Shown: piece by piece, positions 1-64,000 of the stretch
How positions within the stretch are numbered: position 1 is the first letter of the stretch
Layout: each line of letters opens with the position of its first letter
IMG/VR virus record: IMGVR_UViG_3300047355_000120
DNA: 64,000 bases
Strand: one strand, 5' to 3'
Source: an uncultured virus (IMG/VR IMGVR_UViG_3300047355_000120)
Taxonomy: Duplodnaviria; Heunggongvirae; Uroviricota; Caudoviricetes
Program-made: the position numbers and the translations under genes
The notes under the pieces: generated by a model
The model's database searches: none
What the model was told of the DNA's origin: nothing
What the model saw: the letters and a program-made list of their open reading frames with translations, nothing else

Positions 1-10
1 GCAGGATTAG

Positions 11-145
11 ATGAACACTAAAAAACTAAGACATAAGCACGTTAAACTACTTAAAATTACTAGGCAAGACGCTGAACGTATAGAACTTGAGTGGTTTAGG
101 CGTTACAATTTACAAACTAAATACGAACATAATTGGATAATATAA
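11..145 (+). CDS. small early hypothetical protein (44 aa, MNTKKLRHKH...), not in ORF track
   Basis: Hand-translated ATG at 11 to TAA at 143-145. Confidence 0.45.
   Translation: MNTKKLRHKHVKLLKITRQDAERIELEWFRRYNLQTKYEHNWII
110..143 (+). promoter_or_regulatory. early promoter-like motif, copy 1 (TTACAAACTAAATACGA-N8-GGATAATAT)
   Basis: Both blocks and the 8-nt spacer recur at 966 and 2218; ATG follows at 148. Confidence 0.7.
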
Positions 146-147
146 AT

Positions 148-336
148 ATGAGATGTAAATGTAACAACAAAATACCGGCAGGCAGAATAGCATTAGGTTA
201 TTCAAATTGTGTAAACTGCAGCGCAACACAGCAATATAGTTATATTCCTATTATTGCTAACAAACAAGTTCTTGAATTACAAATAGTAAGCCAAGAACTA
301 AGCGATCAAGTACACAAAGCTTGGCGTAGAAAGTAA
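148..336 (+). CDS. DksA/TraR-like C4 zinc-finger protein
   Basis: CKC...IPAGRIALGYSNCVNC resembles the TraR/DksA finger; ATG at 148 preferred over the track start at 133. Confidence 0.55.
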   Translation: MRCKCNNKIPAGRIALGYSNCVNCSATQQYSYIPIIANKQVLELQIVSQELSDQVHKAWRRK

Positions 337-341
337 CAGAG

Positions 342-577
342 GCTAGACGAGTAGCTTAATTAGGTGTCATACTCACAAACATGTGATCGTCGACGCACAT
401 AAGTGAATAGCTAGCAGAGAGGCGGCGGCATACAGGTCACGTTAGGTAGATCGGTACAATTACACATTAATTTATAATTAATAGTAATGGTAATTTAATT
501 ACTGTACCAGTACGAAACAGAAAGTGTGGATAAATGACAATACTAGTTAACTACCTGTCCACAACTGGTGCCTCTCA
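342..577 (+). ncRNA. candidate structured ncRNA(s) of unknown class
   Basis: Non-coding; helices GCTAG/CTAGC (342/411), ATGTG/CACAT, GAGAGGC/GCCTCTC (417/570), GGTACA/TGTACC, ACCAGT/ACTGGT, GTGGATA/TGTCCAC. Confidence 0.5.
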
Positions 578-580
578 TAA

Positions 581-664
581 GGGAGTGATAAGGTAAGTGA
601 GATTTTAGAACCGAAAAATTAGCGGTAGCAATCTCAAACGGCGGTTCGACTCCGCCCACTTCCA
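581..664 (+). ncRNA. minimal tmRNA-like RNA (tRNA-like domain only, Ala identity)
   Basis: Acceptor GGGAGTG/CACTTCC with G3:U70 and discriminator A; T-arm GGCGG-TTCGACT-CCGCC; stemless D-loop; helix GAGATT/AATCTC; no anticodon arm or tag frame. Confidence 0.7.
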
Positions 665-669
665 CTAAA

Positions 670-742
670 TGCGGCGTAGAGCAGTGGCCAGCTCGTCGGG
701 CTCATAACCCGAAGGTCGGGGGTTCGAATCCTTCCGCCGCAA
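670..742 (+). tRNA. tRNA-fMet (CAT), initiator type
   Basis: Cloverleaf TGCGGCG/CGCCGCA; anticodon arm TCGGG-CTCATAA-CCCGA with three G-C pairs; A11-U24; CCA not encoded. Confidence 0.95.
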
Positions 743-763
743 CTAACATTAAATAAATAAATT

Positions 764-976
764 ATGCCAAACATGAGTTACTGCAGGTTCGAGAACACTG
801 CAAGAGCGTTAAGAGACTGTGTAAACGCTATACAAGATAATGAAGTCAATGATCTAAGTACATATGAAGTTAATGGCTTAGCAGAACTACAACTACTTGC
901 TATGGATATTGTAGCAATGCAAGATGAGATCGGCGAAATAATCGATAGTAACAAAGAGAGATTTGTTACAAACTAA
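764..976 (+). CDS. conserved phage hypothetical protein (NMSYCRFENT family)
   Basis: ORF track; recognisable N-terminal motif. Confidence 0.7.
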   Translation: MPNMSYCRFENTARALRDCVNAIQDNEVNDLSTYEVNGLAELQLLAMDIVAMQDEIGEIIDSNKERFVTN

Positions 977-999
977 ATACGAATCAACACGGATAATAT
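966..999 (+). promoter_or_regulatory. early promoter-like motif, copy 2
   Basis: TTACAAACTAAATACGA-atcaacac-GGATAATAT, ATG at 1004. Confidence 0.7.
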
Positions 1000-1003
1000 A
1001 AAT

Positions 1004-1237
1004 ATGAGATTAAAAACAATTTATGACAAACTAAAACCAGGTTTTAAGTTGTCACTACAAGAAAATGCTAGAAAATATTCTAGCGCTAAAAGACTTAAGT
1101 ATGCGCTTATGTCTGAAACATCATGGTATGACTTAACTATAAGTCAAATATCTGATATATCAGTATACTGTGACATAAAAACTTACAATTTATCTGCTCA
1201 AGATATAATGTATGGTAACTCTATAATTAACAAATAA
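1004..1237 (+). CDS. hypothetical protein
   Basis: ORF track; directly behind promoter-like motif. Confidence 0.7.
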   Translation: MRLKTIYDKLKPGFKLSLQENARKYSSAKRLKYALMSETSWYDLTISQISDISVYCDIKTYNLSAQDIMYGNSIINK

Positions 1238-1238
1238 T

Positions 1239-1487
1239 ATGGAAATAGATATAAAAAACAGAGCACACGACAAAGCTTTTGCTACTATATACAGTCTTGA
1301 TACTGACATTAGCAGGTTAAAGCAAGAAATAAAAGATGATATGACACCTTTTATAACTATAGAACAATTACAAGGCGTATTAGATCACACTAAAAGACAG
1401 CGTCAAGTGTGGGATTATATAGCATCATTAATAGAAAAAGATCACGAAAGAATAGATTATCTTGATATACAACAACAATTGTCTTAA
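1239..1487 (+). CDS. hypothetical coiled-coil protein
   Basis: ORF track; tight gene packing. Confidence 0.65.
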   Translation: MEIDIKNRAHDKAFATIYSLDTDISRLKQEIKDDMTPFITIEQLQGVLDHTKRQRQVWDYIASLIEKDHERIDYLDIQQQLS

Positions 1488-1492
1488 AATAA

Positions 1493-1565
1493 TGACTCGT
1501 GGTGTAACTGGCAACACGTCTGGTTTTGGTCCAGAAGAGTCTAGGTTCGAGCCCTAGCGAGTCAA
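1493..1565 (+). tRNA. tRNA-Gln (TTG)
   Basis: TGACTCG/CGAGTCA acceptor; TCTGG-TTTTGGT-CCAGA anticodon arm; CTAGG-TTCGAGC-CCTAG T-arm; CCA not encoded. Confidence 0.95.
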
Positions 1566-1584
1566 CTAACTTAAATTTTATAAT

Positions 1585-1737
1585 ATGAATGAAAAATTAA
1601 CACCACACTTCTTTGTAAGTGTACTTAAATCCGCTATAAGAATATTCGGGTTTACTATGCTAATGTCATCTATACCATTTGGCATTACAATATTAATAAT
1701 CGCTGAAGTAATCAGCATATTTGAAGAATTGGTATGA
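1585..1737 (+). CDS. small membrane protein (50 aa, MNEKLTPHFFVSVLKSAIRIFG...EELV), not in ORF track
   Basis: Hand translation; hydrophobic; ATGA overlap with next gene. Confidence 0.7.
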   Translation: MNEKLTPHFFVSVLKSAIRIFGFTMLMSSIPFGITILIIAEVISIFEELV

Positions 1738-2228
1738 GTACTAGAAGCGTAACAATGGTGGTCGATAGATCACACGCAGAAGAACATGAAGCTGGCTTTG
1801 CACTTAAACCTCAATTGGTTAGTGATAAAGCTAATGTTCATATGTATCTACACCATGACGGTTATCCTGAGTGGAGAGGTATAGAGCTTGCTAACTGGAT
1901 TAATCACATGCAAGAATACAAAGGTTTTAACAACTTTGGTGATGGATCAAGAATAGCATCACATTTAGTACATGACTTTCATTACAATAGTCAATATCTA
2001 TATCCTAATGTTGACTCTGTAGATCATGAATATACATGGATTATATGGGTAGGTAAACCTGATGTGTGGTTAAGTGCTTATAATCAGTACAATAACGTAT
2101 GTGAATTTGTTGGCACACCTGACAAACTTATAAACAGGTATAAACAAAGAAACATGGGTTACACAGACTGGACTGAAAAGTTTTTAGTAGAAACTGACGC
2201 GGTAAATAGAACTAAAATTACAAACTAA
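1734..2228 (+). CDS. conserved phage hypothetical protein (MSTRS...HHDGYP family)
   Basis: ORF track; motif YLHHDGYPE. Confidence 0.75.
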   Translation: MSTRSVTMVVDRSHAEEHEAGFALKPQLVSDKANVHMYLHHDGYPEWRGIELANWINHMQEYKGFNNFGDGSRIASHLVHDFHYNSQYLYPNVDSVDHEYTWIIWVGKPDVWLSAYNQYNNVCEFVGTPDKLINRYKQRNMGYTDWTEKFLVETDAVNRTKITN

Positions 2229-2251
2229 ATACGATAAAATATGGATAATAT
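2218..2251 (+). promoter_or_regulatory. early promoter-like motif, copy 3
   Basis: TTACAAACTAAATACGA-taaaatat-GGATAATAT. Confidence 0.7.
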
Positions 2252-2426
2252 GTTTAAAGATGATCTAACGATCAATGCACAGAACATCTACGGAGGTATA
2301 AAATCTCACGAAGATGGAGAGTTACATACTCTTAAAGAAATGTTAGAAAGAATTGAAGCTTTAGAAGCTAGACAATCTGACATAAAATACTTTTTAAATA
2401 ACCCTTCTAAACTAGGATTATACTAA
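2241..2426 (+). CDS. hypothetical protein (start may be ATG at 2250)
   Basis: ORF track; TAATG coupling to next gene. Confidence 0.55.
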   Translation: MDNMFKDDLTINAQNIYGGIKSHEDGELHTLKEMLERIEALEARQSDIKYFLNNPSKLGLY

Positions 2427-2698
2427 TGACAGAAAAACAGTATCAAAAACTATTAGATAGAATTAAGTTCGATCTATATCAAGAGTTTATTAACCCTGAA
2501 ACAGCATCTTATGGTATTAAATACGTAGAAGACGAACCTATATATGAAGGTAAATTGTCTGAGCGTGAAATACTACAAGACGAACTTGGCAGATTATGTA
2601 CACTTCAAAACAAATTTATTGATGATGAAGAGTATGAAAAAGCTGAGATAATGAAAAATAAAATAACTAAAATTCAAAATAAAATAGATAAATTATGA
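2426..2698 (+). CDS. UvrB/UvrC (UVR) motif protein
   Basis: C-terminal FIDDEEYEKAEIMKNKI matches the UVR coiled-coil motif. Confidence 0.6.
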   Translation: MTEKQYQKLLDRIKFDLYQEFINPETASYGIKYVEDEPIYEGKLSEREILQDELGRLCTLQNKFIDDEEYEKAEIMKNKITKIQNKIDKL

Positions 2699-3537
2699 TT
2701 AAACCAATGCTCGCATACAAAGTAGACAAAAAACCTGTCGACTGGTCCGAGAAAGTATACATTCAACCTAAGCTTGACGGCGTACGTTGTGTTATAACTC
2801 TCGATGAAAAAGAAAACATTAGATGTTTTTCTAGAACAGGTAAAGAATTTCACAACTTACAACACATTAAAGACTCATTAAAACCTTGGTTTGAGTTTCA
2901 TGATGATGTAATACTAGACGGTGAATTGTATAACCATGATCTAAGAGATAATTTCGAAAAGATTATATCATTAGTCAGAAAACAAAAACCAACTGAATCT
3001 GATAAGCTAGAAGCCGCAGAATTAGTACAATTTCATTGTTATGACTACATAGATCAAATGCATGATTACAGTACCAGAATGAATCAACTTGTTACAACTG
3101 ATATGTATTCTGATTGTGTTAAATATGTAGAAACTACTTTAGTTAATTCTAAAGAAGCTGCACAGTTAAGACATCAATACAATCTAAATAATGGCTATGA
3201 AGGCTCTATACTACGTCTAGATGCTCCTTATCAATGCAAAAGATCTTACAACTTACAAAAGTTTAAAGACTTTAGTGATACTGAAGCTACAATTATTGGC
3301 TACGAAGAAGGTAAAGGCAAACGCGAAGGTACTCTTGGCAAATTCTTAATGCAAGATGATGATGGCAACAAATTCGGTTGTCCTCCAGGTAAAGGCTACA
3401 ACTACAAAGCTCTAGCTAATATGCTTAAAAACATTCACGACTACATAGGTAAAACAGCTACGTTTACATATTTCGAACGTACTCAATACGGTAGTTACAG
3501 ACATCCATTGTTTAAAACTATTCGTAACTATGAGTAA
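2695..3537 (+). CDS. ATP-dependent DNA ligase (minimal)
   Basis: Motifs KLDGVR, DGELY, GYEGSILR, LQKFKDF, RHPLF. Confidence 0.93.
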   Translation: MIKPMLAYKVDKKPVDWSEKVYIQPKLDGVRCVITLDEKENIRCFSRTGKEFHNLQHIKDSLKPWFEFHDDVILDGELYNHDLRDNFEKIISLVRKQKPTESDKLEAAELVQFHCYDYIDQMHDYSTRMNQLVTTDMYSDCVKYVETTLVNSKEAAQLRHQYNLNNGYEGSILRLDAPYQCKRSYNLQKFKDFSDTEATIIGYEEGKGKREGTLGKFLMQDDDGNKFGCPPGKGYNYKALANMLKNIHDYIGKTATFTYFERTQYGSYRHPLFKTIRNYE

Positions 3538-3631
3538 GCTAGTGTGGCAATTATACAACGATAATATGATTAGTATGGAAGTTGCCAACATGCTACTAGA
3601 TCAACATTATAACAGAGTAAATAAGACATGA
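3530..3631 (+). CDS. small hypothetical protein (33 aa), not in ORF track
   Basis: Fills the gap; overlaps ligase stop and ends in ATGA overlap with next gene. Confidence 0.55.
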   Translation: MSKLVWQLYNDNMISMEVANMLLDQHYNRVNKT

Positions 3632-4197
3632 ATATATTTTATTTACACCCTGATCCAAATAAAGCTGCCGCTTATCATTATGACAAACATAAAGTTAAGA
3701 TGATACTCGAAGCAGCTCAAATGCTCTGTACAGCTCATCATCATTATGCTGAGTTGTATGAGTATGACGGTAGTTATATTCCTTACAAAAAAGCACATTA
3801 TAATCACCCTTCAACGCAATGGGCAAGAGAAAATATGCAAACGTATTTTTGGCTCTATGATTATATGATGGCGCTTGGTGAGGAATATACTAAACGTTAC
3901 AAGAAAAAGCACTTAAGTATAACTAAATGTGCTAAAGTATTGTTAAATCCTCCTGAAGGTATGCAAAATGGTCATTTTACAACGCCTCCACAATGTATGC
4001 CTGATGAGTATAAAGTAACTTGGAACAGTTTAAAAGCTTATTGGAATTATTATATTAACGATAAAAAATCTATAATTAATAAAGATGAAAAACCTTATAC
4101 TGAGTACCCTTTTAATGTCGACGATCTCGACGTCAGACTTGACCGTAACGGCAACTATATATCACGCTACCATCAAGCAAACAGACAGTACGCCTGA
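3628..4197 (+). CDS. pyrimidine-dimer DNA glycosylase / endonuclease V-like protein
   Basis: MNIFYL..DP...A....DKH.VKMILE.AQML, HYNHPS..WAR, PPQCMPD.YK family signature. Confidence 0.7.
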   Translation: MNIFYLHPDPNKAAAYHYDKHKVKMILEAAQMLCTAHHHYAELYEYDGSYIPYKKAHYNHPSTQWARENMQTYFWLYDYMMALGEEYTKRYKKKHLSITKCAKVLLNPPEGMQNGHFTTPPQCMPDEYKVTWNSLKAYWNYYINDKKSIINKDEKPYTEYPFNVDDLDVRLDRNGNYISRYHQANRQYA

Positions 4198-4462
4198 TAG
4201 AACAGCTACAAATTTTAAAATAAATATGAACAACCCTGAGATACACAGAATAATTGCTGTGTCTAGGGATCTTGAAGCTAAAGGCTTTAAAATGAATAGT
4301 ATTGTTGTTATTAGCAATGCAGGCGATATGAACGGCCTTTGGGTCATAAGAGATAGAATGAATAAAAGATGGACAAATAGAATAGATTTCCTGGTCGACG
4401 AGACAATGAAGGGAGGTAAATGGACTAACGTAAAAATTAAATTATATGAGCACAATAACTAA
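4085..4462 (+). CDS. 3D-domain / double-psi beta-barrel peptidoglycan lytic protein with N-terminal hydrophobic leader
   Basis: VTATIY..QTDSTP..TA, IIAVSRDL, DRMNKRW.NRID. Confidence 0.7.
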   Translation: MKNLILSTLLMSTISTSDLTVTATIYHATIKQTDSTPDRTATNFKINMNNPEIHRIIAVSRDLEAKGFKMNSIVVISNAGDMNGLWVIRDRMNKRWTNRIDFLVDETMKGGKWTNVKIKLYEHNN

Positions 4463-4571
4463 TGTAAAACATTTAATGAAAACTAATGTTTTCAATATTG
4501 CAGATAAAGTTAAATCATTTCAAAAACCTAAACGTGACAATAGGTCTAAGAATAAGAGAGTAAGAGGCTAA
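4446..4571 (+). CDS. small basic hypothetical protein (41 aa), not in ORF track
   Basis: Hand translation; TAATG coupling to 4571. Confidence 0.45.
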   Translation: MSTITNVKHLMKTNVFNIADKVKSFQKPKRDNRSKNKRVRG

Positions 4572-5212
4572 TGTCACATTATGTATCAATACCGCGTCAC
4601 TTATATTATTTAAACAAGAGGCGGATTGTATACAGACGTAATCCAATAACAGATAAGCCTACATTAGAGTTTGAGTACGGTAAATTTTATGAAGAAGGTA
4701 CTTATGAATGTTATGATCTGTTTCGTAGTAAAGCTAAAATTACTACATACAAATCATTAAAATGGCATCTGTTAGTCTTGTGGTATTTAAACCCACAACT
4801 AGACATGAATGAGTTTACAAAGCTATCTGAAACTATAGCTAATTATAAGTATGGATTTATTGCGTTTGATATACCTCCAGAATTACTTAAAAGAATAATA
4901 TATGATGTAAGCATGTGTGATCTTGAAGAACCACCTAAAAATAAACTAAGAAAAGTTATATTTAATGACTATTGCTCTTTAACTCTGTCAGAAAAATTAA
5001 CTATTGTAGGTCAATTAATAGGTAGATCAAAAAGAATACATGAAGATGATATTTACCAATGCATGTTAGATATAAATGACATGGGTAAAAAAATAACTAT
5101 AAATAGACTTGCAGGCCTGTTGAATTGTTCTGCTAGAACTATACATAGAAATATGGGCTATGAACTTAAAAAAGAAAAAGAACTTTTAAATCAATCAAAT
5201 GAAAAAATATAA
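4571..5212 (+). CDS. hypothetical protein with C-terminal HTH
   Basis: ITINRLAGLLNCSARTIHRNM helix-turn-helix. Confidence 0.65.
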   Translation: MSHYVSIPRHLYYLNKRRIVYRRNPITDKPTLEFEYGKFYEEGTYECYDLFRSKAKITTYKSLKWHLLVLWYLNPQLDMNEFTKLSETIANYKYGFIAFDIPPELLKRIIYDVSMCDLEEPPKNKLRKVIFNDYCSLTLSEKLTIVGQLIGRSKRIHEDDIYQCMLDINDMGKKITINRLAGLLNCSARTIHRNMGYELKKEKELLNQSNEKI

Positions 5213-5966
5213 TATACCTAATTATATTCGTTATAAAAACGATTTAATAATTAAACTAAAACTAATAGAAGATATTGATGTTAAATATTTAAGTCAGGAA
5301 CAATTGCAATGGAAATTTATGCTATTAGTAGAAAACATAGCTCGTAAATTCTCTACAACACAACAAGCATCAGGTGTTATGAGTATTAATGATCTTATAC
5401 AAGAAGGTAATTTAAGCTTAACTAAAGCTATTAGAAAAATAGACTGGGTTAGACTAAGTGAATCAGATGATCAAGAAAAAACATTAAAGTCTTTTTTATC
5501 TAAACGTATTAAAGGTGGTATAAGACGTGCTGTTGATATAAACAGAGGCGATATAAGAATACCTGAGCATAAACTTAATGAAATACGTAAAAACAATGGT
5601 AAAGATCAAAAGATGGTTGCTATGTTTTTTAATAGTATGTTTTTATCTATTGATGATAAACCTAAAAACACTGATGATGAAGAGTCTATGATATATCAAA
5701 TAGCAGATAAATCAGAGCCTTATAATATAGGTTTATTAAATGTTTATTTAACTAGTTTATTAAAAACTCATTTAAACGAAAAAGAATATGAGGTGTTAAG
5801 ATTAAGCTATGGTTTAGACTGCGAAAAGCATTCAGCTAATAAAATAGCAGAGATCTTAAACATTGAAGGAAGCAGTGCTTATGTACGTGTTTCAGAGCTT
5901 AAAAAGCAAGCTGTAGATAAATTAATTGATAGTGTAGATCACTCGCAAGTGATTGATTATCTGTAG
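5199..5966 (+). CDS. phage sigma70-family RNA polymerase sigma factor
   Basis: Region 2 DLIQEGNLSLTKAI, IRIPEH; region 4 LNEKEYEVLRLSYGL...IAEILNI...RVSELKKQAVDKL. Confidence 0.85.
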   Translation: MKKYNIPNYIRYKNDLIIKLKLIEDIDVKYLSQEQLQWKFMLLVENIARKFSTTQQASGVMSINDLIQEGNLSLTKAIRKIDWVRLSESDDQEKTLKSFLSKRIKGGIRRAVDINRGDIRIPEHKLNEIRKNNGKDQKMVAMFFNSMFLSIDDKPKNTDDEESMIYQIADKSEPYNIGLLNVYLTSLLKTHLNEKEYEVLRLSYGLDCEKHSANKIAEILNIEGSSAYVRVSELKKQAVDKLIDSVDHSQVIDYL

Positions 5967-5975
5967 TTTACTCTT

Positions 5976-6006
5976 GTAAAACTTAATTTTAATATGTAAT
6001 TATATA
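5976..6006 (+). promoter_or_regulatory. putative middle/late promoter (GTAAA...TGTAATTATATA)
   Basis: Intergenic; similar to motifs at 29781, 36735, 46211 and 52211 on - strand. Confidence 0.45.
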
Positions 6007-6009
6007 ACT

Positions 6010-6516
6010 ATGACCTTAAACCAAAAGCTGGCCACAATCCAGACCAAATTTAAATCGAAGAAAAGTAGATTTAACTCATTCGGCAAATATTACTTCCGCT
6101 CAGCCGAAGACATTCTTGAAGCAACAAAACCCTATTTATTAGAATTAGGAGTAACAGTAACAATTAATGAAAACTTAGTTGAGACTAGTCCTGTACCTAT
6201 TATTGAAAGTTGTGCTACTATATCTGATGGAGAAAATACAATACCTGCTACAGCGTTAGTTGGTGTTGATCTTAATCAAAAAGGTATGCAGACACCACAA
6301 CAGTTCGGTACTGCTTCAAGTTATGGGAAGAAATACGCATTAGGTAACTTATTCCTAATTGATGATACCAAAGATGCTGATGCAACCAATGGTTTACCAA
6401 TGAACAAAGCAGCTATACAAAAAGCTAAAGACTTTGTACAAGCCGGTGGAAAGCTCGATGCTATCAAAAAGAAATATAATGTAACTCCTGAAATTGAAAA
6501 ACAAATAACATTATAG
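6010..6516 (+). CDS. ERF-family single-strand annealing protein
   Basis: N.FGKY.FRSAEDIL, Q..GTASSYGKKYALGNLFLIDDTKDAD. Confidence 0.85.
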   Translation: MTLNQKLATIQTKFKSKKSRFNSFGKYYFRSAEDILEATKPYLLELGVTVTINENLVETSPVPIIESCATISDGENTIPATALVGVDLNQKGMQTPQQFGTASSYGKKYALGNLFLIDDTKDADATNGLPMNKAAIQKAKDFVQAGGKLDAIKKKYNVTPEIEKQITL

Positions 6517-6517
6517 T

Positions 6518-7246
6518 ATGACTAAACAAGAGGTGTTAGATAAGCTTAAAATTGATGAGCATTACTACGGTGACTTTGGTAAACAATACCTTAGTAACTC
6601 AGACATATCAGCTTTGTTAAACAACCCTTTAGCACTTGGACAACAGTCACCGCCATCGGCTGCATTTTTAGTCGGTGGTTATTTTCACACAGCTATACTA
6701 GAGCCTAATAAGCTTAATAAGTATAAAGTTGTGAAATCGTCTACTAGAAATACTAAAGCTTATAAAGACATAGCTGGAGGAGAGTTATGTCTACTACAAC
6801 ATGAGGTTGACTCTATAGAATTAATGAGAGAAAAAATCATGAGTAATGACGTATGTAAAAGTTTAATAACAGGTAATGTTGAATATGAACAACCTGGTAT
6901 TGTAGAACTTGAAGGACAGATGTGGAAAGGTAAAGCTGATATAGTTAATCACGATGAAAAGTTAATCATTGATTTAAAAACTACAGCAGATCTTACTAAA
7001 TTTAAGTACTCAGCTTCTAAATACAATTACGATAGTCAAGCTTTTATTTATAGTAGTCTATTTGGTTATGAATTTATGTTTATTGTTATAGACAAAAAGA
7101 CACATCAAATAGGTATTTATGACTGTTCGCCTCAGTTTTATGAAACTGGGCAGGACAAGGTTAAAAGAGCCGTTGAGGCTTACGATCTGTTTTATAAGAC
7201 AGACAGTTTCGATCCGAAACAATATTTTATTAGTAAAACCCTTTAA
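6518..7246 (+). CDS. PD-(D/E)XK exonuclease (RecE/DUF3799-like)
   Basis: LSNSDI, G..FHTAILEP, KGKADIV, IIDLKTT, Y..QAFIY. Confidence 0.85.
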   Translation: MTKQEVLDKLKIDEHYYGDFGKQYLSNSDISALLNNPLALGQQSPPSAAFLVGGYFHTAILEPNKLNKYKVVKSSTRNTKAYKDIAGGELCLLQHEVDSIELMREKIMSNDVCKSLITGNVEYEQPGIVELEGQMWKGKADIVNHDEKLIIDLKTTADLTKFKYSASKYNYDSQAFIYSSLFGYEFMFIVIDKKTHQIGIYDCSPQFYETGQDKVKRAVEAYDLFYKTDSFDPKQYFISKTL

Positions 7247-7258
7247 TTTTATTTTATT

Positions 7259-7462
7259 ATGGCAAGAACAAGAAAAGTAACAACAAAACAATGTGCAATG
7301 ACTGGAATGAATTTTCCTGTAACTGAATTTTATAAGAACAATACAACTGCAGATGGCTTGCACCCATATGCTAAGAAAGCAGATAATTTCAGAAGAAGAA
7401 CTGGTGTAAATGCAGCAGATCTTAGAACTATGTTCACAAACCTATTTAATACAACAGCATAA
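7259..7462 (+). CDS. small hypothetical protein (degenerate zinc-finger-like)
   Basis: KQC...FPVTEFYK....DGLHPY; most Cys of the usual finger are absent. Confidence 0.6.
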   Translation: MARTRKVTTKQCAMTGMNFPVTEFYKNNTTADGLHPYAKKADNFRRRTGVNAADLRTMFTNLFNTTA

Positions 7463-7770
7463 TGGCATTAATATTAGCAGCAAGCATTAACTTAAATGAA
7501 ATACCTAAAGACAAGATCATTATTGGTAAGAAAGGTAAATACTTACCTATCAGTATTACTCTTAACGATGAGCTTGATCAGTTCGGTAATCAGGGTCCAG
7601 TCATTGTATCGCAAAGTAAAGAAGAACGTGAAGCGAAACAAGCAAAGACATACTTAGGTAATGTAAAATTAGTATGGACCAACGGAGAAGTTAAAAAATT
7701 CGATAACCCACAGCAGCAAGCAGCACCGCCTGTAGCAGCTGCAGCAATCGAAGATGATTTACCATTTTAA
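7462..7770 (+). CDS. single-stranded DNA-binding protein-like
   Basis: Acidic C-terminal EDDLPF tail; lies between recombinase and primase. Confidence 0.7.
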   Translation: MALILAASINLNEIPKDKIIIGKKGKYLPISITLNDELDQFGNQGPVIVSQSKEEREAKQAKTYLGNVKLVWTNGEVKKFDNPQQQAAPPVAAAAIEDDLPF

Positions 7771-7780
7771 ATAGTAATAC

Positions 7781-9496
7781 ATGCAAGTAAACAACACGGA
7801 GATTAATGGATTTTTAATCGACCAGTTTAACCAACATAAACTAGATGTAGGAAAGACGCAGGGGATTTGTCCCCTGTGTTCACATGATAGAAAGCCTAAA
7901 AACCAAAAGGCTAAATGTGCTAGTTATGATTGGGAACGAGGTTTGGGTACTTGCCATCATTGTGATTCATCATTCCAATTACATACGTATCAACGTAAAG
8001 GTGCTAGTGAAAAGACTTATGTAAGGCCTGAAAGTATAGAGGTAAAACCTCCTACTAGCAAAGTAATTGAGTGGTTTAAAACAAGAGGTATATCTCAGCA
8101 GACTCTTATCGATCTTCGGTGCGGTGAGGGTCCTGAGTTTATGCCACAGACCGGCAAGTCCGAGAATACAATTCAGTTCAATTATATAGTAGGCGATGAG
8201 TTAATCAATGTTAAATACAGAGATGGTCGTAAAAATTTTAAATTATATAAAGGTGCTGAAAAAGTATTTTATAATATAAATAGTATTGTAGGTTTTGATA
8301 CTTGTGTTATAACTGAAGGTGAAATGGATGTATTAGCACTACATGAAGCTGGAATATCAAATGCAATATCAGTACCTAACGGTGCAACTCTAAATTCTAA
8401 TAACTTAGACTATTTAGATAACTGTATAGATTACTTTGAAGATAAAGAAAAAGTAATACTAGCTGTAGATAATGATGAACCTGGTCAAGCTTTACAACAA
8501 GAACTTATTAGACGTCTTGGTGCTGAAGTTTGTTTCATGGCAAGTTTTGAAGATTGTAAGGATGCAAATGAATATTTAATAAAACACGGTAAGGAACAAT
8601 TAAAAAATAAGATTAATGATGCAAGACCTGTTCCATTAGAAAACGTAAAAACATTTAAAGATATTGAAGATGAAATTACAGATTTTGTTAAAAATGGTTT
8701 TAAGCCTGGGTACCAAATTGGCTTACCTAATTTTGATAATATTTTCTCTACTTATACTGGGCAGTTTATCACTGTTACTGGCATACCATCTAGCGGAAAG
8801 TCAGATTTCGTTGATCAGATGGTAGTAGGTTATAACCAAAGGTATCAATGGAAAACAGCTTTTGCTAGTCCTGAAAATGCTCCTACTTATTTACATGCTC
8901 ACAAGCTTATGCGTAAGATCTGGCAGGATATGCCAACAAGAAATGATATACATTCAGATAAATGGAATCAGATTGCAGAACATTGTAATGATAACTTTTT
9001 TCATATTGATATGGAACGTTATACTCTTGAGTCTGTGTTACGTAAAGGTGCTGAGCTAGTTAAACGTAAGGGTATTAAATGTCTTGTCATAGATCCATTT
9101 AATAAGATCAGAGATGTTGATTGTAAAACCGAGGATGTAAATAGATATACAATGGAATATCTAACTAAGATTGAAATGTTTTGTAAGAAATATGATGTTT
9201 TAGTTTTTATTGTAGCGCATCCAACTAAAATGTATAGAGATAAAGATGGTAAAATTGAAGAACCTACTATGTATAACATTAAAGGCGGTGGTGAATGGTA
9301 CGATGCAAGTTATCATGGTATACTGGTCCACAGAGATTATGAAGCTAAAACAGTTAAAGCAAAAGTACTTAAAGTAAAGTTTCAAAACCTAGGTGAAAAC
9401 GGAGCAGAAGCTCATTTTAAATGGGAACATAAATCAGGTTGTTTTATACCTCATCAATTAGCTGAGCTAGAAGAGGAATCAATGCCTTGGGATTAA
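7781..9496 (+). CDS. DNA primase-helicase (T7 gp4/Twinkle-like)
   Basis: CPLC..CHHC Zn domain; TOPRIM ITEGEMD/DNDEPG; Walker A GIPSSGKS; Walker B LVIDP. Confidence 0.95.
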   Translation: MQVNNTEINGFLIDQFNQHKLDVGKTQGICPLCSHDRKPKNQKAKCASYDWERGLGTCHHCDSSFQLHTYQRKGASEKTYVRPESIEVKPPTSKVIEWFKTRGISQQTLIDLRCGEGPEFMPQTGKSENTIQFNYIVGDELINVKYRDGRKNFKLYKGAEKVFYNINSIVGFDTCVITEGEMDVLALHEAGISNAISVPNGATLNSNNLDYLDNCIDYFEDKEKVILAVDNDEPGQALQQELIRRLGAEVCFMASFEDCKDANEYLIKHGKEQLKNKINDARPVPLENVKTFKDIEDEITDFVKNGFKPGYQIGLPNFDNIFSTYTGQFITVTGIPSSGKSDFVDQMVVGYNQRYQWKTAFASPENAPTYLHAHKLMRKIWQDMPTRNDIHSDKWNQIAEHCNDNFFHIDMERYTLESVLRKGAELVKRKGIKCLVIDPFNKIRDVDCKTEDVNRYTMEYLTKIEMFCKKYDVLVFIVAHPTKMYRDKDGKIEEPTMYNIKGGGEWYDASYHGILVHRDYEAKTVKAKVLKVKFQNLGENGAEAHFKWEHKSGCFIPHQLAELEEESMPWD

Positions 9497-9774
9497 TGAG
9501 TGCTGCTTGGCGTAAAAAAAAGGTAAACATCTTAGGGCCTGAATGGACTGATGAAAATACAGAGGCATATAAATGGTGTATAAACAATGGTGTTAAAATA
9601 TCTCCATGGGCTGCAAGTAGTGAACAAGATAATTACTACTGGTGGATTGATGTAGAAGTTAATGGAGCTAAAAAACGATCACCATTTAAATACAACGGTA
9701 AACAATTAAACGAAAAAATATTCGAATTATATAGATTTTATTATGATAAAAACAAAATTTCAAACAGCAAGTGA
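9496..9774 (+). CDS. hypothetical protein
   Basis: ORF track (start 9487); ATG at 9496 overlaps the helicase stop. Confidence 0.65.
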   Translation: MSAAWRKKKVNILGPEWTDENTEAYKWCINNGVKISPWAASSEQDNYYWWIDVEVNGAKKRSPFKYNGKQLNEKIFELYRFYYDKNKISNSK

Positions 9775-10393
9775 TGCTTTTAATTATTTCTTTCCATTGA
9801 TAATGTGGGACGGTATAAAGTTCGATAATACTATGGCTTTATTTAATATAGGTTTTTATATTAAAAAACCTTTAGACAATGATATATTAGCTAGTCACAG
9901 AAAATGGAATAAAGAATATGCTGAAGCTGAATGGCAATGGTACTTATCAGGTGATCCTAACGTAGATAAGTTAGGAGAGATATATGGTAGAGTGCCTGAG
10001 ATATGGCAACGAATGGTCGACGGTAATAATGAAGTAAGATCTAATTACGGTTGGCAATGGGAACGTAACTATCAATTAGATTATGTAGTTGCAAAGCTTA
10101 AGGATAATCCTAATACTAGACACGCGGCAATAAGTATATATGATGGTAAAGAACATCATTACTACGCTAAAGATACTCCATGTACTTATGCGGTTCAGTT
10201 TACAGTATTAAACAATAAACTAAATATGTCAGTTGTGATGCGTTCTAATGATCTCTGGTACGGTTTCTGTAATGATCAGTATTGTTTTTCAAAGCTACAG
10301 GAATTAGTCTCAGAGAGGACAGGATATGAGATCGGTACGTATTACCATTTCGCACATAACTTACATTTGTATAACGATAAAATAACAAAATAA
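9743..10393 (+). CDS. thymidylate synthase-superfamily enzyme, probably dCMP hydroxymethylase/methylase (T4 gp42-like)
   Basis: E.QWYLS, P.IWQ, SNYGW, PCTYAVQF, MRSNDLWYGFCND with Asp at the E. coli ThyA Asn177-equivalent position. Confidence 0.75.
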   Translation: MIKTKFQTASDAFNYFFPLIMWDGIKFDNTMALFNIGFYIKKPLDNDILASHRKWNKEYAEAEWQWYLSGDPNVDKLGEIYGRVPEIWQRMVDGNNEVRSNYGWQWERNYQLDYVVAKLKDNPNTRHAAISIYDGKEHHYYAKDTPCTYAVQFTVLNNKLNMSVVMRSNDLWYGFCNDQYCFSKLQELVSERTGYEIGTYYHFAHNLHLYNDKITK

Positions 10394-11163
10394 TGTATTA
10401 TTTATACCACATACCAGGTAAAAAGATAGGTGTTACACGTGATCTTAATACTCGTGTTACATTAATTCAGGGCTATAGCTCTAGTGAATATGAAGTTCTT
10501 GATCAGTCGGACGATATAGATTATATATCGGACAAAGAGATAGAACTTCAAAAGTCTTATGGCTATAAAGTAGATAGAAAGAAATATAAAAACCTTTTTA
10601 AGAAAATGAAAATAAACGTAACAGAACAAACTTCAACTTTTGCAGTTCCTTTAAACAAATTAAAAGGACATCTTATGGATAACATGAATATGAAATGGGA
10701 TACATCTCATGGTAAGTTCTACATAGATATGCAAACAATACAATGGATAATGGATAACGCTAAAGTTTCAATGTATAATGATAAGAGATCTTACATATAT
10801 AATAAAGCTTTTGCAGAGTACTTTAAAACTAGTACAATTATGGAAATACCAGACTATAATAAAAGTCAGGTTATGTTTGATAAAATTAGAACATGGGCTT
10901 ATGAAAGAGGTTTATATGAAAAAGGAAATCCTATGGTACAGTATGTTAAACTACAAGAAGAAGCTGGTGAACTAGCTAAAGCTTTATTAAAAGATGATCA
11001 ACCAGAAGTTATAGATGCTATTGGTGATATGGTTGTAGTGTTAACTAACTTAGCTCATCAACGAGGTGTTTATATTGAAACATGCATACAGTCTGCATAT
11101 GAAGTTATAAACCAAAGAACAGGTAAAATGATTAACGGAACATTTGTAAAAGATGAAAATTAA
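10393..11163 (+). CDS. GIY-YIG-like N-terminal domain fused to MazG-like NTP pyrophosphohydrolase
   Basis: N-term YYLYH...KIGVT.DL..R...E; C-term KLQEEAGELA...DAIGDMVVVL. Confidence 0.75.
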   Translation: MYYLYHIPGKKIGVTRDLNTRVTLIQGYSSSEYEVLDQSDDIDYISDKEIELQKSYGYKVDRKKYKNLFKKMKINVTEQTSTFAVPLNKLKGHLMDNMNMKWDTSHGKFYIDMQTIQWIMDNAKVSMYNDKRSYIYNKAFAEYFKTSTIMEIPDYNKSQVMFDKIRTWAYERGLYEKGNPMVQYVKLQEEAGELAKALLKDDQPEVIDAIGDMVVVLTNLAHQRGVYIETCIQSAYEVINQRTGKMINGTFVKDEN

Positions 11164-11437
11164 AACAGAAGATAAGATAGTAAAGGCAGTACTAAGGAAG
11201 ATGGACCAACGTAGTTTAATAGGCCAGAAAAAATATGGAGCTACAATGATGCAAGAAATTGAAGGTCAAGAAAAAGATTTAAATAGATTTTTAATTGATG
11301 TACAAGAGGAATTAATGGATGCATTATTATATATTGAAGCAGCTAAAAGATGTTTACAAGATGAGATAGAAGAGGTTGCATACAATAGGTTTACTAAAGA
11401 TGTAACTAATATAAACGTAAATGAAGAAGTCTTATAA
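11153..11437 (+). CDS. small all-alpha NTP-PPase-like protein
   Basis: R...GQKKYG.T...QEELMDALLY motif. Confidence 0.55.
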   Translation: MKIKTEDKIVKAVLRKMDQRSLIGQKKYGATMMQEIEGQEKDLNRFLIDVQEELMDALLYIEAAKRCLQDEIEEVAYNRFTKDVTNINVNEEVL

Positions 11438-11906
11438 ACGTAAAAGAGGACCAGTCCGAGCAAAAAAAGTAATATATGATGATATTAAATTTGCATCAGG
11501 ACTAGAAGTGTATATGTATAAAGCTTTGAAAGAAGCTAGAATCGTAGCTGAGTATGAGCCTACAAGCTATACTCTGCTTAACGGTTTTGATTATGAAGGT
11601 ATATGCTTTGAAAAACAAGCTAACGGTAAAGGTGAATACAAAGATCGAGGTTGTAAAAAGATTTTACCTATAAAATACAAACCAGATTTTGTAGGTAGAG
11701 ATTTTGTAATTGAATGTAAAGGTAGAGCTAATGAATCGTTTCCACTTAGATGGAAATTATTTAAATCATGGATAGCACAGCATTCACCTAGTATAGCACT
11801 GTTTAAACCTCAAAACCAAAAAGACTGTGATGAAACTATCAAGCAGATAGAAATCATGAGAAAAAATCTTAGAACAAATGCAAAGAAAAAACAAACTAGC
11901 CTCTAA
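11421..11906 (+). CDS. endonuclease I-like Holliday junction resolvase (PD-(D/E)XK)
   Basis: FASGLE, YEP, Y.PDF..IECKG. Confidence 0.8.
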   Translation: MKKSYKRKRGPVRAKKVIYDDIKFASGLEVYMYKALKEARIVAEYEPTSYTLLNGFDYEGICFEKQANGKGEYKDRGCKKILPIKYKPDFVGRDFVIECKGRANESFPLRWKLFKSWIAQHSPSIALFKPQNQKDCDETIKQIEIMRKNLRTNAKKKQTSL

Positions 11907-12042
11907 ACATATAGCTAGAACTAAATATAAGGAACGTAAGATCGATACTTATATTAAATGGACAGTTAATAAAAGAGGTTATTTAAAATGGAAGGATCTA
12001 ATTGCGATCCATAATAAATATAATATACAATGCTATGGGTAA
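11878..12042 (+). CDS. small basic hypothetical protein (54 aa), not in ORF track
   Basis: Hand translation MQRKNKLASK...; fills gap with overlaps at both ends. Confidence 0.5.
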   Translation: MQRKNKLASKHIARTKYKERKIDTYIKWTVNKRGYLKWKDLIAIHNKYNIQCYG

Positions 12043-12187
12043 ATCAAAACAATGGGAGTTGTCAGCTGGAGTGTTTCCAGGTATACTCTTTGGAATAAGA
12101 AGTTATGAAGACGGAGATTTTCAAGTAGATCACGTTTTATATTTAGGAATATTTGATATATGTTTAACTCTATACTATGAAGAATAA
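12035..12187 (+). CDS. small hypothetical protein (MGKSKQWELSAG...)
   Basis: ORF track (start 12002); ATG at 12035 preferred. Confidence 0.6.
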   Translation: MGKSKQWELSAGVFPGILFGIRSYEDGDFQVDHVLYLGIFDICLTLYYEE

Positions 12188-13166
12188 TATGAACGTACCA
12201 TTATTTACAGAAAGAATACCGTACAAGCCTTTTGAATATCCTGAGTACTATACTGAGGGTTGGTTAAAGCAAGCTCAAGCGTTTTGGTTACATACTGAAA
12301 TACCTATGAGTGGTGATGTTAAAGACTGGAATGAAAAATTAACTCCAGAAGAAAAAAACTTAGTAGGTAATATACTATTAGGTTTTGCACAAACAGAATG
12401 TGCAGTAAGTGATTACTGGACACAAAACGTCGTATCATGGTTTCCTAAACATGAGATACAGCAAATGGCTATGATGTTCGGCTCACAAGAAACAATACAC
12501 GCTGTAGCTTACAGTTATTTAAATGAAACACTTGGACTCGAAGATTACGAAGCTTTTCTCCATGAGCCTGCTACTGCTGCAAGGTTTGATAACCTGGTTA
12601 GTTATGGCGGGTCCGATCCTATTGGTATTGGTAAGTCTCTTGCTACTTTTTCTGCTTTTGCTGAAGGGGTTAGTTTATATTCTGCCTTTGCTGTATTATA
12701 CAGTTTTCAAATGAGAAACCTATTAAAAGGTATTGGTCAACAAATGAAATGGTCTGTAAGAGATGAATCATTACATAGTAAAATGGGTTGTCAACTATTT
12801 AGACATATGTGTTCGCAAATACCAGGATTAAAAGAAGAATGTAAAGAGCATGTATATGATGCAGCTTTAACTATGCACAATGCTGAAATGACTTATATAT
12901 CTAAGTTATTTGAAATGGGTGATATTGAAGGAATAACAGAATATGACCTTAAACATTTTATTAAAAAACGTACAGGTGATAAACTTAAAGAATTGGGCTA
13001 CAAAGCAGAAGGAAAATTTAAATTTGAATATGACCAAAAGTCAATTGACAAAATGGCTTGGTTCGACCATCTTACTGGGGGTCACACTCACACTGATTTT
13101 TTCGCTATTAGGCCGACTGACTATAGTAAAGCAAATGAAGGCGAAGACTTTGAAGATGTTTGGTAA
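12177..13166 (+). CDS. nrdB: class I ribonucleotide reductase beta subunit
   Basis: YKPFEYP, FW..TEI, ETIH...Y, AEGV.LYS.F, RDESLH, HTDFF. Confidence 0.95.
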   Translation: MKNNMNVPLFTERIPYKPFEYPEYYTEGWLKQAQAFWLHTEIPMSGDVKDWNEKLTPEEKNLVGNILLGFAQTECAVSDYWTQNVVSWFPKHEIQQMAMMFGSQETIHAVAYSYLNETLGLEDYEAFLHEPATAARFDNLVSYGGSDPIGIGKSLATFSAFAEGVSLYSAFAVLYSFQMRNLLKGIGQQMKWSVRDESLHSKMGCQLFRHMCSQIPGLKEECKEHVYDAALTMHNAEMTYISKLFEMGDIEGITEYDLKHFIKKRTGDKLKELGYKAEGKFKFEYDQKSIDKMAWFDHLTGGHTHTDFFAIRPTDYSKANEGEDFEDVW

Positions 13167-13414
13167 CAATAAAATTAAATGATATGAAAGAAAATAAATT
13201 AATATTAATGCAAAAAAAAGTAGATCAAATGGGTGTTGTTATAAATACTCTTATTGAAAAACTTAAACAAGTAGATAGTATGGCTAAAGGAACTTTAACA
13301 GCTTTTCAATTAAATATAGGTAAAGAAACTTGGGATAAATTAGTTGAAGAATTAAAAGATATAGAGTCTAGGCCAAAACCAGAAGAAAAAAAGTTTGAGA
13401 CTGATGTGGAATAA
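13160..13414 (+). CDS. hypothetical coiled-coil protein (start probably the internal ATG of MKENK)
   Basis: ORF track; lies between nrdB and nrdA. Confidence 0.6.
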   Translation: MVTIKLNDMKENKLILMQKKVDQMGVVINTLIEKLKQVDSMAKGTLTAFQLNIGKETWDKLVEELKDIESRPKPEEKKFETDVE

Positions 13415-15125
13415 TGAGTGGAAAAAAGGTGTTGATTACCCAAGCTGGGGAGACACTGATGTTTATAAAAAAACTATAGGTGGTGGTTATCTTTTAAAAA
13501 ATGAATCACCTAAAGATGCTTATCATAGAGTTTGTAATACTGTAGCAAGACGTTTAGAACGTCCTGATATGGCCGAAAAGTTTTTTGAATACATTTGGTC
13601 AGGTTGGTTATGTCTTGCGTCTCCTGTGTTGTCTAATACAGGAACAGACAGAGGTTTACCGATCAGTTGTTTCGGTATAGATGTTGCTGACAGTATATAC
13701 GATATAGGTAGTAAAAACCTAGAGATGATGCTACTCGCAAAGCACGGCGGTGGAGTAGGAATCGGAATTAATCAAATCAGACCCGCTAGTGCAAAAATTA
13801 AAGGAAATGGAACTAGTGATGGAGTTGTGCCTTTTTGTAAGATATACGATTCAACAATACTTGCCACTAATCAAGGATCTGTCCGACGAGGAGCTGCATC
13901 GGTTAATCTTAACATTGAACACCCCGATTTTGATGAGTGGCTCGAAATACGTGAACCTAAAGGAGACGTTAACCGTCAATCACTCAACCTGCACCAGTGC
14001 GCTGTGGTCGGCGACAAGTTTATGCGACGAGTTGAGTCAGGAGATGGAGCAGCTAGAAAACGTTGGGGAAAATTACTTCAAAAGCGTAAAGCTACTGGAG
14101 AACCTTACGTGTTATTTAAGGGGAATACAAACAAGTGTAACCCACCAGCTTACAAAAAGCACGGTTTAAAAGTACATATGACTAATATATGTAGTGAAAT
14201 TACATTACATACAGATGAGTCACACAGTTTCGTTTGTTGTCTATCTAGTTTAAATCTAGCTAAGTACGATGAATGGAAAGGAAGTAATCTAATACACGAT
14301 GCTATATGGTTTTTAGATGGCGTATTAGAAGAGTTTATACAGAGATCCAAAGGTAAAGTTGGATTTCATAATTCTGTAAGATCTGCTGAAAAAGGTAGAG
14401 CTTTAGGATTAGGCGTTTTAGGTTGGCACACGTATCTACAAGAAAAGGGCCTACCATTTGAAGGTTTATTATCACAATATGAAACAAGAAAAATTTTCTC
14501 ACAAATTAAAATCGAGTCTGAACGAGCTTCAATGTCTTTGGCTGAAGCTTTTGGAGAACCTCTTTGGTGTGTCGGTACTGGTTTTCGCAATACCCATCTT
14601 CGCGCTATCGCTCCCACTGTATCTAACAGTAAGCTTAGTGGAAACGTATCGCCAGGAATAGAACCATGGGCTGCAAATGTATTTACAGAACAAAGCGCTA
14701 AAGGTACTTTTATAAGAAAAAATCCAACATTAAAAAAAATATTACGCAAGCATAAAATAGATACTGAAAAAACATGGAATCAAATACTAAAAGACGGAGG
14801 ATCAATACAGGGATTAAAAGCATTAGACAAAATTACATACGGTCCTCACGATATACCGGTCAAAGAAATTTTCAAAACTTTCAAAGAAATTAATCAGTTA
14901 GAGTTAATTAATCAAGCGGGTATAAGACAACAATATATAGATCAAAGCGTAAGTTTAAACTTAGCTTTTCCTAGTGTTGCTACACCTAAGTGGATAAATA
15001 AAGTACATTTTGAAGCTTGGAAAAAAGGTATTAAAACCTTATACTATACTCGAACTGAGTCAGTGTTACGTGGAGATATTGCTGAACAAGCAATGGATGA
15101 CGGCTGTCTTAGTTGTGACGGATAA
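13404..15125 (+). CDS. nrdA: class I ribonucleotide reductase alpha subunit (no ATP cone)
   Basis: ASPVLSN, PISCF, GGGVG, TNICSEI, APTVSNS, LYY, C-terminal CLSCDG; ATG at 13404 (track start 13395). Confidence 0.95.
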   Translation: MWNNEWKKGVDYPSWGDTDVYKKTIGGGYLLKNESPKDAYHRVCNTVARRLERPDMAEKFFEYIWSGWLCLASPVLSNTGTDRGLPISCFGIDVADSIYDIGSKNLEMMLLAKHGGGVGIGINQIRPASAKIKGNGTSDGVVPFCKIYDSTILATNQGSVRRGAASVNLNIEHPDFDEWLEIREPKGDVNRQSLNLHQCAVVGDKFMRRVESGDGAARKRWGKLLQKRKATGEPYVLFKGNTNKCNPPAYKKHGLKVHMTNICSEITLHTDESHSFVCCLSSLNLAKYDEWKGSNLIHDAIWFLDGVLEEFIQRSKGKVGFHNSVRSAEKGRALGLGVLGWHTYLQEKGLPFEGLLSQYETRKIFSQIKIESERASMSLAEAFGEPLWCVGTGFRNTHLRAIAPTVSNSKLSGNVSPGIEPWAANVFTEQSAKGTFIRKNPTLKKILRKHKIDTEKTWNQILKDGGSIQGLKALDKITYGPHDIPVKEIFKTFKEINQLELINQAGIRQQYIDQSVSLNLAFPSVATPKWINKVHFEAWKKGIKTLYYTRTESVLRGDIAEQAMDDGCLSCDG

Positions 15126-15187
15126 TCAACGTTCGTTGGGTTGATCACTAACGGAGGAAATGAGTGGTTGGTGGGAGTTGATTATAT

Positions 15188-15221
15188 AAAAAAGGGGGCT
15201 ATTTTCATAGCTCCCTTTCTT
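15188..15221. terminator. bidirectional intrinsic terminator at the convergence of the two arms
   Basis: AAAAAA-GGGGGCTAT-TTTC-ATAGCTCCC-TTTCTT. Confidence 0.8.
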
Positions 15222-15235
15222 GTTACAGGAATTTT

Positions 15236-15259
15236 TGGGTATGGTGCCCATTTTTTTTT
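15236..15259 (+). terminator. second intrinsic terminator
   Basis: TGGGTA-TGG-TGCCCA followed by T9. Confidence 0.6.
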
Positions 15260-15267
15260 ATTCCTAG

Positions 15268-15591
15268 TTAGTTTTGAGATAGTAAAAAATATATTCTATT
15301 TTGAATTTCTTCTTTTGAAGCCGTTATTTTAAAACTTAAATTTGCATTCCATCGACCTCTTGGTTTACCATCTTTATCAAGTAATATAATTATTGGCACA
15401 GATTTTATTTGAGCTCTTAAAGAAGGTGTTTGATCTTCTAATAATGCATATTGTATTTTTGCCTCTTTAATACCTCTTAAATCAAAATTATTTCTTTGAT
15501 TCCACTGTGCATTTATATGCATTAAAGTATAATCCTGTGCTGTTACTAAAAAAGTGAACAACATAAATATAATTGTAATTAAATTTTTCAT
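15268..15591 (-). CDS. secreted thioredoxin-fold protein lacking CxxC
   Basis: Signal peptide ending TAQ; INAQWNQRN in place of WCxxC; IKSVPIIILLDKDGK cis-Pro motif. Confidence 0.6.
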   Translation of the reverse strand: MKNLITIIFMLFTFLVTAQDYTLMHINAQWNQRNNFDLRGIKEAKIQYALLEDQTPSLRAQIKSVPIIILLDKDGKPRGRWNANLSFKITASKEEIQNRIYFLLSQN

Positions 15592-15884
15592 TGGTATATT
15601 TTATCTTCTATTTTTTCTATTGATTCTTTATTGTCTAAAATATCTTCTTTTAAACCTTCAGTAGATTTTTCTATTTGTAAAATTGTAGAACGTATCAACT
15701 CATCTTTAAGTTGAAACTCCATTTGTTTTACAAACTCCTCAGGATTTGCTTTATTTTTAAGCTCTTGTATATCACTTTGCAAAGTAAACCACATACTTGC
15801 CAAAGCTATTACTCCTCCAACAATCATTCCAATTGTTTTAAGGTCTAGTTGTACTTGAGTGTCTTCTCCAATTTTTGTTGCCAT
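15588..15884 (-). CDS. single-TM coiled-coil membrane protein
   Basis: LDLKTIGMIVGG TM segment, then heptads. Confidence 0.7.
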   Translation of the reverse strand: MATKIGEDTQVQLDLKTIGMIVGGVIALASMWFTLQSDIQELKNKANPEEFVKQMEFQLKDELIRSTILQIEKSTEGLKEDILDNKESIEKIEDKIYQ

Positions 15885-15887
15885 GTT

Positions 15888-16187
15888 TTATCTTCTGTAA
15901 ATTTTATCTTCTAGTTTATCTAAACGTTTATCATGATCTTCAGCGAGCTTATCCATCATTTCTTCAAGATATAAAAGCTTTTGATCTATAACTTCATGCG
16001 ACTGTTGAGGCGGTAGTTTTTTAGCCTCTTCAATACCTTGTTTGTTTAACTGAATTTGCTCAGTCAAAGTAGTATAAGTCATTGTTATAGATATTAAACC
16101 ACCTACTATTAGTATAATAGTTTTTAAATCTAAACTTAAATCTGGCTTTCCATCACCGTCAATGTCTACACCTACTTCGTTTTTCAT
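15888..16187 (-). CDS. single-TM coiled-coil membrane protein, paralog of 15588-15884
   Basis: DIDGDGKPD motif; LDLKTIILIVGG; shared C-terminal EDKIY. Confidence 0.7.
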   Translation of the reverse strand: MKNEVGVDIDGDGKPDLSLDLKTIILIVGGLISITMTYTTLTEQIQLNKQGIEEAKKLPPQQSHEVIDQKLLYLEEMMDKLAEDHDKRLDKLEDKIYRR

Positions 16188-16190
16188 AAT

Positions 16191-16574
16191 TTATTTTTTA
16201 CTTTTTAATAATACTTCTCCAGATGGTCTTTTATCAGGATTGTCTCTTGGAACAATTTTGTTATTGTTATTGTTGTTGTTATTGTTATTGCTTGAAGATC
16301 CATTAGATCCTTTACTAGGAGCATATATAGGTCTATTATTATAGTAACTTGGTTGATAATAATTATTATACCAGCCACCATAATATCTATTAGGATATGA
16401 TATAACGTTATAATAAACGTTTGGTTTAATCATATTAATAGGTAACCTTAGCGTATCACCTTGTTCTGTGACGGCTAAGACATGCGTAATTTTTATTTTA
16501 GGTTTAACGTGTGTTCCACAACTAGCAGCAGCCAGCATAGCCATCACACAAAGGGCAATTTTCCATAATTTCAT
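16191..16574 (-). CDS. lipoprotein with Tyr/Asn-rich low-complexity tail
   Basis: Lipobox AASC after hydrophobic leader; poly-Asn tract. Confidence 0.7.
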   Translation of the reverse strand: MKLWKIALCVMAMLAAASCGTHVKPKIKITHVLAVTEQGDTLRLPINMIKPNVYYNVISYPNRYYGGWYNNYYQPSYYNNRPIYAPSKGSNGSSSNNNNNNNNNNKIVPRDNPDKRPSGEVLLKSKK

Positions 16575-16693
16575 TTTTTCTTTTTAGATTTAGGTACACA
16601 ATTAGGTACTCTTCTGTTTCCTTTTTTCTTCATGCCGATCATTTCGTAACCAGTCCAGCATGGTCCTTTTTTTCCTTTTTTCTTTTTTTTCAT
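16571..16693 (-). CDS. small basic CWxGY...VPNCVP protein (40 aa), not in ORF track
   Basis: MKKKKKGKKGPCWTGYEMIGMKKKGNRRVPNCVPKSKKKK; overlaps both neighbours by 4 nt. Confidence 0.7.
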   Translation of the reverse strand: MKKKKKGKKGPCWTGYEMIGMKKKGNRRVPNCVPKSKKKK

Positions 16694-19600
16694 AGCTTTA
16701 ATTTTCCGGTTTTCTTTTTTGATTTTTTACTTTTAGGTTTTTTATATTTAGCATAAGGATCTAAACCTAAACTCCACTGATCCCATCCTAATGTTAAAGC
16801 TATAGTTTGCCAAGTTTCAGTTTGACTGTCTAACGCTACATCTAAGTTATTATATTTTTGAAATAATCTGTCTAACGGAATATTTGTTGTTGCTGACGTT
16901 AATTTACCTATAGCTAAATAAGCAGGGTTATCTAAACTTAACCCCATTTCCATTATTTCATCTTTATTATATTGATACGTTAATGCAGCAGATCTTAATT
17001 TATTTATTTTAGATGATATTGGAGGTGATAAACTTAAAGATTTTAATGCTGCAATTTCATAATCAGGTCTATTCTTTTTTGATTGTCTTACCGCTTCTAT
17101 TATAACATTTTTTACAGCAGCTGCTGCAGCACCACCAACACCTAAACCTCTTAAAAGTGAATCAGCCATACCGTTTCCGATACCTATAAGTTTGTCAGTT
17201 TCCTTTTTTTCTTTTTCATCTTCATCTTCTTCCCATATTAAAGCAAACAAAGCTTGCTGTAAAGCATTAAATGCAAAGTTTTGAACAGTACTATAATAGA
17301 CCAATTTAGACATGTTAGTTTTCCAATCACCTCTTTTATTTTTTAAATCTAAAAAAGCTTTTTTCATTAATCGAGAATATTGCATAGGTGTGTTAGCAAA
17401 AGCTAATATAACACGACCTAATGGTCCTGCTTGTTGTTGGCTAATTCTATCAGCTCTACTTGATTGCTGAGCTTCTTCAGTTAACTCTTGCCAGTCTAAT
17501 AAAGCTTTAGCTTTTGCATCAGCTTCTGACATACCTTGTTTTTTAAGAGCATTTATTCTGTTTCTTACCATACTTGCACCACCTATTGCAATAGCAAAAC
17601 TATCGGCAAGCTGTGTAGGTAAAAATCCTTTTGAAAGCAAATAACTTATAGCAGCTTTTGCCTTGTTTTTTGAACCTTTAACATAGTTAGCTATTTCACT
17701 AGCATTAACATCTGTTTTTAAACCAGATCGTCTTGATTTTAAAAAATCTGAGTTAAATAATTCTACAAAATCTGTCCAATATTGTTTTTGATTTAACAAT
17801 GTTTTAGCTACAGCAATTGGATTATTATCAGAAAAATTAATATAGTTTAATGCAGATATAGTTTGTAACACAGCAGATCTTGCATTAAAAAACATAATAG
17901 CACCAACTGAATTATTTATCCAATTCATAAAACTATTAACCAACCTATTAGTACCAAAGTTTCTATTAGTACCATTTTCCATACGGTACAACATATCCTC
18001 TAGTGCTTCTCTAAAATTACTACCGTATATACCTTCAATTTTATTTAAATTTTGTTCGCTAAAAATTTTATTTTTATTTTCAATCCATTGACTTAAAAAT
18101 TCTTTTCTTTTAAAATCTTTAGATTCTTGTTCAAGATCGCTTAAAATACTACCCGCATCCCAGTTATCTGTTGGTTGCACATAGCCATCTGGATTACCTG
18201 TTATAGAAGATATTTTTTTAGCATAATCTTTTATTCGTTCGTTTTTGTTAACAACATCAACTAATTTTTTAATATCATTTTTGTTAACTCCTGGAATATC
18301 ATAACCTGCTAAAGTCCACATATAAACTCTTATAGCGTCTTCATTTGTAAAACCTTTAAAAGTAGACTCTTTTTTTAACAGCTTATGGACATCTTTATAT
18401 TGATTTCTTACATCATTATATAAATTTCTAGTAGCATTTTGTGCTAAATTTAAAGCTTGCATTGCTTGGCCAAAGGGTTTTATTAAAGTTTTGTTAAAAA
18501 ACTCCATTTGTTTTTCACCTACTTTACCTTTGTCTAAAAACGAGTACAATAAACCTACAAAATCTTCAGCTGAAGGTGGTATAAAAAAAGTGTTTCTACC
18601 TATTTTAGCACCTAAAGCTTTTGATCTTTTTGGTGAATATATTTCATATATACCAACGCCTTTTGTTTGTTCTAGTATTTTATTAAATTCTCTACTCATA
18701 TCAGGTAAAGTACTTTCTCTAGCGTTTTCGTCAATTTCTACTTTAACATTAAAATCTTTTAACATTTTAGCAGCAAATTCTGATCTAGCAACCTCGTACA
18801 TTGTTTGATTTGTAAGCACACTATACGTATTTTTACCTATTTTAGGATCTAATAAAAATCTAAGATTTTTTAATCTGTTATTTCTACCACCTAGTTTATC
18901 TAATTTATCAGCTAATTTTTTTGGTATAAAAGATTGTTCAAAACCGTCTAATATACCTTGAATATCTTGATTAAATGTGTTATTAGCTATAGAATTTACT
19001 ATTGCCGATGTTAAATTAGATGCATCATAAACGTGTTCTCCTTTATAACCTTGTAAGTTTTTAGGAATATTTTGAGCACCATCAGTAAAATAAAAAGAAG
19101 TAAACGCTGCATAAGCCCTTGCTGAGAACACAGAGTTTGTTGTTAGTTGTAAATTTGTTATAACATCTTTAACAGCATCATCTCTAGTCATCTTACCATC
19201 TTTAACTTGTTTATCAACCCAGTCGTTCCAACTAGAATGCACAGCTTCCATTAATGCATGGCCTGCTTCTAATGCTTTTCTACCATCATTTCCAATAATT
19301 TTTCTTAATTTTGCAGCTTTTTCTTTCCCAGTTATGTTTTCATTAGCAATTTCAGAAGCAATATTTATTATGTGTCCAAGTTTATTAGCTGTTTTATTAG
19401 AAACCTCAAGATCACCTTTTATTTTATCAAACTTTTTCCATCTAGCTTTTGTTTCTGGGCTAGTAAATTCATCAAATTTATTATCTTTTATAGCTTGATT
19501 TATTTTATTTTCTTTAGTTTTTAAATTATCTTTATACGCTAAAGACCTAGCTCTATTTAATAAAAGTTTTTCTTTTGCAACACCATCTACTTCAACACCT

Positions 19601-22600
19601 TCAAAAGATTTTTGCAAAACAATAGATCCTTTAACTGATTTAGAATAAGCTATTTGTTCTTTTTCCGTTTGATTTGTAAAAAACATTAAACCTCTATCAC
19701 TACCATTATCTTTATATATTACTTTACTTATAATGTTAGAGTTAGCGTTTGAGTATTTTTGCGTAAGCAATGATTTAGGTAAATAGTTTAATACTTGATT
19801 AGCTACCTCAAAAGCTCTTTGTTGTCTTTTTAAATTAGTTAAAGTAACTCCATTTTCTGTTCTAGTAAGTTTATAATCACCGTCTTTTAAATATTTACTT
19901 AATACTTCATTTTTTTCAAAGTCTTTTTTAAGCCTAGCAAGATAACCATCGTTATTTATACCCTCAAGATTTATTTCTTTTTTTGCAAATTCATTAAAAG
20001 CTTGATCAAAAGCAGCAAACAATTCAACATTTTCTTGCATTGTTTCTACAGGACCTTGTAAAAGCTTTACTAAATCATCAGTTGACAAACCTTGACTATT
20101 AGCTATATCTACTAATTCAGAAGCTCTAGAATCATTATTAGGGTTATCTCTTTCAATCTGCTTAGCTATTATAGCTTGATAATTATCTTTAAGATCATTA
20201 TTCATTAACGATTGTATGCCTTCAAATCTTTGCCTAGCCTCTTTGTTATTCATTAACACATCCATTGTTTGATCAAAAGCAAGCTCAGCACCTAAGTTTT
20301 CTGCTAACTTATCTTTTCTTGTACCTTTTTTAGATCCTTTTATATCAAAAAATTCTAAAAATTGATCTTTTGTAGGCATTTTTTTAGCATACAAAGTTGG
20401 TCCTGTTTTTCTACCAGTATCTTTATTTAATTTGCCTTCAGCTATAGCTTTATCTACAGCTTTAGGTTTTAAATTTTTTTGTAATTCTTTAGTAAAAATT
20501 CTATTTTCAGGTTTAATTAACCTTTCCATTCTAACTAAAACACTTATTGGTAATTTTTGAACAATAGTTCTTCTAACTTGAGGATCAGATAAAAATCTTG
20601 TATAATTTTTTTTCGTACCCATTAAGTCTGCTAATGGTTTTTTTAATTCATTTGCAAAAGATTTTTCTAAATCTTTTCTAAAAGCTTTTTGATCTATTGA
20701 AGACAATCTAGTTCCTAACGTTTTAATAACAGCATTAACAACTTTTATTCTTTCTTTATCATTTAATTTTAATCTTTTTGCTAAATCTATTTGTGGTTTT
20801 TCTGGAGTTGTAGTTGATGTATTTTCTTCTGATGTATTAGTAGTAGTTCTGTCATCTATTTCTGAGGTAAATAAATTACCATCTTGACCTAAACTTTTTA
20901 ATATATTACCTAATCTACCTCCGCCAAATTTACCACCTCCATATAAAGCTTCTTTAATATATGCGCCGTATTCTCCTTTACTAGGATTATAAGTTTTGTT
21001 TAATCTAACTAAAACTTCTTCCTGAACAGCAGCTTTAAATTCTTCTCTTGTTATTCCTAGACCACTTTTAAATTTATCATTAACAAAATTGTTTACAACA
21101 CCTTGATTGTTTAAAAATAAATCATTTTTAATATCAATTGCTTGTTGATCAGTAGCTGTTTTTAAAGCTTCGGATAATTTTTTATTTTCTTCTACTATTG
21201 ATTCCCTTTCACCTGCTCCTTTTTTACCAGGACTTAAATTTGCATCTATTTTTATTCCAGCACCTAACTTTCCTTTAAAAAATGTTTTATTATAATTTTT
21301 TAAAAACTCAAACGCCTGTTCTCCTGTTTCTATTTTAGCAGCGTTAATGGTTTCATTACCCATGTTTAAGTTAAACTTAAAAAAATCATTTAAATCATTT
21401 GCTATTCTTTGCCAAAATGTTTTATCTTGTCTATTCCAATTTATATTTCCTAATGATATTTCATCACTAATACTTGTAAAAACTTCTTGGGCATAATTTG
21501 CTTTAGCTTGCTGTTTTTGTTTTTTAGTAGATTTTTTATCATTTAAAACTTTATCTCTTTTTTTAGCATAATTATTTAATCTACTTTTTATTTTACTTAC
21601 AACTCCTGCTGAAATATTTTTACCATCATTGTTGTTTTGCTCTTCTAAATATGTAGTAAGTTTTTCACCCATATTTATAACTTGCTCTTTAGTCATAGTT
21701 CTGTCTAGAACAGCGTGTAGAACTTCGTGAGCAACACTAACTGATGATGCGGCTCTACTATCGTCTATTAGTTGTAATGATGCGTTAGAGTTAATGTTTT
21801 CAGCACTAACAAAAATAGTTTGTTTTTTACCAGGCTCATATTTTGTTATATATGCCGATGTATTAGCTGATGCAAATTTATCTAATATTTTCTTTTTTTG
21901 ATTTTCAAATTCAGAAGGTAAATTTGTTGGATCTGTATTACTATCTAAAGTAATTAACTCTAAATTAGAATCAGGATCTAATGATTTTAAAAAATTAACA
22001 CCTCCTTCAAGAGAGCTTTTAGCATTTCTAACGTAGTCAGTCATTGTAGTAACTTTATCGTCAGATTTTAATTTGCCATTTTCTTTTAGATAATCTATTT
22101 CAGCATCAATAGCTTTTATTTTATCACCAGCTACTTTAACTAAAGCATCGTTACCTTGTATATATCTTTTTGTTGCTAACAAGTCGGCAACTCTTTGCTT
22201 AACACTTAATGAAGCTCTTTTACCTTTTAAAACCTCTTTAGTAGATTCAGCTATGTAACCGTTTTCTAATATTTGATTTTGTTCTTCTACTGTTATAGCA
22301 TTTCTTTTTATTAGACCATCAGTAAATTTTTTTAATTGCTCTACAGAATAACCACCATCAATAACAGAGTTTAAATTAGTTCTAAGATTGTCTGCCATTT
22401 TAACAGCTTGATCTGTCATATTAGCTCTAGCAATTTTTAAACCTAAGTTTGACGCGGTTCCAAATTGACCCCCAATCATTTCATCAAATATTTCTGTTAC
22501 TTTTATACCTTCACCTGATGATAATTGAGCAAGAAGTTCTCCACCTCCCTCAAACAAAGGTTCAACAACTGTTTGACTGACTAAACCTAAACCTATTTGT

Positions 22601-24561
22601 TTTGCTGTAGAAGCTAATGGCGCAACAAATGCACCTGCCATTTTAGCACCTAACACATTCATTATAGCTATAGGAACTCCTCTTTTAAAACCTAACTCAT
22701 TAGCTTTTTCTCTTATTTCAGGATTTCTTAATCCTTTAACTAATTCTTCAGCATTTTCCATATCAATTCCCGCTTCACTAAGAGTTTGGCCATATGCGTT
22801 ACCAACTTCCATACCTAATCCTGTTAAACCTTGCCATGTCATTAATCCATAACCTAAACCTGTAACAGCACCTGGTAGACCAGCCGATGCACCACCGATA
22901 GCGGCACCTCCACCAACAACAGGTATTATCATTTCAGTTCCTGTAGAAAAAAATTGACTTAAAGAATTACCTGTTAAACTTGCTAATATTTCTATAGGAT
23001 TAGTACCTAATATAGCTGTTTTTTCAGTTAAAGTTTCAGCGTTCATATAAGCCTCGTAAACTTCTGAATTTAATATACCGTTGTTTTTAGCATTTGTTAA
23101 TGCAATGTTTTCACTTACAGCAGCCATTTCTTCATCATTGTCTAAATCAGTAACACCTAAAACAATTTTATTATAAGCTCTATTATTTTTACCGTTTAAC
23201 CAACCTTTTATTGTTACGTTGATTGTGCTGAGTAAAGAATTGTTTTCATATTCACCTCTCATTTTAGAAACTGTACCATAGTCTAACATTAAATTTAAAC
23301 TATCTGAAGCCTCTTGAATTCTTGATATTTGTTTATTTAAAACTTGACTATCATTTAAAATCTTATTTAAAGGTGATGAATATTCTTGCAGATCGTTTAT
23401 TTCAAGACTAAGTTCGTATAATTTTTCTCTTTCTTCACTATTTTTAGGTTTATAATCAGATAAACTATTTATATCGCCTCCAGTTATATTTTTAATTTCT
23501 TTATTAAGTCTATCGAATTCTTTATTAACATTGTCAACGATTGTTTTACTACCTTTTAAATCTACTTTATATGCTTCCATCATTGCTTTATCTAATAAAC
23601 CAATGTCTTTTTCTAAAGCTCCTGAATCATTTTTTAATGTTTTTTGAGTTTCAAGAACATCTTCAGCAAATTCTAAATCTGCTATTTTTTTAATACGTTG
23701 ATACTCTTCGTTTCCTTTTAAATCTAAGTAACTAGAATTTTTATCTTCTAATTCTTTTTTAATTTTTTCAACTTTATATTTTTTTATTTTACCATCTTCA
23801 TCAAAGTAATCTGGGTAATTTTTTATATCTTCAGGAGTACCTTGATAGTTTTCATTAACAACTTTTCTATCTATACCACCAATATCTCTTCTTTGTTCAG
23901 AAACAGAGGTTCCACGCATTAATACATCATCAATAAACTTTAGATCTTTTTCATTTTTTTTAATGTTTTCATCAACATATCTTATTTTTTCAAAATCTAA
24001 ACCATTGTTTGCATAAACTATATCTTCATAAGCTCTTAAAAGTGCGTCCTCTCCAGTGTGTAACCTATCGTTAGCACCTGTATAACTACCGTCTTCGTTT
24101 TTAACAATATTTTTTTTAAAAGTTTTCCAGTTTAAATCTTTATTAGGATTTAGCAAAGGTTTATCAATTTTATAATCGTTAAGTTTATTTAATTCAACTT
24201 TTCTTTTTTCTAGTTCTTCTTTTTTTCTTTCAGATCTAAAAGCAAAGTCAACTAAACCGTCGTACTCCGCTCTCATATCTCTTAATTCTTTTTCATATTT
24301 TTTTGGATCTGTTTTATAAAGTTCATAATTTTTTTGAGCTGTATCCAAAGAAATGTTTTCCGAATCTGAACCCGTACTCTCGGGTGCTGCATTTACCTGA
24401 TCCACATCCGCACCCTGGGCTTGTGAACCGTTTGTCTTTCCCTCATTAGCAGTTTTAAATTCTTTAATTTTTGCTGTATACTGAGACTCTCTATCTTTAT
24501 CAGATAAATTATTATCTGCTAAAATACTATTTAAGATCTGTTTTTGTTCTTCTGTAAGCAT
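16690..24561 (-). CDS. giant (2623 aa) putative internal virion/ejection polyvalent protein
   Basis: Last of three helical genes after the tail genes; Gly/Ala hydrophobic region; HEVLH zincin motif. Confidence 0.7.
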   Translation of the reverse strand: MLTEEQKQILNSILADNNLSDKDRESQYTAKIKEFKTANEGKTNGSQAQGADVDQVNAAPESTGSDSENISLDTAQKNYELYKTDPKKYEKELRDMRAEYDGLVDFAFRSERKKEELEKRKVELNKLNDYKIDKPLLNPNKDLNWKTFKKNIVKNEDGSYTGANDRLHTGEDALLRAYEDIVYANNGLDFEKIRYVDENIKKNEKDLKFIDDVLMRGTSVSEQRRDIGGIDRKVVNENYQGTPEDIKNYPDYFDEDGKIKKYKVEKIKKELEDKNSSYLDLKGNEEYQRIKKIADLEFAEDVLETQKTLKNDSGALEKDIGLLDKAMMEAYKVDLKGSKTIVDNVNKEFDRLNKEIKNITGGDINSLSDYKPKNSEEREKLYELSLEINDLQEYSSPLNKILNDSQVLNKQISRIQEASDSLNLMLDYGTVSKMRGEYENNSLLSTINVTIKGWLNGKNNRAYNKIVLGVTDLDNDEEMAAVSENIALTNAKNNGILNSEVYEAYMNAETLTEKTAILGTNPIEILASLTGNSLSQFFSTGTEMIIPVVGGGAAIGGASAGLPGAVTGLGYGLMTWQGLTGLGMEVGNAYGQTLSEAGIDMENAEELVKGLRNPEIREKANELGFKRGVPIAIMNVLGAKMAGAFVAPLASTAKQIGLGLVSQTVVEPLFEGGGELLAQLSSGEGIKVTEIFDEMIGGQFGTASNLGLKIARANMTDQAVKMADNLRTNLNSVIDGGYSVEQLKKFTDGLIKRNAITVEEQNQILENGYIAESTKEVLKGKRASLSVKQRVADLLATKRYIQGNDALVKVAGDKIKAIDAEIDYLKENGKLKSDDKVTTMTDYVRNAKSSLEGGVNFLKSLDPDSNLELITLDSNTDPTNLPSEFENQKKKILDKFASANTSAYITKYEPGKKQTIFVSAENINSNASLQLIDDSRAASSVSVAHEVLHAVLDRTMTKEQVINMGEKLTTYLEEQNNNDGKNISAGVVSKIKSRLNNYAKKRDKVLNDKKSTKKQKQQAKANYAQEVFTSISDEISLGNINWNRQDKTFWQRIANDLNDFFKFNLNMGNETINAAKIETGEQAFEFLKNYNKTFFKGKLGAGIKIDANLSPGKKGAGERESIVEENKKLSEALKTATDQQAIDIKNDLFLNNQGVVNNFVNDKFKSGLGITREEFKAAVQEEVLVRLNKTYNPSKGEYGAYIKEALYGGGKFGGGRLGNILKSLGQDGNLFTSEIDDRTTTNTSEENTSTTTPEKPQIDLAKRLKLNDKERIKVVNAVIKTLGTRLSSIDQKAFRKDLEKSFANELKKPLADLMGTKKNYTRFLSDPQVRRTIVQKLPISVLVRMERLIKPENRIFTKELQKNLKPKAVDKAIAEGKLNKDTGRKTGPTLYAKKMPTKDQFLEFFDIKGSKKGTRKDKLAENLGAELAFDQTMDVLMNNKEARQRFEGIQSLMNNDLKDNYQAIIAKQIERDNPNNDSRASELVDIANSQGLSTDDLVKLLQGPVETMQENVELFAAFDQAFNEFAKKEINLEGINNDGYLARLKKDFEKNEVLSKYLKDGDYKLTRTENGVTLTNLKRQQRAFEVANQVLNYLPKSLLTQKYSNANSNIISKVIYKDNGSDRGLMFFTNQTEKEQIAYSKSVKGSIVLQKSFEGVEVDGVAKEKLLLNRARSLAYKDNLKTKENKINQAIKDNKFDEFTSPETKARWKKFDKIKGDLEVSNKTANKLGHIINIASEIANENITGKEKAAKLRKIIGNDGRKALEAGHALMEAVHSSWNDWVDKQVKDGKMTRDDAVKDVITNLQLTTNSVFSARAYAAFTSFYFTDGAQNIPKNLQGYKGEHVYDASNLTSAIVNSIANNTFNQDIQGILDGFEQSFIPKKLADKLDKLGGRNNRLKNLRFLLDPKIGKNTYSVLTNQTMYEVARSEFAAKMLKDFNVKVEIDENARESTLPDMSREFNKILEQTKGVGIYEIYSPKRSKALGAKIGRNTFFIPPSAEDFVGLLYSFLDKGKVGEKQMEFFNKTLIKPFGQAMQALNLAQNATRNLYNDVRNQYKDVHKLLKKESTFKGFTNEDAIRVYMWTLAGYDIPGVNKNDIKKLVDVVNKNERIKDYAKKISSITGNPDGYVQPTDNWDAGSILSDLEQESKDFKRKEFLSQWIENKNKIFSEQNLNKIEGIYGSNFREALEDMLYRMENGTNRNFGTNRLVNSFMNWINNSVGAIMFFNARSAVLQTISALNYINFSDNNPIAVAKTLLNQKQYWTDFVELFNSDFLKSRRSGLKTDVNASEIANYVKGSKNKAKAAISYLLSKGFLPTQLADSFAIAIGGASMVRNRINALKKQGMSEADAKAKALLDWQELTEEAQQSSRADRISQQQAGPLGRVILAFANTPMQYSRLMKKAFLDLKNKRGDWKTNMSKLVYYSTVQNFAFNALQQALFALIWEEDEDEKEKKETDKLIGIGNGMADSLLRGLGVGGAAAAAVKNVIIEAVRQSKKNRPDYEIAALKSLSLSPPISSKINKLRSAALTYQYNKDEIMEMGLSLDNPAYLAIGKLTSATTNIPLDRLFQKYNNLDVALDSQTETWQTIALTLGWDQWSLGLDPYAKYKKPKSKKSKKKTGKLKL
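24382..24442 (-). promoter_or_regulatory. putative -1 programmed ribosomal frameshift element
   Basis: In-frame G_GGA_AAG, 6-nt spacer, stems GGTTCAC/GTGGATC and GGGTGC/GCACCC forming an H-type pseudoknot. Confidence 0.6.
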
Positions 24562-24576
24562 GTTTATAAAATTTAA

Positions 24577-26526
24577 TTATCTTCTTGACTCTCTTTCTTC
24601 TTCTAACTCTTTTAATATTCTTTCATTGTCTTGGATCATAGCTTTATATGTTGGATTTTTTATAAGTCTTTTATATTTAGCAATATCTTTGTCTAATTCT
24701 TTTATACTAGATTTAGCTGCTATGCTTCCAACCCTAAAATCTTTTTGTTCTCCACCATCTTTAAAGAAATTAGTTATTTCTGACTCTAATTGCTCTTTAC
24801 TTATTCTACCTGTATTAGTGCCTGGAAGTCTAGTTAACGCGGCATCTTCATCTTTAGACATATCAACCTTTTGAACAAAAACTGGGTTTTCACCATTCTC
24901 TTTAAGTTTTTCAAGTTTTTCCGCACTTTCGGTTTCTGTGTTGTCTGTGTAATACTTAATAGCTTGATCAATGTTTAAAGCTTTATAACCATCTGGTTTT
25001 CTTTTATTAATAACTTTAACAACTTCTGAAGAACTTAATGAAGTTCCTGGAACAGAATTTATGTCGCTTATTATAGGAGCGAATTGATTAGGTGGTTTAT
25101 TTTCTTCTTTTTCAATACCATAGTATCTTTCCCAGTCAGTACCAGGTATTAGGCTAGGTTCATCATACGCACCCGCTAAAGCTAATGCTTTGGATTTCAT
25201 CCATCTTTTAATAGACTCTTCACTTTCACTAGTAAATATATTATCACCTGTTTTATCTTTGTTTAACTCTGGAATTTGTAATTCAACTAAACTACGTTCT
25301 ATTTTTATCTTACCATTACTGTCTCTTAAATCTTTAGATTCAGTTATTAACATACCATCACTATCTACAAAGGCATTATAATAAAGTTTACGATCTTTCA
25401 TTATAACGTCACCTTTTTTAAGTTCAGACATAATAGAATTAGTTAAAGTAACGTTACCGCCTTTTAATGTAGATAAATTATGATATTGCTGATCAACAGC
25501 ATTTTGTGCTATAGGATTTAAACGGCTAATTAGATTAAAAGTTGCTTCACCAGTTTCTAATTCTCCTTGTCTTGTAGGGTCTGGTTGATAAACTCTTTGT
25601 GGATCAGATTTATAACTAGGATTTATTGTATTACCTTCAGAGAAAGGTGTGTTAGAGCCGTCTGTATTTTCAGGATCATTAGTATTTGTATTATAAACAT
25701 CAAGTAATAAATTATTTATATTAGCATCTGTAGATAACAATGGACTGTTATAAGGGTTTGTAGGGTTTGCGTAGTCTTTAGCAGCGTTTGTTAAGTTTAT
25801 AAAATATGAATCAGAAAAGCTAGGTGGACCGTCCTCTCCATACTCACCATACATAGGTACGTCACCAAGATAACCAGCTTCTTTTTTATTTATTTCTTTA
25901 ATGCTTTCGCCTTTTGCTTGCATTCCTAACTCTAATCTACCTGTAGCATTGTTTTTATTTATACTATATGTTAATTCACCTGGCAATGTTTTAGCGCCTA
26001 TATATGTAGCTGCTTTAAAAAAAGCATTAGTATCACCAGCTGCTTTTCCATTTGCATAAGCTTCAGAAGCTTCTCCAAATAAAGCATTTACATTTTCTAA
26101 AATACTAGGTAGTTCTCCAGATAAAATTTCAAAATTTTGTATAGTTTTTAAATCTTCTTCTTTACCTTCGTAATTTTTTCTTCTATAGTTTTTCTTATTT
26201 CTTTTTAAAGCATCTCCATACTCTTTTAATTCTAAAGACATAGCTTCTTTTAAAGAATCTATATTTGCTCCTTTTAAACCTTTTTCTTCAATAGATGCGT
26301 CTTGTGATATAGTTTCTTTAGTTATAAGTTCATCAACCTTGTTGTCAATTATATTATTAGTTTCTAATATTTTATTATATTTTTCTACACCTTTAGCTTT
26401 TGTTTTAGCCGCGCTAAGCATACCCTTAGCAATAGCGCTTCCTACATTTGCAGCTGCTTTACCTAACAACTGACCTGTTACTGTATCGACGCCTACATTT
26501 ACATTTGGATTATCATATGCTCCCAT
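24577..26526 (-). CDS. putative internal virion/ejection protein (649 aa)
   Basis: Synteny; amphipathic Gly/Ala N-terminus. Confidence 0.55.
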   Translation of the reverse strand: MGAYDNPNVNVGVDTVTGQLLGKAAANVGSAIAKGMLSAAKTKAKGVEKYNKILETNNIIDNKVDELITKETISQDASIEEKGLKGANIDSLKEAMSLELKEYGDALKRNKKNYRRKNYEGKEEDLKTIQNFEILSGELPSILENVNALFGEASEAYANGKAAGDTNAFFKAATYIGAKTLPGELTYSINKNNATGRLELGMQAKGESIKEINKKEAGYLGDVPMYGEYGEDGPPSFSDSYFINLTNAAKDYANPTNPYNSPLLSTDANINNLLLDVYNTNTNDPENTDGSNTPFSEGNTINPSYKSDPQRVYQPDPTRQGELETGEATFNLISRLNPIAQNAVDQQYHNLSTLKGGNVTLTNSIMSELKKGDVIMKDRKLYYNAFVDSDGMLITESKDLRDSNGKIKIERSLVELQIPELNKDKTGDNIFTSESEESIKRWMKSKALALAGAYDEPSLIPGTDWERYYGIEKEENKPPNQFAPIISDINSVPGTSLSSSEVVKVINKRKPDGYKALNIDQAIKYYTDNTETESAEKLEKLKENGENPVFVQKVDMSKDEDAALTRLPGTNTGRISKEQLESEITNFFKDGGEQKDFRVGSIAAKSSIKELDKDIAKYKRLIKNPTYKAMIQDNERILKELEEERESRR

Positions 26527-26545
26527 AATTTATTTTTATTTATTT

Positions 26546-27319
26546 TTACTTTGGAAAAGGCCCATCATAATTTGGATTAGAATATACACCAGCCATTTTA
26601 GTTGCATTAGCTGAAATACCTGCACCAGCTATACTTGACAAACCACTAATCATACCTGTTAATGCAGCTGTAGAAGCTTGATTTGCAGCCATTTCTTGAT
26701 TAGCTGCTCTATCAGCTAAACCAGCAACTCTATTCATTTTTTGAACTTCTCTACCTTCTCTAGTGTTAAACATAAACTGTTTACCAGCGGCATCTAATCC
26801 TTGCATTCTTTGGCCTTCACTTATTTGTATACCCTGTATTCTGCCTTTTTCTTGCATCTGGATCATTTCCATTTTTTGTTCACCTTGAGCTTTTAGTTTC
26901 TCATTTTGTGCTTCTTGAGCTTCAATACTAGCGGCAACACCTTTTTTACTTTGTAATGCGGCTTGGGCTAAAGCAGTTGCTCCACCAGCACTAGAACCTG
27001 TAGCTCTTAATGTATCTAATGTATTAGCTAAAGCTATATCACTTTGTTCCATTTGTATTTCAGCTGACCTTGTAGCAACACCAAGATTAGCAAAAGGATT
27101 ACTTATCATACCGCTTAAATCCTTAGCCATAGAACTTAAATCTTTAGCACCAGAATAAGGGTTTATAATTTTTTGTCTATTTCTTTCTAGTCTAGATAAT
27201 TCCCTTTGCTGTTTTTCTCTTTCTACACGAGCTCTTCTAGCTGCTCTTTTAGCTGAGCCCATACCAAATAAACCTGAACCTAGGCTTAAAAGTCCACCAC
27301 CTACTATTGCCCAAGACAT
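26546..27319 (-). CDS. putative DNA pilot/ejection protein (257 aa)
   Basis: Gly-rich hydrophobic termini, Gln/Ala-rich coiled coil. Confidence 0.6.
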   Translation of the reverse strand: MSWAIVGGGLLSLGSGLFGMGSAKRAARRARVEREKQQRELSRLERNRQKIINPYSGAKDLSSMAKDLSGMISNPFANLGVATRSAEIQMEQSDIALANTLDTLRATGSSAGGATALAQAALQSKKGVAASIEAQEAQNEKLKAQGEQKMEMIQMQEKGRIQGIQISEGQRMQGLDAAGKQFMFNTREGREVQKMNRVAGLADRAANQEMAANQASTAALTGMISGLSSIAGAGISANATKMAGVYSNPNYDGPFPK

Positions 27320-27322
27320 ATA

Positions 27323-27781
27323 TTATGATTTAAGTTGTTTATTGTTTTCATATTCTAAATAATTTTTTGCTATAATTTCGTTCTCAAGATCTGATAAGTT
27401 TTCATTATTATTTGGGTTTCCATAAATATTAACAAAAATAGAATCTTCTAAAGCTCTTATTAATCTTTGAGTACCTCCGGAAGCTTTTACATAACAAGGT
27501 GCTATATATTCTTCTACACCCTGTTCGGTTTCAACTAATAACTTACCTGTTAATAAAAACCATATATGATCATGTTGATGTATTTTACCCAACACAAACG
27601 TATCTTTTTCCATTTTCATTTCCCTTACATAAACACCATGTGCAAACATATGTTTTAAAGGAAACTTTTCACTATCGCCAGTTACTAATTCATTATTGTT
27701 TTCAGCTTGATATTTTAATTCATTTTCTAAATTTACTAAAGATTTTCTATAATCTATAGTAGATTTACTTAATTTATTCAT
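27323..27781 (-). CDS. cupin-fold protein
   Basis: H.FAHGVYVRE...GKIHQHDH..FLLTG. Confidence 0.7.
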   Translation of the reverse strand: MNKLSKSTIDYRKSLVNLENELKYQAENNNELVTGDSEKFPLKHMFAHGVYVREMKMEKDTFVLGKIHQHDHIWFLLTGKLLVETEQGVEEYIAPCYVKASGGTQRLIRALEDSIFVNIYGNPNNNENLSDLENEIIAKNYLEYENNKQLKS

Positions 27782-27791
27782 TTAATTTAAT

Positions 27792-29780
27792 TTAATAAGA
27801 TGATTCTACTATCGTAGACGATATTGCAAATAATTCTTTTTTAACATTATTATAAACTCTATTGTCTAATGTCATTTTAACTGTTGAAAAGAATCCTTTT
27901 ACACCTGACATATCAGGTCCAAAGATAACCTCACCTTGTGTTGCTGTTGAATTATTTATAAGATTTGCAAAATACTTATCTTCTTTTTTCTTAAAAGTGT
28001 TTTGCCATATTTGATTTTCAAGAGCTGTTAAATCTGTTTTAAACACGTATTCAGTTATTGGTAATGTAACATCACCAGAACTAGATGTCATATTTTCTAA
28101 AGCCCAGCCCTGACTTCCTTCGTAATTAATTGTTTTAAAGTTTTTAACAACTGAAGGATTTGAATTTAATATTAAAGTAACTGTTGAAGGATATATTAAA
28201 CCATAATAGTTACCGTAAGTATTTAAAGCGTTGTGATAATATATATTACCATAAAAGAAACTATAAAAATCACTTTTTATACTTGTTATATATGAAGGTC
28301 TATATTTATAAAAACTAGTCCAACCTAATATAGACTCATCAAAAGAAGCAGTGCTATAAGGTTTTAATTGAAAACTTATATTTGCACCAGCTGGAATAGA
28401 ATTAACTAATTCACAAGTAATAGCTATTGTTGAAAAAGAAATAACATCTCCAGAGTCTACACCCCAACCAGATTGATCAGTGTTAACCCTAGTTGATGCA
28501 CCGTTATAAGTTGGATATAAAGTTGTTGTAACTAATCCTCTTGATACTCCAGTTGTTGTATTTAAAGATTTTAAACCTGTTGTTATAACAGTTGTTAAAT
28601 CTCCTGCAAAAGTAAAATGACCTCCATTAACATTGTTTACTAATTCTACTTTACTTGTAACTGTATAATCATAACTTGAGCTTTTAGTTATACCATAAAA
28701 CTCACCAGTATTAGTATCAAAAATTTCCATGCCACTAGTTAATACACCTCCGGATGTTGCCAGAACAACTGTAACATCGTTACCAGCGCTATAACCTACA
28801 CCAGAATATGTATCTTTAGTAACTAAGTTACTAGGAGTTTCTTGTATAGAAATTATATAATTTTTACTATGATTATCCCACGCTCCAACTATATTGTTAG
28901 CTAAATTTAATCTATCTCTAAAAAAGTCATGCATGCCATAACTTGATATTTCTGTTATACCATCATGTGATAATCTTAATACACAACCTCTTTTTCTGTC
29001 TGTAAAATATTTTCTGTAACCATATACAGCAAAACTATTAGGATCCGTAGATATACCATATTCACCTGCATAAGCTATTATTTGACCTATAACTAATGGC
29101 CTAGATGTAACAGTAGCGTTACCCTCTGCAGAATATATTGCATCTTTATCTATTAAAGCTCTACTTACTTTATCTTCTTGAAATATAATTAAATTAGTAT
29201 CTTCAGCGTAAAGTCTTTGTATAGATCCGTTAGCTGGATCTGCTGATTTAGTTATGTCTAAACCTACAGAAAACTGATTAGTATCGTTAACACCAGTTCT
29301 AGAGTTGAATATACCAGAATATATAAGCGAACTAATTCTATGTTGCTGTGCAAATGTATCTTCAACTAAAAAAGCTTTAACACCATAATCTAATGATGTA
29401 TTGTTATACCCTCCTCTAATCCTAGCTTCTTCTATATACCAGTCTGTTGCCGTGTCAGAATCATAATCTTGAGGTATGTTAGCATTAGGAGCAACGCCAG
29501 TAAATTTTATTTGATCATTAAGAGTTACTGTTTCTGAAGAGCTTATTGTTATATCTTGATTGTTAGCTGCTACTGAAACCACGGTTACAGTTCCAGTAAA
29601 AGGATTTGTAACATTTGTAACAACTTGACCTGCGCCTATTTTAGTGCTAGGGTTTTGTAAGTTTATTATATTAGCTGCACTAGCGTTAGCTGGTAAAGTA
29701 ACAGTTTCTATATCTGTAATACTCTTGATTTTTTTTAACCAGAATGAATTAAAGTAGTTTACTTCTAATGTAGCTGCCAT
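27792..29780 (-). CDS. tail structural protein (stabilisation/nozzle-like, C-terminal part)
   Basis: IYSG..NS.TGVN..NQF, GEYGIS..P.SFA.YG...YFTD..RG.VLRLS.DG, FKTINYEG. Confidence 0.7.
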   Translation of the reverse strand: MAATLEVNYFNSFWLKKIKSITDIETVTLPANASAANIINLQNPSTKIGAGQVVTNVTNPFTGTVTVVSVAANNQDITISSSETVTLNDQIKFTGVAPNANIPQDYDSDTATDWYIEEARIRGGYNNTSLDYGVKAFLVEDTFAQQHRISSLIYSGIFNSRTGVNDTNQFSVGLDITKSADPANGSIQRLYAEDTNLIIFQEDKVSRALIDKDAIYSAEGNATVTSRPLVIGQIIAYAGEYGISTDPNSFAVYGYRKYFTDRKRGCVLRLSHDGITEISSYGMHDFFRDRLNLANNIVGAWDNHSKNYIISIQETPSNLVTKDTYSGVGYSAGNDVTVVLATSGGVLTSGMEIFDTNTGEFYGITKSSSYDYTVTSKVELVNNVNGGHFTFAGDLTTVITTGLKSLNTTTGVSRGLVTTTLYPTYNGASTRVNTDQSGWGVDSGDVISFSTIAITCELVNSIPAGANISFQLKPYSTASFDESILGWTSFYKYRPSYITSIKSDFYSFFYGNIYYHNALNTYGNYYGLIYPSTVTLILNSNPSVVKNFKTINYEGSQGWALENMTSSSGDVTLPITEYVFKTDLTALENQIWQNTFKKKEDKYFANLINNSTATQGEVIFGPDMSGVKGFFSTVKMTLDNRVYNNVKKELFAISSTIVESSY

Positions 29781-29804
29781 AATTTATTATCACTTATTTT
29801 TTAC
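29781..29804 (-). promoter_or_regulatory. putative late promoter (GTAAAAAATAAGTGATAATAAATT)
   Basis: Intergenic; shares the motif seen at 52211 and 46211. Confidence 0.45.
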
Positions 29805-29812
29805 TATTATTA

Positions 29813-32800
29813 CTAAGGACTAAATGGATATAAGTATATATTAGGTGAACATCCATTTACTGATGAACAAGCTTGTACGTAGCATGAAGTCCAAGGATTA
29901 GGTACGTATACTTTTGCATCACTAACATTAAATCTAGTAGAAAATTTATATTTAGTAGTTCCACCATTGTTATAAGGCGATGAACCTGCTGTTGTTATAA
30001 AACCTTTATAATTACTTACACCACCTCCTGCGTCTGCAAATGAATAAACCGTAGATAAAGCTGATGATGTATAAAATTGTGTCACATATTGACCGTAAGG
30101 CACGTGTGAGTAAGCATAAGAAGATCCAGCTATAGCATTGGGACAGTAATAGCTGTTTGAACCAGTTAAATCTAATGAATATTTGTAAGATTGAGCAGTT
30201 CCACCTGTAACGTTAGATCCGTTCTCGATAACACAAGTGCTATAATATAAGTCGTTTGAATTTACCCAGCAAGCCATTGTTTCAGCTTGTGTTGGAGCTG
30301 TTACGCTTCTTGCATTAAAAGCTGCAATCGCATATTCACCCGGTTGATTATAAGCTAAAACTCTTTGATCGTAAAATACACCGAATTGACCTGTTGCACT
30401 TGTTGTAAGATCTACTTTGATAGCACCAGAACTAGGTGTTCCTGTGTTTGAATTATCTATTGTAAAGTTATTTATATCAGCAATAGCAGCCCAAGAAGAA
30501 CTACTATTTGTTCTATGCCATACCCTCCATGTTACATCTGCATCTAAACCTGCTGGACCAGATGTTGACCATGTAAAACTAGCATTCATAGATAAAGACA
30601 TTGTGCCCTGTGTTAATGCGCTACCAATTTTAAACAGTGTGTTTGTTTGAGACGCGTCTCCTGTTTGTGCTGTGCTTGGAACTACAATAGCATTTGATCC
30701 GTTAAAAAAATCACTAGCTGTTAATGTATTGTCAGATAAATACCAAACGCCTGTTATAGGTCCTGTGGCTTGTCTTTTTGTTATTAATGCATTTTCTATA
30801 GGCATACCCGGAAGATTTGTGTTTATAGGACCGGTTATACAATTTGATTCTATTCCCGCATTAGCAGGTTGAGGACCAACTATAATTATTTGATTAGAGT
30901 TTGAGTTTAAACCACCAACATTAGAAACTCCATTACAATCTTCTATTTTTAAAACCAAAGTATGTTGACCACTTGGAGTGTTATTAGCTACCTGTGTTAT
31001 ATTACCTCCATTTGTTCCGCTTTGTACAATATCAAAAGAAGGCTGACCATTTACTCCAGTAGGATTACCAGATACAATAGACCATTTAAGTTCGCTAGTA
31101 GTGTTTCCAGTATTACCACTGTTTGTTCCATTGACAGCAGTAGTATTTTGACCATAAGCAGTCATACCATTGTTTACATCACCAGTTTGATCAACAGTAA
31201 CGTTTATTGTTGGTAAAGGTGATTGAGTAAAAGAAGGTACAATATTTGTTAAACTACCTTGAAATTGTATAGTTTGTTGTTCGTTAGGAGCAAGCAAAGA
31301 TGTTGAATCAACTTTTATTGTTATTGAAAATGTAAAAACATCATTAGTAATACTGTTTTCATTATATATAAAGTATTGATTTGATGGAGTTACATTAGGT
31401 GTACCAGGAGTTAAACTCGCTTGCGATGTTAATATTCTATAAGCTTTATAAGTAGTACTAGTAGGGTCAGAATCTTGTTGAATATAAAATTTACCAGTTT
31501 GATCACCTAAAGGAGAACTTACAGCAAAAGTAATACAGCTAGTAGGATAAGCTGAATCAAAAGCCGTGCCCTCATTAGATACAGGATAAAAATAATCTGT
31601 TATAGGGTGTCCCGGTGCATCACTTTCTAGTAACTCAAAATTTTGAGCTGTAAAACCAACTGGTCCATCATACCCAGTAAGAACATCTGCATTTAAATCC
31701 GCTATCAAACCTACAGTTCCTGTTTCCCAAAATATATCTAATAATGACTCTACAGGTTCAGTTTCATATATAGCCAAAAAAGGCTGCATGTTAAGGTGTG
31801 TGTTTGCTGAATCAGTTTCTACACCTATTGTTAAAGTAGTTGATAACCTTGCTATTAAAGGTTTAGTATCAATTTGATATAAATTTTCTTGTCCTTGTGG
31901 CCCAAGATTATCAAATTTCATGTTTGAATCTTCAGTTGTAGCTATGCTAATAGCTGTATCTGTTAAATTAGCAGGGTAAAATTGACTATTGTTTTTAGCA
32001 GCGTTTGCTGATGTTCCAACAATATTATTAGTAACTCTACCATATAACTGAACAGAACTTCTAAATTGTTTTTGATCAGGCCCAACTTCTTGTAAGTCTC
32101 TAGGAACTTTGTTTATATTATCATTTATTAAAACTATATTTGCTGTTTTATTTTCTTCGTTTTGAGGAAAAGGTATAGGTGTGGAAGATGTAGCTCCAGA
32201 TATGCTAGGATAACCGTTTAATATACCAGGTAAATAAACATTGTAATATTCTTGTTCTGTTTGTTTAACAACAACCTTATAAGAATACCAACCAATAGGA
32301 TTTATTTTATAAGCAAATTTTTTATCTGCAGTAGGACCTATTAGTGTATCATTTAAATAACTTGAATTAACTCTACCATCTGTTGTTATAGTATATGCTG
32401 GACCTCCAGATACATTTGTAACTTTAACAAAATCTATATATTCACCTCTTAAATAATCATCTACTGCAGGAACAGCAACATTACTTGGATACGTAGTGCT
32501 GTCTAAAGTAAATGTATAATCAGTATTAGTTATAGTAGCTTCTGGTGTTTGTTTTACAGCAAAACCACTGACATTAGTAGGAACAGCATACAACCCTGGT
32601 TCTCCTGATTGTGTAGAAGTTCCTGTTGTAAAATCTGGATAACCATTAAAACCGGAGCTAATAGTATCTGTTACAGAAAGTTGTAATGTTTTTCCAAACC
32701 AATTTTTTATAGTTCCTTGATTTGCTGACGTGTTGTATGGTAAGTACAAAGTAGATCCTAAATAGTCTTGTGCTACTTCTGCAGTTACTGGTGATAATAT

Positions 32801-34315
32801 AACAGAAGACTGTCTTCCATATTTATCAGCTAAAATAAAACCAACTTGATAATTTCTATTTTGTTTTAATGTATGATTAGGGTATTCAATCCAGCTTGTA
32901 GAAAATTTTGAACCTTTATCAATTACTTTTACATCATATTCTATATTACTAGGTGCTGTATGAATATCTTTGAAATTACCATATATTATTCTATTACCAG
33001 CTGTTTCTTGTGAAAAAGCTCTAACTGGAACTTTATCATATACTCTTGTAGTTTGTTCTTGTGGTAGTGTTTTATAAGGTTTACGTGATTGATAATCGTA
33101 AGTGTATATGTTATCTACAGATTTAGATTGAAGATCAGATAAAGAGATAGTTTCTAAAACTTTAACAGCTAATGCATCAGACTCTTTAAATAAAATATCT
33201 AAAGATTTTATTTTAAAATTAGTAGAAATATCTGTACCATTACAGGGAAGAGTTAATAATAATTCTATATTATTTATTTCATTTTCCATCCACTCTACAA
33301 TTGTACTTCTAAAAGCGCTGTCTTCATCACCGTTTTTAAAATAACCTTTTTGTTTAGGAATATAAGCTACTTGACTAAAAGGCGCCATAATAGAATATTC
33401 TCCATCATCAAATCTATATCTATAACTAAATCTAACAAATCTATCTTCTAAATAGTCAGGATCACCAGGCCAATTAGGCGTCTCTGCTTTATTACTCATT
33501 GTTGAGCTTAAAAAAGTAAATATATCTCCTGTAGCAGGTGGAGTTATTGGTTTTGATAAAACAACAACAGTCATTAAAACACCAAGGTTTGCGTCTATTA
33601 CATTTTGTACTGTGACATAGTCAGATGGTGTAACTTTTTCTGTGCCTGTAGAGCTTATAGACATTACAGACATACCTTTTTTAATTGCTGTATTTCTTAA
33701 AACATAAAAAGTAGTTGTGGTAACAGCTTGATTTAATACAGTTCCTTGTGTTTTTTTAAATAAACTTACAGGTAAATAAGGATTATATTTAGCTACAGAA
33801 ATTTGAGTTTCATCTTGATAATAACTACCACTATTGTTTACATTTACTTTTCTTGGTTGGTTTCTGTTATCAGTAAAAAATAATAAATTTTCAATTAAAC
33901 TAGCTTGTATAGGATTAGTTGTAGAAAAATTTAAAAACAAACCATCAGCTATTACAGTTGCCGTTGCTGATCCAGGTACCCATGAATATATAATACACCT
34001 ATCTGTGTTTGAAGTAGGATACGCAGGTTGATCATTTGGATTACTATCAGTATAGTTTGTAGCAAATATATACATTTTAGAAGTATATTCATCTACTAAA
34101 TAACCTATTATTTTTATATTTTTGGGAAGAACTGGTGTTATTGTAGGTGTTTTTATAGCATTACCTAAGACAGTTTCTAAAGAACCAATATCATCAGCTT
34201 CAGATTTACCTACAGAAATATTCTGCGCATCTCTATATTCACCGTTAGGTATTAATCTATCATCCAAGTCTTTATTCATCTTGGATCTTAGAAAACTATT
34301 CTTTATTTCCGCCAT
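29813..34315 (-). CDS. tail structural protein (stabilisation/nozzle-like, 1500 aa)
   Basis: N-term KMNKDLDDRL.PNGEYRDA.NI, LFFTDNRNQPRK.N, RFSYRY.FDDGEYS, NRIIYGN. Confidence 0.7.
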   Translation of the reverse strand: MAEIKNSFLRSKMNKDLDDRLIPNGEYRDAQNISVGKSEADDIGSLETVLGNAIKTPTITPVLPKNIKIIGYLVDEYTSKMYIFATNYTDSNPNDQPAYPTSNTDRCIIYSWVPGSATATVIADGLFLNFSTTNPIQASLIENLLFFTDNRNQPRKVNVNNSGSYYQDETQISVAKYNPYLPVSLFKKTQGTVLNQAVTTTTFYVLRNTAIKKGMSVMSISSTGTEKVTPSDYVTVQNVIDANLGVLMTVVVLSKPITPPATGDIFTFLSSTMSNKAETPNWPGDPDYLEDRFVRFSYRYRFDDGEYSIMAPFSQVAYIPKQKGYFKNGDEDSAFRSTIVEWMENEINNIELLLTLPCNGTDISTNFKIKSLDILFKESDALAVKVLETISLSDLQSKSVDNIYTYDYQSRKPYKTLPQEQTTRVYDKVPVRAFSQETAGNRIIYGNFKDIHTAPSNIEYDVKVIDKGSKFSTSWIEYPNHTLKQNRNYQVGFILADKYGRQSSVILSPVTAEVAQDYLGSTLYLPYNTSANQGTIKNWFGKTLQLSVTDTISSGFNGYPDFTTGTSTQSGEPGLYAVPTNVSGFAVKQTPEATITNTDYTFTLDSTTYPSNVAVPAVDDYLRGEYIDFVKVTNVSGGPAYTITTDGRVNSSYLNDTLIGPTADKKFAYKINPIGWYSYKVVVKQTEQEYYNVYLPGILNGYPSISGATSSTPIPFPQNEENKTANIVLINDNINKVPRDLQEVGPDQKQFRSSVQLYGRVTNNIVGTSANAAKNNSQFYPANLTDTAISIATTEDSNMKFDNLGPQGQENLYQIDTKPLIARLSTTLTIGVETDSANTHLNMQPFLAIYETEPVESLLDIFWETGTVGLIADLNADVLTGYDGPVGFTAQNFELLESDAPGHPITDYFYPVSNEGTAFDSAYPTSCITFAVSSPLGDQTGKFYIQQDSDPTSTTYKAYRILTSQASLTPGTPNVTPSNQYFIYNENSITNDVFTFSITIKVDSTSLLAPNEQQTIQFQGSLTNIVPSFTQSPLPTINVTVDQTGDVNNGMTAYGQNTTAVNGTNSGNTGNTTSELKWSIVSGNPTGVNGQPSFDIVQSGTNGGNITQVANNTPSGQHTLVLKIEDCNGVSNVGGLNSNSNQIIIVGPQPANAGIESNCITGPINTNLPGMPIENALITKRQATGPITGVWYLSDNTLTASDFFNGSNAIVVPSTAQTGDASQTNTLFKIGSALTQGTMSLSMNASFTWSTSGPAGLDADVTWRVWHRTNSSSSWAAIADINNFTIDNSNTGTPSSGAIKVDLTTSATGQFGVFYDQRVLAYNQPGEYAIAAFNARSVTAPTQAETMACWVNSNDLYYSTCVIENGSNVTGGTAQSYKYSLDLTGSNSYYCPNAIAGSSYAYSHVPYGQYVTQFYTSSALSTVYSFADAGGGVSNYKGFITTAGSSPYNNGGTTKYKFSTRFNVSDAKVYVPNPWTSCYVQACSSVNGCSPNIYLYPFSP

Positions 34316-34318
34316 GTA

Positions 34319-35758
34319 TTAAAATTTAAGCCATTTAGATTTACCTCTCATAACCTGAATCAACTGATCAGATTTAAGATTAGATAATCTAATTTTAGCA
34401 TTTCTTAGTTTAGCACTTTTTTCTTTTTGAAATCTTTTTACTATATACTCCTGTATACCTCTAGTTACAGATATAATAGCATATAAAATATGTGCATATA
34501 AAGCTTCTTCGGCTAATTTAGGTATTCTAACATCTAAATCATAAGCATTTCCATCTGATATATATTCTAAAGTTATTAGTTTTTCAGCTAAATCACTACT
34601 AAAAGAAAACTTACCCTCTCTTTCGTTTATTGTAAACCAACCATTTTTTTGACTTGTTGGTGGGTTTAAACCATATCTTTGGCCTAAAGCAGTATCATAT
34701 AAACTATTATATAAAAGGTTAGCATTATCATATTCATTTAAAAAAGCCCCGCTAATTTTTCTTGGATTATTAGCTGCCCAAGCCGCATCAGTTTGAGATG
34801 TTCCAGTTATATTAGAATCTTTACTGTCCTGTGTAGGAACACCAGCGTCGTCTTGAACAGGGTTTTCATAAGGATTTGTTGTTAAGGTATTAGCTGGAAA
34901 AATTGTGTGTTGCACACCCATTTCATCTATCCAGGATAATCTAGTATAATTAACATAATCTTGAGGTATAATAACACTTAAAGCGCTGTTAACTGTTAAT
35001 TCTTGAGATTTAATACTTCTTAATGTATCGTAACTAAATTCTTGCAAACCACGTTTAGCGTGAAATATTACATCAGATCTTTTTACACTAGGTATAAGTT
35101 TTCCAGGACCAACATAAGCTATTAAAAAATTATCAATAGCATCTACTAGTCTAGTGTATTCATAACCGCCATAATTATCTTCAACAGCACTCTTATTCAT
35201 TTGTATTTTCAAATACGTTCCTAATGCTAAATAAGATGATACGGTAACTATATTACCAACTACAGACCAAGGTGAAGCAGATTTTAAACTTAAATTAGTA
35301 CCGGGATTTGCGGCTGGAATACTAACTACAATGTTAACAATAAAGTTTTTATTATCTACAACAGATACAACAGTTCCATAAGTAACGTTACCAGCAGTGT
35401 TTTGTATAAGCATACCTGGGACAACATTATCATTAGCAACTAGAATAGTCATTGTTTGGTTGGTTTCAACAGGATTAAGAACTGCTAAACCCGCAATAGG
35501 TGCGACAACTGTAGTATTAGCATTAGCTGCTGAAGGAGTTAGTTCTAGCCAATTTAAAGCGTCTGAAGATGTATATATTTTAAAATTATTTAAAATATAA
35601 TTGTTATTTAAAGGGTCTGAACTTCCAAATACTAAATCAGTATTAAAAGTACTAGTAAATGTTTGACCTGCACCTGCTGTGTCTATATAAAACTGCTGAG
35701 CTCCAGCGTAATATTGTCTATTTGTTTCGGTTATTAAACCACCATTAGGTATAGGCAT
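34319..35758 (-). CDS. neck/tail ring structural protein
   Basis: Synteny; DVIFHAKRGLQEFSYD, IPQDYVNY, LEYISDG. Confidence 0.65.
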   Translation of the reverse strand: MPIPNGGLITETNRQYYAGAQQFYIDTAGAGQTFTSTFNTDLVFGSSDPLNNNYILNNFKIYTSSDALNWLELTPSAANANTTVVAPIAGLAVLNPVETNQTMTILVANDNVVPGMLIQNTAGNVTYGTVVSVVDNKNFIVNIVVSIPAANPGTNLSLKSASPWSVVGNIVTVSSYLALGTYLKIQMNKSAVEDNYGGYEYTRLVDAIDNFLIAYVGPGKLIPSVKRSDVIFHAKRGLQEFSYDTLRSIKSQELTVNSALSVIIPQDYVNYTRLSWIDEMGVQHTIFPANTLTTNPYENPVQDDAGVPTQDSKDSNITGTSQTDAAWAANNPRKISGAFLNEYDNANLLYNSLYDTALGQRYGLNPPTSQKNGWFTINEREGKFSFSSDLAEKLITLEYISDGNAYDLDVRIPKLAEEALYAHILYAIISVTRGIQEYIVKRFQKEKSAKLRNAKIRLSNLKSDQLIQVMRGKSKWLKF

Positions 35759-35764
35759 AATTTA

Positions 35765-36688
35765 TTATCTTTGTTGATTTATATTTTCTTGTGCAACTTG
35801 TTGTGCTGCAACTTGTATTATTTCTGGACTTTTTATAACTACACCAGCATATAATAATATTTTTAATATTAATTCAGTTTGATCAGCGTCATGTAATTCA
35901 AAATTAACTGAAGTATTAGAATTATATACGTAAGCATTGCCACTTAATGAAAAGTTCCATATAGGTGATAAAGGTTTTCTTATATAATCTACTGTTATAC
36001 CACTTTGTATTGAAGTTGGGTATACAGTTATTTGTTGATTCTCATAAGTGTATATAGGATATGTAGTACTAGGTTTGGTTAACTTAGAGGAAAGTAAATG
36101 GTAAAGTTCTGATTTAGTAACTCTTTCTAATTCTTGAGAATTTAAAGCACCAATTTTATAGCTAACCGTTCCTAACCTATAAAAGTCATTTGAGTCAACT
36201 ACAGTTAAAACAGTAAAAACTGAAGCGGGTGAATTAGTTAAAGTTATAATGTTATTGTTGATAGTGTAAGCTGAAGACGGTTGTAATACACCATTAAAAT
36301 AAACCTGTACAGTTCCATTTGATAATTGGCCAGACGTTAATGTTGTATACGTATAAGCTTGTTGGTTTATTATAGTGCTAATTGTCTCTGTAGATTGAGC
36401 AACACCTGATTCTTTAGGTAAAGAAAAATAAGGAGCACTATATGTAGCGACTCCAGAAGTTTTAAAAATTGATATTTTTTCGTCGATATTTACAACTCGA
36501 TCTGCATAATCAACGTTAGTTTGTGGAACACGTAACTGCTGGTTTAAACTGTCAAAGTATGTTTCAAATATTTCTAATTGAGCTTGATTACCTATTTTAT
36601 TAAACTCAACAGGTGTCATATAACCCCTCTGTTCTTTATTTAGTATTAATAAAACGGTTTGATATACAGTATTTACGTTTATTGCCAT
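35765..36688 (-). CDS. head-tail adaptor/ring structural protein
   Basis: VNTVYQTVL..LNKEQRGY.TP.EFN, YIRKP..P.W; synteny. Confidence 0.65.
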   Translation of the reverse strand: MAINVNTVYQTVLLILNKEQRGYMTPVEFNKIGNQAQLEIFETYFDSLNQQLRVPQTNVDYADRVVNIDEKISIFKTSGVATYSAPYFSLPKESGVAQSTETISTIINQQAYTYTTLTSGQLSNGTVQVYFNGVLQPSSAYTINNNIITLTNSPASVFTVLTVVDSNDFYRLGTVSYKIGALNSQELERVTKSELYHLLSSKLTKPSTTYPIYTYENQQITVYPTSIQSGITVDYIRKPLSPIWNFSLSGNAYVYNSNTSVNFELHDADQTELILKILLYAGVVIKSPEIIQVAAQQVAQENINQQR

Positions 36689-36709
36689 TTTAATATTTTA
36701 ATTAATAAT

Positions 36710-36732
36710 GAGGGCCACAGAAGTGACCCTTC
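36710..36732 (-). terminator. hairpin (terminator or 5' leader stem)
   Basis: GAAGGGTCAC-TTCT-GTGGCCCTC on - strand. Confidence 0.45.
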
Positions 36733-36734
36733 AC

Positions 36735-36760
36735 TATATTATAGTTACATATTATTGTAA
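36735..36760 (-). promoter_or_regulatory. putative late promoter (TGTAACTATAATATA)
   Basis: Same core as the 46211 motif. Confidence 0.45.
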
Positions 36761-37516
36761 CTTTTTCTCTATTGTTTTAAAAACATCTACACCTTCATCT
36801 GTTTTAAACCAAGCAGCCATTGCTGAATATGGATTTTCGTCAAAAGGTACAGTCATTAGTTTTCTGTCATTAGATCCCCAACTAAATGTTCTTTGGTCTT
36901 GAGATAATTTAATTATGCTTTGTTCTCTAGCTTTAATAGCAACATTTCTTAATTCTACATTGTCATCGTTTGCAATATCTATAAATGCTTTAGGGCTATT
37001 TTTAGCCATAATAAGTAAATCTCTTTTAAGTTCTTTAGAAGTCATATTAGCTACTTCACTACCTTTTTCAACTCTTAATATAGCTTCTGCATGATCAACA
37101 CTTATATTTTTAGCAGCATTCATAGCTTCTAACTGTAAATCTATTTCTTCTAATTCATCAATAGCTTCTACTTCTTTAGAAAACTCAGTATATAAAATCT
37201 CTTTTTTTGGGTGATATAACGATAGTAATTTTTGTAAATTTTGTAATTGTTTACTTACAGTTAAAACACCGTTTTCAAATATAATATGACCTAATGTTGC
37301 TTCTCCTTTTTGTTCATCAGTAAATGGCGAAGCTTGATTAGTCGCATATCTTAATTCTCGCTGTGATCCTTTCGATTCATCAAACCATAATAAAGGATGG
37401 CGAGCTGTATGTTTAGACCCTAACGTAAAAGTTAGAGGTGATTTGTTTTGTGATAAGATATAAGTTCTATCTTTGATCTCCCATTTAGGGGCTTTAATTT
37501 CTTTTGTCTTTGACAT
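36752..37516 (-). CDS. conserved hypothetical protein downstream of capsid gene
   Basis: ORF track; RELRYATNQ.SPF.DEQ. Confidence 0.75.
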   Translation of the reverse strand: MSKTKEIKAPKWEIKDRTYILSQNKSPLTFTLGSKHTARHPLLWFDESKGSQRELRYATNQASPFTDEQKGEATLGHIIFENGVLTVSKQLQNLQKLLSLYHPKKEILYTEFSKEVEAIDELEEIDLQLEAMNAAKNISVDHAEAILRVEKGSEVANMTSKELKRDLLIMAKNSPKAFIDIANDDNVELRNVAIKAREQSIIKLSQDQRTFSWGSNDRKLMTVPFDENPYSAMAAWFKTDEGVDVFKTIEKKLQ

Positions 37517-37543
37517 GATATAATATAATATAATTAATAAAAA

Positions 37544-37577
37544 TAAAGGGCTAGGCGCCGAAGCGCCTAACTCTTTA
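37544..37577 (-). terminator. intrinsic terminator after major capsid gene
   Basis: AAAGAGTTAGGCGC-TTCG-GCGCCTAGCCCTTT (C-UUCG-G loop), then T-rich tract. Confidence 0.85.
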
Positions 37578-37585
37578 ATGTAATT

Positions 37586-39064
37586 CTAGCTTTGGAACAA
37601 TACGAAATTGTTAGCAGCTTGAGTAATTAGACATCTTTCAGATAGCCAGTTAACCTGCATAGCATCTAACTGAGAAGTGTAAACACCACCAGCAGATCCT
37701 GTGATCCAGTTTTTGTATCTTCTGTCGTCTCCTTGTGAAGCTCTGTATCTTACGTGCAAGAATGGTCTTCTAATGTTTGTACCAAGTTGTTGGTCATAAA
37801 CAGTTGAAGTTCCAGCAGGTATTAATACACCGTCAATGTTATTAACAGCTACACCACCTCTAGTTGACATATCATTTAGATATTTCCAGCTAGTTTTATA
37901 GAAGTCATAAGAACCTCTTCTAAAACCAGAGAAACCTAAATTAAGTGCCATATCTTCAGAGTTTTCGAATAAACCGTAAGCAACACCACCAGAGAATCCA
38001 GCAGAAATTTGTCCTAGCATATCGTCAAAATCTAAATCAAGAGATCTGTTTAAGAAAAGCATGTTTTCTTCAATAGCTCCTTGAGTATCAAGGTTTTTAA
38101 GTACTTGATCAAAGTCACTGATACCAGTTCCAGCAGAGAATCCTGTAAATACATTACCTCTTGCTTGGATAGCAGAAAATAGACCTTGAGTACCGTGTGC
38201 AGCTACATTAACGAATCCTGGTACATTACCAAGAGCAGCTTGTGCAGTGAAACCATCACCTGCGATAGCTTGTTCACCTTCAACCATTGACATTTCTAAG
38301 TAGTCATCAAAACGTAATCTTGTTTCTGATTCAGACTTTAAATACCATAAGTATCCTGATGTACCATCTTCAGTTGAAACTTCTACCCAACCGATTTGAG
38401 CCATATCAGACCCATTGATTTGGAATGAATCTTTTATGATAATTGGTTGATTAGAAAATTGAGTAAATCTAGGCTCAATTGATTTAATAGCACCACCTGT
38501 TTGAGCAGGAGCAGCTGTTCCTTTTGCAAATACAGAACCATAAACAAACATTTTTAAGCTGTTTGTTCCATTTCCTAAAGCATTCCAGTTAGCAACTTGG
38601 AAAGGATAAGCTGTTACTGTTGTAACGCCAGGTCCAGCAGCTACAGCTGTAGCTCCAACAATACCTTTAATAGTAACTCCTGTTGCAGGGTTCATTACTA
38701 CAATTGTATCATTTGGAAATATAGCATTTCTAGCAGCAGTTTGATTTACAGCAGCATTTGTTGGGATAGTGATCGTGAAAGCACCAGCTCCAGTTAAGTT
38801 ACAGTTTTGGTAACAAATATGTAACCTGTTTTGTTCAGACCAGATAACCTGATCAGACGTCATTGGCATTTCAGCGCCAACCATTCTAAGAAATCCAGAT
38901 AAAGTTCTATTACCGTATCTTTCAACTTCTGCTTCATATATCTCAGGAAGATATTGTTGAGCGAAGTCATTAGCTCCAGCGTTAAACGCTAGATAATTGC
39001 TTTGCAACGCAAGTTGCTGTTGTGATGGCGTTAATGCGCCAAACACGGGATTAATTGCACCCAT
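37586..39064 (-). CDS. major capsid protein
   Basis: Follows portal and scaffold; QQYLPE.YE.E.ERYGNR, LGFSGFRRGSYDFYK; strong terminator downstream. Confidence 0.85.
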   Translation of the reverse strand: MGAINPVFGALTPSQQQLALQSNYLAFNAGANDFAQQYLPEIYEAEVERYGNRTLSGFLRMVGAEMPMTSDQVIWSEQNRLHICYQNCNLTGAGAFTITIPTNAAVNQTAARNAIFPNDTIVVMNPATGVTIKGIVGATAVAAGPGVTTVTAYPFQVANWNALGNGTNSLKMFVYGSVFAKGTAAPAQTGGAIKSIEPRFTQFSNQPIIIKDSFQINGSDMAQIGWVEVSTEDGTSGYLWYLKSESETRLRFDDYLEMSMVEGEQAIAGDGFTAQAALGNVPGFVNVAAHGTQGLFSAIQARGNVFTGFSAGTGISDFDQVLKNLDTQGAIEENMLFLNRSLDLDFDDMLGQISAGFSGGVAYGLFENSEDMALNLGFSGFRRGSYDFYKTSWKYLNDMSTRGGVAVNNIDGVLIPAGTSTVYDQQLGTNIRRPFLHVRYRASQGDDRRYKNWITGSAGGVYTSQLDAMQVNWLSERCLITQAANNFVLFQS

Positions 39065-39079
39065 AGTTTTTAATTGTTT

Positions 39080-40267
39080 TTAATTGTTAAATGTTCTCTT
39101 TTTAATTCTAAGTTTTGAAGAATCAACACCGCTAACAGCTTTAACTTTTATTCCACCAACAAAAACGTCACCAGACGTAGGTCTAATGTCTTCTTTTATG
39201 TTTTTAGATTTTGCAACTAATTCTCTTGTAGCATCGGATTTACCTTGCTCGTAAAAATGTTTTGCAATAGTGTCAGCATTTTCAGCAGCGTACATAGCTT
39301 TGTGATAACCTTTAACATCTTTAACACTTCCATCATTGTTTAAGAACTTCTTAATTGTATTGGTAATATTTGATTGTTTAGTTGCAACCTCACTAGGATT
39401 TTTAACACCGTATCTAAATTTTTTTTCTCCAATATTGAAATCAAAACCTTTGAATTCATTAGTGAAATAATTTTTAGTATTAGATTTAAAATCCTCATGT
39501 TGTTGTTGAGCCACATTTTGCTCTTCATTGTAGCGATTGAAAAAATCCATAGCTTTTTGTTGATCTTGAGTAACTCCGGGTCTCAACTTGATCTCCTCGT
39601 AATATTTACTCTTTAAACCTTCTAAATGCTTTTTTGCTTTTGCAACCTCTTCTTTATACGCAAGTTTCTTTTTACGGATCTCACGCTCTTCGTCCTCTTC
39701 TTCATCAAAAGAAAAATTATCTTCAATCATGAAATTAATTTCTTCTGAATCTAAATGGGATTTAGCTTGTTTGTAATACTCTCTTAATAAAGTATCGTTA
39801 TCGACATTAGAATAATCTGCGTTTAATCTTACATAATCTTCTAATGTTCCACCCGTTTCTTTCATAAAGTCTACGACTTTTTCGATGTTTTCAGGTAATT
39901 TAGCTATTTCTCTTGACTCTTCTGGAGTAGGAGCAATAACTTTTTCTTCTAGTTTCTCGCCTAATTCAACTATATCTTCTTCTACTTTTTCTTCAATAGT
40001 TTTATCTTCTTCTTCTACAATTTCTTGTATTAAGCTTTCTTCTTCTTCAGCTTTAGAAACTTCTTTGGACTCTGGTATTTGTTCGTCCACTTCAGGGCTA
40101 TTTCCGGTTTGTTCTTCCACAGCCACCTCCTTTGTTTTTCCGACTTGAATGGCATCTGTTTCTTCTTTAGGTTTTGATAAATCGACTTTTATAACATTGT
40201 CTTTTACCAATTGTTTTGGCTTACGTTTAATTTTAAACGTGCCCTCTTGTTTTACTTCTTCTGACAT
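39080..40267 (-). CDS. capsid scaffolding protein
   Basis: Highly acidic N-half, helical C-half; lies between portal and capsid. Confidence 0.75.
   Translation of the reverse strand: MSEEVKQEGTFKIKRKPKQLVKDNVIKVDLSKPKEETDAIQVGKTKEVAVEEQTGNSPEVDEQIPESKEVSKAEEEESLIQEIVEEEDKTIEEKVEEDIVELGEKLEEKVIAPTPEESREIAKLPENIEKVVDFMKETGGTLEDYVRLNADYSNVDNDTLLREYYKQAKSHLDSEEINFMIEDNFSFDEEEDEEREIRKKKLAYKEEVAKAKKHLEGLKSKYYEEIKLRPGVTQDQQKAMDFFNRYNEEQNVAQQQHEDFKSNTKNYFTNEFKGFDFNIGEKKFRYGVKNPSEVATKQSNITNTIKKFLNNDGSVKDVKGYHKAMYAAENADTIAKHFYEQGKSDATRELVAKSKNIKEDIRPTSGDVFVGGIKVKAVSGVDSSKLRIKKRTFNN
40030..40155 (-). CDS. overprinted small basic protein (41 aa, MPFKSEKQRRWLWKNKPEIALKWTNKYQSPKK...) within scaffold gene
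   Basis: Hand translation in the +1 frame; resembles the MPFKSEKQRR small phage protein family. Confidence 0.6.
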   Translation of the reverse strand: MPFKSEKQRRWLWKNKPEIALKWTNKYQSPKKFLKLKKKKA

Positions 40268-40296
40268 AATATAATATAATAAAAATTAATAAATGA

Positions 40297-42672
40297 CTAA
40301 AAATCTACAGGTATTTCACCTTGAGACTCAAAGTCTTGTGGTAACCCATTATTTTGCCTTTGATTTATCATCGCAGACTGTTGGGTAGCTTGTAATTTAG
40401 TTCTTTTATCTTTACGATCCTCAATATCCGCTTCTTTTTGACTTATTGTTGCTGATTGCATTTGAGCTAATTGTAAATCATATTGAAACTGCTCAGCCAT
40501 TAATTGAGTTTTTATCTGAGCTTCTGTTTGCATCCTTTGTATTTCAAACTGAGACTTAGCTTGTTCAATTTGAACTTTAGACTGAGTCATTGCTTCGTTT
40601 TTCTGTACTTCACTCATGGCAGCTGATTCTGCAGCTTTAGCATTAGCTTGAGCTTGAGCTTGTATTTGAGCTGTTTGAGCAGCTTGATCTTCTTTTTGTT
40701 TTTTAATTCGTCTATATTTTAAAACTTGATTTGCTAATGATATATTTTTTATTTCTCTAATATCAATAGCATCTTCAAGATATATTTGATTTTGTTGCAA
40801 AGCCATTTGAATATTTTGTTCTATCATAGCTTTTTCTTCATCGTCAGGCTCTAAATTTAAATATAAACCAAAATCATATAAATGCAAGTCTTTTGCTTCA
40901 TCTAAACTAGCAGTATTAAATCTACCTATACTAGATTTTAAAGCATTGTTAGTTAATGGAAACTCTAAAACATCTGCAATTCTTAATGATATGTTTTCAC
41001 AAGCTCTAAGTGTTAAATACAAACTAGCATCTAATATGTGTTTAGTAGCTATATTTGAAGCATTGGCAGCCATTTTTTGCAATCCGACCAACGCGTCTTT
41101 GTCTGGTAAACTGCCGTCTCGTGCTTCATTTAGTCCCGTTACGTCTCTTATCATTTGTAGATAATACTGATAAGTGTTGATCAACGACTGTATTTTTCCA
41201 TTAGCACTCGATGATTGTAATTCCTGAATAGGTACTTTACCTCTATTAGGATCGCCATCTTGTGTTAAGCTTCTACCAACTATACTACCAGTTTGGAAAT
41301 ACATGTTTAACGCTTCTTGTGGATTATAATTTGTTCCATTACCTAAATCAACTTCTGCTAAACCATCTACATCTACAAATACACCGTCTGGCACCATCCT
41401 TGCAATTACTTGTTGTAATTTTAATGATGTTAATTGTATCATGTCAGCAAAACTAGTCATACGCCCAACTAAAGAATTTATACGCCCTTGATACATTTGA
41501 GGTGCACAAACAACATAATTCATATTTACTTTAGTTAAATCACTATTTGGCCTAGTCATATTTTTTGCTAGCTTCCATTCAAGCATCTGTGGAACACCCA
41601 TTACTTTTACACCACTGTATAAAACCTCTATACTTCTTGAAACTCTATCAAAGTTGTCACTTGGTGGTGGATTAAAAAAATCTTCTTTTTGTAATGTTTT
41701 TTCTAAACCTTGATCAGTCTTTTTTATTTTAAAAACTTGATCAACATATGTTTTATATTCAAAATATAGTAATTGAATTAAATCATTATCATAATTTGGA
41801 TTTGCTATATACCCTTGTCTACCAGGGTATCTAACCATAGTTTCTAACTCTTTATCGGTAAGTTGAGGAAATTGCTTTTTAATTTCTGGTATTGTTAATG
41901 ATTTTATTTCTCCTACATACCATAAATCTTCAAAATTAGGATCATTACTATATGAATAGACTAAATTAGCTGGATCCACATAATCAACCACTACTCCTTC
42001 AGATTTATTAAAACTTGTTTTTACAGCACCAATACCAATTGTAACTATATCTTCAACTAGTCTTTTTTTAGTTAATTGATATTTATTAAATGCTAAAACA
42101 TTATCAATAACTTCTTCTTGTGCTATTTCCATACTTTGCTTGTAATTAAGCTGCATGTGTATTTCTAATTCTTCATCACTTTCTGGTATTTCACTTTCTT
42201 TATTAAGTAAAAAATTCATACCAGTAGCTTCTTGTAATTTTAAAGCTTGTTCCTTAACTAACATATCTTGCATTAATCCCTCAGCATAATCAGTTCTTTG
42301 TTGTTGTGAAAAAGGATCTTGAGCGTATGCATTTATTTCATATTCTTTAGAAGCTATACCATTTACCACTATATTTAAAAACTTAGGTATAATAGGTACT
42401 GGTTTCCAGTCTAAATTTAAATAAGATAAATCACCATTTATTGATAATTCATCTTTATATTTTTGTACAGGTTGTTCACCTCTAGCGTATAAACGTAATC
42501 TATTAAAGTTTGTGTATCCTTGATTCCATTTACCACTGTTTAATCTACCTCCTCTAAACCATTCATATTCAATAGCTTGCCCAACTGCAAGTCCATATTC
42601 TAAAGTTTTCTTTTCCGCCTCAGGTACCACCTGACTTGGAAACGCACTGTTAGTAACATTAGTGTCAATCAT
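40297..42672 (-). CDS. portal protein
   Basis: Downstream of terminase; LRLYARGEQ, SYLNLDWKPVPIIPKF, IRDVTGLNEARDG. Confidence 0.85.
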   Translation of the reverse strand: MIDTNVTNSAFPSQVVPEAEKKTLEYGLAVGQAIEYEWFRGGRLNSGKWNQGYTNFNRLRLYARGEQPVQKYKDELSINGDLSYLNLDWKPVPIIPKFLNIVVNGIASKEYEINAYAQDPFSQQQRTDYAEGLMQDMLVKEQALKLQEATGMNFLLNKESEIPESDEELEIHMQLNYKQSMEIAQEEVIDNVLAFNKYQLTKKRLVEDIVTIGIGAVKTSFNKSEGVVVDYVDPANLVYSYSNDPNFEDLWYVGEIKSLTIPEIKKQFPQLTDKELETMVRYPGRQGYIANPNYDNDLIQLLYFEYKTYVDQVFKIKKTDQGLEKTLQKEDFFNPPPSDNFDRVSRSIEVLYSGVKVMGVPQMLEWKLAKNMTRPNSDLTKVNMNYVVCAPQMYQGRINSLVGRMTSFADMIQLTSLKLQQVIARMVPDGVFVDVDGLAEVDLGNGTNYNPQEALNMYFQTGSIVGRSLTQDGDPNRGKVPIQELQSSSANGKIQSLINTYQYYLQMIRDVTGLNEARDGSLPDKDALVGLQKMAANASNIATKHILDASLYLTLRACENISLRIADVLEFPLTNNALKSSIGRFNTASLDEAKDLHLYDFGLYLNLEPDDEEKAMIEQNIQMALQQNQIYLEDAIDIREIKNISLANQVLKYRRIKKQKEDQAAQTAQIQAQAQANAKAAESAAMSEVQKNEAMTQSKVQIEQAKSQFEIQRMQTEAQIKTQLMAEQFQYDLQLAQMQSATISQKEADIEDRKDKRTKLQATQQSAMINQRQNNGLPQDFESQGEIPVDF

Positions 42673-44876
42673 CTATTAATTATTTTTGATTCATTACCTC
42701 TATTATCATATTTAGAAAAATTTAAATTTACTTTTTCTTTAATAATTTCAGCTATTGGTCTATATTTATTTTTATTACAAGCCATAATTGCTAAACCTGA
42801 ACTAATAGATGCATCGTGCTTTGTTCTATTGTTTATATCAAATGCAGCCCAGTCTTCTAATGTTCTTTGAAAATACATCGTACCATATTGTTCATTGTTG
42901 TAACCTACAAACATTTCAATATATGATTCAATTGCTGCAGCGTGAGCTTGTTTAACATCTTCACTTGAATTAGGTATACCACCTATTTCTTTTTCAGTTA
43001 CTGACATTTTATGTATTGTTTTATCAGGTCTATTCATAGAAAACCCTCTATAACCTCTACGTTTAAAATGATACAGTAATCTAGGTTTATTATTTTCTGC
43101 AAGAAGTGGCATGCTATAAAATACGCAAGCCATAAGTACATCTTCAAAAAATATTTCTGCGGTTTGAGGTCTAGCTATATATTCTAAAAAAAATAAATTA
43201 GGTGGGCAATCATCCATAGTGAATTTAGTTAACCCGTGCAGTGATCCTTTTGATCCTCTACCATCTACGGTTCCTGATATATCATATGAGTCACAGCCAA
43301 ATGCTCCCATATGTTCATTAGCAGGATATTTTTTATTATTTTTTAAAATAATTCTATTTTGTTGACCTAGTTCTGGTATCCATGAAACTAAAAATCTACC
43401 TTGTTGACTTGGCGAAAAAACTACTCTTGAGTCTTTTACTCCACCTTCCCACTGGAAATTACCCTTAGTTACAACTCCAGAATATTTTAAATCTTCATTA
43501 TAATCTATTTGTTCGTAAATTTTAGTTAGATTAAATAAAGATTGTTTTGTTTCATCTCTGAATGCATGTTTTTCTGTACGTGGAAACTGTCTATATAATT
43601 CATTAAGCGCATCAGGATCATCCTTAAGGCCATCTACTTCATTTTCCCAATGCTCGATAACACCGATTTCAATTGGGAAACCGTCTGGCCCCTTCTTTTT
43701 TTCTTTGGGTGTCTCGAAGACAGGTAGTCCATAAGAATCAATGTATCCTTCGTAATTCCATTCCATAGGTATGAACAGGCTATATAATCCCGAGCTAGTC
43801 TGCCCATTTCTGTTTCTTCTGGTAACGTCTGAATCATCATATATTTTTTTATAGTTTCTACCACCTTTATCAAGAGCATTGCTCGTTGATCCCATCATAC
43901 ACTTACCTATAATTCTAGAACCTAATCGTAAACAAGTTTTTGTAACCCTCCAGTTATTTAATATATTATCAGGTTTTTCCCATTTACCACTTTCATCATG
44001 TACAAGTAGTTTTAATTTTTCACCATCATAACTATTGTCCCCTGTGTTTTTCCAGTCAATAGTTGTATCTAATCCTTCAAGTTCTTCTAACTGTTCATTG
44101 GTGTCTAATTTTTTTCTAGTGAATCTACTGGCTGGGACTCTGTATGCAAGCTCCGTCTTCGGCCTATCCATACCGTCTTGAATCGGTTTGAAGAAGAACG
44201 GATAATTAACGGAGATGGGTACGATTTTGTCGGTAAACATTTTCTTAGCATCCGACCCTGACTTTGATAAGACACCGAATCTAGCATCGCTTGATATTGT
44301 GGCCATGTTAACAGCTTCGCCCGATGCCATAAAAGAGAATCCTGAACGCCTGTTCTTAAGATAACACATTCCGTAGCACCTTGTATCTGCTTTGCAAGCT
44401 TCCCAGAATATATAGAATAATCTGTTTGCTTCCCTAAAGTCTGCTTGCCCAACATCAATTTTTGACCATTGCAAATACATGTAGTGAGTACCAGTAATAT
44501 AGATAGCTTTACCTTTATTAGTAAACCAATAACCTTCGTGGCGTCTAGCAAATTCTCTATCAATATACGCATACCATTTATTTTTAAAATCATCTGGATA
44601 TTGTTTCCAGTCAAATATTGTTTTTATTTTTTTTAATGTTTTAGGATACTCATGAACAGTCCACCTGTCGTTTTCTTTATCAACATTATTTTCTTTTGGT
44701 AATGCTATTTTAAGATTTTGTATTTCATATATTTCACCTATTTGTCCAGTTTGAGATATAACAATAACATCATATTCTTTATTATAACCATAATCCCATT
44801 TTTTAGATTTATTTAATCTTTTTATTACGTGGGGTTTTATATGATCAATTACTTTATATAAAGTTTGCTTATACAT
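42669..44876 (-). CDS. terL: terminase large subunit
   Basis: Walker A-like KNRRSGFS, Walker B LLVHDE, GSTSN, nuclease GCDSYD...HDA. Confidence 0.92.
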   Translation of the reverse strand: MYKQTLYKVIDHIKPHVIKRLNKSKKWDYGYNKEYDVIVISQTGQIGEIYEIQNLKIALPKENNVDKENDRWTVHEYPKTLKKIKTIFDWKQYPDDFKNKWYAYIDREFARRHEGYWFTNKGKAIYITGTHYMYLQWSKIDVGQADFREANRLFYIFWEACKADTRCYGMCYLKNRRSGFSFMASGEAVNMATISSDARFGVLSKSGSDAKKMFTDKIVPISVNYPFFFKPIQDGMDRPKTELAYRVPASRFTRKKLDTNEQLEELEGLDTTIDWKNTGDNSYDGEKLKLLVHDESGKWEKPDNILNNWRVTKTCLRLGSRIIGKCMMGSTSNALDKGGRNYKKIYDDSDVTRRNRNGQTSSGLYSLFIPMEWNYEGYIDSYGLPVFETPKEKKKGPDGFPIEIGVIEHWENEVDGLKDDPDALNELYRQFPRTEKHAFRDETKQSLFNLTKIYEQIDYNEDLKYSGVVTKGNFQWEGGVKDSRVVFSPSQQGRFLVSWIPELGQQNRIILKNNKKYPANEHMGAFGCDSYDISGTVDGRGSKGSLHGLTKFTMDDCPPNLFFLEYIARPQTAEIFFEDVLMACVFYSMPLLAENNKPRLLYHFKRRGYRGFSMNRPDKTIHKMSVTEKEIGGIPNSSEDVKQAHAAAIESYIEMFVGYNNEQYGTMYFQRTLEDWAAFDINNRTKHDASISSGLAIMACNKNKYRPIAEIIKEKVNLNFSKYDNRGNESKIINR

Positions 44877-45151
44877 TATTTAGATCGTCTTTCTGCAAAA
44901 CCTCCAAAAGCTTCAGTTTTCTTTTCTTCTTTTGGTTTTTCGTTTATCATATCCTCTTCTTCTTTAATACGATTAAGTATTTCAAAAGCGTCAAATATAG
45001 CTAGCTTTTTAGTAGCTGCTGCATTTTTTAATCTATCAGCTGATATATCATCATCAGAATCAACAATAGCTTCTTTAGCAACTTTTATTAATTCCTCAAC
45101 CGCTTTGTGCCCAGCTAGGATTATGTTCAACTTCGTTTCCTTGACGTTCAT
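44876..45151 (-). CDS. terminase small subunit-like protein
   Basis: Directly upstream of terL; ADRLKNAAATKKLAIFDAF. Confidence 0.55.
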   Translation of the reverse strand: MNVKETKLNIILAGHKAVEELIKVAKEAIVDSDDDISADRLKNAAATKKLAIFDAFEILNRIKEEEDMINEKPKEEKKTEAFGGFAERRSK

Positions 45152-45701
45152 ATTTAATTACAATATCATTAGATTTCATACAGTAAAGTCTTTTACCATC
45201 TACAATAAAATCATATTCTCCGCCTGGTGTGTAACCTACAAGGTCTCCCTCGCTTATTTCTAGCGCTTCTAATGAACTATTACCGTATTTTAGTATACCA
45301 ATAAGGAATTGCTCTAAATTATTATGTATATCAACTTGATCTTTAATTGGAGCAATAAAACATCTATTGCCAAAAGCTTTCCATTTGTCTTTTTGTTTAT
45401 ATAAATAAACTTGATCTGGTTGAACAAAATAAAGATTATCTTTAAAATATGCTTTACTATTTTTTTCTTCACCTCTAACGTTATACCATCTTCTGAATAC
45501 ATTATGATGTATCATAATTAAATCTCCTACTTTAATAGAAGTTTTGTATACTATTGGAACCTGTATAACTTTAGCAATATTATTTACTGATTTAAAAGTT
45601 TCAATTTTAGTGTTAATTATAAGGCTTTTGTCACCTACTTTTACTTCATTATTATATCGTTGGCCATAAGGCTCAACAATAAAATCAAATAAACTTTTCA
45701 T
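45096..45701 (-). CDS. tandem GroES-like co-chaperonin (two domains)
   Basis: Two repeats of the GroES-like pattern F(I/V)xP...(V/E)GD.(I/V)... Confidence 0.6.
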   Translation of the reverse strand: MKSLFDFIVEPYGQRYNNEVKVGDKSLIINTKIETFKSVNNIAKVIQVPIVYKTSIKVGDLIMIHHNVFRRWYNVRGEEKNSKAYFKDNLYFVQPDQVYLYKQKDKWKAFGNRCFIAPIKDQVDIHNNLEQFLIGILKYGNSSLEALEISEGDLVGYTPGGEYDFIVDGKRLYCMKSNDIVIKYERQGNEVEHNPSWAQSG

Positions 45702-45928
45702 TAATACTCTAAATCATACTCAACGGATATTGCCATGTTAGAATTAAACTTCTTCCACGGCAATACTTCGTCTTGTTTTTTGATAAAAATATTATAAGAA
45801 TTATCTTTTTTATCAGAAAGTATATGTGATATAATGTGACCACCATATACCGACTGCCCTATCGAGTAGTGCATAGCATCGGTTTTGTAGTCAGAACCAA
45901 TACTGATCTTTCTAATAACTGAAGACAT
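45701..45928 (-). CDS. conserved hypothetical protein
   Basis: IRKISIG.DYK.DAMHY; coupled stops and starts. Confidence 0.7.
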   Translation of the reverse strand: MSSVIRKISIGSDYKTDAMHYSIGQSVYGGHIISHILSDKKDNSYNIFIKKQDEVLPWKKFNSNMAISVEYDLEY

Positions 45929-46182
45929 TATTTCTTATCCTCTTCTTTTTCAATAGGTTCATATGTTCCATCTTCTAAATTAATATTGATAGAGCCATAT
46001 TCTTCTTCTAGTTCTTTTTTGAAGTCTTCAGTCTTTTTGTTTTCTTCATGGAACTTCCCTAATACTGCGGATTTTTGGGCTTCTAAGAAACCTACTTCAT
46101 TTAAGAGTTTGTTCAACTCTTTTTGAAAGCCTTGAATCTTTTCTAATTGGTCTTTGGTAATCATTGATTTTACTTCACTCAT
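45928..46182 (-). CDS. coiled-coil hypothetical protein
   Basis: LEEEYGSININLEDG motif. Confidence 0.7.
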   Translation of the reverse strand: MSEVKSMITKDQLEKIQGFQKELNKLLNEVGFLEAQKSAVLGKFHEENKKTEDFKKELEEEYGSININLEDGTYEPIEKEEDKK

Positions 46183-46210
46183 TTTAATTTAATTTAATTG
46201 GTTATTAATG

Positions 46211-46238
46211 TATTAATATAGTTACAGGTTTTCTTTAC
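46211..46238 (-). promoter_or_regulatory. putative late promoter (GTAAAGAAAACCTGTAACTATATTAATA)
   Basis: Intergenic; shared motif. Confidence 0.45.
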
Positions 46239-46696
46239 TTTTTAAATATACTTGTAACCTTTTCACTACTTCGTCCGCCAAAATAGGCTAAAACTACGGC
46301 CATCATTACTTTTTCAAATGTATCGTTCCACGTAACACCTATGTTAAATGGTATTGATTCTACACTATCTAATATTCCAGCTAGTGAGAATATAACAATA
46401 CACCACACTAAAACTAATGGGCGTACATTTTTAGAAAGCCATGAATCTGATATTGAGTCGGCTTGCCACCTTGAAGTGACGGCTTCCATTTCTTTGTTTT
46501 GTTGTTCAAATATAAGTTGTTGTAATTTTATTTTATCTTCACCACTTACATCAGATTTACCAATAGCAGCAATAGCTTCTGCTGGTGAACTAACACCACT
46601 TAGAACACTGCCTAATGCAGGGTTAACTAGTGATGCAGCACCAAACAAAAGTTTTCCTACAGTGGTATCTTTAAACTTTTTTTTAGGTTTAGACAT
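46235..46696 (-). CDS. holin (3TM / GTA-holin-like family)
   Basis: RWQAD..SDSWLSKNVRP, TM segments, AYFGGRS.EK. Confidence 0.75.
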   Translation of the reverse strand: MSKPKKKFKDTTVGKLLFGAASLVNPALGSVLSGVSSPAEAIAAIGKSDVSGEDKIKLQQLIFEQQNKEMEAVTSRWQADSISDSWLSKNVRPLVLVWCIVIFSLAGILDSVESIPFNIGVTWNDTFEKVMMAVVLAYFGGRSSEKVTSIFKK

Positions 46697-46749
46697 TATT
46701 TAGAACAAACTCCTGGTTTGTTGTAAGGTTTTTTAGGTTTAATTTTCAT
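46696..46749 (-). CDS. tiny basic peptide MKIKPKKPYNKPGVCSK
   Basis: Hand translation; TAATG coupling to holin. Confidence 0.4.
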   Translation of the reverse strand: MKIKPKKPYNKPGVCSK

Positions 46750-46752
46750 AAT

Positions 46753-46842
46753 CTATTTTTTCTTTTTCATTAAAAAAGCTGGTAATTTCTTTTTATTTTT
46801 TGATTTTGAACTACTTTTTTTTGGGGAGCTTTTGTACGCCAT
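46753..46842 (-). CDS. tiny Lys/Ser-rich peptide (29 aa)
   Basis: MAYKSSPKKSSSKSKNKKKLPAFLMKKKK; tiles the region. Confidence 0.5.
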   Translation of the reverse strand: MAYKSSPKKSSSKSKNKKKLPAFLMKKKK

Positions 46843-46844
46843 AA

Positions 46845-46928
46845 TTATTTGTGTTTTTTAAGTTTAGCTAATTTTATAGCTTTTTTGTCTATTATTTTCT
46901 CTACTTCTTTTTTTTTCTTTTTAGCCAT
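46845..46928 (-). CDS. tiny Lys-rich peptide (27 aa)
   Basis: MAKKKKKEVEKIIDKKAIKLAKLKKHK; tiles the region. Confidence 0.5.
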   Translation of the reverse strand: MAKKKKKEVEKIIDKKAIKLAKLKKHK

Positions 46929-46929
46929 G

Positions 46930-47085
46930 TTATTGTTTTTTACCTGGAAACATTTGATTAAGTTTTTCTTTACGCTGTTGGCAGCCACAGGGTATGTTTA
47001 AACCCTGTGACACTGCATCAACAACTTTTTTAATACCAGTTGCTTTAGTGAATGATTCTATTTTATCACCTAAGCCTTTATTCAT
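46930..47085 (-). CDS. conserved small phage protein (GLGD...TGIKK...CGC..RK..LN, 51 aa)
   Basis: Hand translation; recognisable motif. Confidence 0.75.
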   Translation of the reverse strand: MNKGLGDKIESFTKATGIKKVVDAVSQGLNIPCGCQQRKEKLNQMFPGKKQ

Positions 47086-47450
47086 TATGCTTGAACAAAT
47101 GATCTCCAATATAATCTTAGTCCAGTTCCGCCACTATCTAGTCCTAGTGAAACTGAAGATACAACCCCACCTGGATTAGCTTTCATAGCATATTGAATAG
47201 ATTGTTTTAAAAGTGGAGAAGTTGATGTTGGAGTTCCAGCTGTACCTGTTGCAGCTGTACCAGCTATCACAGTAATTACATCAGCTGCTCCAACTGAATT
47301 AAGTTGAACTGTAGCTGTAGTTGCTGAAGCTTGAAAAACTCCACTGATTAAATCTACGGGAACTAAATTGATCCCGTCTTGAAATGTAGAAGCGCCAGCC
47401 AAACCTGAGTTAGCGCTGTCTGTTACGTTAAATGAAATGTACTTTGCCAT
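47085..47450 (-). CDS. putative structural protein (Ala/Gly/Thr-rich)
   Basis: ORF track; ANPGG motif. Confidence 0.6.
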   Translation of the reverse strand: MAKYISFNVTDSANSGLAGASTFQDGINLVPVDLISGVFQASATTATVQLNSVGAADVITVIAGTAATGTAGTPTSTSPLLKQSIQYAMKANPGGVVSSVSLGLDSGGTGLRLYWRSFVQA

Positions 47451-47490
47451 AATAATTTTGTTAATTTTTGTTAATTTTTGTTAATTTTTG
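47451..47490. repeat. tandem 10-nt repeat (TTAATTTTTG)x3 plus one degenerate copy
   Basis: Directly visible; 5' leader of 47085-47450. Confidence 0.85.
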
Positions 47491-47505
47491 TTTTGTTTTG
47501 CGGGT

Positions 47506-47658
47506 TTACATCCCGTTTTTATCGTATTGATGTTTACCACTAGATTTGCTATCTCTAACAATAACATTTTCTTTTATAAATCCTCCTTTTTTACCGCCTG
47601 AAGTAACTTTACCAAGGCCAGATCCGTAAGGTTTTAAATGATGTGTTTTTAGTCCCAT
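47506..47658 (-). CDS. small Gly/Lys-rich protein (50 aa)
   Basis: Hand translation MGLKTHHLKPYGSGLGK...; TAATG coupling. Confidence 0.5.
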   Translation of the reverse strand: MGLKTHHLKPYGSGLGKVTSGGKKGGFIKENVIVRDSKSSGKHQYDKNGM

Positions 47659-47870
47659 TATGAGTGTGAGTGTTTAGACATAAAGCTTTTATCAGCTTTT
47701 ATATCGCCAGCTAATTTAGAGATGTGTTTTTCATCAGCTGTTTGGTTAATGTTTTTGTATTTGCCTCCTTTTTTTTGATCATCTAAAACATCTCTTTTTA
47801 AATAATCTATGTGAGCTTTATCATCTTTGATAGCAGACTTCACGTTGCCTTTATTAATTTTAGTTTGCAT
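47658..47870 (-). CDS. small basic hypothetical protein
   Basis: ORF track; DD.AHIDYLKRD, ADEKHISKLAGD. Confidence 0.65.
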   Translation of the reverse strand: MQTKINKGNVKSAIKDDKAHIDYLKRDVLDDQKKGGKYKNINQTADEKHISKLAGDIKADKSFMSKHSHS

Positions 47871-47888
47871 AATTATTTTTTTTTAATA

Positions 47889-48422
47889 TTAACTTAATGC
47901 TACTATATCACTTACACCACCTTGTGTGTCTGTAGAATAAACTTGAACTACACTAACTGGTAATATAGATCCAGCTACAGGGTTTTTAAATGTAATAACT
48001 TCGTCGTTTATAGTATGTACTTTAATTGATGGTAAAACAGCAAAAGAAAAAGTTAAAACAGTATCAGCTGCTATTTGTGTTCCAATGTTTGCGGACAAAG
48101 TAAATTGTTTAGAGCTTTGAACACTAAGAACCGTTGCGCCAGTTGGTACATTAGTTCCGTGAACTGTCATTCCCACTTGTATTCTAGGGTTATCTACCTT
48201 AATAGTAACAATAGCTTGACCTGTATTAGACTGGTTAGCTGTTGCGCTAGTGTTTCCACCAAAATTATCTTGTTGTATAGGTGAATTACCAATGTATACA
48301 TTATATTCTTTCCAATAAGAGATTGGTGTTGTTGCTCTAGCTCTACCATCAATCAACAGCGTATCACTTGGAGTAACTGCTATTCCTGATTTAAAAGCGT
48401 CTGTGTAATAATTTCTAATCAT
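47889..48422 (-). CDS. head spike-base-like protein with inserted beta module
   Basis: AVTPSD...FKN..AGSILPV.V.QV; central insert IQVGMTVHGTNVPTGATV. Confidence 0.55.
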   Translation of the reverse strand: MIRNYYTDAFKSGIAVTPSDTLLIDGRARATTPISYWKEYNVYIGNSPIQQDNFGGNTSATANQSNTGQAIVTIKVDNPRIQVGMTVHGTNVPTGATVLSVQSSKQFTLSANIGTQIAADTVLTFSFAVLPSIKVHTINDEVITFKNPVAGSILPVSVVQVYSTDTQGGVSDIVALS

Positions 48423-48428
48423 TTTTTT

Positions 48429-48689
48429 TTATTTTTTTTTGTTTTTATTACAAAAAGATCTTGCAGCTTCTTTACTACCAAATCCCCATTTTTTAAGAGC
48501 CATCTTTAATTTAGTTGGTTCTCCTTTTGAATTTTTTAATGAACCTGCCATACCACCAAACCTACACGCAAAAGAAACTCTTCTACTCCCTTTACCAGAC
48601 GTTTGTCTACTACCTAGTTTTTTACCAGTTTCTTTAGTGTAGTCTTTTCGCATTTTACGATTTTGTTTTTCGTATGATTTTTCAGTCAT
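48429..48689 (-). CDS. small basic conserved phage protein
   Basis: RRVSFACRFGGM.G....KGEPT...ALKKWG. Confidence 0.7.
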   Translation of the reverse strand: MTEKSYEKQNRKMRKDYTKETGKKLGSRQTSGKGSRRVSFACRFGGMAGSLKNSKGEPTKLKMALKKWGFGSKEAARSFCNKNKKK

Positions 48690-49153
48690 TATATTATTTT
48701 GTATTTTGTTTTACCATTTTCTTTATATGCTTGTAAACATCTTCTTCTGTTAACATCTTCTGATACATAACTTACATGAACCCAGGCAGGGTTAGTTTCG
48801 TCACCAAATTCCCAAATCATCTGATCGTAATCTAAATTGTTTTTTATATACTCATACATTTCTGCATTAGTTTTATAACCATAGTTGTCATCTAGGTCAA
48901 GTGCACATCCTATACAATGTTGAGAGGTTGTACTTCCGCCAATAGCAGAATTCAATTTGGGTGAGCGATAGAAACTATTAATAGCAATTGGACCACCCAC
49001 CCATTTACGTAGAGGTTCAAATACTTTTTCAGCAATAGTTTTCATGTTAATTAAATCTATTTCTCTAGGTGTATTATCAATACTTAACCTAGTAGCTGTG
49101 TGAGATTTAATACCTTCTTTAAATGATATGTGTTCACTTATTCTATCACTCAT
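48689..49153 (-). CDS. endolysin, peptidase M15 family
   Basis: SFYRS..LN.AIGG...SQH..G.ALD, WVHVSY. Confidence 0.88.
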   Translation of the reverse strand: MSDRISEHISFKEGIKSHTATRLSIDNTPREIDLINMKTIAEKVFEPLRKWVGGPIAINSFYRSPKLNSAIGGSTTSQHCIGCALDLDDNYGYKTNAEMYEYIKNNLDYDQMIWEFGDETNPAWVHVSYVSEDVNRRRCLQAYKENGKTKYKII

Positions 49154-49165
49154 TTTAGTGAGTTT

Positions 49166-49321
49166 TTACTTTTGAGCAAGACTAGTTATTGGGCCAGCAG
49201 TGTACGGACAATCAGCTTTAGAAACTTGCATGCTATTTCTAGCATTTCCTTTTACTAAATCTGTTGCCTTGTACGGTCCACCCCATACAGCTTGTATACC
49301 TAATTGTTTTTTATCTGCCAT
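49166..49321 (-). CDS. small hypothetical protein (51 aa), not in ORF track
   Basis: Hand translation MADKKQLGIQAVWGGP...GPITSLAQK. Confidence 0.6.
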   Translation of the reverse strand: MADKKQLGIQAVWGGPYKATDLVKGNARNSMQVSKADCPYTAGPITSLAQK

Positions 49322-49331
49322 AATATATATA

Positions 49332-49577
49332 TTAACTTATTTTACTTTCAATCTCTTCTGGATCTAAAGGAATATCTAAAATAGGAGCTGGCGTTGTTGG
49401 AACACTGTTAACATCAACAATAGAACCTTTCATTATTTCTGTTTGTGTACCTAAATTAACTTCAGGTTTTTGAAAGTTTTTTGTAAAGCTATCAGCATAA
49501 GGTTGAGTATCACCAGCCATTTGTTTAAAGTTTGGATACTCTTTTTGCCCCATGAAATTAATTTTATCTTCTACCAT
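49332..49577 (-). CDS. hypothetical protein
   Basis: ORF track. Confidence 0.55.
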   Translation of the reverse strand: MVEDKINFMGQKEYPNFKQMAGDTQPYADSFTKNFQKPEVNLGTQTEIMKGSIVDVNSVPTTPAPILDIPLDPEEIESKIS

Positions 49578-49579
49578 AA

Positions 49580-50023
49580 TTATCTATTTTTATCTTTATT
49601 TACATTTTCTATAGATGTTATCATTACTTTATCTATATAAGTATTACCTTTCATTATTTTATTTCTAGCAACAGAAGTTGGTATATCTTCTGTGCCTAGC
49701 ATAATACGGTACATACGACTTATTAGTTGTTTACACTTGAAGGAAACTTTATAGATATTATACTTTTGCGTTGTGCGGTTGTGTTTTCTCCAAACCGTTA
49801 TCCAACCTTCTTTAAGTAATCTGTTCCAGCGTCTGTTGTCCCAACTATAAGAATACGTACCGATTTTAAAATCTTCTCTAGTGAAAAAATTCATGCAATC
49901 GAAATATATAAGTAATTCTAAATCTGCATCATTAAGATTATTATTTTTGCAAGCCCATTTTCTAATTATACGATAATGTTTTAAAAGATTTAAATCTTTT
50001 ATATCTTTAGCTTCTAATCTCAT
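49580..50023 (-). CDS. putative winged-helix protein
   Basis: LNDADLELLIY, RLLKEGWI.VW; coupled to groES. Confidence 0.55.
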   Translation of the reverse strand: MRLEAKDIKDLNLLKHYRIIRKWACKNNNLNDADLELLIYFDCMNFFTREDFKIGTYSYSWDNRRWNRLLKEGWITVWRKHNRTTQKYNIYKVSFKCKQLISRMYRIMLGTEDIPTSVARNKIMKGNTYIDKVMITSIENVNKDKNR

Positions 50024-50280
50024 AATACAACCACAACATGATCTACTTTTACCACGCTGTAAATGTCTTTTTTTATTTCTATTTGATGTGAATTATTTTT
50101 ATCAAAATATATAATATTACCTTTTTTTATACCTAAAACTTCATTACCTGCAGATATTACAGTTGCTTCTTCATACCTTATATCTTCTCTTTGTTTTTCT
50201 GCTAACAATAACCCGCCTTTAGTTTCAGACACACCTTGTTTTACAGCTTGTATAATTAAATTTCTACCTATTGCCTTCAT
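50020..50280 (-). CDS. groES: co-chaperonin GroES
   Basis: Mobile loop ETKGGLLL, VISAG.EV..IKKG. Confidence 0.85.
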   Translation of the reverse strand: MKAIGRNLIIQAVKQGVSETKGGLLLAEKQREDIRYEEATVISAGNEVLGIKKGNIIYFDKNNSHQIEIKKDIYSVVKVDHVVVVL

Positions 50281-51811
50281 TAATTCTTAAGTTATTAATT
50301 ATACAATCAGTTGATAATATTGTTGTAGCTACTGAAGCTGCATTTTGTAATGCACTTTTAGTCACGAGTAAGGGATCAATAATTCCTGACTCAATCATAT
50401 TTACCATATCTCCTGTAACAACGTTTAAACCATATCCAAACTCTTTTATTTCCGAATAATCTTCAATACCAGCATTGTTTAATATAGTTAAAAAAGGTGC
50501 TTTAATTGCATCATACAAAATTCTTTGTGTTGGTTGTACAGCAATAAACTTTGATGCATTTAATAAAGCAATACCACCTCCTGGTACTATACCTTGTTTT
50601 ATAGCAGCTTTAGTAGCACAAATAGCATCTTCGACTCTAGCTTGTTTTTCTTGTAATTCTACTTCTGAGTTAGCTCCTACTTTTACAACAGCTACTTTAC
50701 CAGAAAGTCTTGCTAATCTTTTTTCTAATCTTACAACTATTAAAGGATCTTTAGTTTTAGCTAAATCTTTTTCTAGTTTGATTATAATATCTTTTACTTT
50801 TTGATTATTAGGTTTTGCTTGTAAAATTGTTTCAGTTTGACTTGTTATACTCTTTAAACATTCACCTAAATGTTCAGGACCTATTAAATCTATATCATCA
50901 CCTAAGTCTTCGTTTATAATAGTAGCTCCTGTAACTAAAGATAAATCTTTTAACACTTCTTTTTTACTTATACCGTAAATAGGTGCATCAATTACATTTA
51001 CCTTAATATTACCTTTTATTTTATTCATTGCTAACGCAGACATAACTTGTGTATCTATATCAGCTATTATTAGCAGCGATCTATTTTGTTTTATAGCGTA
51101 TTCTAATACGTTTTGTATTTTTCTAACAACATCAACCTGTGATTCAACTAATAAAACTAAAGGATTATCTAATTCAGCTGTAGTTGTTTCTTCGTTTGTT
51201 ACAAAATGAACATTTTTTAAACCTCTATTGTATTGAATACCATCAATAAGTTCATAATTTGTTTCAGGTAATTCAGTAGGTTCTAACATTACTACTCCGT
51301 TTTTACCAGCTGCTCTAAAAGCATCTGCAATAATTTTACCTAAAATAGGATCATTGTTTGTTGATATAGTTGCAACTTGATCTATCATGTCGCCTTCAAC
51401 AGGAACAGCTATATCTTCTAAATATTGTATAGCTTGTTTTGTTGCTGTTTCTATACCTTGTTTTATATCTCTTGTTGAAGCTTTTGATTTGTAAGCTTCT
51501 TCTAAAATAGCATGAGCTAATACCGTAGCGGTAGTAGTACCATCTCCAGCTTCTCTCACTGTTTTTCTAGCCGCTTCTTTTAAAAGAGTTGCACCCATAT
51601 TTTCTACTGGATCCAACAGTGTAATAGCCTCTGCTACAGTTACACCATCTTTTGTAATAAGTGGTTTACCAGTATTGTCTTCTAACATAACACACTTACC
51701 ACTAGCCCCAAGAGTGGAGCTAACGGCTTGTGTAAGTTTTTTAATACCAGCAAACACATTGTTTTTAGCATCTGAACCAAAGCTCAGATTTTTTACAATT
51801 GCATTTGACAT
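50264..51811 (-). CDS. groEL: chaperonin GroEL (no GGM tail)
   Basis: ITKDGVTVA, AGDGTTTATVLA, RVEDA..ATKAA...GIVPGGG, GIIDP..VT. Confidence 0.97.
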   Translation of the reverse strand: MSNAIVKNLSFGSDAKNNVFAGIKKLTQAVSSTLGASGKCVMLEDNTGKPLITKDGVTVAEAITLLDPVENMGATLLKEAARKTVREAGDGTTTATVLAHAILEEAYKSKASTRDIKQGIETATKQAIQYLEDIAVPVEGDMIDQVATISTNNDPILGKIIADAFRAAGKNGVVMLEPTELPETNYELIDGIQYNRGLKNVHFVTNEETTTAELDNPLVLLVESQVDVVRKIQNVLEYAIKQNRSLLIIADIDTQVMSALAMNKIKGNIKVNVIDAPIYGISKKEVLKDLSLVTGATIINEDLGDDIDLIGPEHLGECLKSITSQTETILQAKPNNQKVKDIIIKLEKDLAKTKDPLIVVRLEKRLARLSGKVAVVKVGANSEVELQEKQARVEDAICATKAAIKQGIVPGGGIALLNASKFIAVQPTQRILYDAIKAPFLTILNNAGIEDYSEIKEFGYGLNVVTGDMVNMIESGIIDPLLVTKSALQNAASVATTILSTDCIINNLRINEGNR

Positions 51812-51843
51812 AATTTAATTTAATTTGATTTGATTTATTGATA

Positions 51844-52143
51844 TTATTTAAACGTCTTAACTACTTTAGGTCCTTTTAAGAAATCTACTTTTTTCTTGTA
51901 GTGATCAACACTACCATCAATAGCGATTTCAGCGGCTTCCATAGTTTCACGTCTTGTTACATCGTACCATTTGTCTTTTTCTACAAGGTCACGGTGTTCG
52001 GTTTGAAAATAACCATTAGGTAACTGAACTATTCTCCAATGTTTCTTTTTGGATAAATGTTTCCATACGTTAATAGTTTCTTCGGTAATCTGCGGTGTTT
52101 GTGGTTGTCCCATACTTGTGGACAACGAGTAAAAATAAGTCAT
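51844..52143 (-). CDS. conserved hypothetical protein
   Basis: WRIVQLPNGYFQTE, DVTRRET. Confidence 0.7.
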   Translation of the reverse strand: MTYFYSLSTSMGQPQTPQITEETINVWKHLSKKKHWRIVQLPNGYFQTEHRDLVEKDKWYDVTRRETMEAAEIAIDGSVDHYKKKVDFLKGPKVVKTFK

Positions 52144-52210
52144 CGTTTTTTGGTTTTAAGGGTTAAACATTATTTTTGGTTAATATTGCGTCGCTAGCAA
52201 TATAGGTTTA

Positions 52211-52235
52211 ATTATAGTATCACTTGTTTTTTTAC
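52211..52235 (-). promoter_or_regulatory. putative promoter of the chaperonin operon (GTAAAAAAACAAGTGATACTATAAT)
   Basis: Intergenic shared motif; followed by hairpin ATATTGC/GCAATAT at 52183-52203. Confidence 0.45.
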
Positions 52236-52244
52236 AAACTTACA

Positions 52245-52616
52245 CTATTCTTCCACTGGTGGCACTGGTGGTGCTGGTGGCATATCCCATGTAAAATATA
52301 AATCTTCATTTACAGGTGTAATTTGAAGGTTAATGTTATCTTCAATAGATTTAGCCATTGAAGCTACATCTAAAACATCTTCAAGCCATCCGATCACTAC
52401 GTTTTCAAAAGCTTCAGTATCTGCATATGGTACAAAAGGTTCTCCAGCTACATAAGTAAAGCTTTGAGCACCTATTTGACTTGCTTGATATTGTTGTCCT
52501 CCAGACTTTTCAACTCCTTGATAAGTCCAATGTACTGTGTATATCACATTATCCTGGCCTTCAGCTTGAATATGTGCATTCATTTGGTTAATATTCCATT
52601 TGTAAGTAATTGCCAT
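52245..52616 (-). CDS. tail fibre-associated protein
   Basis: ITYKW.I..M......NVI.TVHW, FVPY.D....VIGWL; downstream of the fibre genes. Confidence 0.6.
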   Translation of the reverse strand: MAITYKWNINQMNAHIQAEGQDNVIYTVHWTYQGVEKSGGQQYQASQIGAQSFTYVAGEPFVPYADTEAFENVVIGWLEDVLDVASMAKSIEDNINLQITPVNEDLYFTWDMPPAPPVPPVEE

Positions 52617-52638
52617 TTTTATTGTTTTAATTTATTAT

Positions 52639-53187
52639 TTATGCCGTAATTTGTGTTACGGTCCATGTAACTAATTTTCCATTTTCTGGTGGATTCCATT
52701 GTGGTATATTTGATGGTGAACCGGGATTAGACCAAAACCATACCCAATCATTTGCATTGTAAGCACCACTAAGTCTAGTTGCAACAGCAGAGCTTCTATC
52801 AAATTCTTGTGTATAAGTAACGCCACTAGTGGTCCATTGATATATTAATGTTTTCCAAGAATTAGGTGGATTAGTATTGCTATTATCACCATTATTTAAT
52901 CTAAATACTATATTATTTCCTCCTGGTGGTACCCCTGAAGAAGAGTCTAAATAAAGACCCGTTACAACGGCATTACCTGATGTTTGAGCACCACCAATTA
53001 ATGATTTAGCTATTGATGTGTTAGTGGAGCTTCCCACACTACCTTGTTGAGCTACTGCAAAACCTCTCCAATAAATCAATCCTCCTATTGAAAAAGAAGT
53101 AGCTGTAGTCATTACTCCACTATGATCTGGACAAGGTCTATTATATGCTGCCCAATCACTAAATTTATATGGATATGGATAAGGCAT
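52639..53187 (-). CDS. putative tail tip/adhesin-associated protein
   Basis: PYKFSDWAAY N-terminus; Gly/Ser/Asn-rich beta content. Confidence 0.55.
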   Translation of the reverse strand: MPYPYPYKFSDWAAYNRPCPDHSGVMTTATSFSIGGLIYWRGFAVAQQGSVGSSTNTSIAKSLIGGAQTSGNAVVTGLYLDSSSGVPPGGNNIVFRLNNGDNSNTNPPNSWKTLIYQWTTSGVTYTQEFDRSSAVATRLSGAYNANDWVWFWSNPGSPSNIPQWNPPENGKLVTWTVTQITA

Positions 53188-53188
53188 T

Positions 53189-53671
53189 TTAACAGGTTGG
53201 ATTAGTATATGTTATTCTTCCGCTTGCATCAACTACAAAATCATTAGCGCATGTTGTGTAATCATAATTGTATGTTCCTCTTTGATTACTCAATGGTGTA
53301 GGGTTATTTAAATTAGAAATACTTTCAAAACCTTGAGCACCAAGTGAATTAACCCATGTTTCACCATTTGTCCACTCTGCTGTTATAAAATAAACAGTTA
53401 TAGGCACATTAGGAGGGGTTTGAGTCCCATCGTAGTATGTTGCTGTAATAGATGTAAAATCTGAACTAAAAGCTGGACCATATGGAGGGTTTGAAGAGCA
53501 AGGAGAATTGTTCCAAGCTGGATAACTTACTCCTGAACCAGCCGCTTGGCCAGAATTCATTAAATCATACATATGTATAGGACCGGTAATTGAACCACTA
53601 GAGCTATAATTATTATAATATAATTCTTTAGCTATTCCTAACATTGATATATTTGTATTTGGTACTGCCAT
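53189..53671 (-). CDS. putative tail tip-associated protein
   Basis: MAVP...ISMLGIA.E N-terminus, typical of genes after S74 fibres. Confidence 0.55.
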   Translation of the reverse strand: MAVPNTNISMLGIAKELYYNNYSSSGSITGPIHMYDLMNSGQAAGSGVSYPAWNNSPCSSNPPYGPAFSSDFTSITATYYDGTQTPPNVPITVYFITAEWTNGETWVNSLGAQGFESISNLNNPTPLSNQRGTYNYDYTTCANDFVVDASGRITYTNPTC

Positions 53672-56600
53672 TATTTAATTTTTTTCTTTAGTTCTTCTAT
53701 TTCAGCTTTTAATTCTTTAATAGCTTCGACTAGTATTGGTGTTATACCTTGATGTCTCATTGATAGCATACCGTTGTCATTTTCTCTAACAAGTTCAGGT
53801 AAAACTTCTTGAACGTCTTGAGCTATAAATCCTATATCTTCTTTTATATCAAGTATACCTTCTGATTTTTCTTTCCAATCAAACGTTACACCTTTTAGTT
53901 TCATTGTTTTTTCTAAAGCATTTTCTACAGGTTTTATATTTTTCTTTAATTTTTTATCTGATGGAGAACCGTATGCAACAATATCACCAAGTATAGTCAA
54001 AGTACCACTTGAGTTTAATTTACCTGTTTGAGCCGGTGTTGATCCTGTTCTAAAACAAACTGCATAACCAGATATTGTAGGCCCTTCATTTGCTTGATCA
54101 TAAAAAGTTGCTGTACTAGTTGTAGGATTTGAGTGATTAGCTCTAAACCTATATGAATCAGTAACAGCGTCTCCAGTTATTGTAAGATCTCCAGTATAAG
54201 AACCAGACATTGTAATATCGTTTGCATTAGCCGTTATACCGTTACTACCAATAACATTTAATGTAACACCACCACTTGTTCCACCACCAGTCATACCTGT
54301 ACCAGCGGTCACGCTAGTTATATCACCTGTTGTTGGTGGAGCTGTCCATACCAAATTTATAGAACCTGAAGCTTTTGATAGATAATAACCTGTTCCAGGT
54401 GCTGCGGTTGTTGGCATTCTCCAATACGTATTAGCTATAGTTGAAGTTGCAGCGGGACCAACTAACTCTAAATTTCCATTACCATATAGCTTAACTAATG
54501 TGTCAGTTACCCTAGCATTTCCACTATTTGAATTTAAATATTCGTTTATAATTGCAAGATAACGAAGTTTATTATCATCTGGTGTAACAATACCTGGATT
54601 AAAGAAAATTTCATTTTCTCTGCTTCCACCAGAATTATTATAAGCAAAAGCCATACCTTGATTGTTTATAGGTGCCGCGTTTGCTGCGTTACCAGCCACA
54701 TACAAATAACCATCAGATCCAGAACCATTCATAATTATTCTTTGATTTGTGGTATCTCCTCTTTGTGTGACTGATTGTAAATCGTCAGCTTCTGAAGTTA
54801 AATACCCACTGTCATTAGTCCACATGGATATATTACCTGATTTGTTGGTTAAAGTACTTGTACTTACGTTAGAAACTAAAGTTGAACTTGAACCAGCTGG
54901 TAATAACATTGTGTTAGTTACACCAGCACTATGAGGCTGAGCAGATAATGTTTGACCATGACTATTATCATAACAATTAAGCTTTATTTTTGCATCTACT
55001 GAAGATCCATCACCTTTTATTGTTAGTATAGCTCCAGAAGGTACTATTTCATCAATAACAGGAGAGGTTAATGTTTTATTAGTTAATGTTTGAGTACCTG
55101 TTTTTGTAACTACGGTGCTGTCTATAGAAAATTCTTCATTTGATAAACTTAAACCTGTTCCAGCCGTATATTGTGTGTCATCATTAGGTGGTGTAGCCCA
55201 AGCGTTATCACCTCTTAAAAAAGTTGAACTACTAGCTGTTCCTGACGCGGATAAATCTAAAGTTGTTAGAGCCGAAGCAGCATCAGGTGTTGTTTTTATA
55301 AAAGTTCCAGCTGTTAACTGTATTGTTGATGCAGTACCTGTGTTTGGTGTTATAGTTACATTAGTGTTATTACTACCAGGAGCTGACAAACTAATAGTAT
55401 AAGTTATAGGTGGTGTATCGCTATCAGCTCTCCAAGCTGGTACGCCACTTGCGTTTGTTTTCCAAACTAAATTAGCATCTGTAGCTGCTGGAGCGGCAAC
55501 ATAACCAGCAACAGTTACTGCATTTGGAATCCATGGTGGTACACTAAAACTACCATCACCATTTAAATAATATGTTCCTCCTTGTGTTCCAGCAGCAGGC
55601 GCAGGCACAAGACCAGCTGTTCCCGCCACATTAGCTGTAGAAGAAACAAAATCATCATATGTTGTTCCAGTAGGCACAACCCATGTTGCATCAGCTCTTA
55701 AAAATTTATCAGCATGAGGGTTTGGTAAAATAGGTACTAAACCAGCTGTACTTGTTGTAACAACACTATAAGTAGTATTAGGTGATGTTAAAGTCATTAA
55801 ATATGGATCTGTCGTAGTACCTGCTCCTGTTAAAGCAGTTCCTAAAGTTCCTGTTGCAGTTTCGAATTTTAAAAATTCATTATTAAGTAGTGTTTTATTT
55901 ACAGGCGTACCTTGTGTATCTCTTACTTTCCATTGATAACTTCCAGCTGCACTGTTAATAGTAAAAGCAGTTGCTGAAGTTCTAGTTACTGTAGTCGCAC
56001 CTGATCCGGTAATAGTTATATCATCAGGACCACCACTACCAGCTAATCTAAGTATAGGGTTACTATTTGATCCACTATTTTGCTCTACAGATAAATCATA
56101 TGTATTTTGAGTATTTGTATCAGGAGAGGTAAGCGTCATTATATAAGGATCGCTTGTACTACCAGAACCTGTAAGCGCTGTACCTAATGATCCTGTAGCT
56201 GTAACAAATTTTAAATATTTTTCGTTATCAACTGTTTTATCTAAATCTGCAAAATCTCTAACATACCATTCAGTATTTTCTTGAGTATCAGTCCAAGGTA
56301 CATTAGCAAACATTTTTTCCGAATTCAACTGTATTGCATAATTTCTATTTGCAGCGTCTGTAGTATATCCTATTTGTACTCCACCTCTAGTACCATCTGC
56401 GGCAAGTGGAAGAGTGTATGTTCCTGGTGGAACATCCCAAGTATTATCTCCTCTTAAAAATGTAGTTCCATCTTTGGTTCCAGTTGCTGATAAATCTATT
56501 GTACCAACAGTTACAGCACCAGTTGCGGCTGAATTTTCTATTCCAGCAGATATAAATGTACCATTAGCATTTGTAAATGTAGTTACACCTGCACCTGTAT

Positions 56601-58230
56601 AACTAGGGACATCCCATGTGTTATCTTTACTTAAAAACCTTGTGCTAGTATCAGAAGTGCCGTCTTGTGCACTTAAATCAGCTGTAACAGTCACAGCACC
56701 TGTTGTTGCGGTGTTAGGTGTTAAATCTACATAAGTTCCATCAGTTGTAGTAACGGTAGTTACACCTGAATTTGTAGCAGGTACTCTAGTCCAAGCAGTT
56801 CCATTATAAATACACCAATCACCTAAATTCCAAGAATTTGGAGCCACACCTGATCCGTTTGGTGCAGCGGAACCAGCCACATCAACTATGTATAACCAAC
56901 CATCAGCTGGTGATAAAGCTGTTAAGTCTGGATTACCACCGCCTGTGCCTGCAGCACTCCAAGTATCTTTAAACTGTAAGCCCGTTGGTATTGCACCCCA
57001 AGATCCATCACCTTTTAAATAAGTTGTTCCAGTTCCACCTTCAGGTACGTAACCCACATTAGCACCACCAATATATTTAGCCGATGTTAAAGTTAATTCT
57101 CTATTTGCTATACTTTCAACTAAAGGTGCACCCGCTGAATCTGCTGTAGCTAAAGTAACGCCAGTTATACCAGTGTCTGTATTTGTACCTGTTAAAGTTA
57201 TTGTGTTACCTGTTTGTGATGCCGCAACACTACCTGCACCTAATATTAAAACCGTTCCACCACTGTTGCTTAATAATATGCCAGAATTAGTATTATTTGA
57301 TCCAGTACCTGTTATAGTTTGAAAGGGATTTTGCGTATCGGTCCAAGGTACATTAACAAGCATTTGTTCAGTATCTAAAGTTACCGCATAATTTCTTGCT
57401 GTGGCATCTGTAGTATAACCTATTTTAACACCACCTAAATCTGCAGCTGTAGCAACTGGTAAAACATAAGTTGTATCTGTCCAAGGAACATTTACAAACA
57501 TTTTTTCACTACTTAATTGAACTGGATAATTTTTAAGATTTTGACCATAACCTATTTGAACACCACCTCTTGTACCATTTGCAGCTAAAGGTAAAGTATA
57601 TACTGTGTCAGTCCAAGGCACATTAACAAAAGCTTTTTCTGCAGCTAATTCTAATGGATAATTTTTAAGATTTTGACCATAACCTATCTGAATTCCACCT
57701 CTAGTTCCATCAGCTGCTAAAGGTAATACATAAGTACCTGGTATTGTAGATATTAATTGTAAACTACCTCCACCATCAATAAACTGAGTATTATTACCAG
57801 CTCCAGTAACAGTTAAAACTCCGGCTGTTGTTATAGGTGAATTAGTTACTGTAAATGCGGTAGGCATAGTAAGACCAACGCTTGTAACCCCTAAACTTGT
57901 ATTATTTATCCATTGTGTACCTACGTTTGTTGATGATAATATTTGACCAGCTACTCCTGGTTGATTAGAAGAGTCATAATATTTTCCAGAAACAAGTAAA
58001 TCATTACTTATAGTGATAGAATTAGTAGTTGTAGATCCAAGATTTGTAACTTGTTGTAATGTTTGAGCTCCTCCTCCAGTTCCTATTAAATCTAATATAC
58101 TTTGTACAGTAAAACTAACTGTAGGATTATTTTTAGGAGAATTATCATCATTTTCATCATGCGTTATTGTTCCAATTAATAAGTCTGCCGCTTTTGGCGT
58201 ATTTAAAGGATACGAATATATTATTGCCAT
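53671..58230 (-). CDS. long tail fibre with C-terminal peptidase S74 intramolecular chaperone
   Basis: SDKKLKKNI...LKGVTFDWK...GFIAQDVQEVLPELV...LVEAIKEL; internal repeats. Confidence 0.88.
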   Translation of the reverse strand: MAIIYSYPLNTPKAADLLIGTITHDENDDNSPKNNPTVSFTVQSILDLIGTGGGAQTLQQVTNLGSTTTNSITISNDLLVSGKYYDSSNQPGVAGQILSSTNVGTQWINNTSLGVTSVGLTMPTAFTVTNSPITTAGVLTVTGAGNNTQFIDGGGSLQLISTIPGTYVLPLAADGTRGGIQIGYGQNLKNYPLELAAEKAFVNVPWTDTVYTLPLAANGTRGGVQIGYGQNLKNYPVQLSSEKMFVNVPWTDTTYVLPVATAADLGGVKIGYTTDATARNYAVTLDTEQMLVNVPWTDTQNPFQTITGTGSNNTNSGILLSNSGGTVLILGAGSVAASQTGNTITLTGTNTDTGITGVTLATADSAGAPLVESIANRELTLTSAKYIGGANVGYVPEGGTGTTYLKGDGSWGAIPTGLQFKDTWSAAGTGGGNPDLTALSPADGWLYIVDVAGSAAPNGSGVAPNSWNLGDWCIYNGTAWTRVPATNSGVTTVTTTDGTYVDLTPNTATTGAVTVTADLSAQDGTSDTSTRFLSKDNTWDVPSYTGAGVTTFTNANGTFISAGIENSAATGAVTVGTIDLSATGTKDGTTFLRGDNTWDVPPGTYTLPLAADGTRGGVQIGYTTDAANRNYAIQLNSEKMFANVPWTDTQENTEWYVRDFADLDKTVDNEKYLKFVTATGSLGTALTGSGSTSDPYIMTLTSPDTNTQNTYDLSVEQNSGSNSNPILRLAGSGGPDDITITGSGATTVTRTSATAFTINSAAGSYQWKVRDTQGTPVNKTLLNNEFLKFETATGTLGTALTGAGTTTDPYLMTLTSPNTTYSVVTTSTAGLVPILPNPHADKFLRADATWVVPTGTTYDDFVSSTANVAGTAGLVPAPAAGTQGGTYYLNGDGSFSVPPWIPNAVTVAGYVAAPAATDANLVWKTNASGVPAWRADSDTPPITYTISLSAPGSNNTNVTITPNTGTASTIQLTAGTFIKTTPDAASALTTLDLSASGTASSSTFLRGDNAWATPPNDDTQYTAGTGLSLSNEEFSIDSTVVTKTGTQTLTNKTLTSPVIDEIVPSGAILTIKGDGSSVDAKIKLNCYDNSHGQTLSAQPHSAGVTNTMLLPAGSSSTLVSNVSTSTLTNKSGNISMWTNDSGYLTSEADDLQSVTQRGDTTNQRIIMNGSGSDGYLYVAGNAANAAPINNQGMAFAYNNSGGSRENEIFFNPGIVTPDDNKLRYLAIINEYLNSNSGNARVTDTLVKLYGNGNLELVGPAATSTIANTYWRMPTTAAPGTGYYLSKASGSINLVWTAPPTTGDITSVTAGTGMTGGGTSGGVTLNVIGSNGITANANDITMSGSYTGDLTITGDAVTDSYRFRANHSNPTTSTATFYDQANEGPTISGYAVCFRTGSTPAQTGKLNSSGTLTILGDIVAYGSPSDKKLKKNIKPVENALEKTMKLKGVTFDWKEKSEGILDIKEDIGFIAQDVQEVLPELVRENDNGMLSMRHQGITPILVEAIKELKAEIEELKKKIK
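57523..57687. repeat. 33-nt exact direct repeat, 132-nt period, within tail fibre repeats
   Basis: TGGATAATTTTTAAGATTTTGACCATAACCTAT at 57523-57555 and 57655-57687. Confidence 0.85.
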
Positions 58231-58233
58231 TTA

Positions 58234-60981
58234 TTATTTGTTTTCTAATTCTTTTACTCTAATTTCTAATTCTTGTATTGCTTTAACTAATATTGGAACA
58301 AGTACTGAATATTTTAATGATTTTATTCTATCACCTTGTGGATTTAAATCGTCTTCTACTAATCCAGGAAAAACCTTTTCAGTTTCTTGTGCTATTAATC
58401 CTATTTGTTTTAAATCATCTCCTATAAAATTAAAGTTTTTTACTTTTAATTTTTTAACATCTTCTAGCTTAGGCGTTGCATCAGTAATATTTTCTTTTAT
58501 AGTTTCATCTGAATACTGACCGTAAGAATTGTTTCTGTTTCTTAGGTTACCATTTAAATTACACAGAAGCATGTTTGTATCTGATCCAGATGTTGGAGCA
58601 GCTTGAAATACTAAATGATAACCACCAGCATTCATTGAAGCAGATGTGTATGATAATAAACCTGTTGGGTTACTTACACCATTAAGATTGTTTTTAATAC
58701 CAATACCATTAGCACTGTTTATTTGTATATTTAATTTACCTCCTATATTACCTGAATTAAAACCTATACCTACATCTTGAAGAAAATAACCATTTTGCCC
58801 AGATAATGTTCCAACAAGTGTTAAAGCGTTTATGTTACTTGTACTGGCAAAATCTCCATAATATGTAGTATTTGTATCATAAAAAATTGGGGCAGTCATG
58901 GATGTTCCTGATGCTAAAGCTCCAGATTTAGTCTGAGAACTTCCCCCACCGTCTAAAACTAACCTAGCTGTAGATTGAGACCCGTTAGTTGTTCTACTAA
59001 CCCAAAAATTGTCAGAGTGAAAAGCGTGGGTTAATTGAAAAGAATAATTATTACCACTCGTCCAGAGATCTCCTGCAGATTGAATATAGTTTACCCAATC
59101 TGTAGTTGGAGGGTTATTTGCAATATTACTTCCAAAGTAAAAACCAGATGGTTCACTGGTTCCTGCAAAAGAATACACTCGTGTGCTTTTTCTTCCAGAG
59201 CCACCTGAAACTATCATGCTTGGTGTTAAACCTCCTACATTAGTAGCATTAGTAGCATTAGTAGAATTAGTAGCGTTAGTAGCATTTGCTACAGTCTGAG
59301 TGCTAATATTACCACTATGAATAATCTGTTTAGTTGTATTCCAACTACCACCTTTACCCGCTCTTAAATACCAATTTTCATAAACAGTTGTAGTAGAAGG
59401 TCCAATAATTTGCCAACTAGCATAACCATCACTCCAACCTTTCATTTGTATATATGATTGCCAATTTCCATTGCCAGGAACTTGATTTGTAAAACCTAAG
59501 TTCATAGCATGATCGGTTTCAGCGTTTGGAGGTATATCACCAGCTCTTGTATCTTTTATAAAGTACCCTGTAGTACCATTCCATCTTCCTGTATAAGTAC
59601 CTGTTAAAGATACAGTTCCTGTTGTTGTAATTGTTCCACCTGTAATTCCATTGCTTGTAGCCACTGAAGTTACTCCACTTGACTGAACAGGGTTAGGTAA
59701 GTTAACAGAATCCCAAACTGTTCTCCAACTTTGCCATGTTCCACTATTTTTACCTCTTACGGCTATTTCACCTGTTCTAAAATTACTAAATATCTGAGAA
59801 ACCCAAGATGAACTATATGCGGCAACAAAAAGACCTCCATCGGCATAACCAGCAGCTGAAGATGCATTACAATAACCAGACATGTTAGATGTAGCAGAAT
59901 CTACAGCAATACCACCAGTACTATTTCTAGACGTAAAAGTAGTTCCAACAAAATTAGTTGTAGCTGTTACGGTTACAGCTGGACCTGAAGCATTAGTTAA
60001 ACTTATACCTGTACCTGCAACTAAAGAAGTTAATGTACCCGTATTACTAGTGTGTGAATTCCATGTGTTTGAATTACCTCCACTAGCATATATCACGCCT
60101 CCAGCTGTAAAACTTCCAGCTACAGTATTGTTTCCTGACATATCTAATGTCCATCTGTCAGCCGATGCAGACCATCCACCTATTCTAAGTACATTATCAC
60201 TGTCTAGCCCAAAATTAACAGCATATGCACCAGGTCTATGGAAATGCATAATAGCTCCAGCGCTACTACTACCATAAACGCCTAGTCCAACAGCAGATGA
60301 CCCGGCTGTTGATCCAATACCATATACATCTAATGGATAAGTTCCTGCTGTAAAATCTGTTGATCCAGTTACGGTTCCACCAGCTAGTGGTAAAAAAGGA
60401 CCTGCACCTGGGGTAACACTATCAACATAAGCTTTGTTAGCAGCATCAGTGCTATCGGTAACTGTATCAACGCCTTGTATTCTACCTGTGCCTCCTAAAG
60501 TTATATCACCTCCTGAAACAGTAAAATCTCCAGCTATAGTAACATTTCCAGAACCATCAAAAGATTGTTGTACAACATTATTGTGTTTAAATTCTATGTA
60601 ATCAGGGGTTGCTTCTCTGTAAAATATACCATAAGTTGTTGCGTTAGCAAGTATAACCATAGGTACAGTAGCACCGGCAACATAATTAATTCCAAAACCA
60701 GTTGCGCTTGTTGTAAAACCTGAAAAAGTTGCACTAGTTCCTGTTAAAGCACCCCCAACAGTAAATGATATACCAGAAGCTGTAGCCGTAGCACCTGTAA
60801 GTGTACCACCAGATAAAGGTAAATAAGGTCCACCAATAACAGTTGAAGCTGCTACCCAAGTTGGTGCTGCATTACCATTTGATTTTAATATCTGTCCAGC
60901 CGTACCGTGGTTACCGTTAAATTGTACAGCACCTGTAGAGTGAACGTCAAATATCCCATTTATATTAGATAATGATGCCAT
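58234..60981 (-). CDS. tail fibre with C-terminal peptidase S74 chaperone
   Basis: SDETIKENI...GLIAQETEKVFPGLV...LKYSVLVPILVKAIQEL; YLPLSGGTLTG repeats. Confidence 0.88.
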   Translation of the reverse strand: MASLSNINGIFDVHSTGAVQFNGNHGTAGQILKSNGNAAPTWVAASTVIGGPYLPLSGGTLTGATATASGISFTVGGALTGTSATFSGFTTSATGFGINYVAGATVPMVILANATTYGIFYREATPDYIEFKHNNVVQQSFDGSGNVTIAGDFTVSGGDITLGGTGRIQGVDTVTDSTDAANKAYVDSVTPGAGPFLPLAGGTVTGSTDFTAGTYPLDVYGIGSTAGSSAVGLGVYGSSSAGAIMHFHRPGAYAVNFGLDSDNVLRIGGWSASADRWTLDMSGNNTVAGSFTAGGVIYASGGNSNTWNSHTSNTGTLTSLVAGTGISLTNASGPAVTVTATTNFVGTTFTSRNSTGGIAVDSATSNMSGYCNASSAAGYADGGLFVAAYSSSWVSQIFSNFRTGEIAVRGKNSGTWQSWRTVWDSVNLPNPVQSSGVTSVATSNGITGGTITTTGTVSLTGTYTGRWNGTTGYFIKDTRAGDIPPNAETDHAMNLGFTNQVPGNGNWQSYIQMKGWSDGYASWQIIGPSTTTVYENWYLRAGKGGSWNTTKQIIHSGNISTQTVANATNATNSTNATNATNVGGLTPSMIVSGGSGRKSTRVYSFAGTSEPSGFYFGSNIANNPPTTDWVNYIQSAGDLWTSGNNYSFQLTHAFHSDNFWVSRTTNGSQSTARLVLDGGGSSQTKSGALASGTSMTAPIFYDTNTTYYGDFASTSNINALTLVGTLSGQNGYFLQDVGIGFNSGNIGGKLNIQINSANGIGIKNNLNGVSNPTGLLSYTSASMNAGGYHLVFQAAPTSGSDTNMLLCNLNGNLRNRNNSYGQYSDETIKENITDATPKLEDVKKLKVKNFNFIGDDLKQIGLIAQETEKVFPGLVEDDLNPQGDRIKSLKYSVLVPILVKAIQELEIRVKELENK
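59239..59285. repeat. 9-nt tandem repeat (ATTAGTAGC, about 5 copies) encoding NAT repeats
   Basis: Directly visible; encodes NATNATNSTNATNATN. Confidence 0.8.
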
Positions 60982-60983
60982 AA

Positions 60984-62810
60984 CTATATATTAGCAGATG
61001 TAAATAATTTATATACAAGTTTTAATTTTAAATTAGTAAATCCACTTGGTAGAGTACCACCACTTACTCTATGTAAAGTTGTTCCAGCACCAGGCAAATA
61101 AGGTCTTACAACAGCATTACCTGTAACCGCGGGCCTATAAAGCATACCGTTTCCACTGTTATTATTGGTCATATAATTCCATTGAGTTGAATTAACTCGT
61201 GTTACAGTTTGAACACCTGGTATTTGGTTAGATTGCCTCGCTTCTAGTTGAAGACCACTATTACTAGTGACTGTTCCTGTTGTCATCCAATAACTTTCTT
61301 GTATTACTACATATGTTGCGCCAGGTCCTGTTGTTCCACCTCCAGGAGCTGCTATTAAAGTATATCCACTACCTCCAAAACCAGCATTAAGTTGAGCTGC
61401 AGTAAAAGTCCATGTTTGTTCTAAAACAGCAGGTGTTAATCCACCACCTGCAACTTGCCAACTTGGAGAAGCATTCCCATTTGATGTTAATACTTCCCCT
61501 GCAGCTCCGTAAGCTGTAGCGGATGTTCCTAAAGCTATAGCGCCTGTGCTTGTTATAGTCATACGAGTGCTACTATTAGTTTCACTTCTAAATATATGGT
61601 TTGACGCACTATAATAATTATTGTTATCAACATAAGGAAACCAGTTATCAGCCGTTCCATTAGAAAGAACATTTCCTCCACTCGCGCCAGCATTAACTTC
61701 AATACCACTAGCGTTAGAATTTACATTTGCACCCACAACTAACTTAGCACCCGGGTTGGTATTATCGATCCCAACGTTGCCAGTATCTTTAATAAACATT
61801 AAACTTGAACCATTTCCATCTTTAAATTGAAAGCTTCTACTTGATTGGTTATTGTCTGAATCTATGGTTATAGCTCCTGATTCTCTAAAATTAATTTCAG
61901 CAAAACCTCCTATTAAAAAATTTATTGCAGATCCATATAATCCAATGTTACCATTATTTTCTACATGAGCTTTTTCATTACCTGCCTCGTTATAAACAAC
62001 AAAATTTTTAGCGGTTGTTGCACCTAAATATCCTTCAATTGTATTAGCTATTTTTAGTTCAATTAATGCTGAGCCAGGAGCATTTCTATTAAGACTTAAT
62101 ATAGTTCCAGATCCTGAAAAAATTGCTGTTGTTCCTGTAACACTTCCTGCAAAAGTTGCGTTTTGTGTACCGCCAATAGTTAATGCTAATGTTGGTGTGC
62201 TTCCTGTTTTTATTCTAAAATCTCCTGCTGTACTAATTTCTGCGCCAGTTACATTGTTTTCTGGTGTCATAAATGAATTAGCAGAATATTGTAATTTTTT
62301 TCCAGCGGCTAAATTTATATCTCCTGCAAAAGTTGCGTTTTGTGATGAGTCTAAAGTTAAAGCTGCTAATCCACTAGCGCCTGTTGCAATAACCAAAGCA
62401 TTGCTTTCTGTACCATATATAATCCCTAAGTCTCCTTGATTTACATTTGACCAAGTAATAGCGGGTCTAGATGCTCCAGAACCTTTAACTACTAACCCTG
62501 TATAATTAGAAACACCATCAATAAGTACAGTTCCTGCAAAAGTTGCATTTCCTGAAGTGTCTATAACTAATCTACCAGAAGCAGCATCTACATCATAAAA
62601 ATTTAATGAACCATTTACAGCTGAATATATAGAAAATGTTTTACCTTGTGCAGCTGAGTTATCTAAAGTTATAGAAGCACAGTTTCCATTTGTTATAGAT
62701 ATTCCACTTTCAGTACCTGATATATTATTTATAGGGGCTAAACTACCTATTTTAAGAAAATCTCCATCCGTGAATAGGAATTTATTATTTATATTTGATA
62801 AGTTTGCCAT
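60984..62810 (-). CDS. tail fibre/spike protein
   Basis: NATFAG and GNVGI repeats; N-terminal LSNIN shared with 58234-60981. Confidence 0.8.
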   Translation of the reverse strand: MANLSNINNKFLFTDGDFLKIGSLAPINNISGTESGISITNGNCASITLDNSAAQGKTFSIYSAVNGSLNFYDVDAASGRLVIDTSGNATFAGTVLIDGVSNYTGLVVKGSGASRPAITWSNVNQGDLGIIYGTESNALVIATGASGLAALTLDSSQNATFAGDINLAAGKKLQYSANSFMTPENNVTGAEISTAGDFRIKTGSTPTLALTIGGTQNATFAGSVTGTTAIFSGSGTILSLNRNAPGSALIELKIANTIEGYLGATTAKNFVVYNEAGNEKAHVENNGNIGLYGSAINFLIGGFAEINFRESGAITIDSDNNQSSRSFQFKDGNGSSLMFIKDTGNVGIDNTNPGAKLVVGANVNSNASGIEVNAGASGGNVLSNGTADNWFPYVDNNNYYSASNHIFRSETNSSTRMTITSTGAIALGTSATAYGAAGEVLTSNGNASPSWQVAGGGLTPAVLEQTWTFTAAQLNAGFGGSGYTLIAAPGGGTTGPGATYVVIQESYWMTTGTVTSNSGLQLEARQSNQIPGVQTVTRVNSTQWNYMTNNNSGNGMLYRPAVTGNAVVRPYLPGAGTTLHRVSGGTLPSGFTNLKLKLVYKLFTSANI

Positions 62811-62820
62811 TATTTGTTTT

Positions 62821-64000
62821 CTAAGCTTGATATGAAATTATTTTACAGTTCCATCCGTGTGCATTACTATGCCACCCTGTAAATGTAATCGTTATGTTAT
62901 TTGTTCCACCATTTGTTGATACAGATATTGCTCCACTACCAACAACAGCTGTTTGAACAAACCCAACAATACCATTTCCTATGTTAGTGTTACTTCCATT
63001 ATCCCTCCAGTATATAAACCCATTGTTAACTTTACTTTGCCAACCTGTAACTTGTATTTCACATTGACCACCTTGAGGATTGTTTCCAAAAAGTGTAACA
63101 GGATTAAAAGTATAAGTTCCATTAGCTCCTTGATAACCAATATTTAAAACTCTAGGTGTGTTTAAAATAGTTTGTAAAGTGTTATCTCTTTGAAATTGTT
63201 TATCACAAATAGAATATCCGTTAACATCTAAAGGTTGTGTAGGCGCTCCAGTTGCAATACCTACTTTAATATCACCCGCGCCTGTATTTTGAAAATTAAC
63301 TTCTCTACTAGCTCCACTAGACCACCCAATATTTCCTGTAGTTCCGTCTGAAGATATATCAAACACGCTAGAACCATAAACATACATTTGTAGTCTAGGT
63401 GTTCCACCAGCAACTGTTTCTATTAACACTTGTCCATTTGTAGGGTTAAGTACTGCAGAGTCTGTTCCAAAATGAACACCTCCATTAACGTGTAAAGTTG
63501 CGTTAGGCAAATTCGTCCCGATTCCGACGTTGCCACTATTACTCATATACATTACATTAGTGTTGAGACCACCTGCATTATTACCTGTATCAAACTGAAG
63601 ACCACCGTTATCTAATCCTTGTATTCTTGCTAAAGTTCCACCAGGATTTGTAAAACTTATTAATGAATCTAATCCATCTGTTGAATTATGCAGCTTTATC
63701 ATATCTTCAGCCGTATTCTGAATTACTAGTTTATAACCTGTAGGCGAATCCGTTCCGATCCCGACGTTACCTACCTTATCTATACGCATTTGCTCAGTTG
63801 AAGCAGAACCACCTGTTTGTGTCCAAAAAGTTAATGCAGAACCACCATTACCATTAGATTCTTGATGTACAGAGTTAATTCTTGTTTCAACTAATTGACT
63901 TGCTGAACCACTCCAGTACCTACCACTCATTCTAATTGAGTTTTGTATTTCATTACTGTCTACTAAACTTGCGTCATAATTTCTCATTATAAGCGTGGTT
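62821..64000 (-). CDS. tail fibre/spike protein, 5' end outside window
   Basis: GNVGIGT repeats; frame open to the window edge. Confidence 0.8.
   Translation of the reverse strand, partial: TTLIMRNYDASLVDSNEIQNSIRMSGRYWSGSASQLVETRINSVHQESNGNGGSALTFWTQTGGSASTEQMRIDKVGNVGIGTDSPTGYKLVIQNTAEDMIKLHNSTDGLDSLISFTNPGGTLARIQGLDNGGLQFDTGNNAGGLNTNVMYMSNSGNVGIGTNLPNATLHVNGGVHFGTDSAVLNPTNGQVLIETVAGGTPRLQMYVYGSSVFDISSDGTTGNIGWSSGASREVNFQNTGAGDIKVGIATGAPTQPLDVNGYSICDKQFQRDNTLQTILNTPRVLNIGYQGANGTYTFNPVTLFGNNPQGGQCEIQVTGWQSKVNNGFIYWRDNGSNTNIGNGIVGFVQTAVVGSGAISVSTNGGTNNITITFTGWHSNAHGWNCKIISYQA

What the first reader, a model, noticed from the sequence alone, without database searches (positions are those of the whole stretch)
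40030..40155. Overprinted MPFKSEKQRR-type gene hidden in the scaffold gene
The +1 frame within the acidic N-terminal region of the scaffold reads MPFKSEKQRRWLWKNKPEIALKWTNKYQSPKKFLKLKKKKA*. This closely resembles a small basic protein that I recall as a stand-alone phage gene (MPFKSEKQRR.LWA..PEIA..W...YG). The same DNA thus encodes a very acidic and a very basic peptide, and local codon use is atypical. It is below the ORF-track size cutoff. Inference: a co-expressed capsid-internal or DNA-binding peptide.
Basis: partly seen in the sequence, partly recalled or inferred. Interest (0 to 1): 0.75.

Follow-up and report, generated by a model that had tools for sequence, protein, structure and literature searches.

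The report
Small basic gene nested in scaffold gene
A real 41-residue, very basic phage protein gene lies wholly inside, and out of frame with, the gene between the portal and capsid genes of a marine phage, and in that stretch natural selection protects the small gene, not the large one.

Summary
ORF 40030..40155 (minus strand) encodes the peptide exactly as written. It starts 112 nt into the 395-aa ORF 39080..40267, in its +1 frame, between the portal and capsid-like genes.

Evidence that it is a gene:
- ORF length alone is not unusual: 19 such +1 ORFs occur in 39 genes of the window.
- A profile of 71 small family proteins from elsewhere hits only this frame in the window (E 6e-19).
- 76 of 81 related host genes carry it, always in +1.
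- 21 more hosts, only 40-56% identical, carry it too.
- In four sequence groups the nested frame has pN/pS 0.07-0.26, against 1.36-4.83 for the host frame.
- Outside the overlap the host frame is the constrained one.

The overlap lies in a predicted disordered acidic linker. The family (phrog_1375, no Pfam) has about 3,500 representative clusters. It occurs as stand-alone small genes in virion gene modules, often just after the portal gene, and as the N-terminal domain of long virion-module proteins.

So an older gene sits inside a tolerant host frame, rather than a new gene overprinted on an old one. Translation and function are untested. A late-made, DNA-binding or capsid-associated peptide is the best guess.

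The parts
40030..40155 (-). Nested gene: 41 codons plus TAA. Very basic peptide (pI 10.8) of the MPFKSEKQRR / phrog_1375 family, in the +1 frame of the host gene.
   Evidence: ORF and sequence. Profile of 71 outside proteins, E 6e-19, the only hit in the window. Weak direct phrog_1375 hit, E 0.011. Present in 76 of 81 relatives. pN/pS 0.19 here against 1.39 for the host frame. AF2 model with helices 6-15, 17-27 and 31-39, mean pLDDT 78.8.
40156..40175 (-). A-rich, purine-rich 20 nt upstream of the nested ATG (AAAACCTAAAGAAGAAACAG). This is a start-like context in a genome that does not use Shine-Dalgarno sites.
   Evidence: A fraction is 0.65, in the top 1.3% of 1176 internal ATGs. The 39 gene starts average 0.53, and only 1 of 39 has an SD-like motif; 43 unique upstream contexts in relatives average an A fraction of 0.64.
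39080..40267 (-). Host gene, 395 aa, at the scaffold position between the portal and capsid-like genes. It has a conserved basic N-terminal motif, a disordered acidic linker and a conserved helical C-terminal domain.
   Evidence: no Pfam or PHROG family; 590 relatives in IMG/VR; alignment. AF2 gives residues 1-121 pLDDT below 50 and residues 125-355 mostly helical; purifying selection in this frame on both sides of the overlap.
40157..40267 (-). Host residues 1-37, the conserved N-terminal motif (MSE.VKQEG.FKIK..KPK.L...IKVDLSK). It is read in the host frame and runs without a stop into the overlap.
   Evidence: the host frame is open from this start in all 81 sequences; host-frame pN/pS is 0.27-0.46 here; conserved columns.
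39905..40156 (-). Host residues 38-121: a variable, acidic linker (30 D+E, 9 K+R), predicted disordered. Its first 42 codons are the overlap.
   Evidence: composition; pLDDT 31-47; poorly aligned; host-frame pN/pS is 1.3-2.1 in the overlap windows.
39080..39904 (-). Host residues 122-395 plus stop: the conserved helical C-terminal domain. This is the part shared with proteins of cultured Flavobacterium, Cellulophaga and Maribacter phages.
   Evidence: residues 124-371 are about 33% identical to those phages; long helices; pN/pS 0.05-0.46 (0.69 in one window near the C-terminus). BFVD hits only to uncharacterized proteins of Bacteroidota phages.
40297..42672 (-). Portal gene directly upstream. 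Its stop lies 142 nt before the nested ATG.
   Evidence: phrog_6547 portal protein, E 2e-148.
37586..39064 (-). Capsid-like virion structural protein gene directly downstream.
   Evidence: phrog_13704 virion structural protein (head and packaging), E 4e-89.

Best explanation
ORF 40030..40155 (minus strand) is a genuine protein-coding gene nested in the +1 frame of the scaffold-position gene of an uncultured marine phage of Flavobacteriia. It encodes a 41-aa protein of the phrog_1375 'MPFKSEKQRR' family. The predicted structure is a helical hairpin (residues 6-27) followed by a lysine-rich tail.

Shown:
- The frame is homologous to a large family whose members elsewhere are stand-alone genes or N-terminal domains.
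- It is conserved in relatives whose host protein is as little as 40% identical.
- Within the overlap, purifying selection acts on the nested frame, and the host frame evolves as a passenger.
- The host frame is open and selected on both sides of the overlap, so translation from the host ATG must read through it.

Inferred:
- The peptide is made by independent internal initiation at its own ATG on the late head-module mRNA. The leader is A-rich and SD-less, as at the other gene starts of this genome.
- The overlap arose because an existing small gene next to the portal gene came to lie inside a permissive, disordered, acidic linker of the host protein. GAA-rich poly-Glu in the host frame reads as AAG poly-Lys in +1, which gives the basic tail.
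- It was not born de novo in this host gene.

Function is my best guess, at roughly 35%: a late-made, nucleic-acid-binding minor head or virion-internal protein whose hairpin serves as a handle for joining the capsid. The confidence given below is for the gene being real and truly nested, not for this function.
For: Homology:
- tblastn finds stand-alone small ORFs in phage 023Pt_psg01 (an annotated 39-aa CDS), C75C1, P-RSP2 and S-CBS2, and in seven Streptomyces phage records.
- A profile of alignment A1 finds 3507 representative clusters at E<=1e-3 and 340 at E<=1e-10. The match is at residues 1-33 of both small and long proteins.
- phrog_1375 matches 17 of 31 aligned members, best E 2e-5.
- A profile of 71 outside small proteins hits only this frame in the window, E 6e-19.

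Conservation:
- 76 of 81 host genes (80 loci plus the window) carry the ORF, all in +1. 75 start with ATG and 1 with TTG. The ORF starts 112-217 nt after the host start.
- In a second fetch, 22 of 58 small forms are nested in +1. 21 of them lie in hosts 40-56% identical to the window's host.

Selection:
- Variable sites by nested-frame codon position 1/2/3 are 10/8/23, 7/3/17, 6/4/14 and 13/10/24 in four groups.
- pN/pS is 0.19, 0.07, 0.19 and 0.26 in the nested frame, against 1.39, 4.83, 3.34 and 1.36 in the host frame.
- In a sliding scan of 37 unique genes, host-frame pN/pS is 0.05-0.70 everywhere except the overlap, where it is 1.3-2.1. The +1 frame is 0.14-0.26 only in the overlap.

Start context and host segment:
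- The upstream A fraction is 0.65, in the top 1.3% of internal ATGs, and the genome lacks SD sites.
- The host segment is predicted disordered.

Context bearing on function:
- All 11 scanned non-nested small forms lie among virion genes. 5 have a portal gene within two ORFs upstream.
- Long forms sit beside phrog_3287 virion structural and phrog_4287 ejection-like genes.

Weak evidence:
- Short contigs identical to 39991-40141 or 40059-40213 occur in three metatranscriptome libraries.
Against: - There is no direct evidence of translation. No ribosome profiling or mass spectrometry was available. The RNA-library contigs are shallow (depth 2-2.9), cannot tell the two frames apart, and may be carried-over DNA.
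- The window peptide's own PHROG hit is weak (E 0.011), and no Pfam family matches.
- ORF length alone is unremarkable.
- Five of 81 relatives lack the ORF. Each sits beside ORF-bearing relatives in a quick tree, so the gene is dispensable, replaceable or supplied elsewhere. No second copy was found in those five records, but they are only 13-62% complete.
- One database protein (P0002) shows the N-terminal 27 residues running into host-frame-like acidic sequence. That is either a sequencing error or a real frame-changed variant.
- Function rests on gene neighbourhood and composition only. In P-RSP2 the homolog lies about 7 kb from the record's left end, among hypothetical proteins only, with no annotated virion gene within 4 kb. 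In Streptomyces phage FlowerPower it lies next to a holin gene.
- The structure search found nothing.
Confidence: 0.85

Rival explanations
1. There is no true overlap. The small ORF is an ordinary stand-alone gene between the portal and scaffold genes. The real host protein starts downstream of it, for example at Met135, and the long ORF's 5' extension is open only because Glu/Lys-rich sequence rarely makes stops.
For: In the overlap the host frame shows no purifying selection, with pN/pS 1.3-2.1. The host's first 121 residues are predicted disordered. In another phage lineage the homolog is a free-standing gene at the same place, after the portal gene. The +1 and host frames of such sequence are stop-poor.
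Against: The host frame is open from a conserved MSE..VKQEG..FKIK start in all 81 sequences. It holds the same frame relation (+1) to the nested ORF despite many indels, with offsets of 112-217 nt. The 21 hosts at 40-56% identity hold the same +1 relation to the nested ORF. Host-frame pN/pS is 0.27-0.46 upstream of the overlap and 0.43-0.65 in the linker downstream. So the flanks are coding in that frame, and no stop separates them from the overlap. In the window there is no ATG in the host frame between the nested stop and residue 135.
Confidence: 0.07
2. The ORF is not a gene. It is a chance open frame kept open by constraints on the host protein or on the RNA.
For: +1 ORFs of this size are common in this genome: 19 in 39 genes. 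The direct PHROG hit is weak.
Against: Substitutions concentrate at the nested frame's third codon positions in four groups. The host frame has pN/pS above 1 exactly there, which is the opposite of what host-frame constraint predicts. The frame is homologous to thousands of proteins encoded elsewhere as free genes.
Confidence: 0.02
3. The gene is real, but its product is a membrane-active cationic lysis peptide or outer-membrane disruptor, not a virion or DNA-binding protein. This would resemble other small genes hidden inside phage genes.
For: The peptide has 15 basic and 2 acidic residues and six aromatic residues (F3, W11, W13, W23, Y27, F33) in predicted helices. Two of 31 family members give weak hits to the ponericin antimicrobial-peptide family, best E 0.0017. 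In Streptomyces phage FlowerPower the homolog (gp48) lies between a 'peptidase' gene and the holin gene. From recalled knowledge, nested phage genes such as phiX174 E and lambda Rz1 are lysis genes.
Against: All 11 scanned free-standing small forms lie among head or virion genes, not in lysis cassettes. The same domain heads 200-770-aa proteins in virion modules. There is no hydrophobic segment or signal sequence in the peptide.
Confidence: 0.1
4. The gene is real, but its product acts on the host, for example in takeover, anti-defence, or binding to the ribosome or RNA polymerase, and is never part of the virion.
For: It is small, basic and of unknown family, like many host-directed phage proteins. 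In the T7-like cyanophage P-RSP2 the homolog lies about 7 kb from the left end of the record, among hypothetical proteins only, with no annotated virion gene nearby.
Against: The family is consistently placed in late structural modules in the other sampled lineages. Nesting in a head gene ties its expression to late transcription.
Confidence: 0.12

Closest known systems
Lambda Rz/Rz1 spanin genes (Rz1 wholly embedded in the +1 frame of Rz). Recalled knowledge; only the search listing and the start of the abstract of PMC5295617 were seen.
   Same: A small gene lies entirely inside a larger gene of a tailed phage, on the same strand, in the +1 frame, with its own start codon.
   Different: Rz1 is a lipoprotein of the lysis machinery, and its product binds the host gene's product. 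Here the nested product is a soluble basic peptide in a head-assembly gene, and no interaction is known. Here the host frame is selectively relaxed over the overlap, and the nested gene has free-standing homologs in other phages.
phiX174 gene E inside gene D (a lysis gene in another reading frame of the external scaffolding gene). Recalled knowledge.
   Same: An out-of-frame gene lies inside a scaffolding-protein gene.
   Different: That case is a microvirus with a 5.4-kb ssDNA genome under strong size pressure. E is regarded as a de novo overprinted gene with a transmembrane domain. The present case is a tailed dsDNA phage (the window alone is 64 kb), and the nested gene belongs to a pre-existing family.
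phrog_1375 and the stand-alone 'MPFKSEKQRR' small proteins, for example the 39-aa CDS URG13095.1 of phage 023Pt_psg01.
   Same: They share the N-terminal motif from residue 1, the size (about 40 aa), the lysine-rich tail, and the position between the portal gene and the head genes.
   Different: Those genes are free-standing. The window's copy shares its DNA with another gene and has diverged: WLW in place of YLW, and KYQSP in place of KYGS.
Pfam DUF3008 (PF11450). Recalled as having a similar MP.KS..Q start. It also appeared as a 0.84 feature-score lead, carried by 15% of one cluster's members.
   Same: Small phage or bacterial proteins that begin MP.KS..Q, of unknown function.
   Different: No member of alignment A1 matches the Pfam model at E<=1. 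It is not filed there.
Portal-adjacent minor head proteins such as SPP1 gp7 and the Mu F family. Recalled knowledge, a functional analogy only.
   Same: The gene lies just after the portal gene. That family is also fused to varied cargo domains that travel in the capsid.
   Different: There is no sequence or fold similarity, and the size is about 40 aa against about 300 aa. Encapsidation of the present family is untested.

Membership tests
phrog_1375 / 'MPFKSEKQRR' small basic phage protein family | Significant profile match to family members encoded outside this phage clade | tested here: met
   A profile of 71 outside small proteins scores E 6e-19, 64.5 bits, and is the only hit in the window. 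The direct phrog_1375 hit is weak (E 0.011), but 17 of 31 aligned members match it, best E 2e-5.
phrog_1375 / 'MPFKSEKQRR' small basic phage protein family | The motif MPF(K/Q)S.KQ sits at the very N-terminus, followed by an aromatic-L-aromatic motif and P-E-I-A..W | tested here: met
   Alignment A1 has M1, P2 and Q8 invariant and F3 in at least 90% of rows. The matches start at residue 1 of nearly all listed proteins.
phrog_1375 / 'MPFKSEKQRR' small basic phage protein family | Short length with a basic, lysine-rich C-terminal tail (small forms) | tested here: met
   41 aa, 15 K+R, pI 10.8, tail KKFLKLKKKKA. Compare P0001 and P0003-P0006.
Nested out-of-frame phage genes (Rz/Rz1 type) | The ORF lies wholly within another gene, on the same strand, in a different frame | tested here: met
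   40030..40155 lies inside 39080..40267, offset 112 nt, +1 frame.
Nested out-of-frame phage genes (Rz/Rz1 type) | Both frames are under purifying selection within the overlap | tested here: not met
   Only the nested frame is constrained (pN/pS 0.07-0.26). The host frame is at 1.36-4.83 in the overlap. The host frame is constrained only outside the overlap.
Nested out-of-frame phage genes (Rz/Rz1 type) | Both products are made | not testable with these tools
   Only RNA-library contigs were available. There are no ribosome or peptide data.
De novo overprinted gene | The nested ORF has no homologs outside the lineage that carries the overlap | tested here: not met
   There are thousands of homologs as free genes or N-terminal domains in unrelated phages. 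The nested frame is the phylogenetically wider one.
Pfam DUF3008 (PF11450) | Match to the Pfam model | tested here: not met
   0 of 31 members of A1 match at E<=1, and the window peptide has none. There is only a 0.84 feature-score lead.
Phage scaffolding protein (for the host gene) | The gene lies between the portal and major capsid genes | tested here: met
   Portal phrog_6547 is upstream and phrog_13704 downstream. The order is the same in relatives (L189, L217, L224).
Phage scaffolding protein (for the host gene) | Homology to a described scaffolding family | tested here: not met
   No Pfam or PHROG hit at E<=1. BFVD matches are all uncharacterized proteins. Cultured relatives are annotated 'structural protein' or 'hypothetical protein'.
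Phage scaffolding protein (for the host gene) | Elongated helical protein that is needed for procapsid assembly and absent from mature heads | tested here: inconclusive
   The AF2 model shows long helices at 194-228 and 234-271 and a disordered N-terminus, with mean pLDDT 62.7. Its role in assembly and its fate cannot be tested here.

The most novel reading that the evidence does not exclude
The MPFK helical hairpin may be a general encapsidation or portal-proximal 'handle' of tailed phages. Alone, with a lysine tail, it would be a small internal DNA-binding head protein. Fused to long Gly/Gln/Asn-rich or HExxH-bearing proteins, it would carry cargo into the capsid for ejection. The gene may also repeatedly come to lie inside other genes. 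Its -1 frame is stop-free and reads as an innocuous acidic, disordered segment, so a host protein can extend through it ('reverse overprinting'). This is seen in the scaffold-position gene of a large clade of Flavobacteriia phages and, independently, in an unrelated ORF of more than 2780 aa (L186).
Probability: 0.2. Interest if true: 0.8.

Novelty: new variant of a known kind. Interest (0 to 1): 0.64.

Why it matters
- Gene callers miss this gene. The window's own family search returned only five called homologs, although hundreds of IMG/VR contigs carry the nested ORF.
- It is a clean natural example of a dual-coding stretch in a tailed dsDNA phage where the direction of constraint can be read. 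The embedded frame is the old, selected one. The host protein threads a disordered linker through it.
- That reverses the usual overprinting story. It also shows how disordered linkers can absorb neighbouring genes.
- It flags a very large family of unknown function (about 3,500 clusters at 50% identity) that is tied to head and virion modules. This gives cultured handles for experiments: P-RSP2, S-CBS2, Streptomyces phage FlowerPower gp48 and phage 023Pt_psg01.

Tried and rejected
- Searches used coordinates off by one base for seven loci, so they scanned host-frame fragments. Only the three protein ids in them were valid. The scans were redone correctly through alignment A1.
- Megablast of the head module against cultured phages found no match.
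- tblastn of the long form P0019 against cultured phages found no match.
- Pfam and PHROG scans of 40 long-form proteins gave nothing except one weak tape-measure-like stretch.
- A profile search of solved structures gave only chance-level hits, E>=0.47.
- Foldseek of the peptide model against the PDB found nothing at E<=0.001.
- Complex prediction of portal plus peptide gave no verdict (score 0.00, controls not run). This is no evidence either way.
- The window's own assembly is not held. The nearest record, G001, has one copy of the family, at the homologous place.
- A search for a free-standing copy in the five records that lack the nested ORF found none, but those records are 13-62% complete.
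- Relatives of the L186 giant ORF were only three identical contigs, so no selection test was possible.
- Literature: full-text searches for four 8-residue strings of the family found 0 papers. Searches on overlapping or embedded genes with scaffolding in phages listed general overlapping-gene papers and the Rz/Rz1 paper, none on this case. Only listings and abstract starts were seen.
- A search for the elemovirus description found nothing useful.
- Earlier-findings look-ups returned nothing.
- The careful tree did not finish, so the quick IQ-TREE tree was used.
- Parts of the host gene without RNA-contig cover are not interpreted.
- The 87-aa Ser-rich antisense ORF 39885..40148 (+) and the 62-aa +1 ORF 39340..39528 (-) were rejected as products of low-complexity sequence. 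The +1 frame has pN/pS of about 1 or above at the latter.
Full report
**1. The observation**

One search lists a 41-aa ATG-ORF at 40030..40155 on the minus strand.

It lies inside a 395-aa ORF at 39080..40267 (minus strand). The nested ATG is 112 nt after the host ATG, so it is in the +1 frame, at host residues D-A-I-Q. The host ORF sits between a portal gene (40297..42672, phrog_6547, E 2e-148) and a capsid-like gene (37586..39064, phrog_13704, E 4e-89).

The peptide has 15 K+R against 2 D+E and a pI of 10.8. The host-frame reading of the same DNA has 4 K+R against 13 D+E and a pI of 4.1. GC is 0.42 in the ORF and 0.47 in its first 90 nt, against 0.32 for the host gene.

**2. Is it more than chance?**

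Length alone is not. The +1 frames of 39 long genes of the window contain 19 ATG-ORFs of at least 41 aa, including another of 62 aa in the same host gene. Three independent lines do exceed chance.

(a) Homology
- tblastn against cultured phages finds an annotated stand-alone 39-aa CDS in phage 023Pt_psg01 (MPFKSEKQRRYLYKNEPAIAKKWTKKYGGKIKKTKKRKK; 78% identity over 23 aa, E 3e-4).
- It also finds similar small ORFs in Phage C75C1, Prochlorococcus phage P-RSP2, Synechococcus phage S-CBS2 and seven Streptomyces phage records.
- A profile of 31 members (A1) searched against 1.84 billion representative proteins finds 3507 clusters at E<=1e-3 and 340 at E<=1e-10.
- A profile that I built only from 71 small outside proteins hits one frame among the window's 1486 frames of at least 20 aa: 40033..40188 (minus strand), E 6e-19.
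- Caveat: those 71 proteins were themselves retrieved with a profile that included nested members.
- phrog_1375 (unknown function) matches the window peptide weakly (E 0.011). It matches 17 of 31 aligned members, best E 2e-5. Pfam has nothing.

(b) Conservation
- The host protein has 590 confirmed relatives in IMG/VR, and the best 80 (55-99% identity) were fetched.
- In all 80 loci plus the window the host frame is open from a conserved MSE..VKQEG..FKIK start. Four ORFs are cut by contig ends.
- 76 of the 81 carry an MPFK-type ORF in the +1 frame. 75 start with ATG and 1 (L036) with TTG. The ORF starts 112 to 217 nt after the host start.
- The five without it are L041, L045, L048, L066 and L068.
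- A second fetch, seeded with a free-standing family member, gave 58 small forms, of which 22 are nested in +1. 21 of those lie in homologs of the window's host protein that are only 40-56% identical to it.

(c) Selection

| Group | Unique sequences | Variable sites at nested-frame positions 1/2/3 | pN/pS nested frame | pN/pS host frame |
|---|---|---|---|---|
| Window type | 33 (90 nt) | 10/8/23 | 0.19 | 1.39 |
| Variant B | 7 | 7/3/17 | 0.07 | 4.83 |
| Variant C | 5 | 6/4/14 | 0.19 | 3.34 |
| Distant hosts | 17 | 13/10/24 | 0.26 | 1.36 |

A sliding scan over 37 unique full-length host genes shows the switch in place.
- Host-frame pN/pS is 0.05-0.70 in every 15-codon window except the three to four that span the overlap. 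There it is 1.3-2.1, and host-frame pS drops to 0.08-0.14.
- The +1 frame is at 0.14-0.26 only in those windows.

This pattern cannot come from constraint on the host protein. It is what a coding +1 frame predicts.

**3. Is the overlap real?**

The rival reading is that the host protein starts after the small gene. Against it:
- The flanks are coding in the host frame. pN/pS is 0.27-0.46 upstream and 0.43-0.65 in the linker just downstream.
- No stop separates the flanks from the overlap in any of the 81 sequences.
- The +1 relation is kept through many indels.
- The window has no host-frame ATG between the nested stop and residue 135.

So a ribosome that starts at 40267 must read through the overlap. 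AlphaFold2 predicts host residues 1-121 as disordered (pLDDT 31-47) and residues 125-355 as helical. The alignment is poor exactly in this linker. The host protein therefore threads a tolerant, acidic, disordered segment across the small gene. I give the no-overlap rival 0.07.

**4. What the host and the phage are**
- The host protein has no Pfam or PHROG family.
- Its C-terminal domain (residues 124-371) is about 33% identical to proteins of Flavobacterium elemoviruses, Cellulophaga phages and Maribacter phage Panino. These are annotated 'structural protein' or 'hypothetical protein' and occupy the same place between portal and capsid-like genes.
- The two that I read, Panino and elemoF, have no nested ORF.
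- BFVD fold matches are uncharacterized proteins of Cellulophaga, Flavobacterium and crAss-like phages.
- 'Scaffold' is therefore an inference from position and fold.
- Only 1 of 39 gene starts has a Shine-Dalgarno-like motif, and the leaders are A-rich, with a mean A fraction of 0.53. This fits a Bacteroidota host.
- The nested ATG has an A fraction of 0.65 in its 20 upstream bases, in the top 1.3% of 1176 internal ATGs. 43 unique contexts in relatives average 0.64.
- This supports independent internal initiation but does not show it.

**5. The family and its contexts**

The domain is predicted as a helical hairpin (helices 6-15 and 17-27, pLDDT 85-93) followed by a less confident lysine-rich helix. 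It occurs in three architectures.

(i) Free-standing small genes
- Of 26 small forms with at least 7 kb of DNA, 12 are not nested.
- In the 11 that I scanned, all lie among virion genes.
- Seven have the order phrog_2524, (small gene), GroES-like phrog_3188, phrog_28737, phrog_36003. In three of the seven the portal gene (phrog_1216) is visible just upstream.
- Two lie directly after a portal gene.
- One follows a major head protein gene.
- One lies beside ejection-protein-like genes.
- Phage 023Pt_psg01 has the first layout.
- Exceptions in cultured phages: P-RSP2, where it lies about 7 kb from the record's left end with no annotated virion gene nearby, and FlowerPower, where it lies between a 'peptidase' gene and the holin gene.

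(ii) Long forms
- The domain forms the N-terminal 30-35 residues of proteins of 200-770 aa. These are rich in Gly, Gln and Asn and sometimes carry a second copy of the domain.
- Two of the seven long forms read (those of 222 aa or more) carry an HExxH motif.
- None of the 40 scanned has a Pfam family, and only one has a weak PHROG hit.
- In five of six loci examined, the long form follows a 652-727-aa ORF. That ORF is phrog_3287 'virion structural protein' in the three scanned. Weak 'DNA ejection protein' matches lie nearby.

(iii) The nested form described here

The ESM Atlas's nearest clusters are 40-43-aa viral hypothetical proteins (0.95-0.96). DUF3008 is only a 0.84 lead.

**6. Origin**
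- The nested frame belongs to a family spread over unrelated phages, whereas the overlap is confined to one lineage of host genes. So the small gene is the older element. The host frame across it is the newer, unconstrained reading.
- The free-standing position of the gene in other lineages, just after the portal gene and before the head genes, is the place where the nested copy sits.
- GAA-rich poly-Glu in the host frame reads as AAG poly-Lys in +1. This makes an acidic linker and a basic tail mutually compatible.
- A quick tree of the host C-terminal domain has 65 rows. Cut ORFs under 380 aa and identical duplicates were left out. The careful search did not finish.
- That tree needs five separate changes for the five ORF-less sequences. 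Three of them are sister to ORF-bearing ones with support of 95 or more (L048/L058, L041/L043, L045/L042).
- It also scatters the peptide variants. This suggests that the N-terminal and linker module, with its passenger gene, is exchanged or lost.
- Separately, L186 carries a family member nested in +1, again at host residues N-A-I-Q, inside an unrelated ORF of more than 2780 aa. Only identical copies of that contig exist, so it cannot be tested.

**7. Mechanism and rivals**

Shown:
- It is a conserved, selected coding frame of a known but uncharacterized family, wholly inside another coding frame.

Inferred:
- Translation is by internal initiation on the late head-module mRNA.
- The product is a highly basic hairpin-plus-tail peptide that acts in or near the capsid. 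It most likely binds nucleic acid or the packaging vertex.
- Its supply is tied to that of the head proteins.

I put the gene and the nesting at about 0.85, and this function at about 0.35. The rivals are a cationic lysis or membrane peptide (0.10), a host-directed early-type effector (0.12), no true overlap (0.07) and a chance ORF (0.02).

Short contigs identical to 39991-40141 or 40059-40213 occur in three metatranscriptome libraries at depth 2-2.9. This is weak evidence: DNA carry-over is not excluded, and the contigs cannot tell the frames apart.

**8. Comparison and novelty**

The closest architectures are lambda Rz1 in Rz and phiX174 E in D (both recalled knowledge). This case differs in three ways:
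- The nested gene is the ancestral one, with free-standing homologs.
- The host frame is selectively relaxed over the overlap.
- The setting is a head-assembly gene of a large tailed phage.

Full-text searches found no description of the family's motif or of a nested gene in a tailed-phage scaffold gene (listings only). I rate it a new variant of a known kind.

Noticed in passing
L186:5001-5132 (+), inside the ORF L186:1769-10114: A second, independent nesting. A 44-aa member of the same family lies in the +1 frame, again at host residues N-A-I-Q, inside an unrelated ORF of more than 2780 aa in another viral contig. Only three identical contigs exist, so no selection test was possible.
   Followed up: partly
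Proteins P0009, P0013, P0019, P0030, P0053, P0071, P0087; loci L097, L117, L127, L128, L137, L157: Long proteins (200-770 aa) begin with the same 30-residue domain. They then run into Gly/Gln/Asn-rich sequence, often with a second copy of the domain near the C-terminus. In P0030 and P0071 there is an HExxH motif. They sit after a phrog_3287 virion structural gene. None of the 40 scanned has a Pfam family.
   Followed up: partly
P0002 (58 aa): A database protein identical to the window peptide for 27 residues, which then continues into acidic sequence that looks like the host frame. It may be an indel error in an assembly or a natural frame-changed variant.
   Followed up: no
L048 and L066, +1 frame of the host gene: Two relatives that lack the MPFK ORF have a different, mutually similar 42-43-aa lysine-rich +1 ORF (MLKKKNQSKLLSM...) at the same place. 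It may be chance, or another passenger.
   Followed up: no
window 44105..44614 (-), inside the 735-aa ORF 42669..44876 (-): A 169-aa TTG-ORF (162 aa from its first ATG) lies in the +1 frame of the 735-aa gene upstream of the portal gene. It is the longest +1 ORF in the window's 39 long genes. It was not examined for conservation.
   Followed up: no
window, all gene starts: Only 1 of 39 long ORFs has a Shine-Dalgarno-like motif, and the leaders are A/T-rich with a mean A fraction of 0.53. This fits a Bacteroidota host, in line with the Flavobacterium, Cellulophaga and Maribacter phage relatives.
   Followed up: partly
window 670..743 and 1493..1566 (+): Two tRNA genes, tRNA-Met (CAT) and tRNA-Gln (TTG), lie near the left end of the window.
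   Followed up: no
window 16690..24561 (-), 29813..34315 (-), 53671..58230 (-): Very large ORFs of 2623, 1500 and 1519 aa on the same strand as the head module. They were not analysed.
   Followed up: no
L169, L176, L183, L187, L213, L231, L238: In another marine phage lineage the head module carries a GroES-like gene (phrog_3188) with an N-terminal extension. It lies directly after, or within a few ORFs of, the free-standing MPFK gene and before a phrog_28737 protein of about 320-335 aa.
   Followed up: no
window 39885..40148 (+): An 87-aa serine-rich antisense ORF lies opposite the acidic linker. It is the expected mirror of GAA-rich sequence and was judged an artefact.
   Followed up: partly
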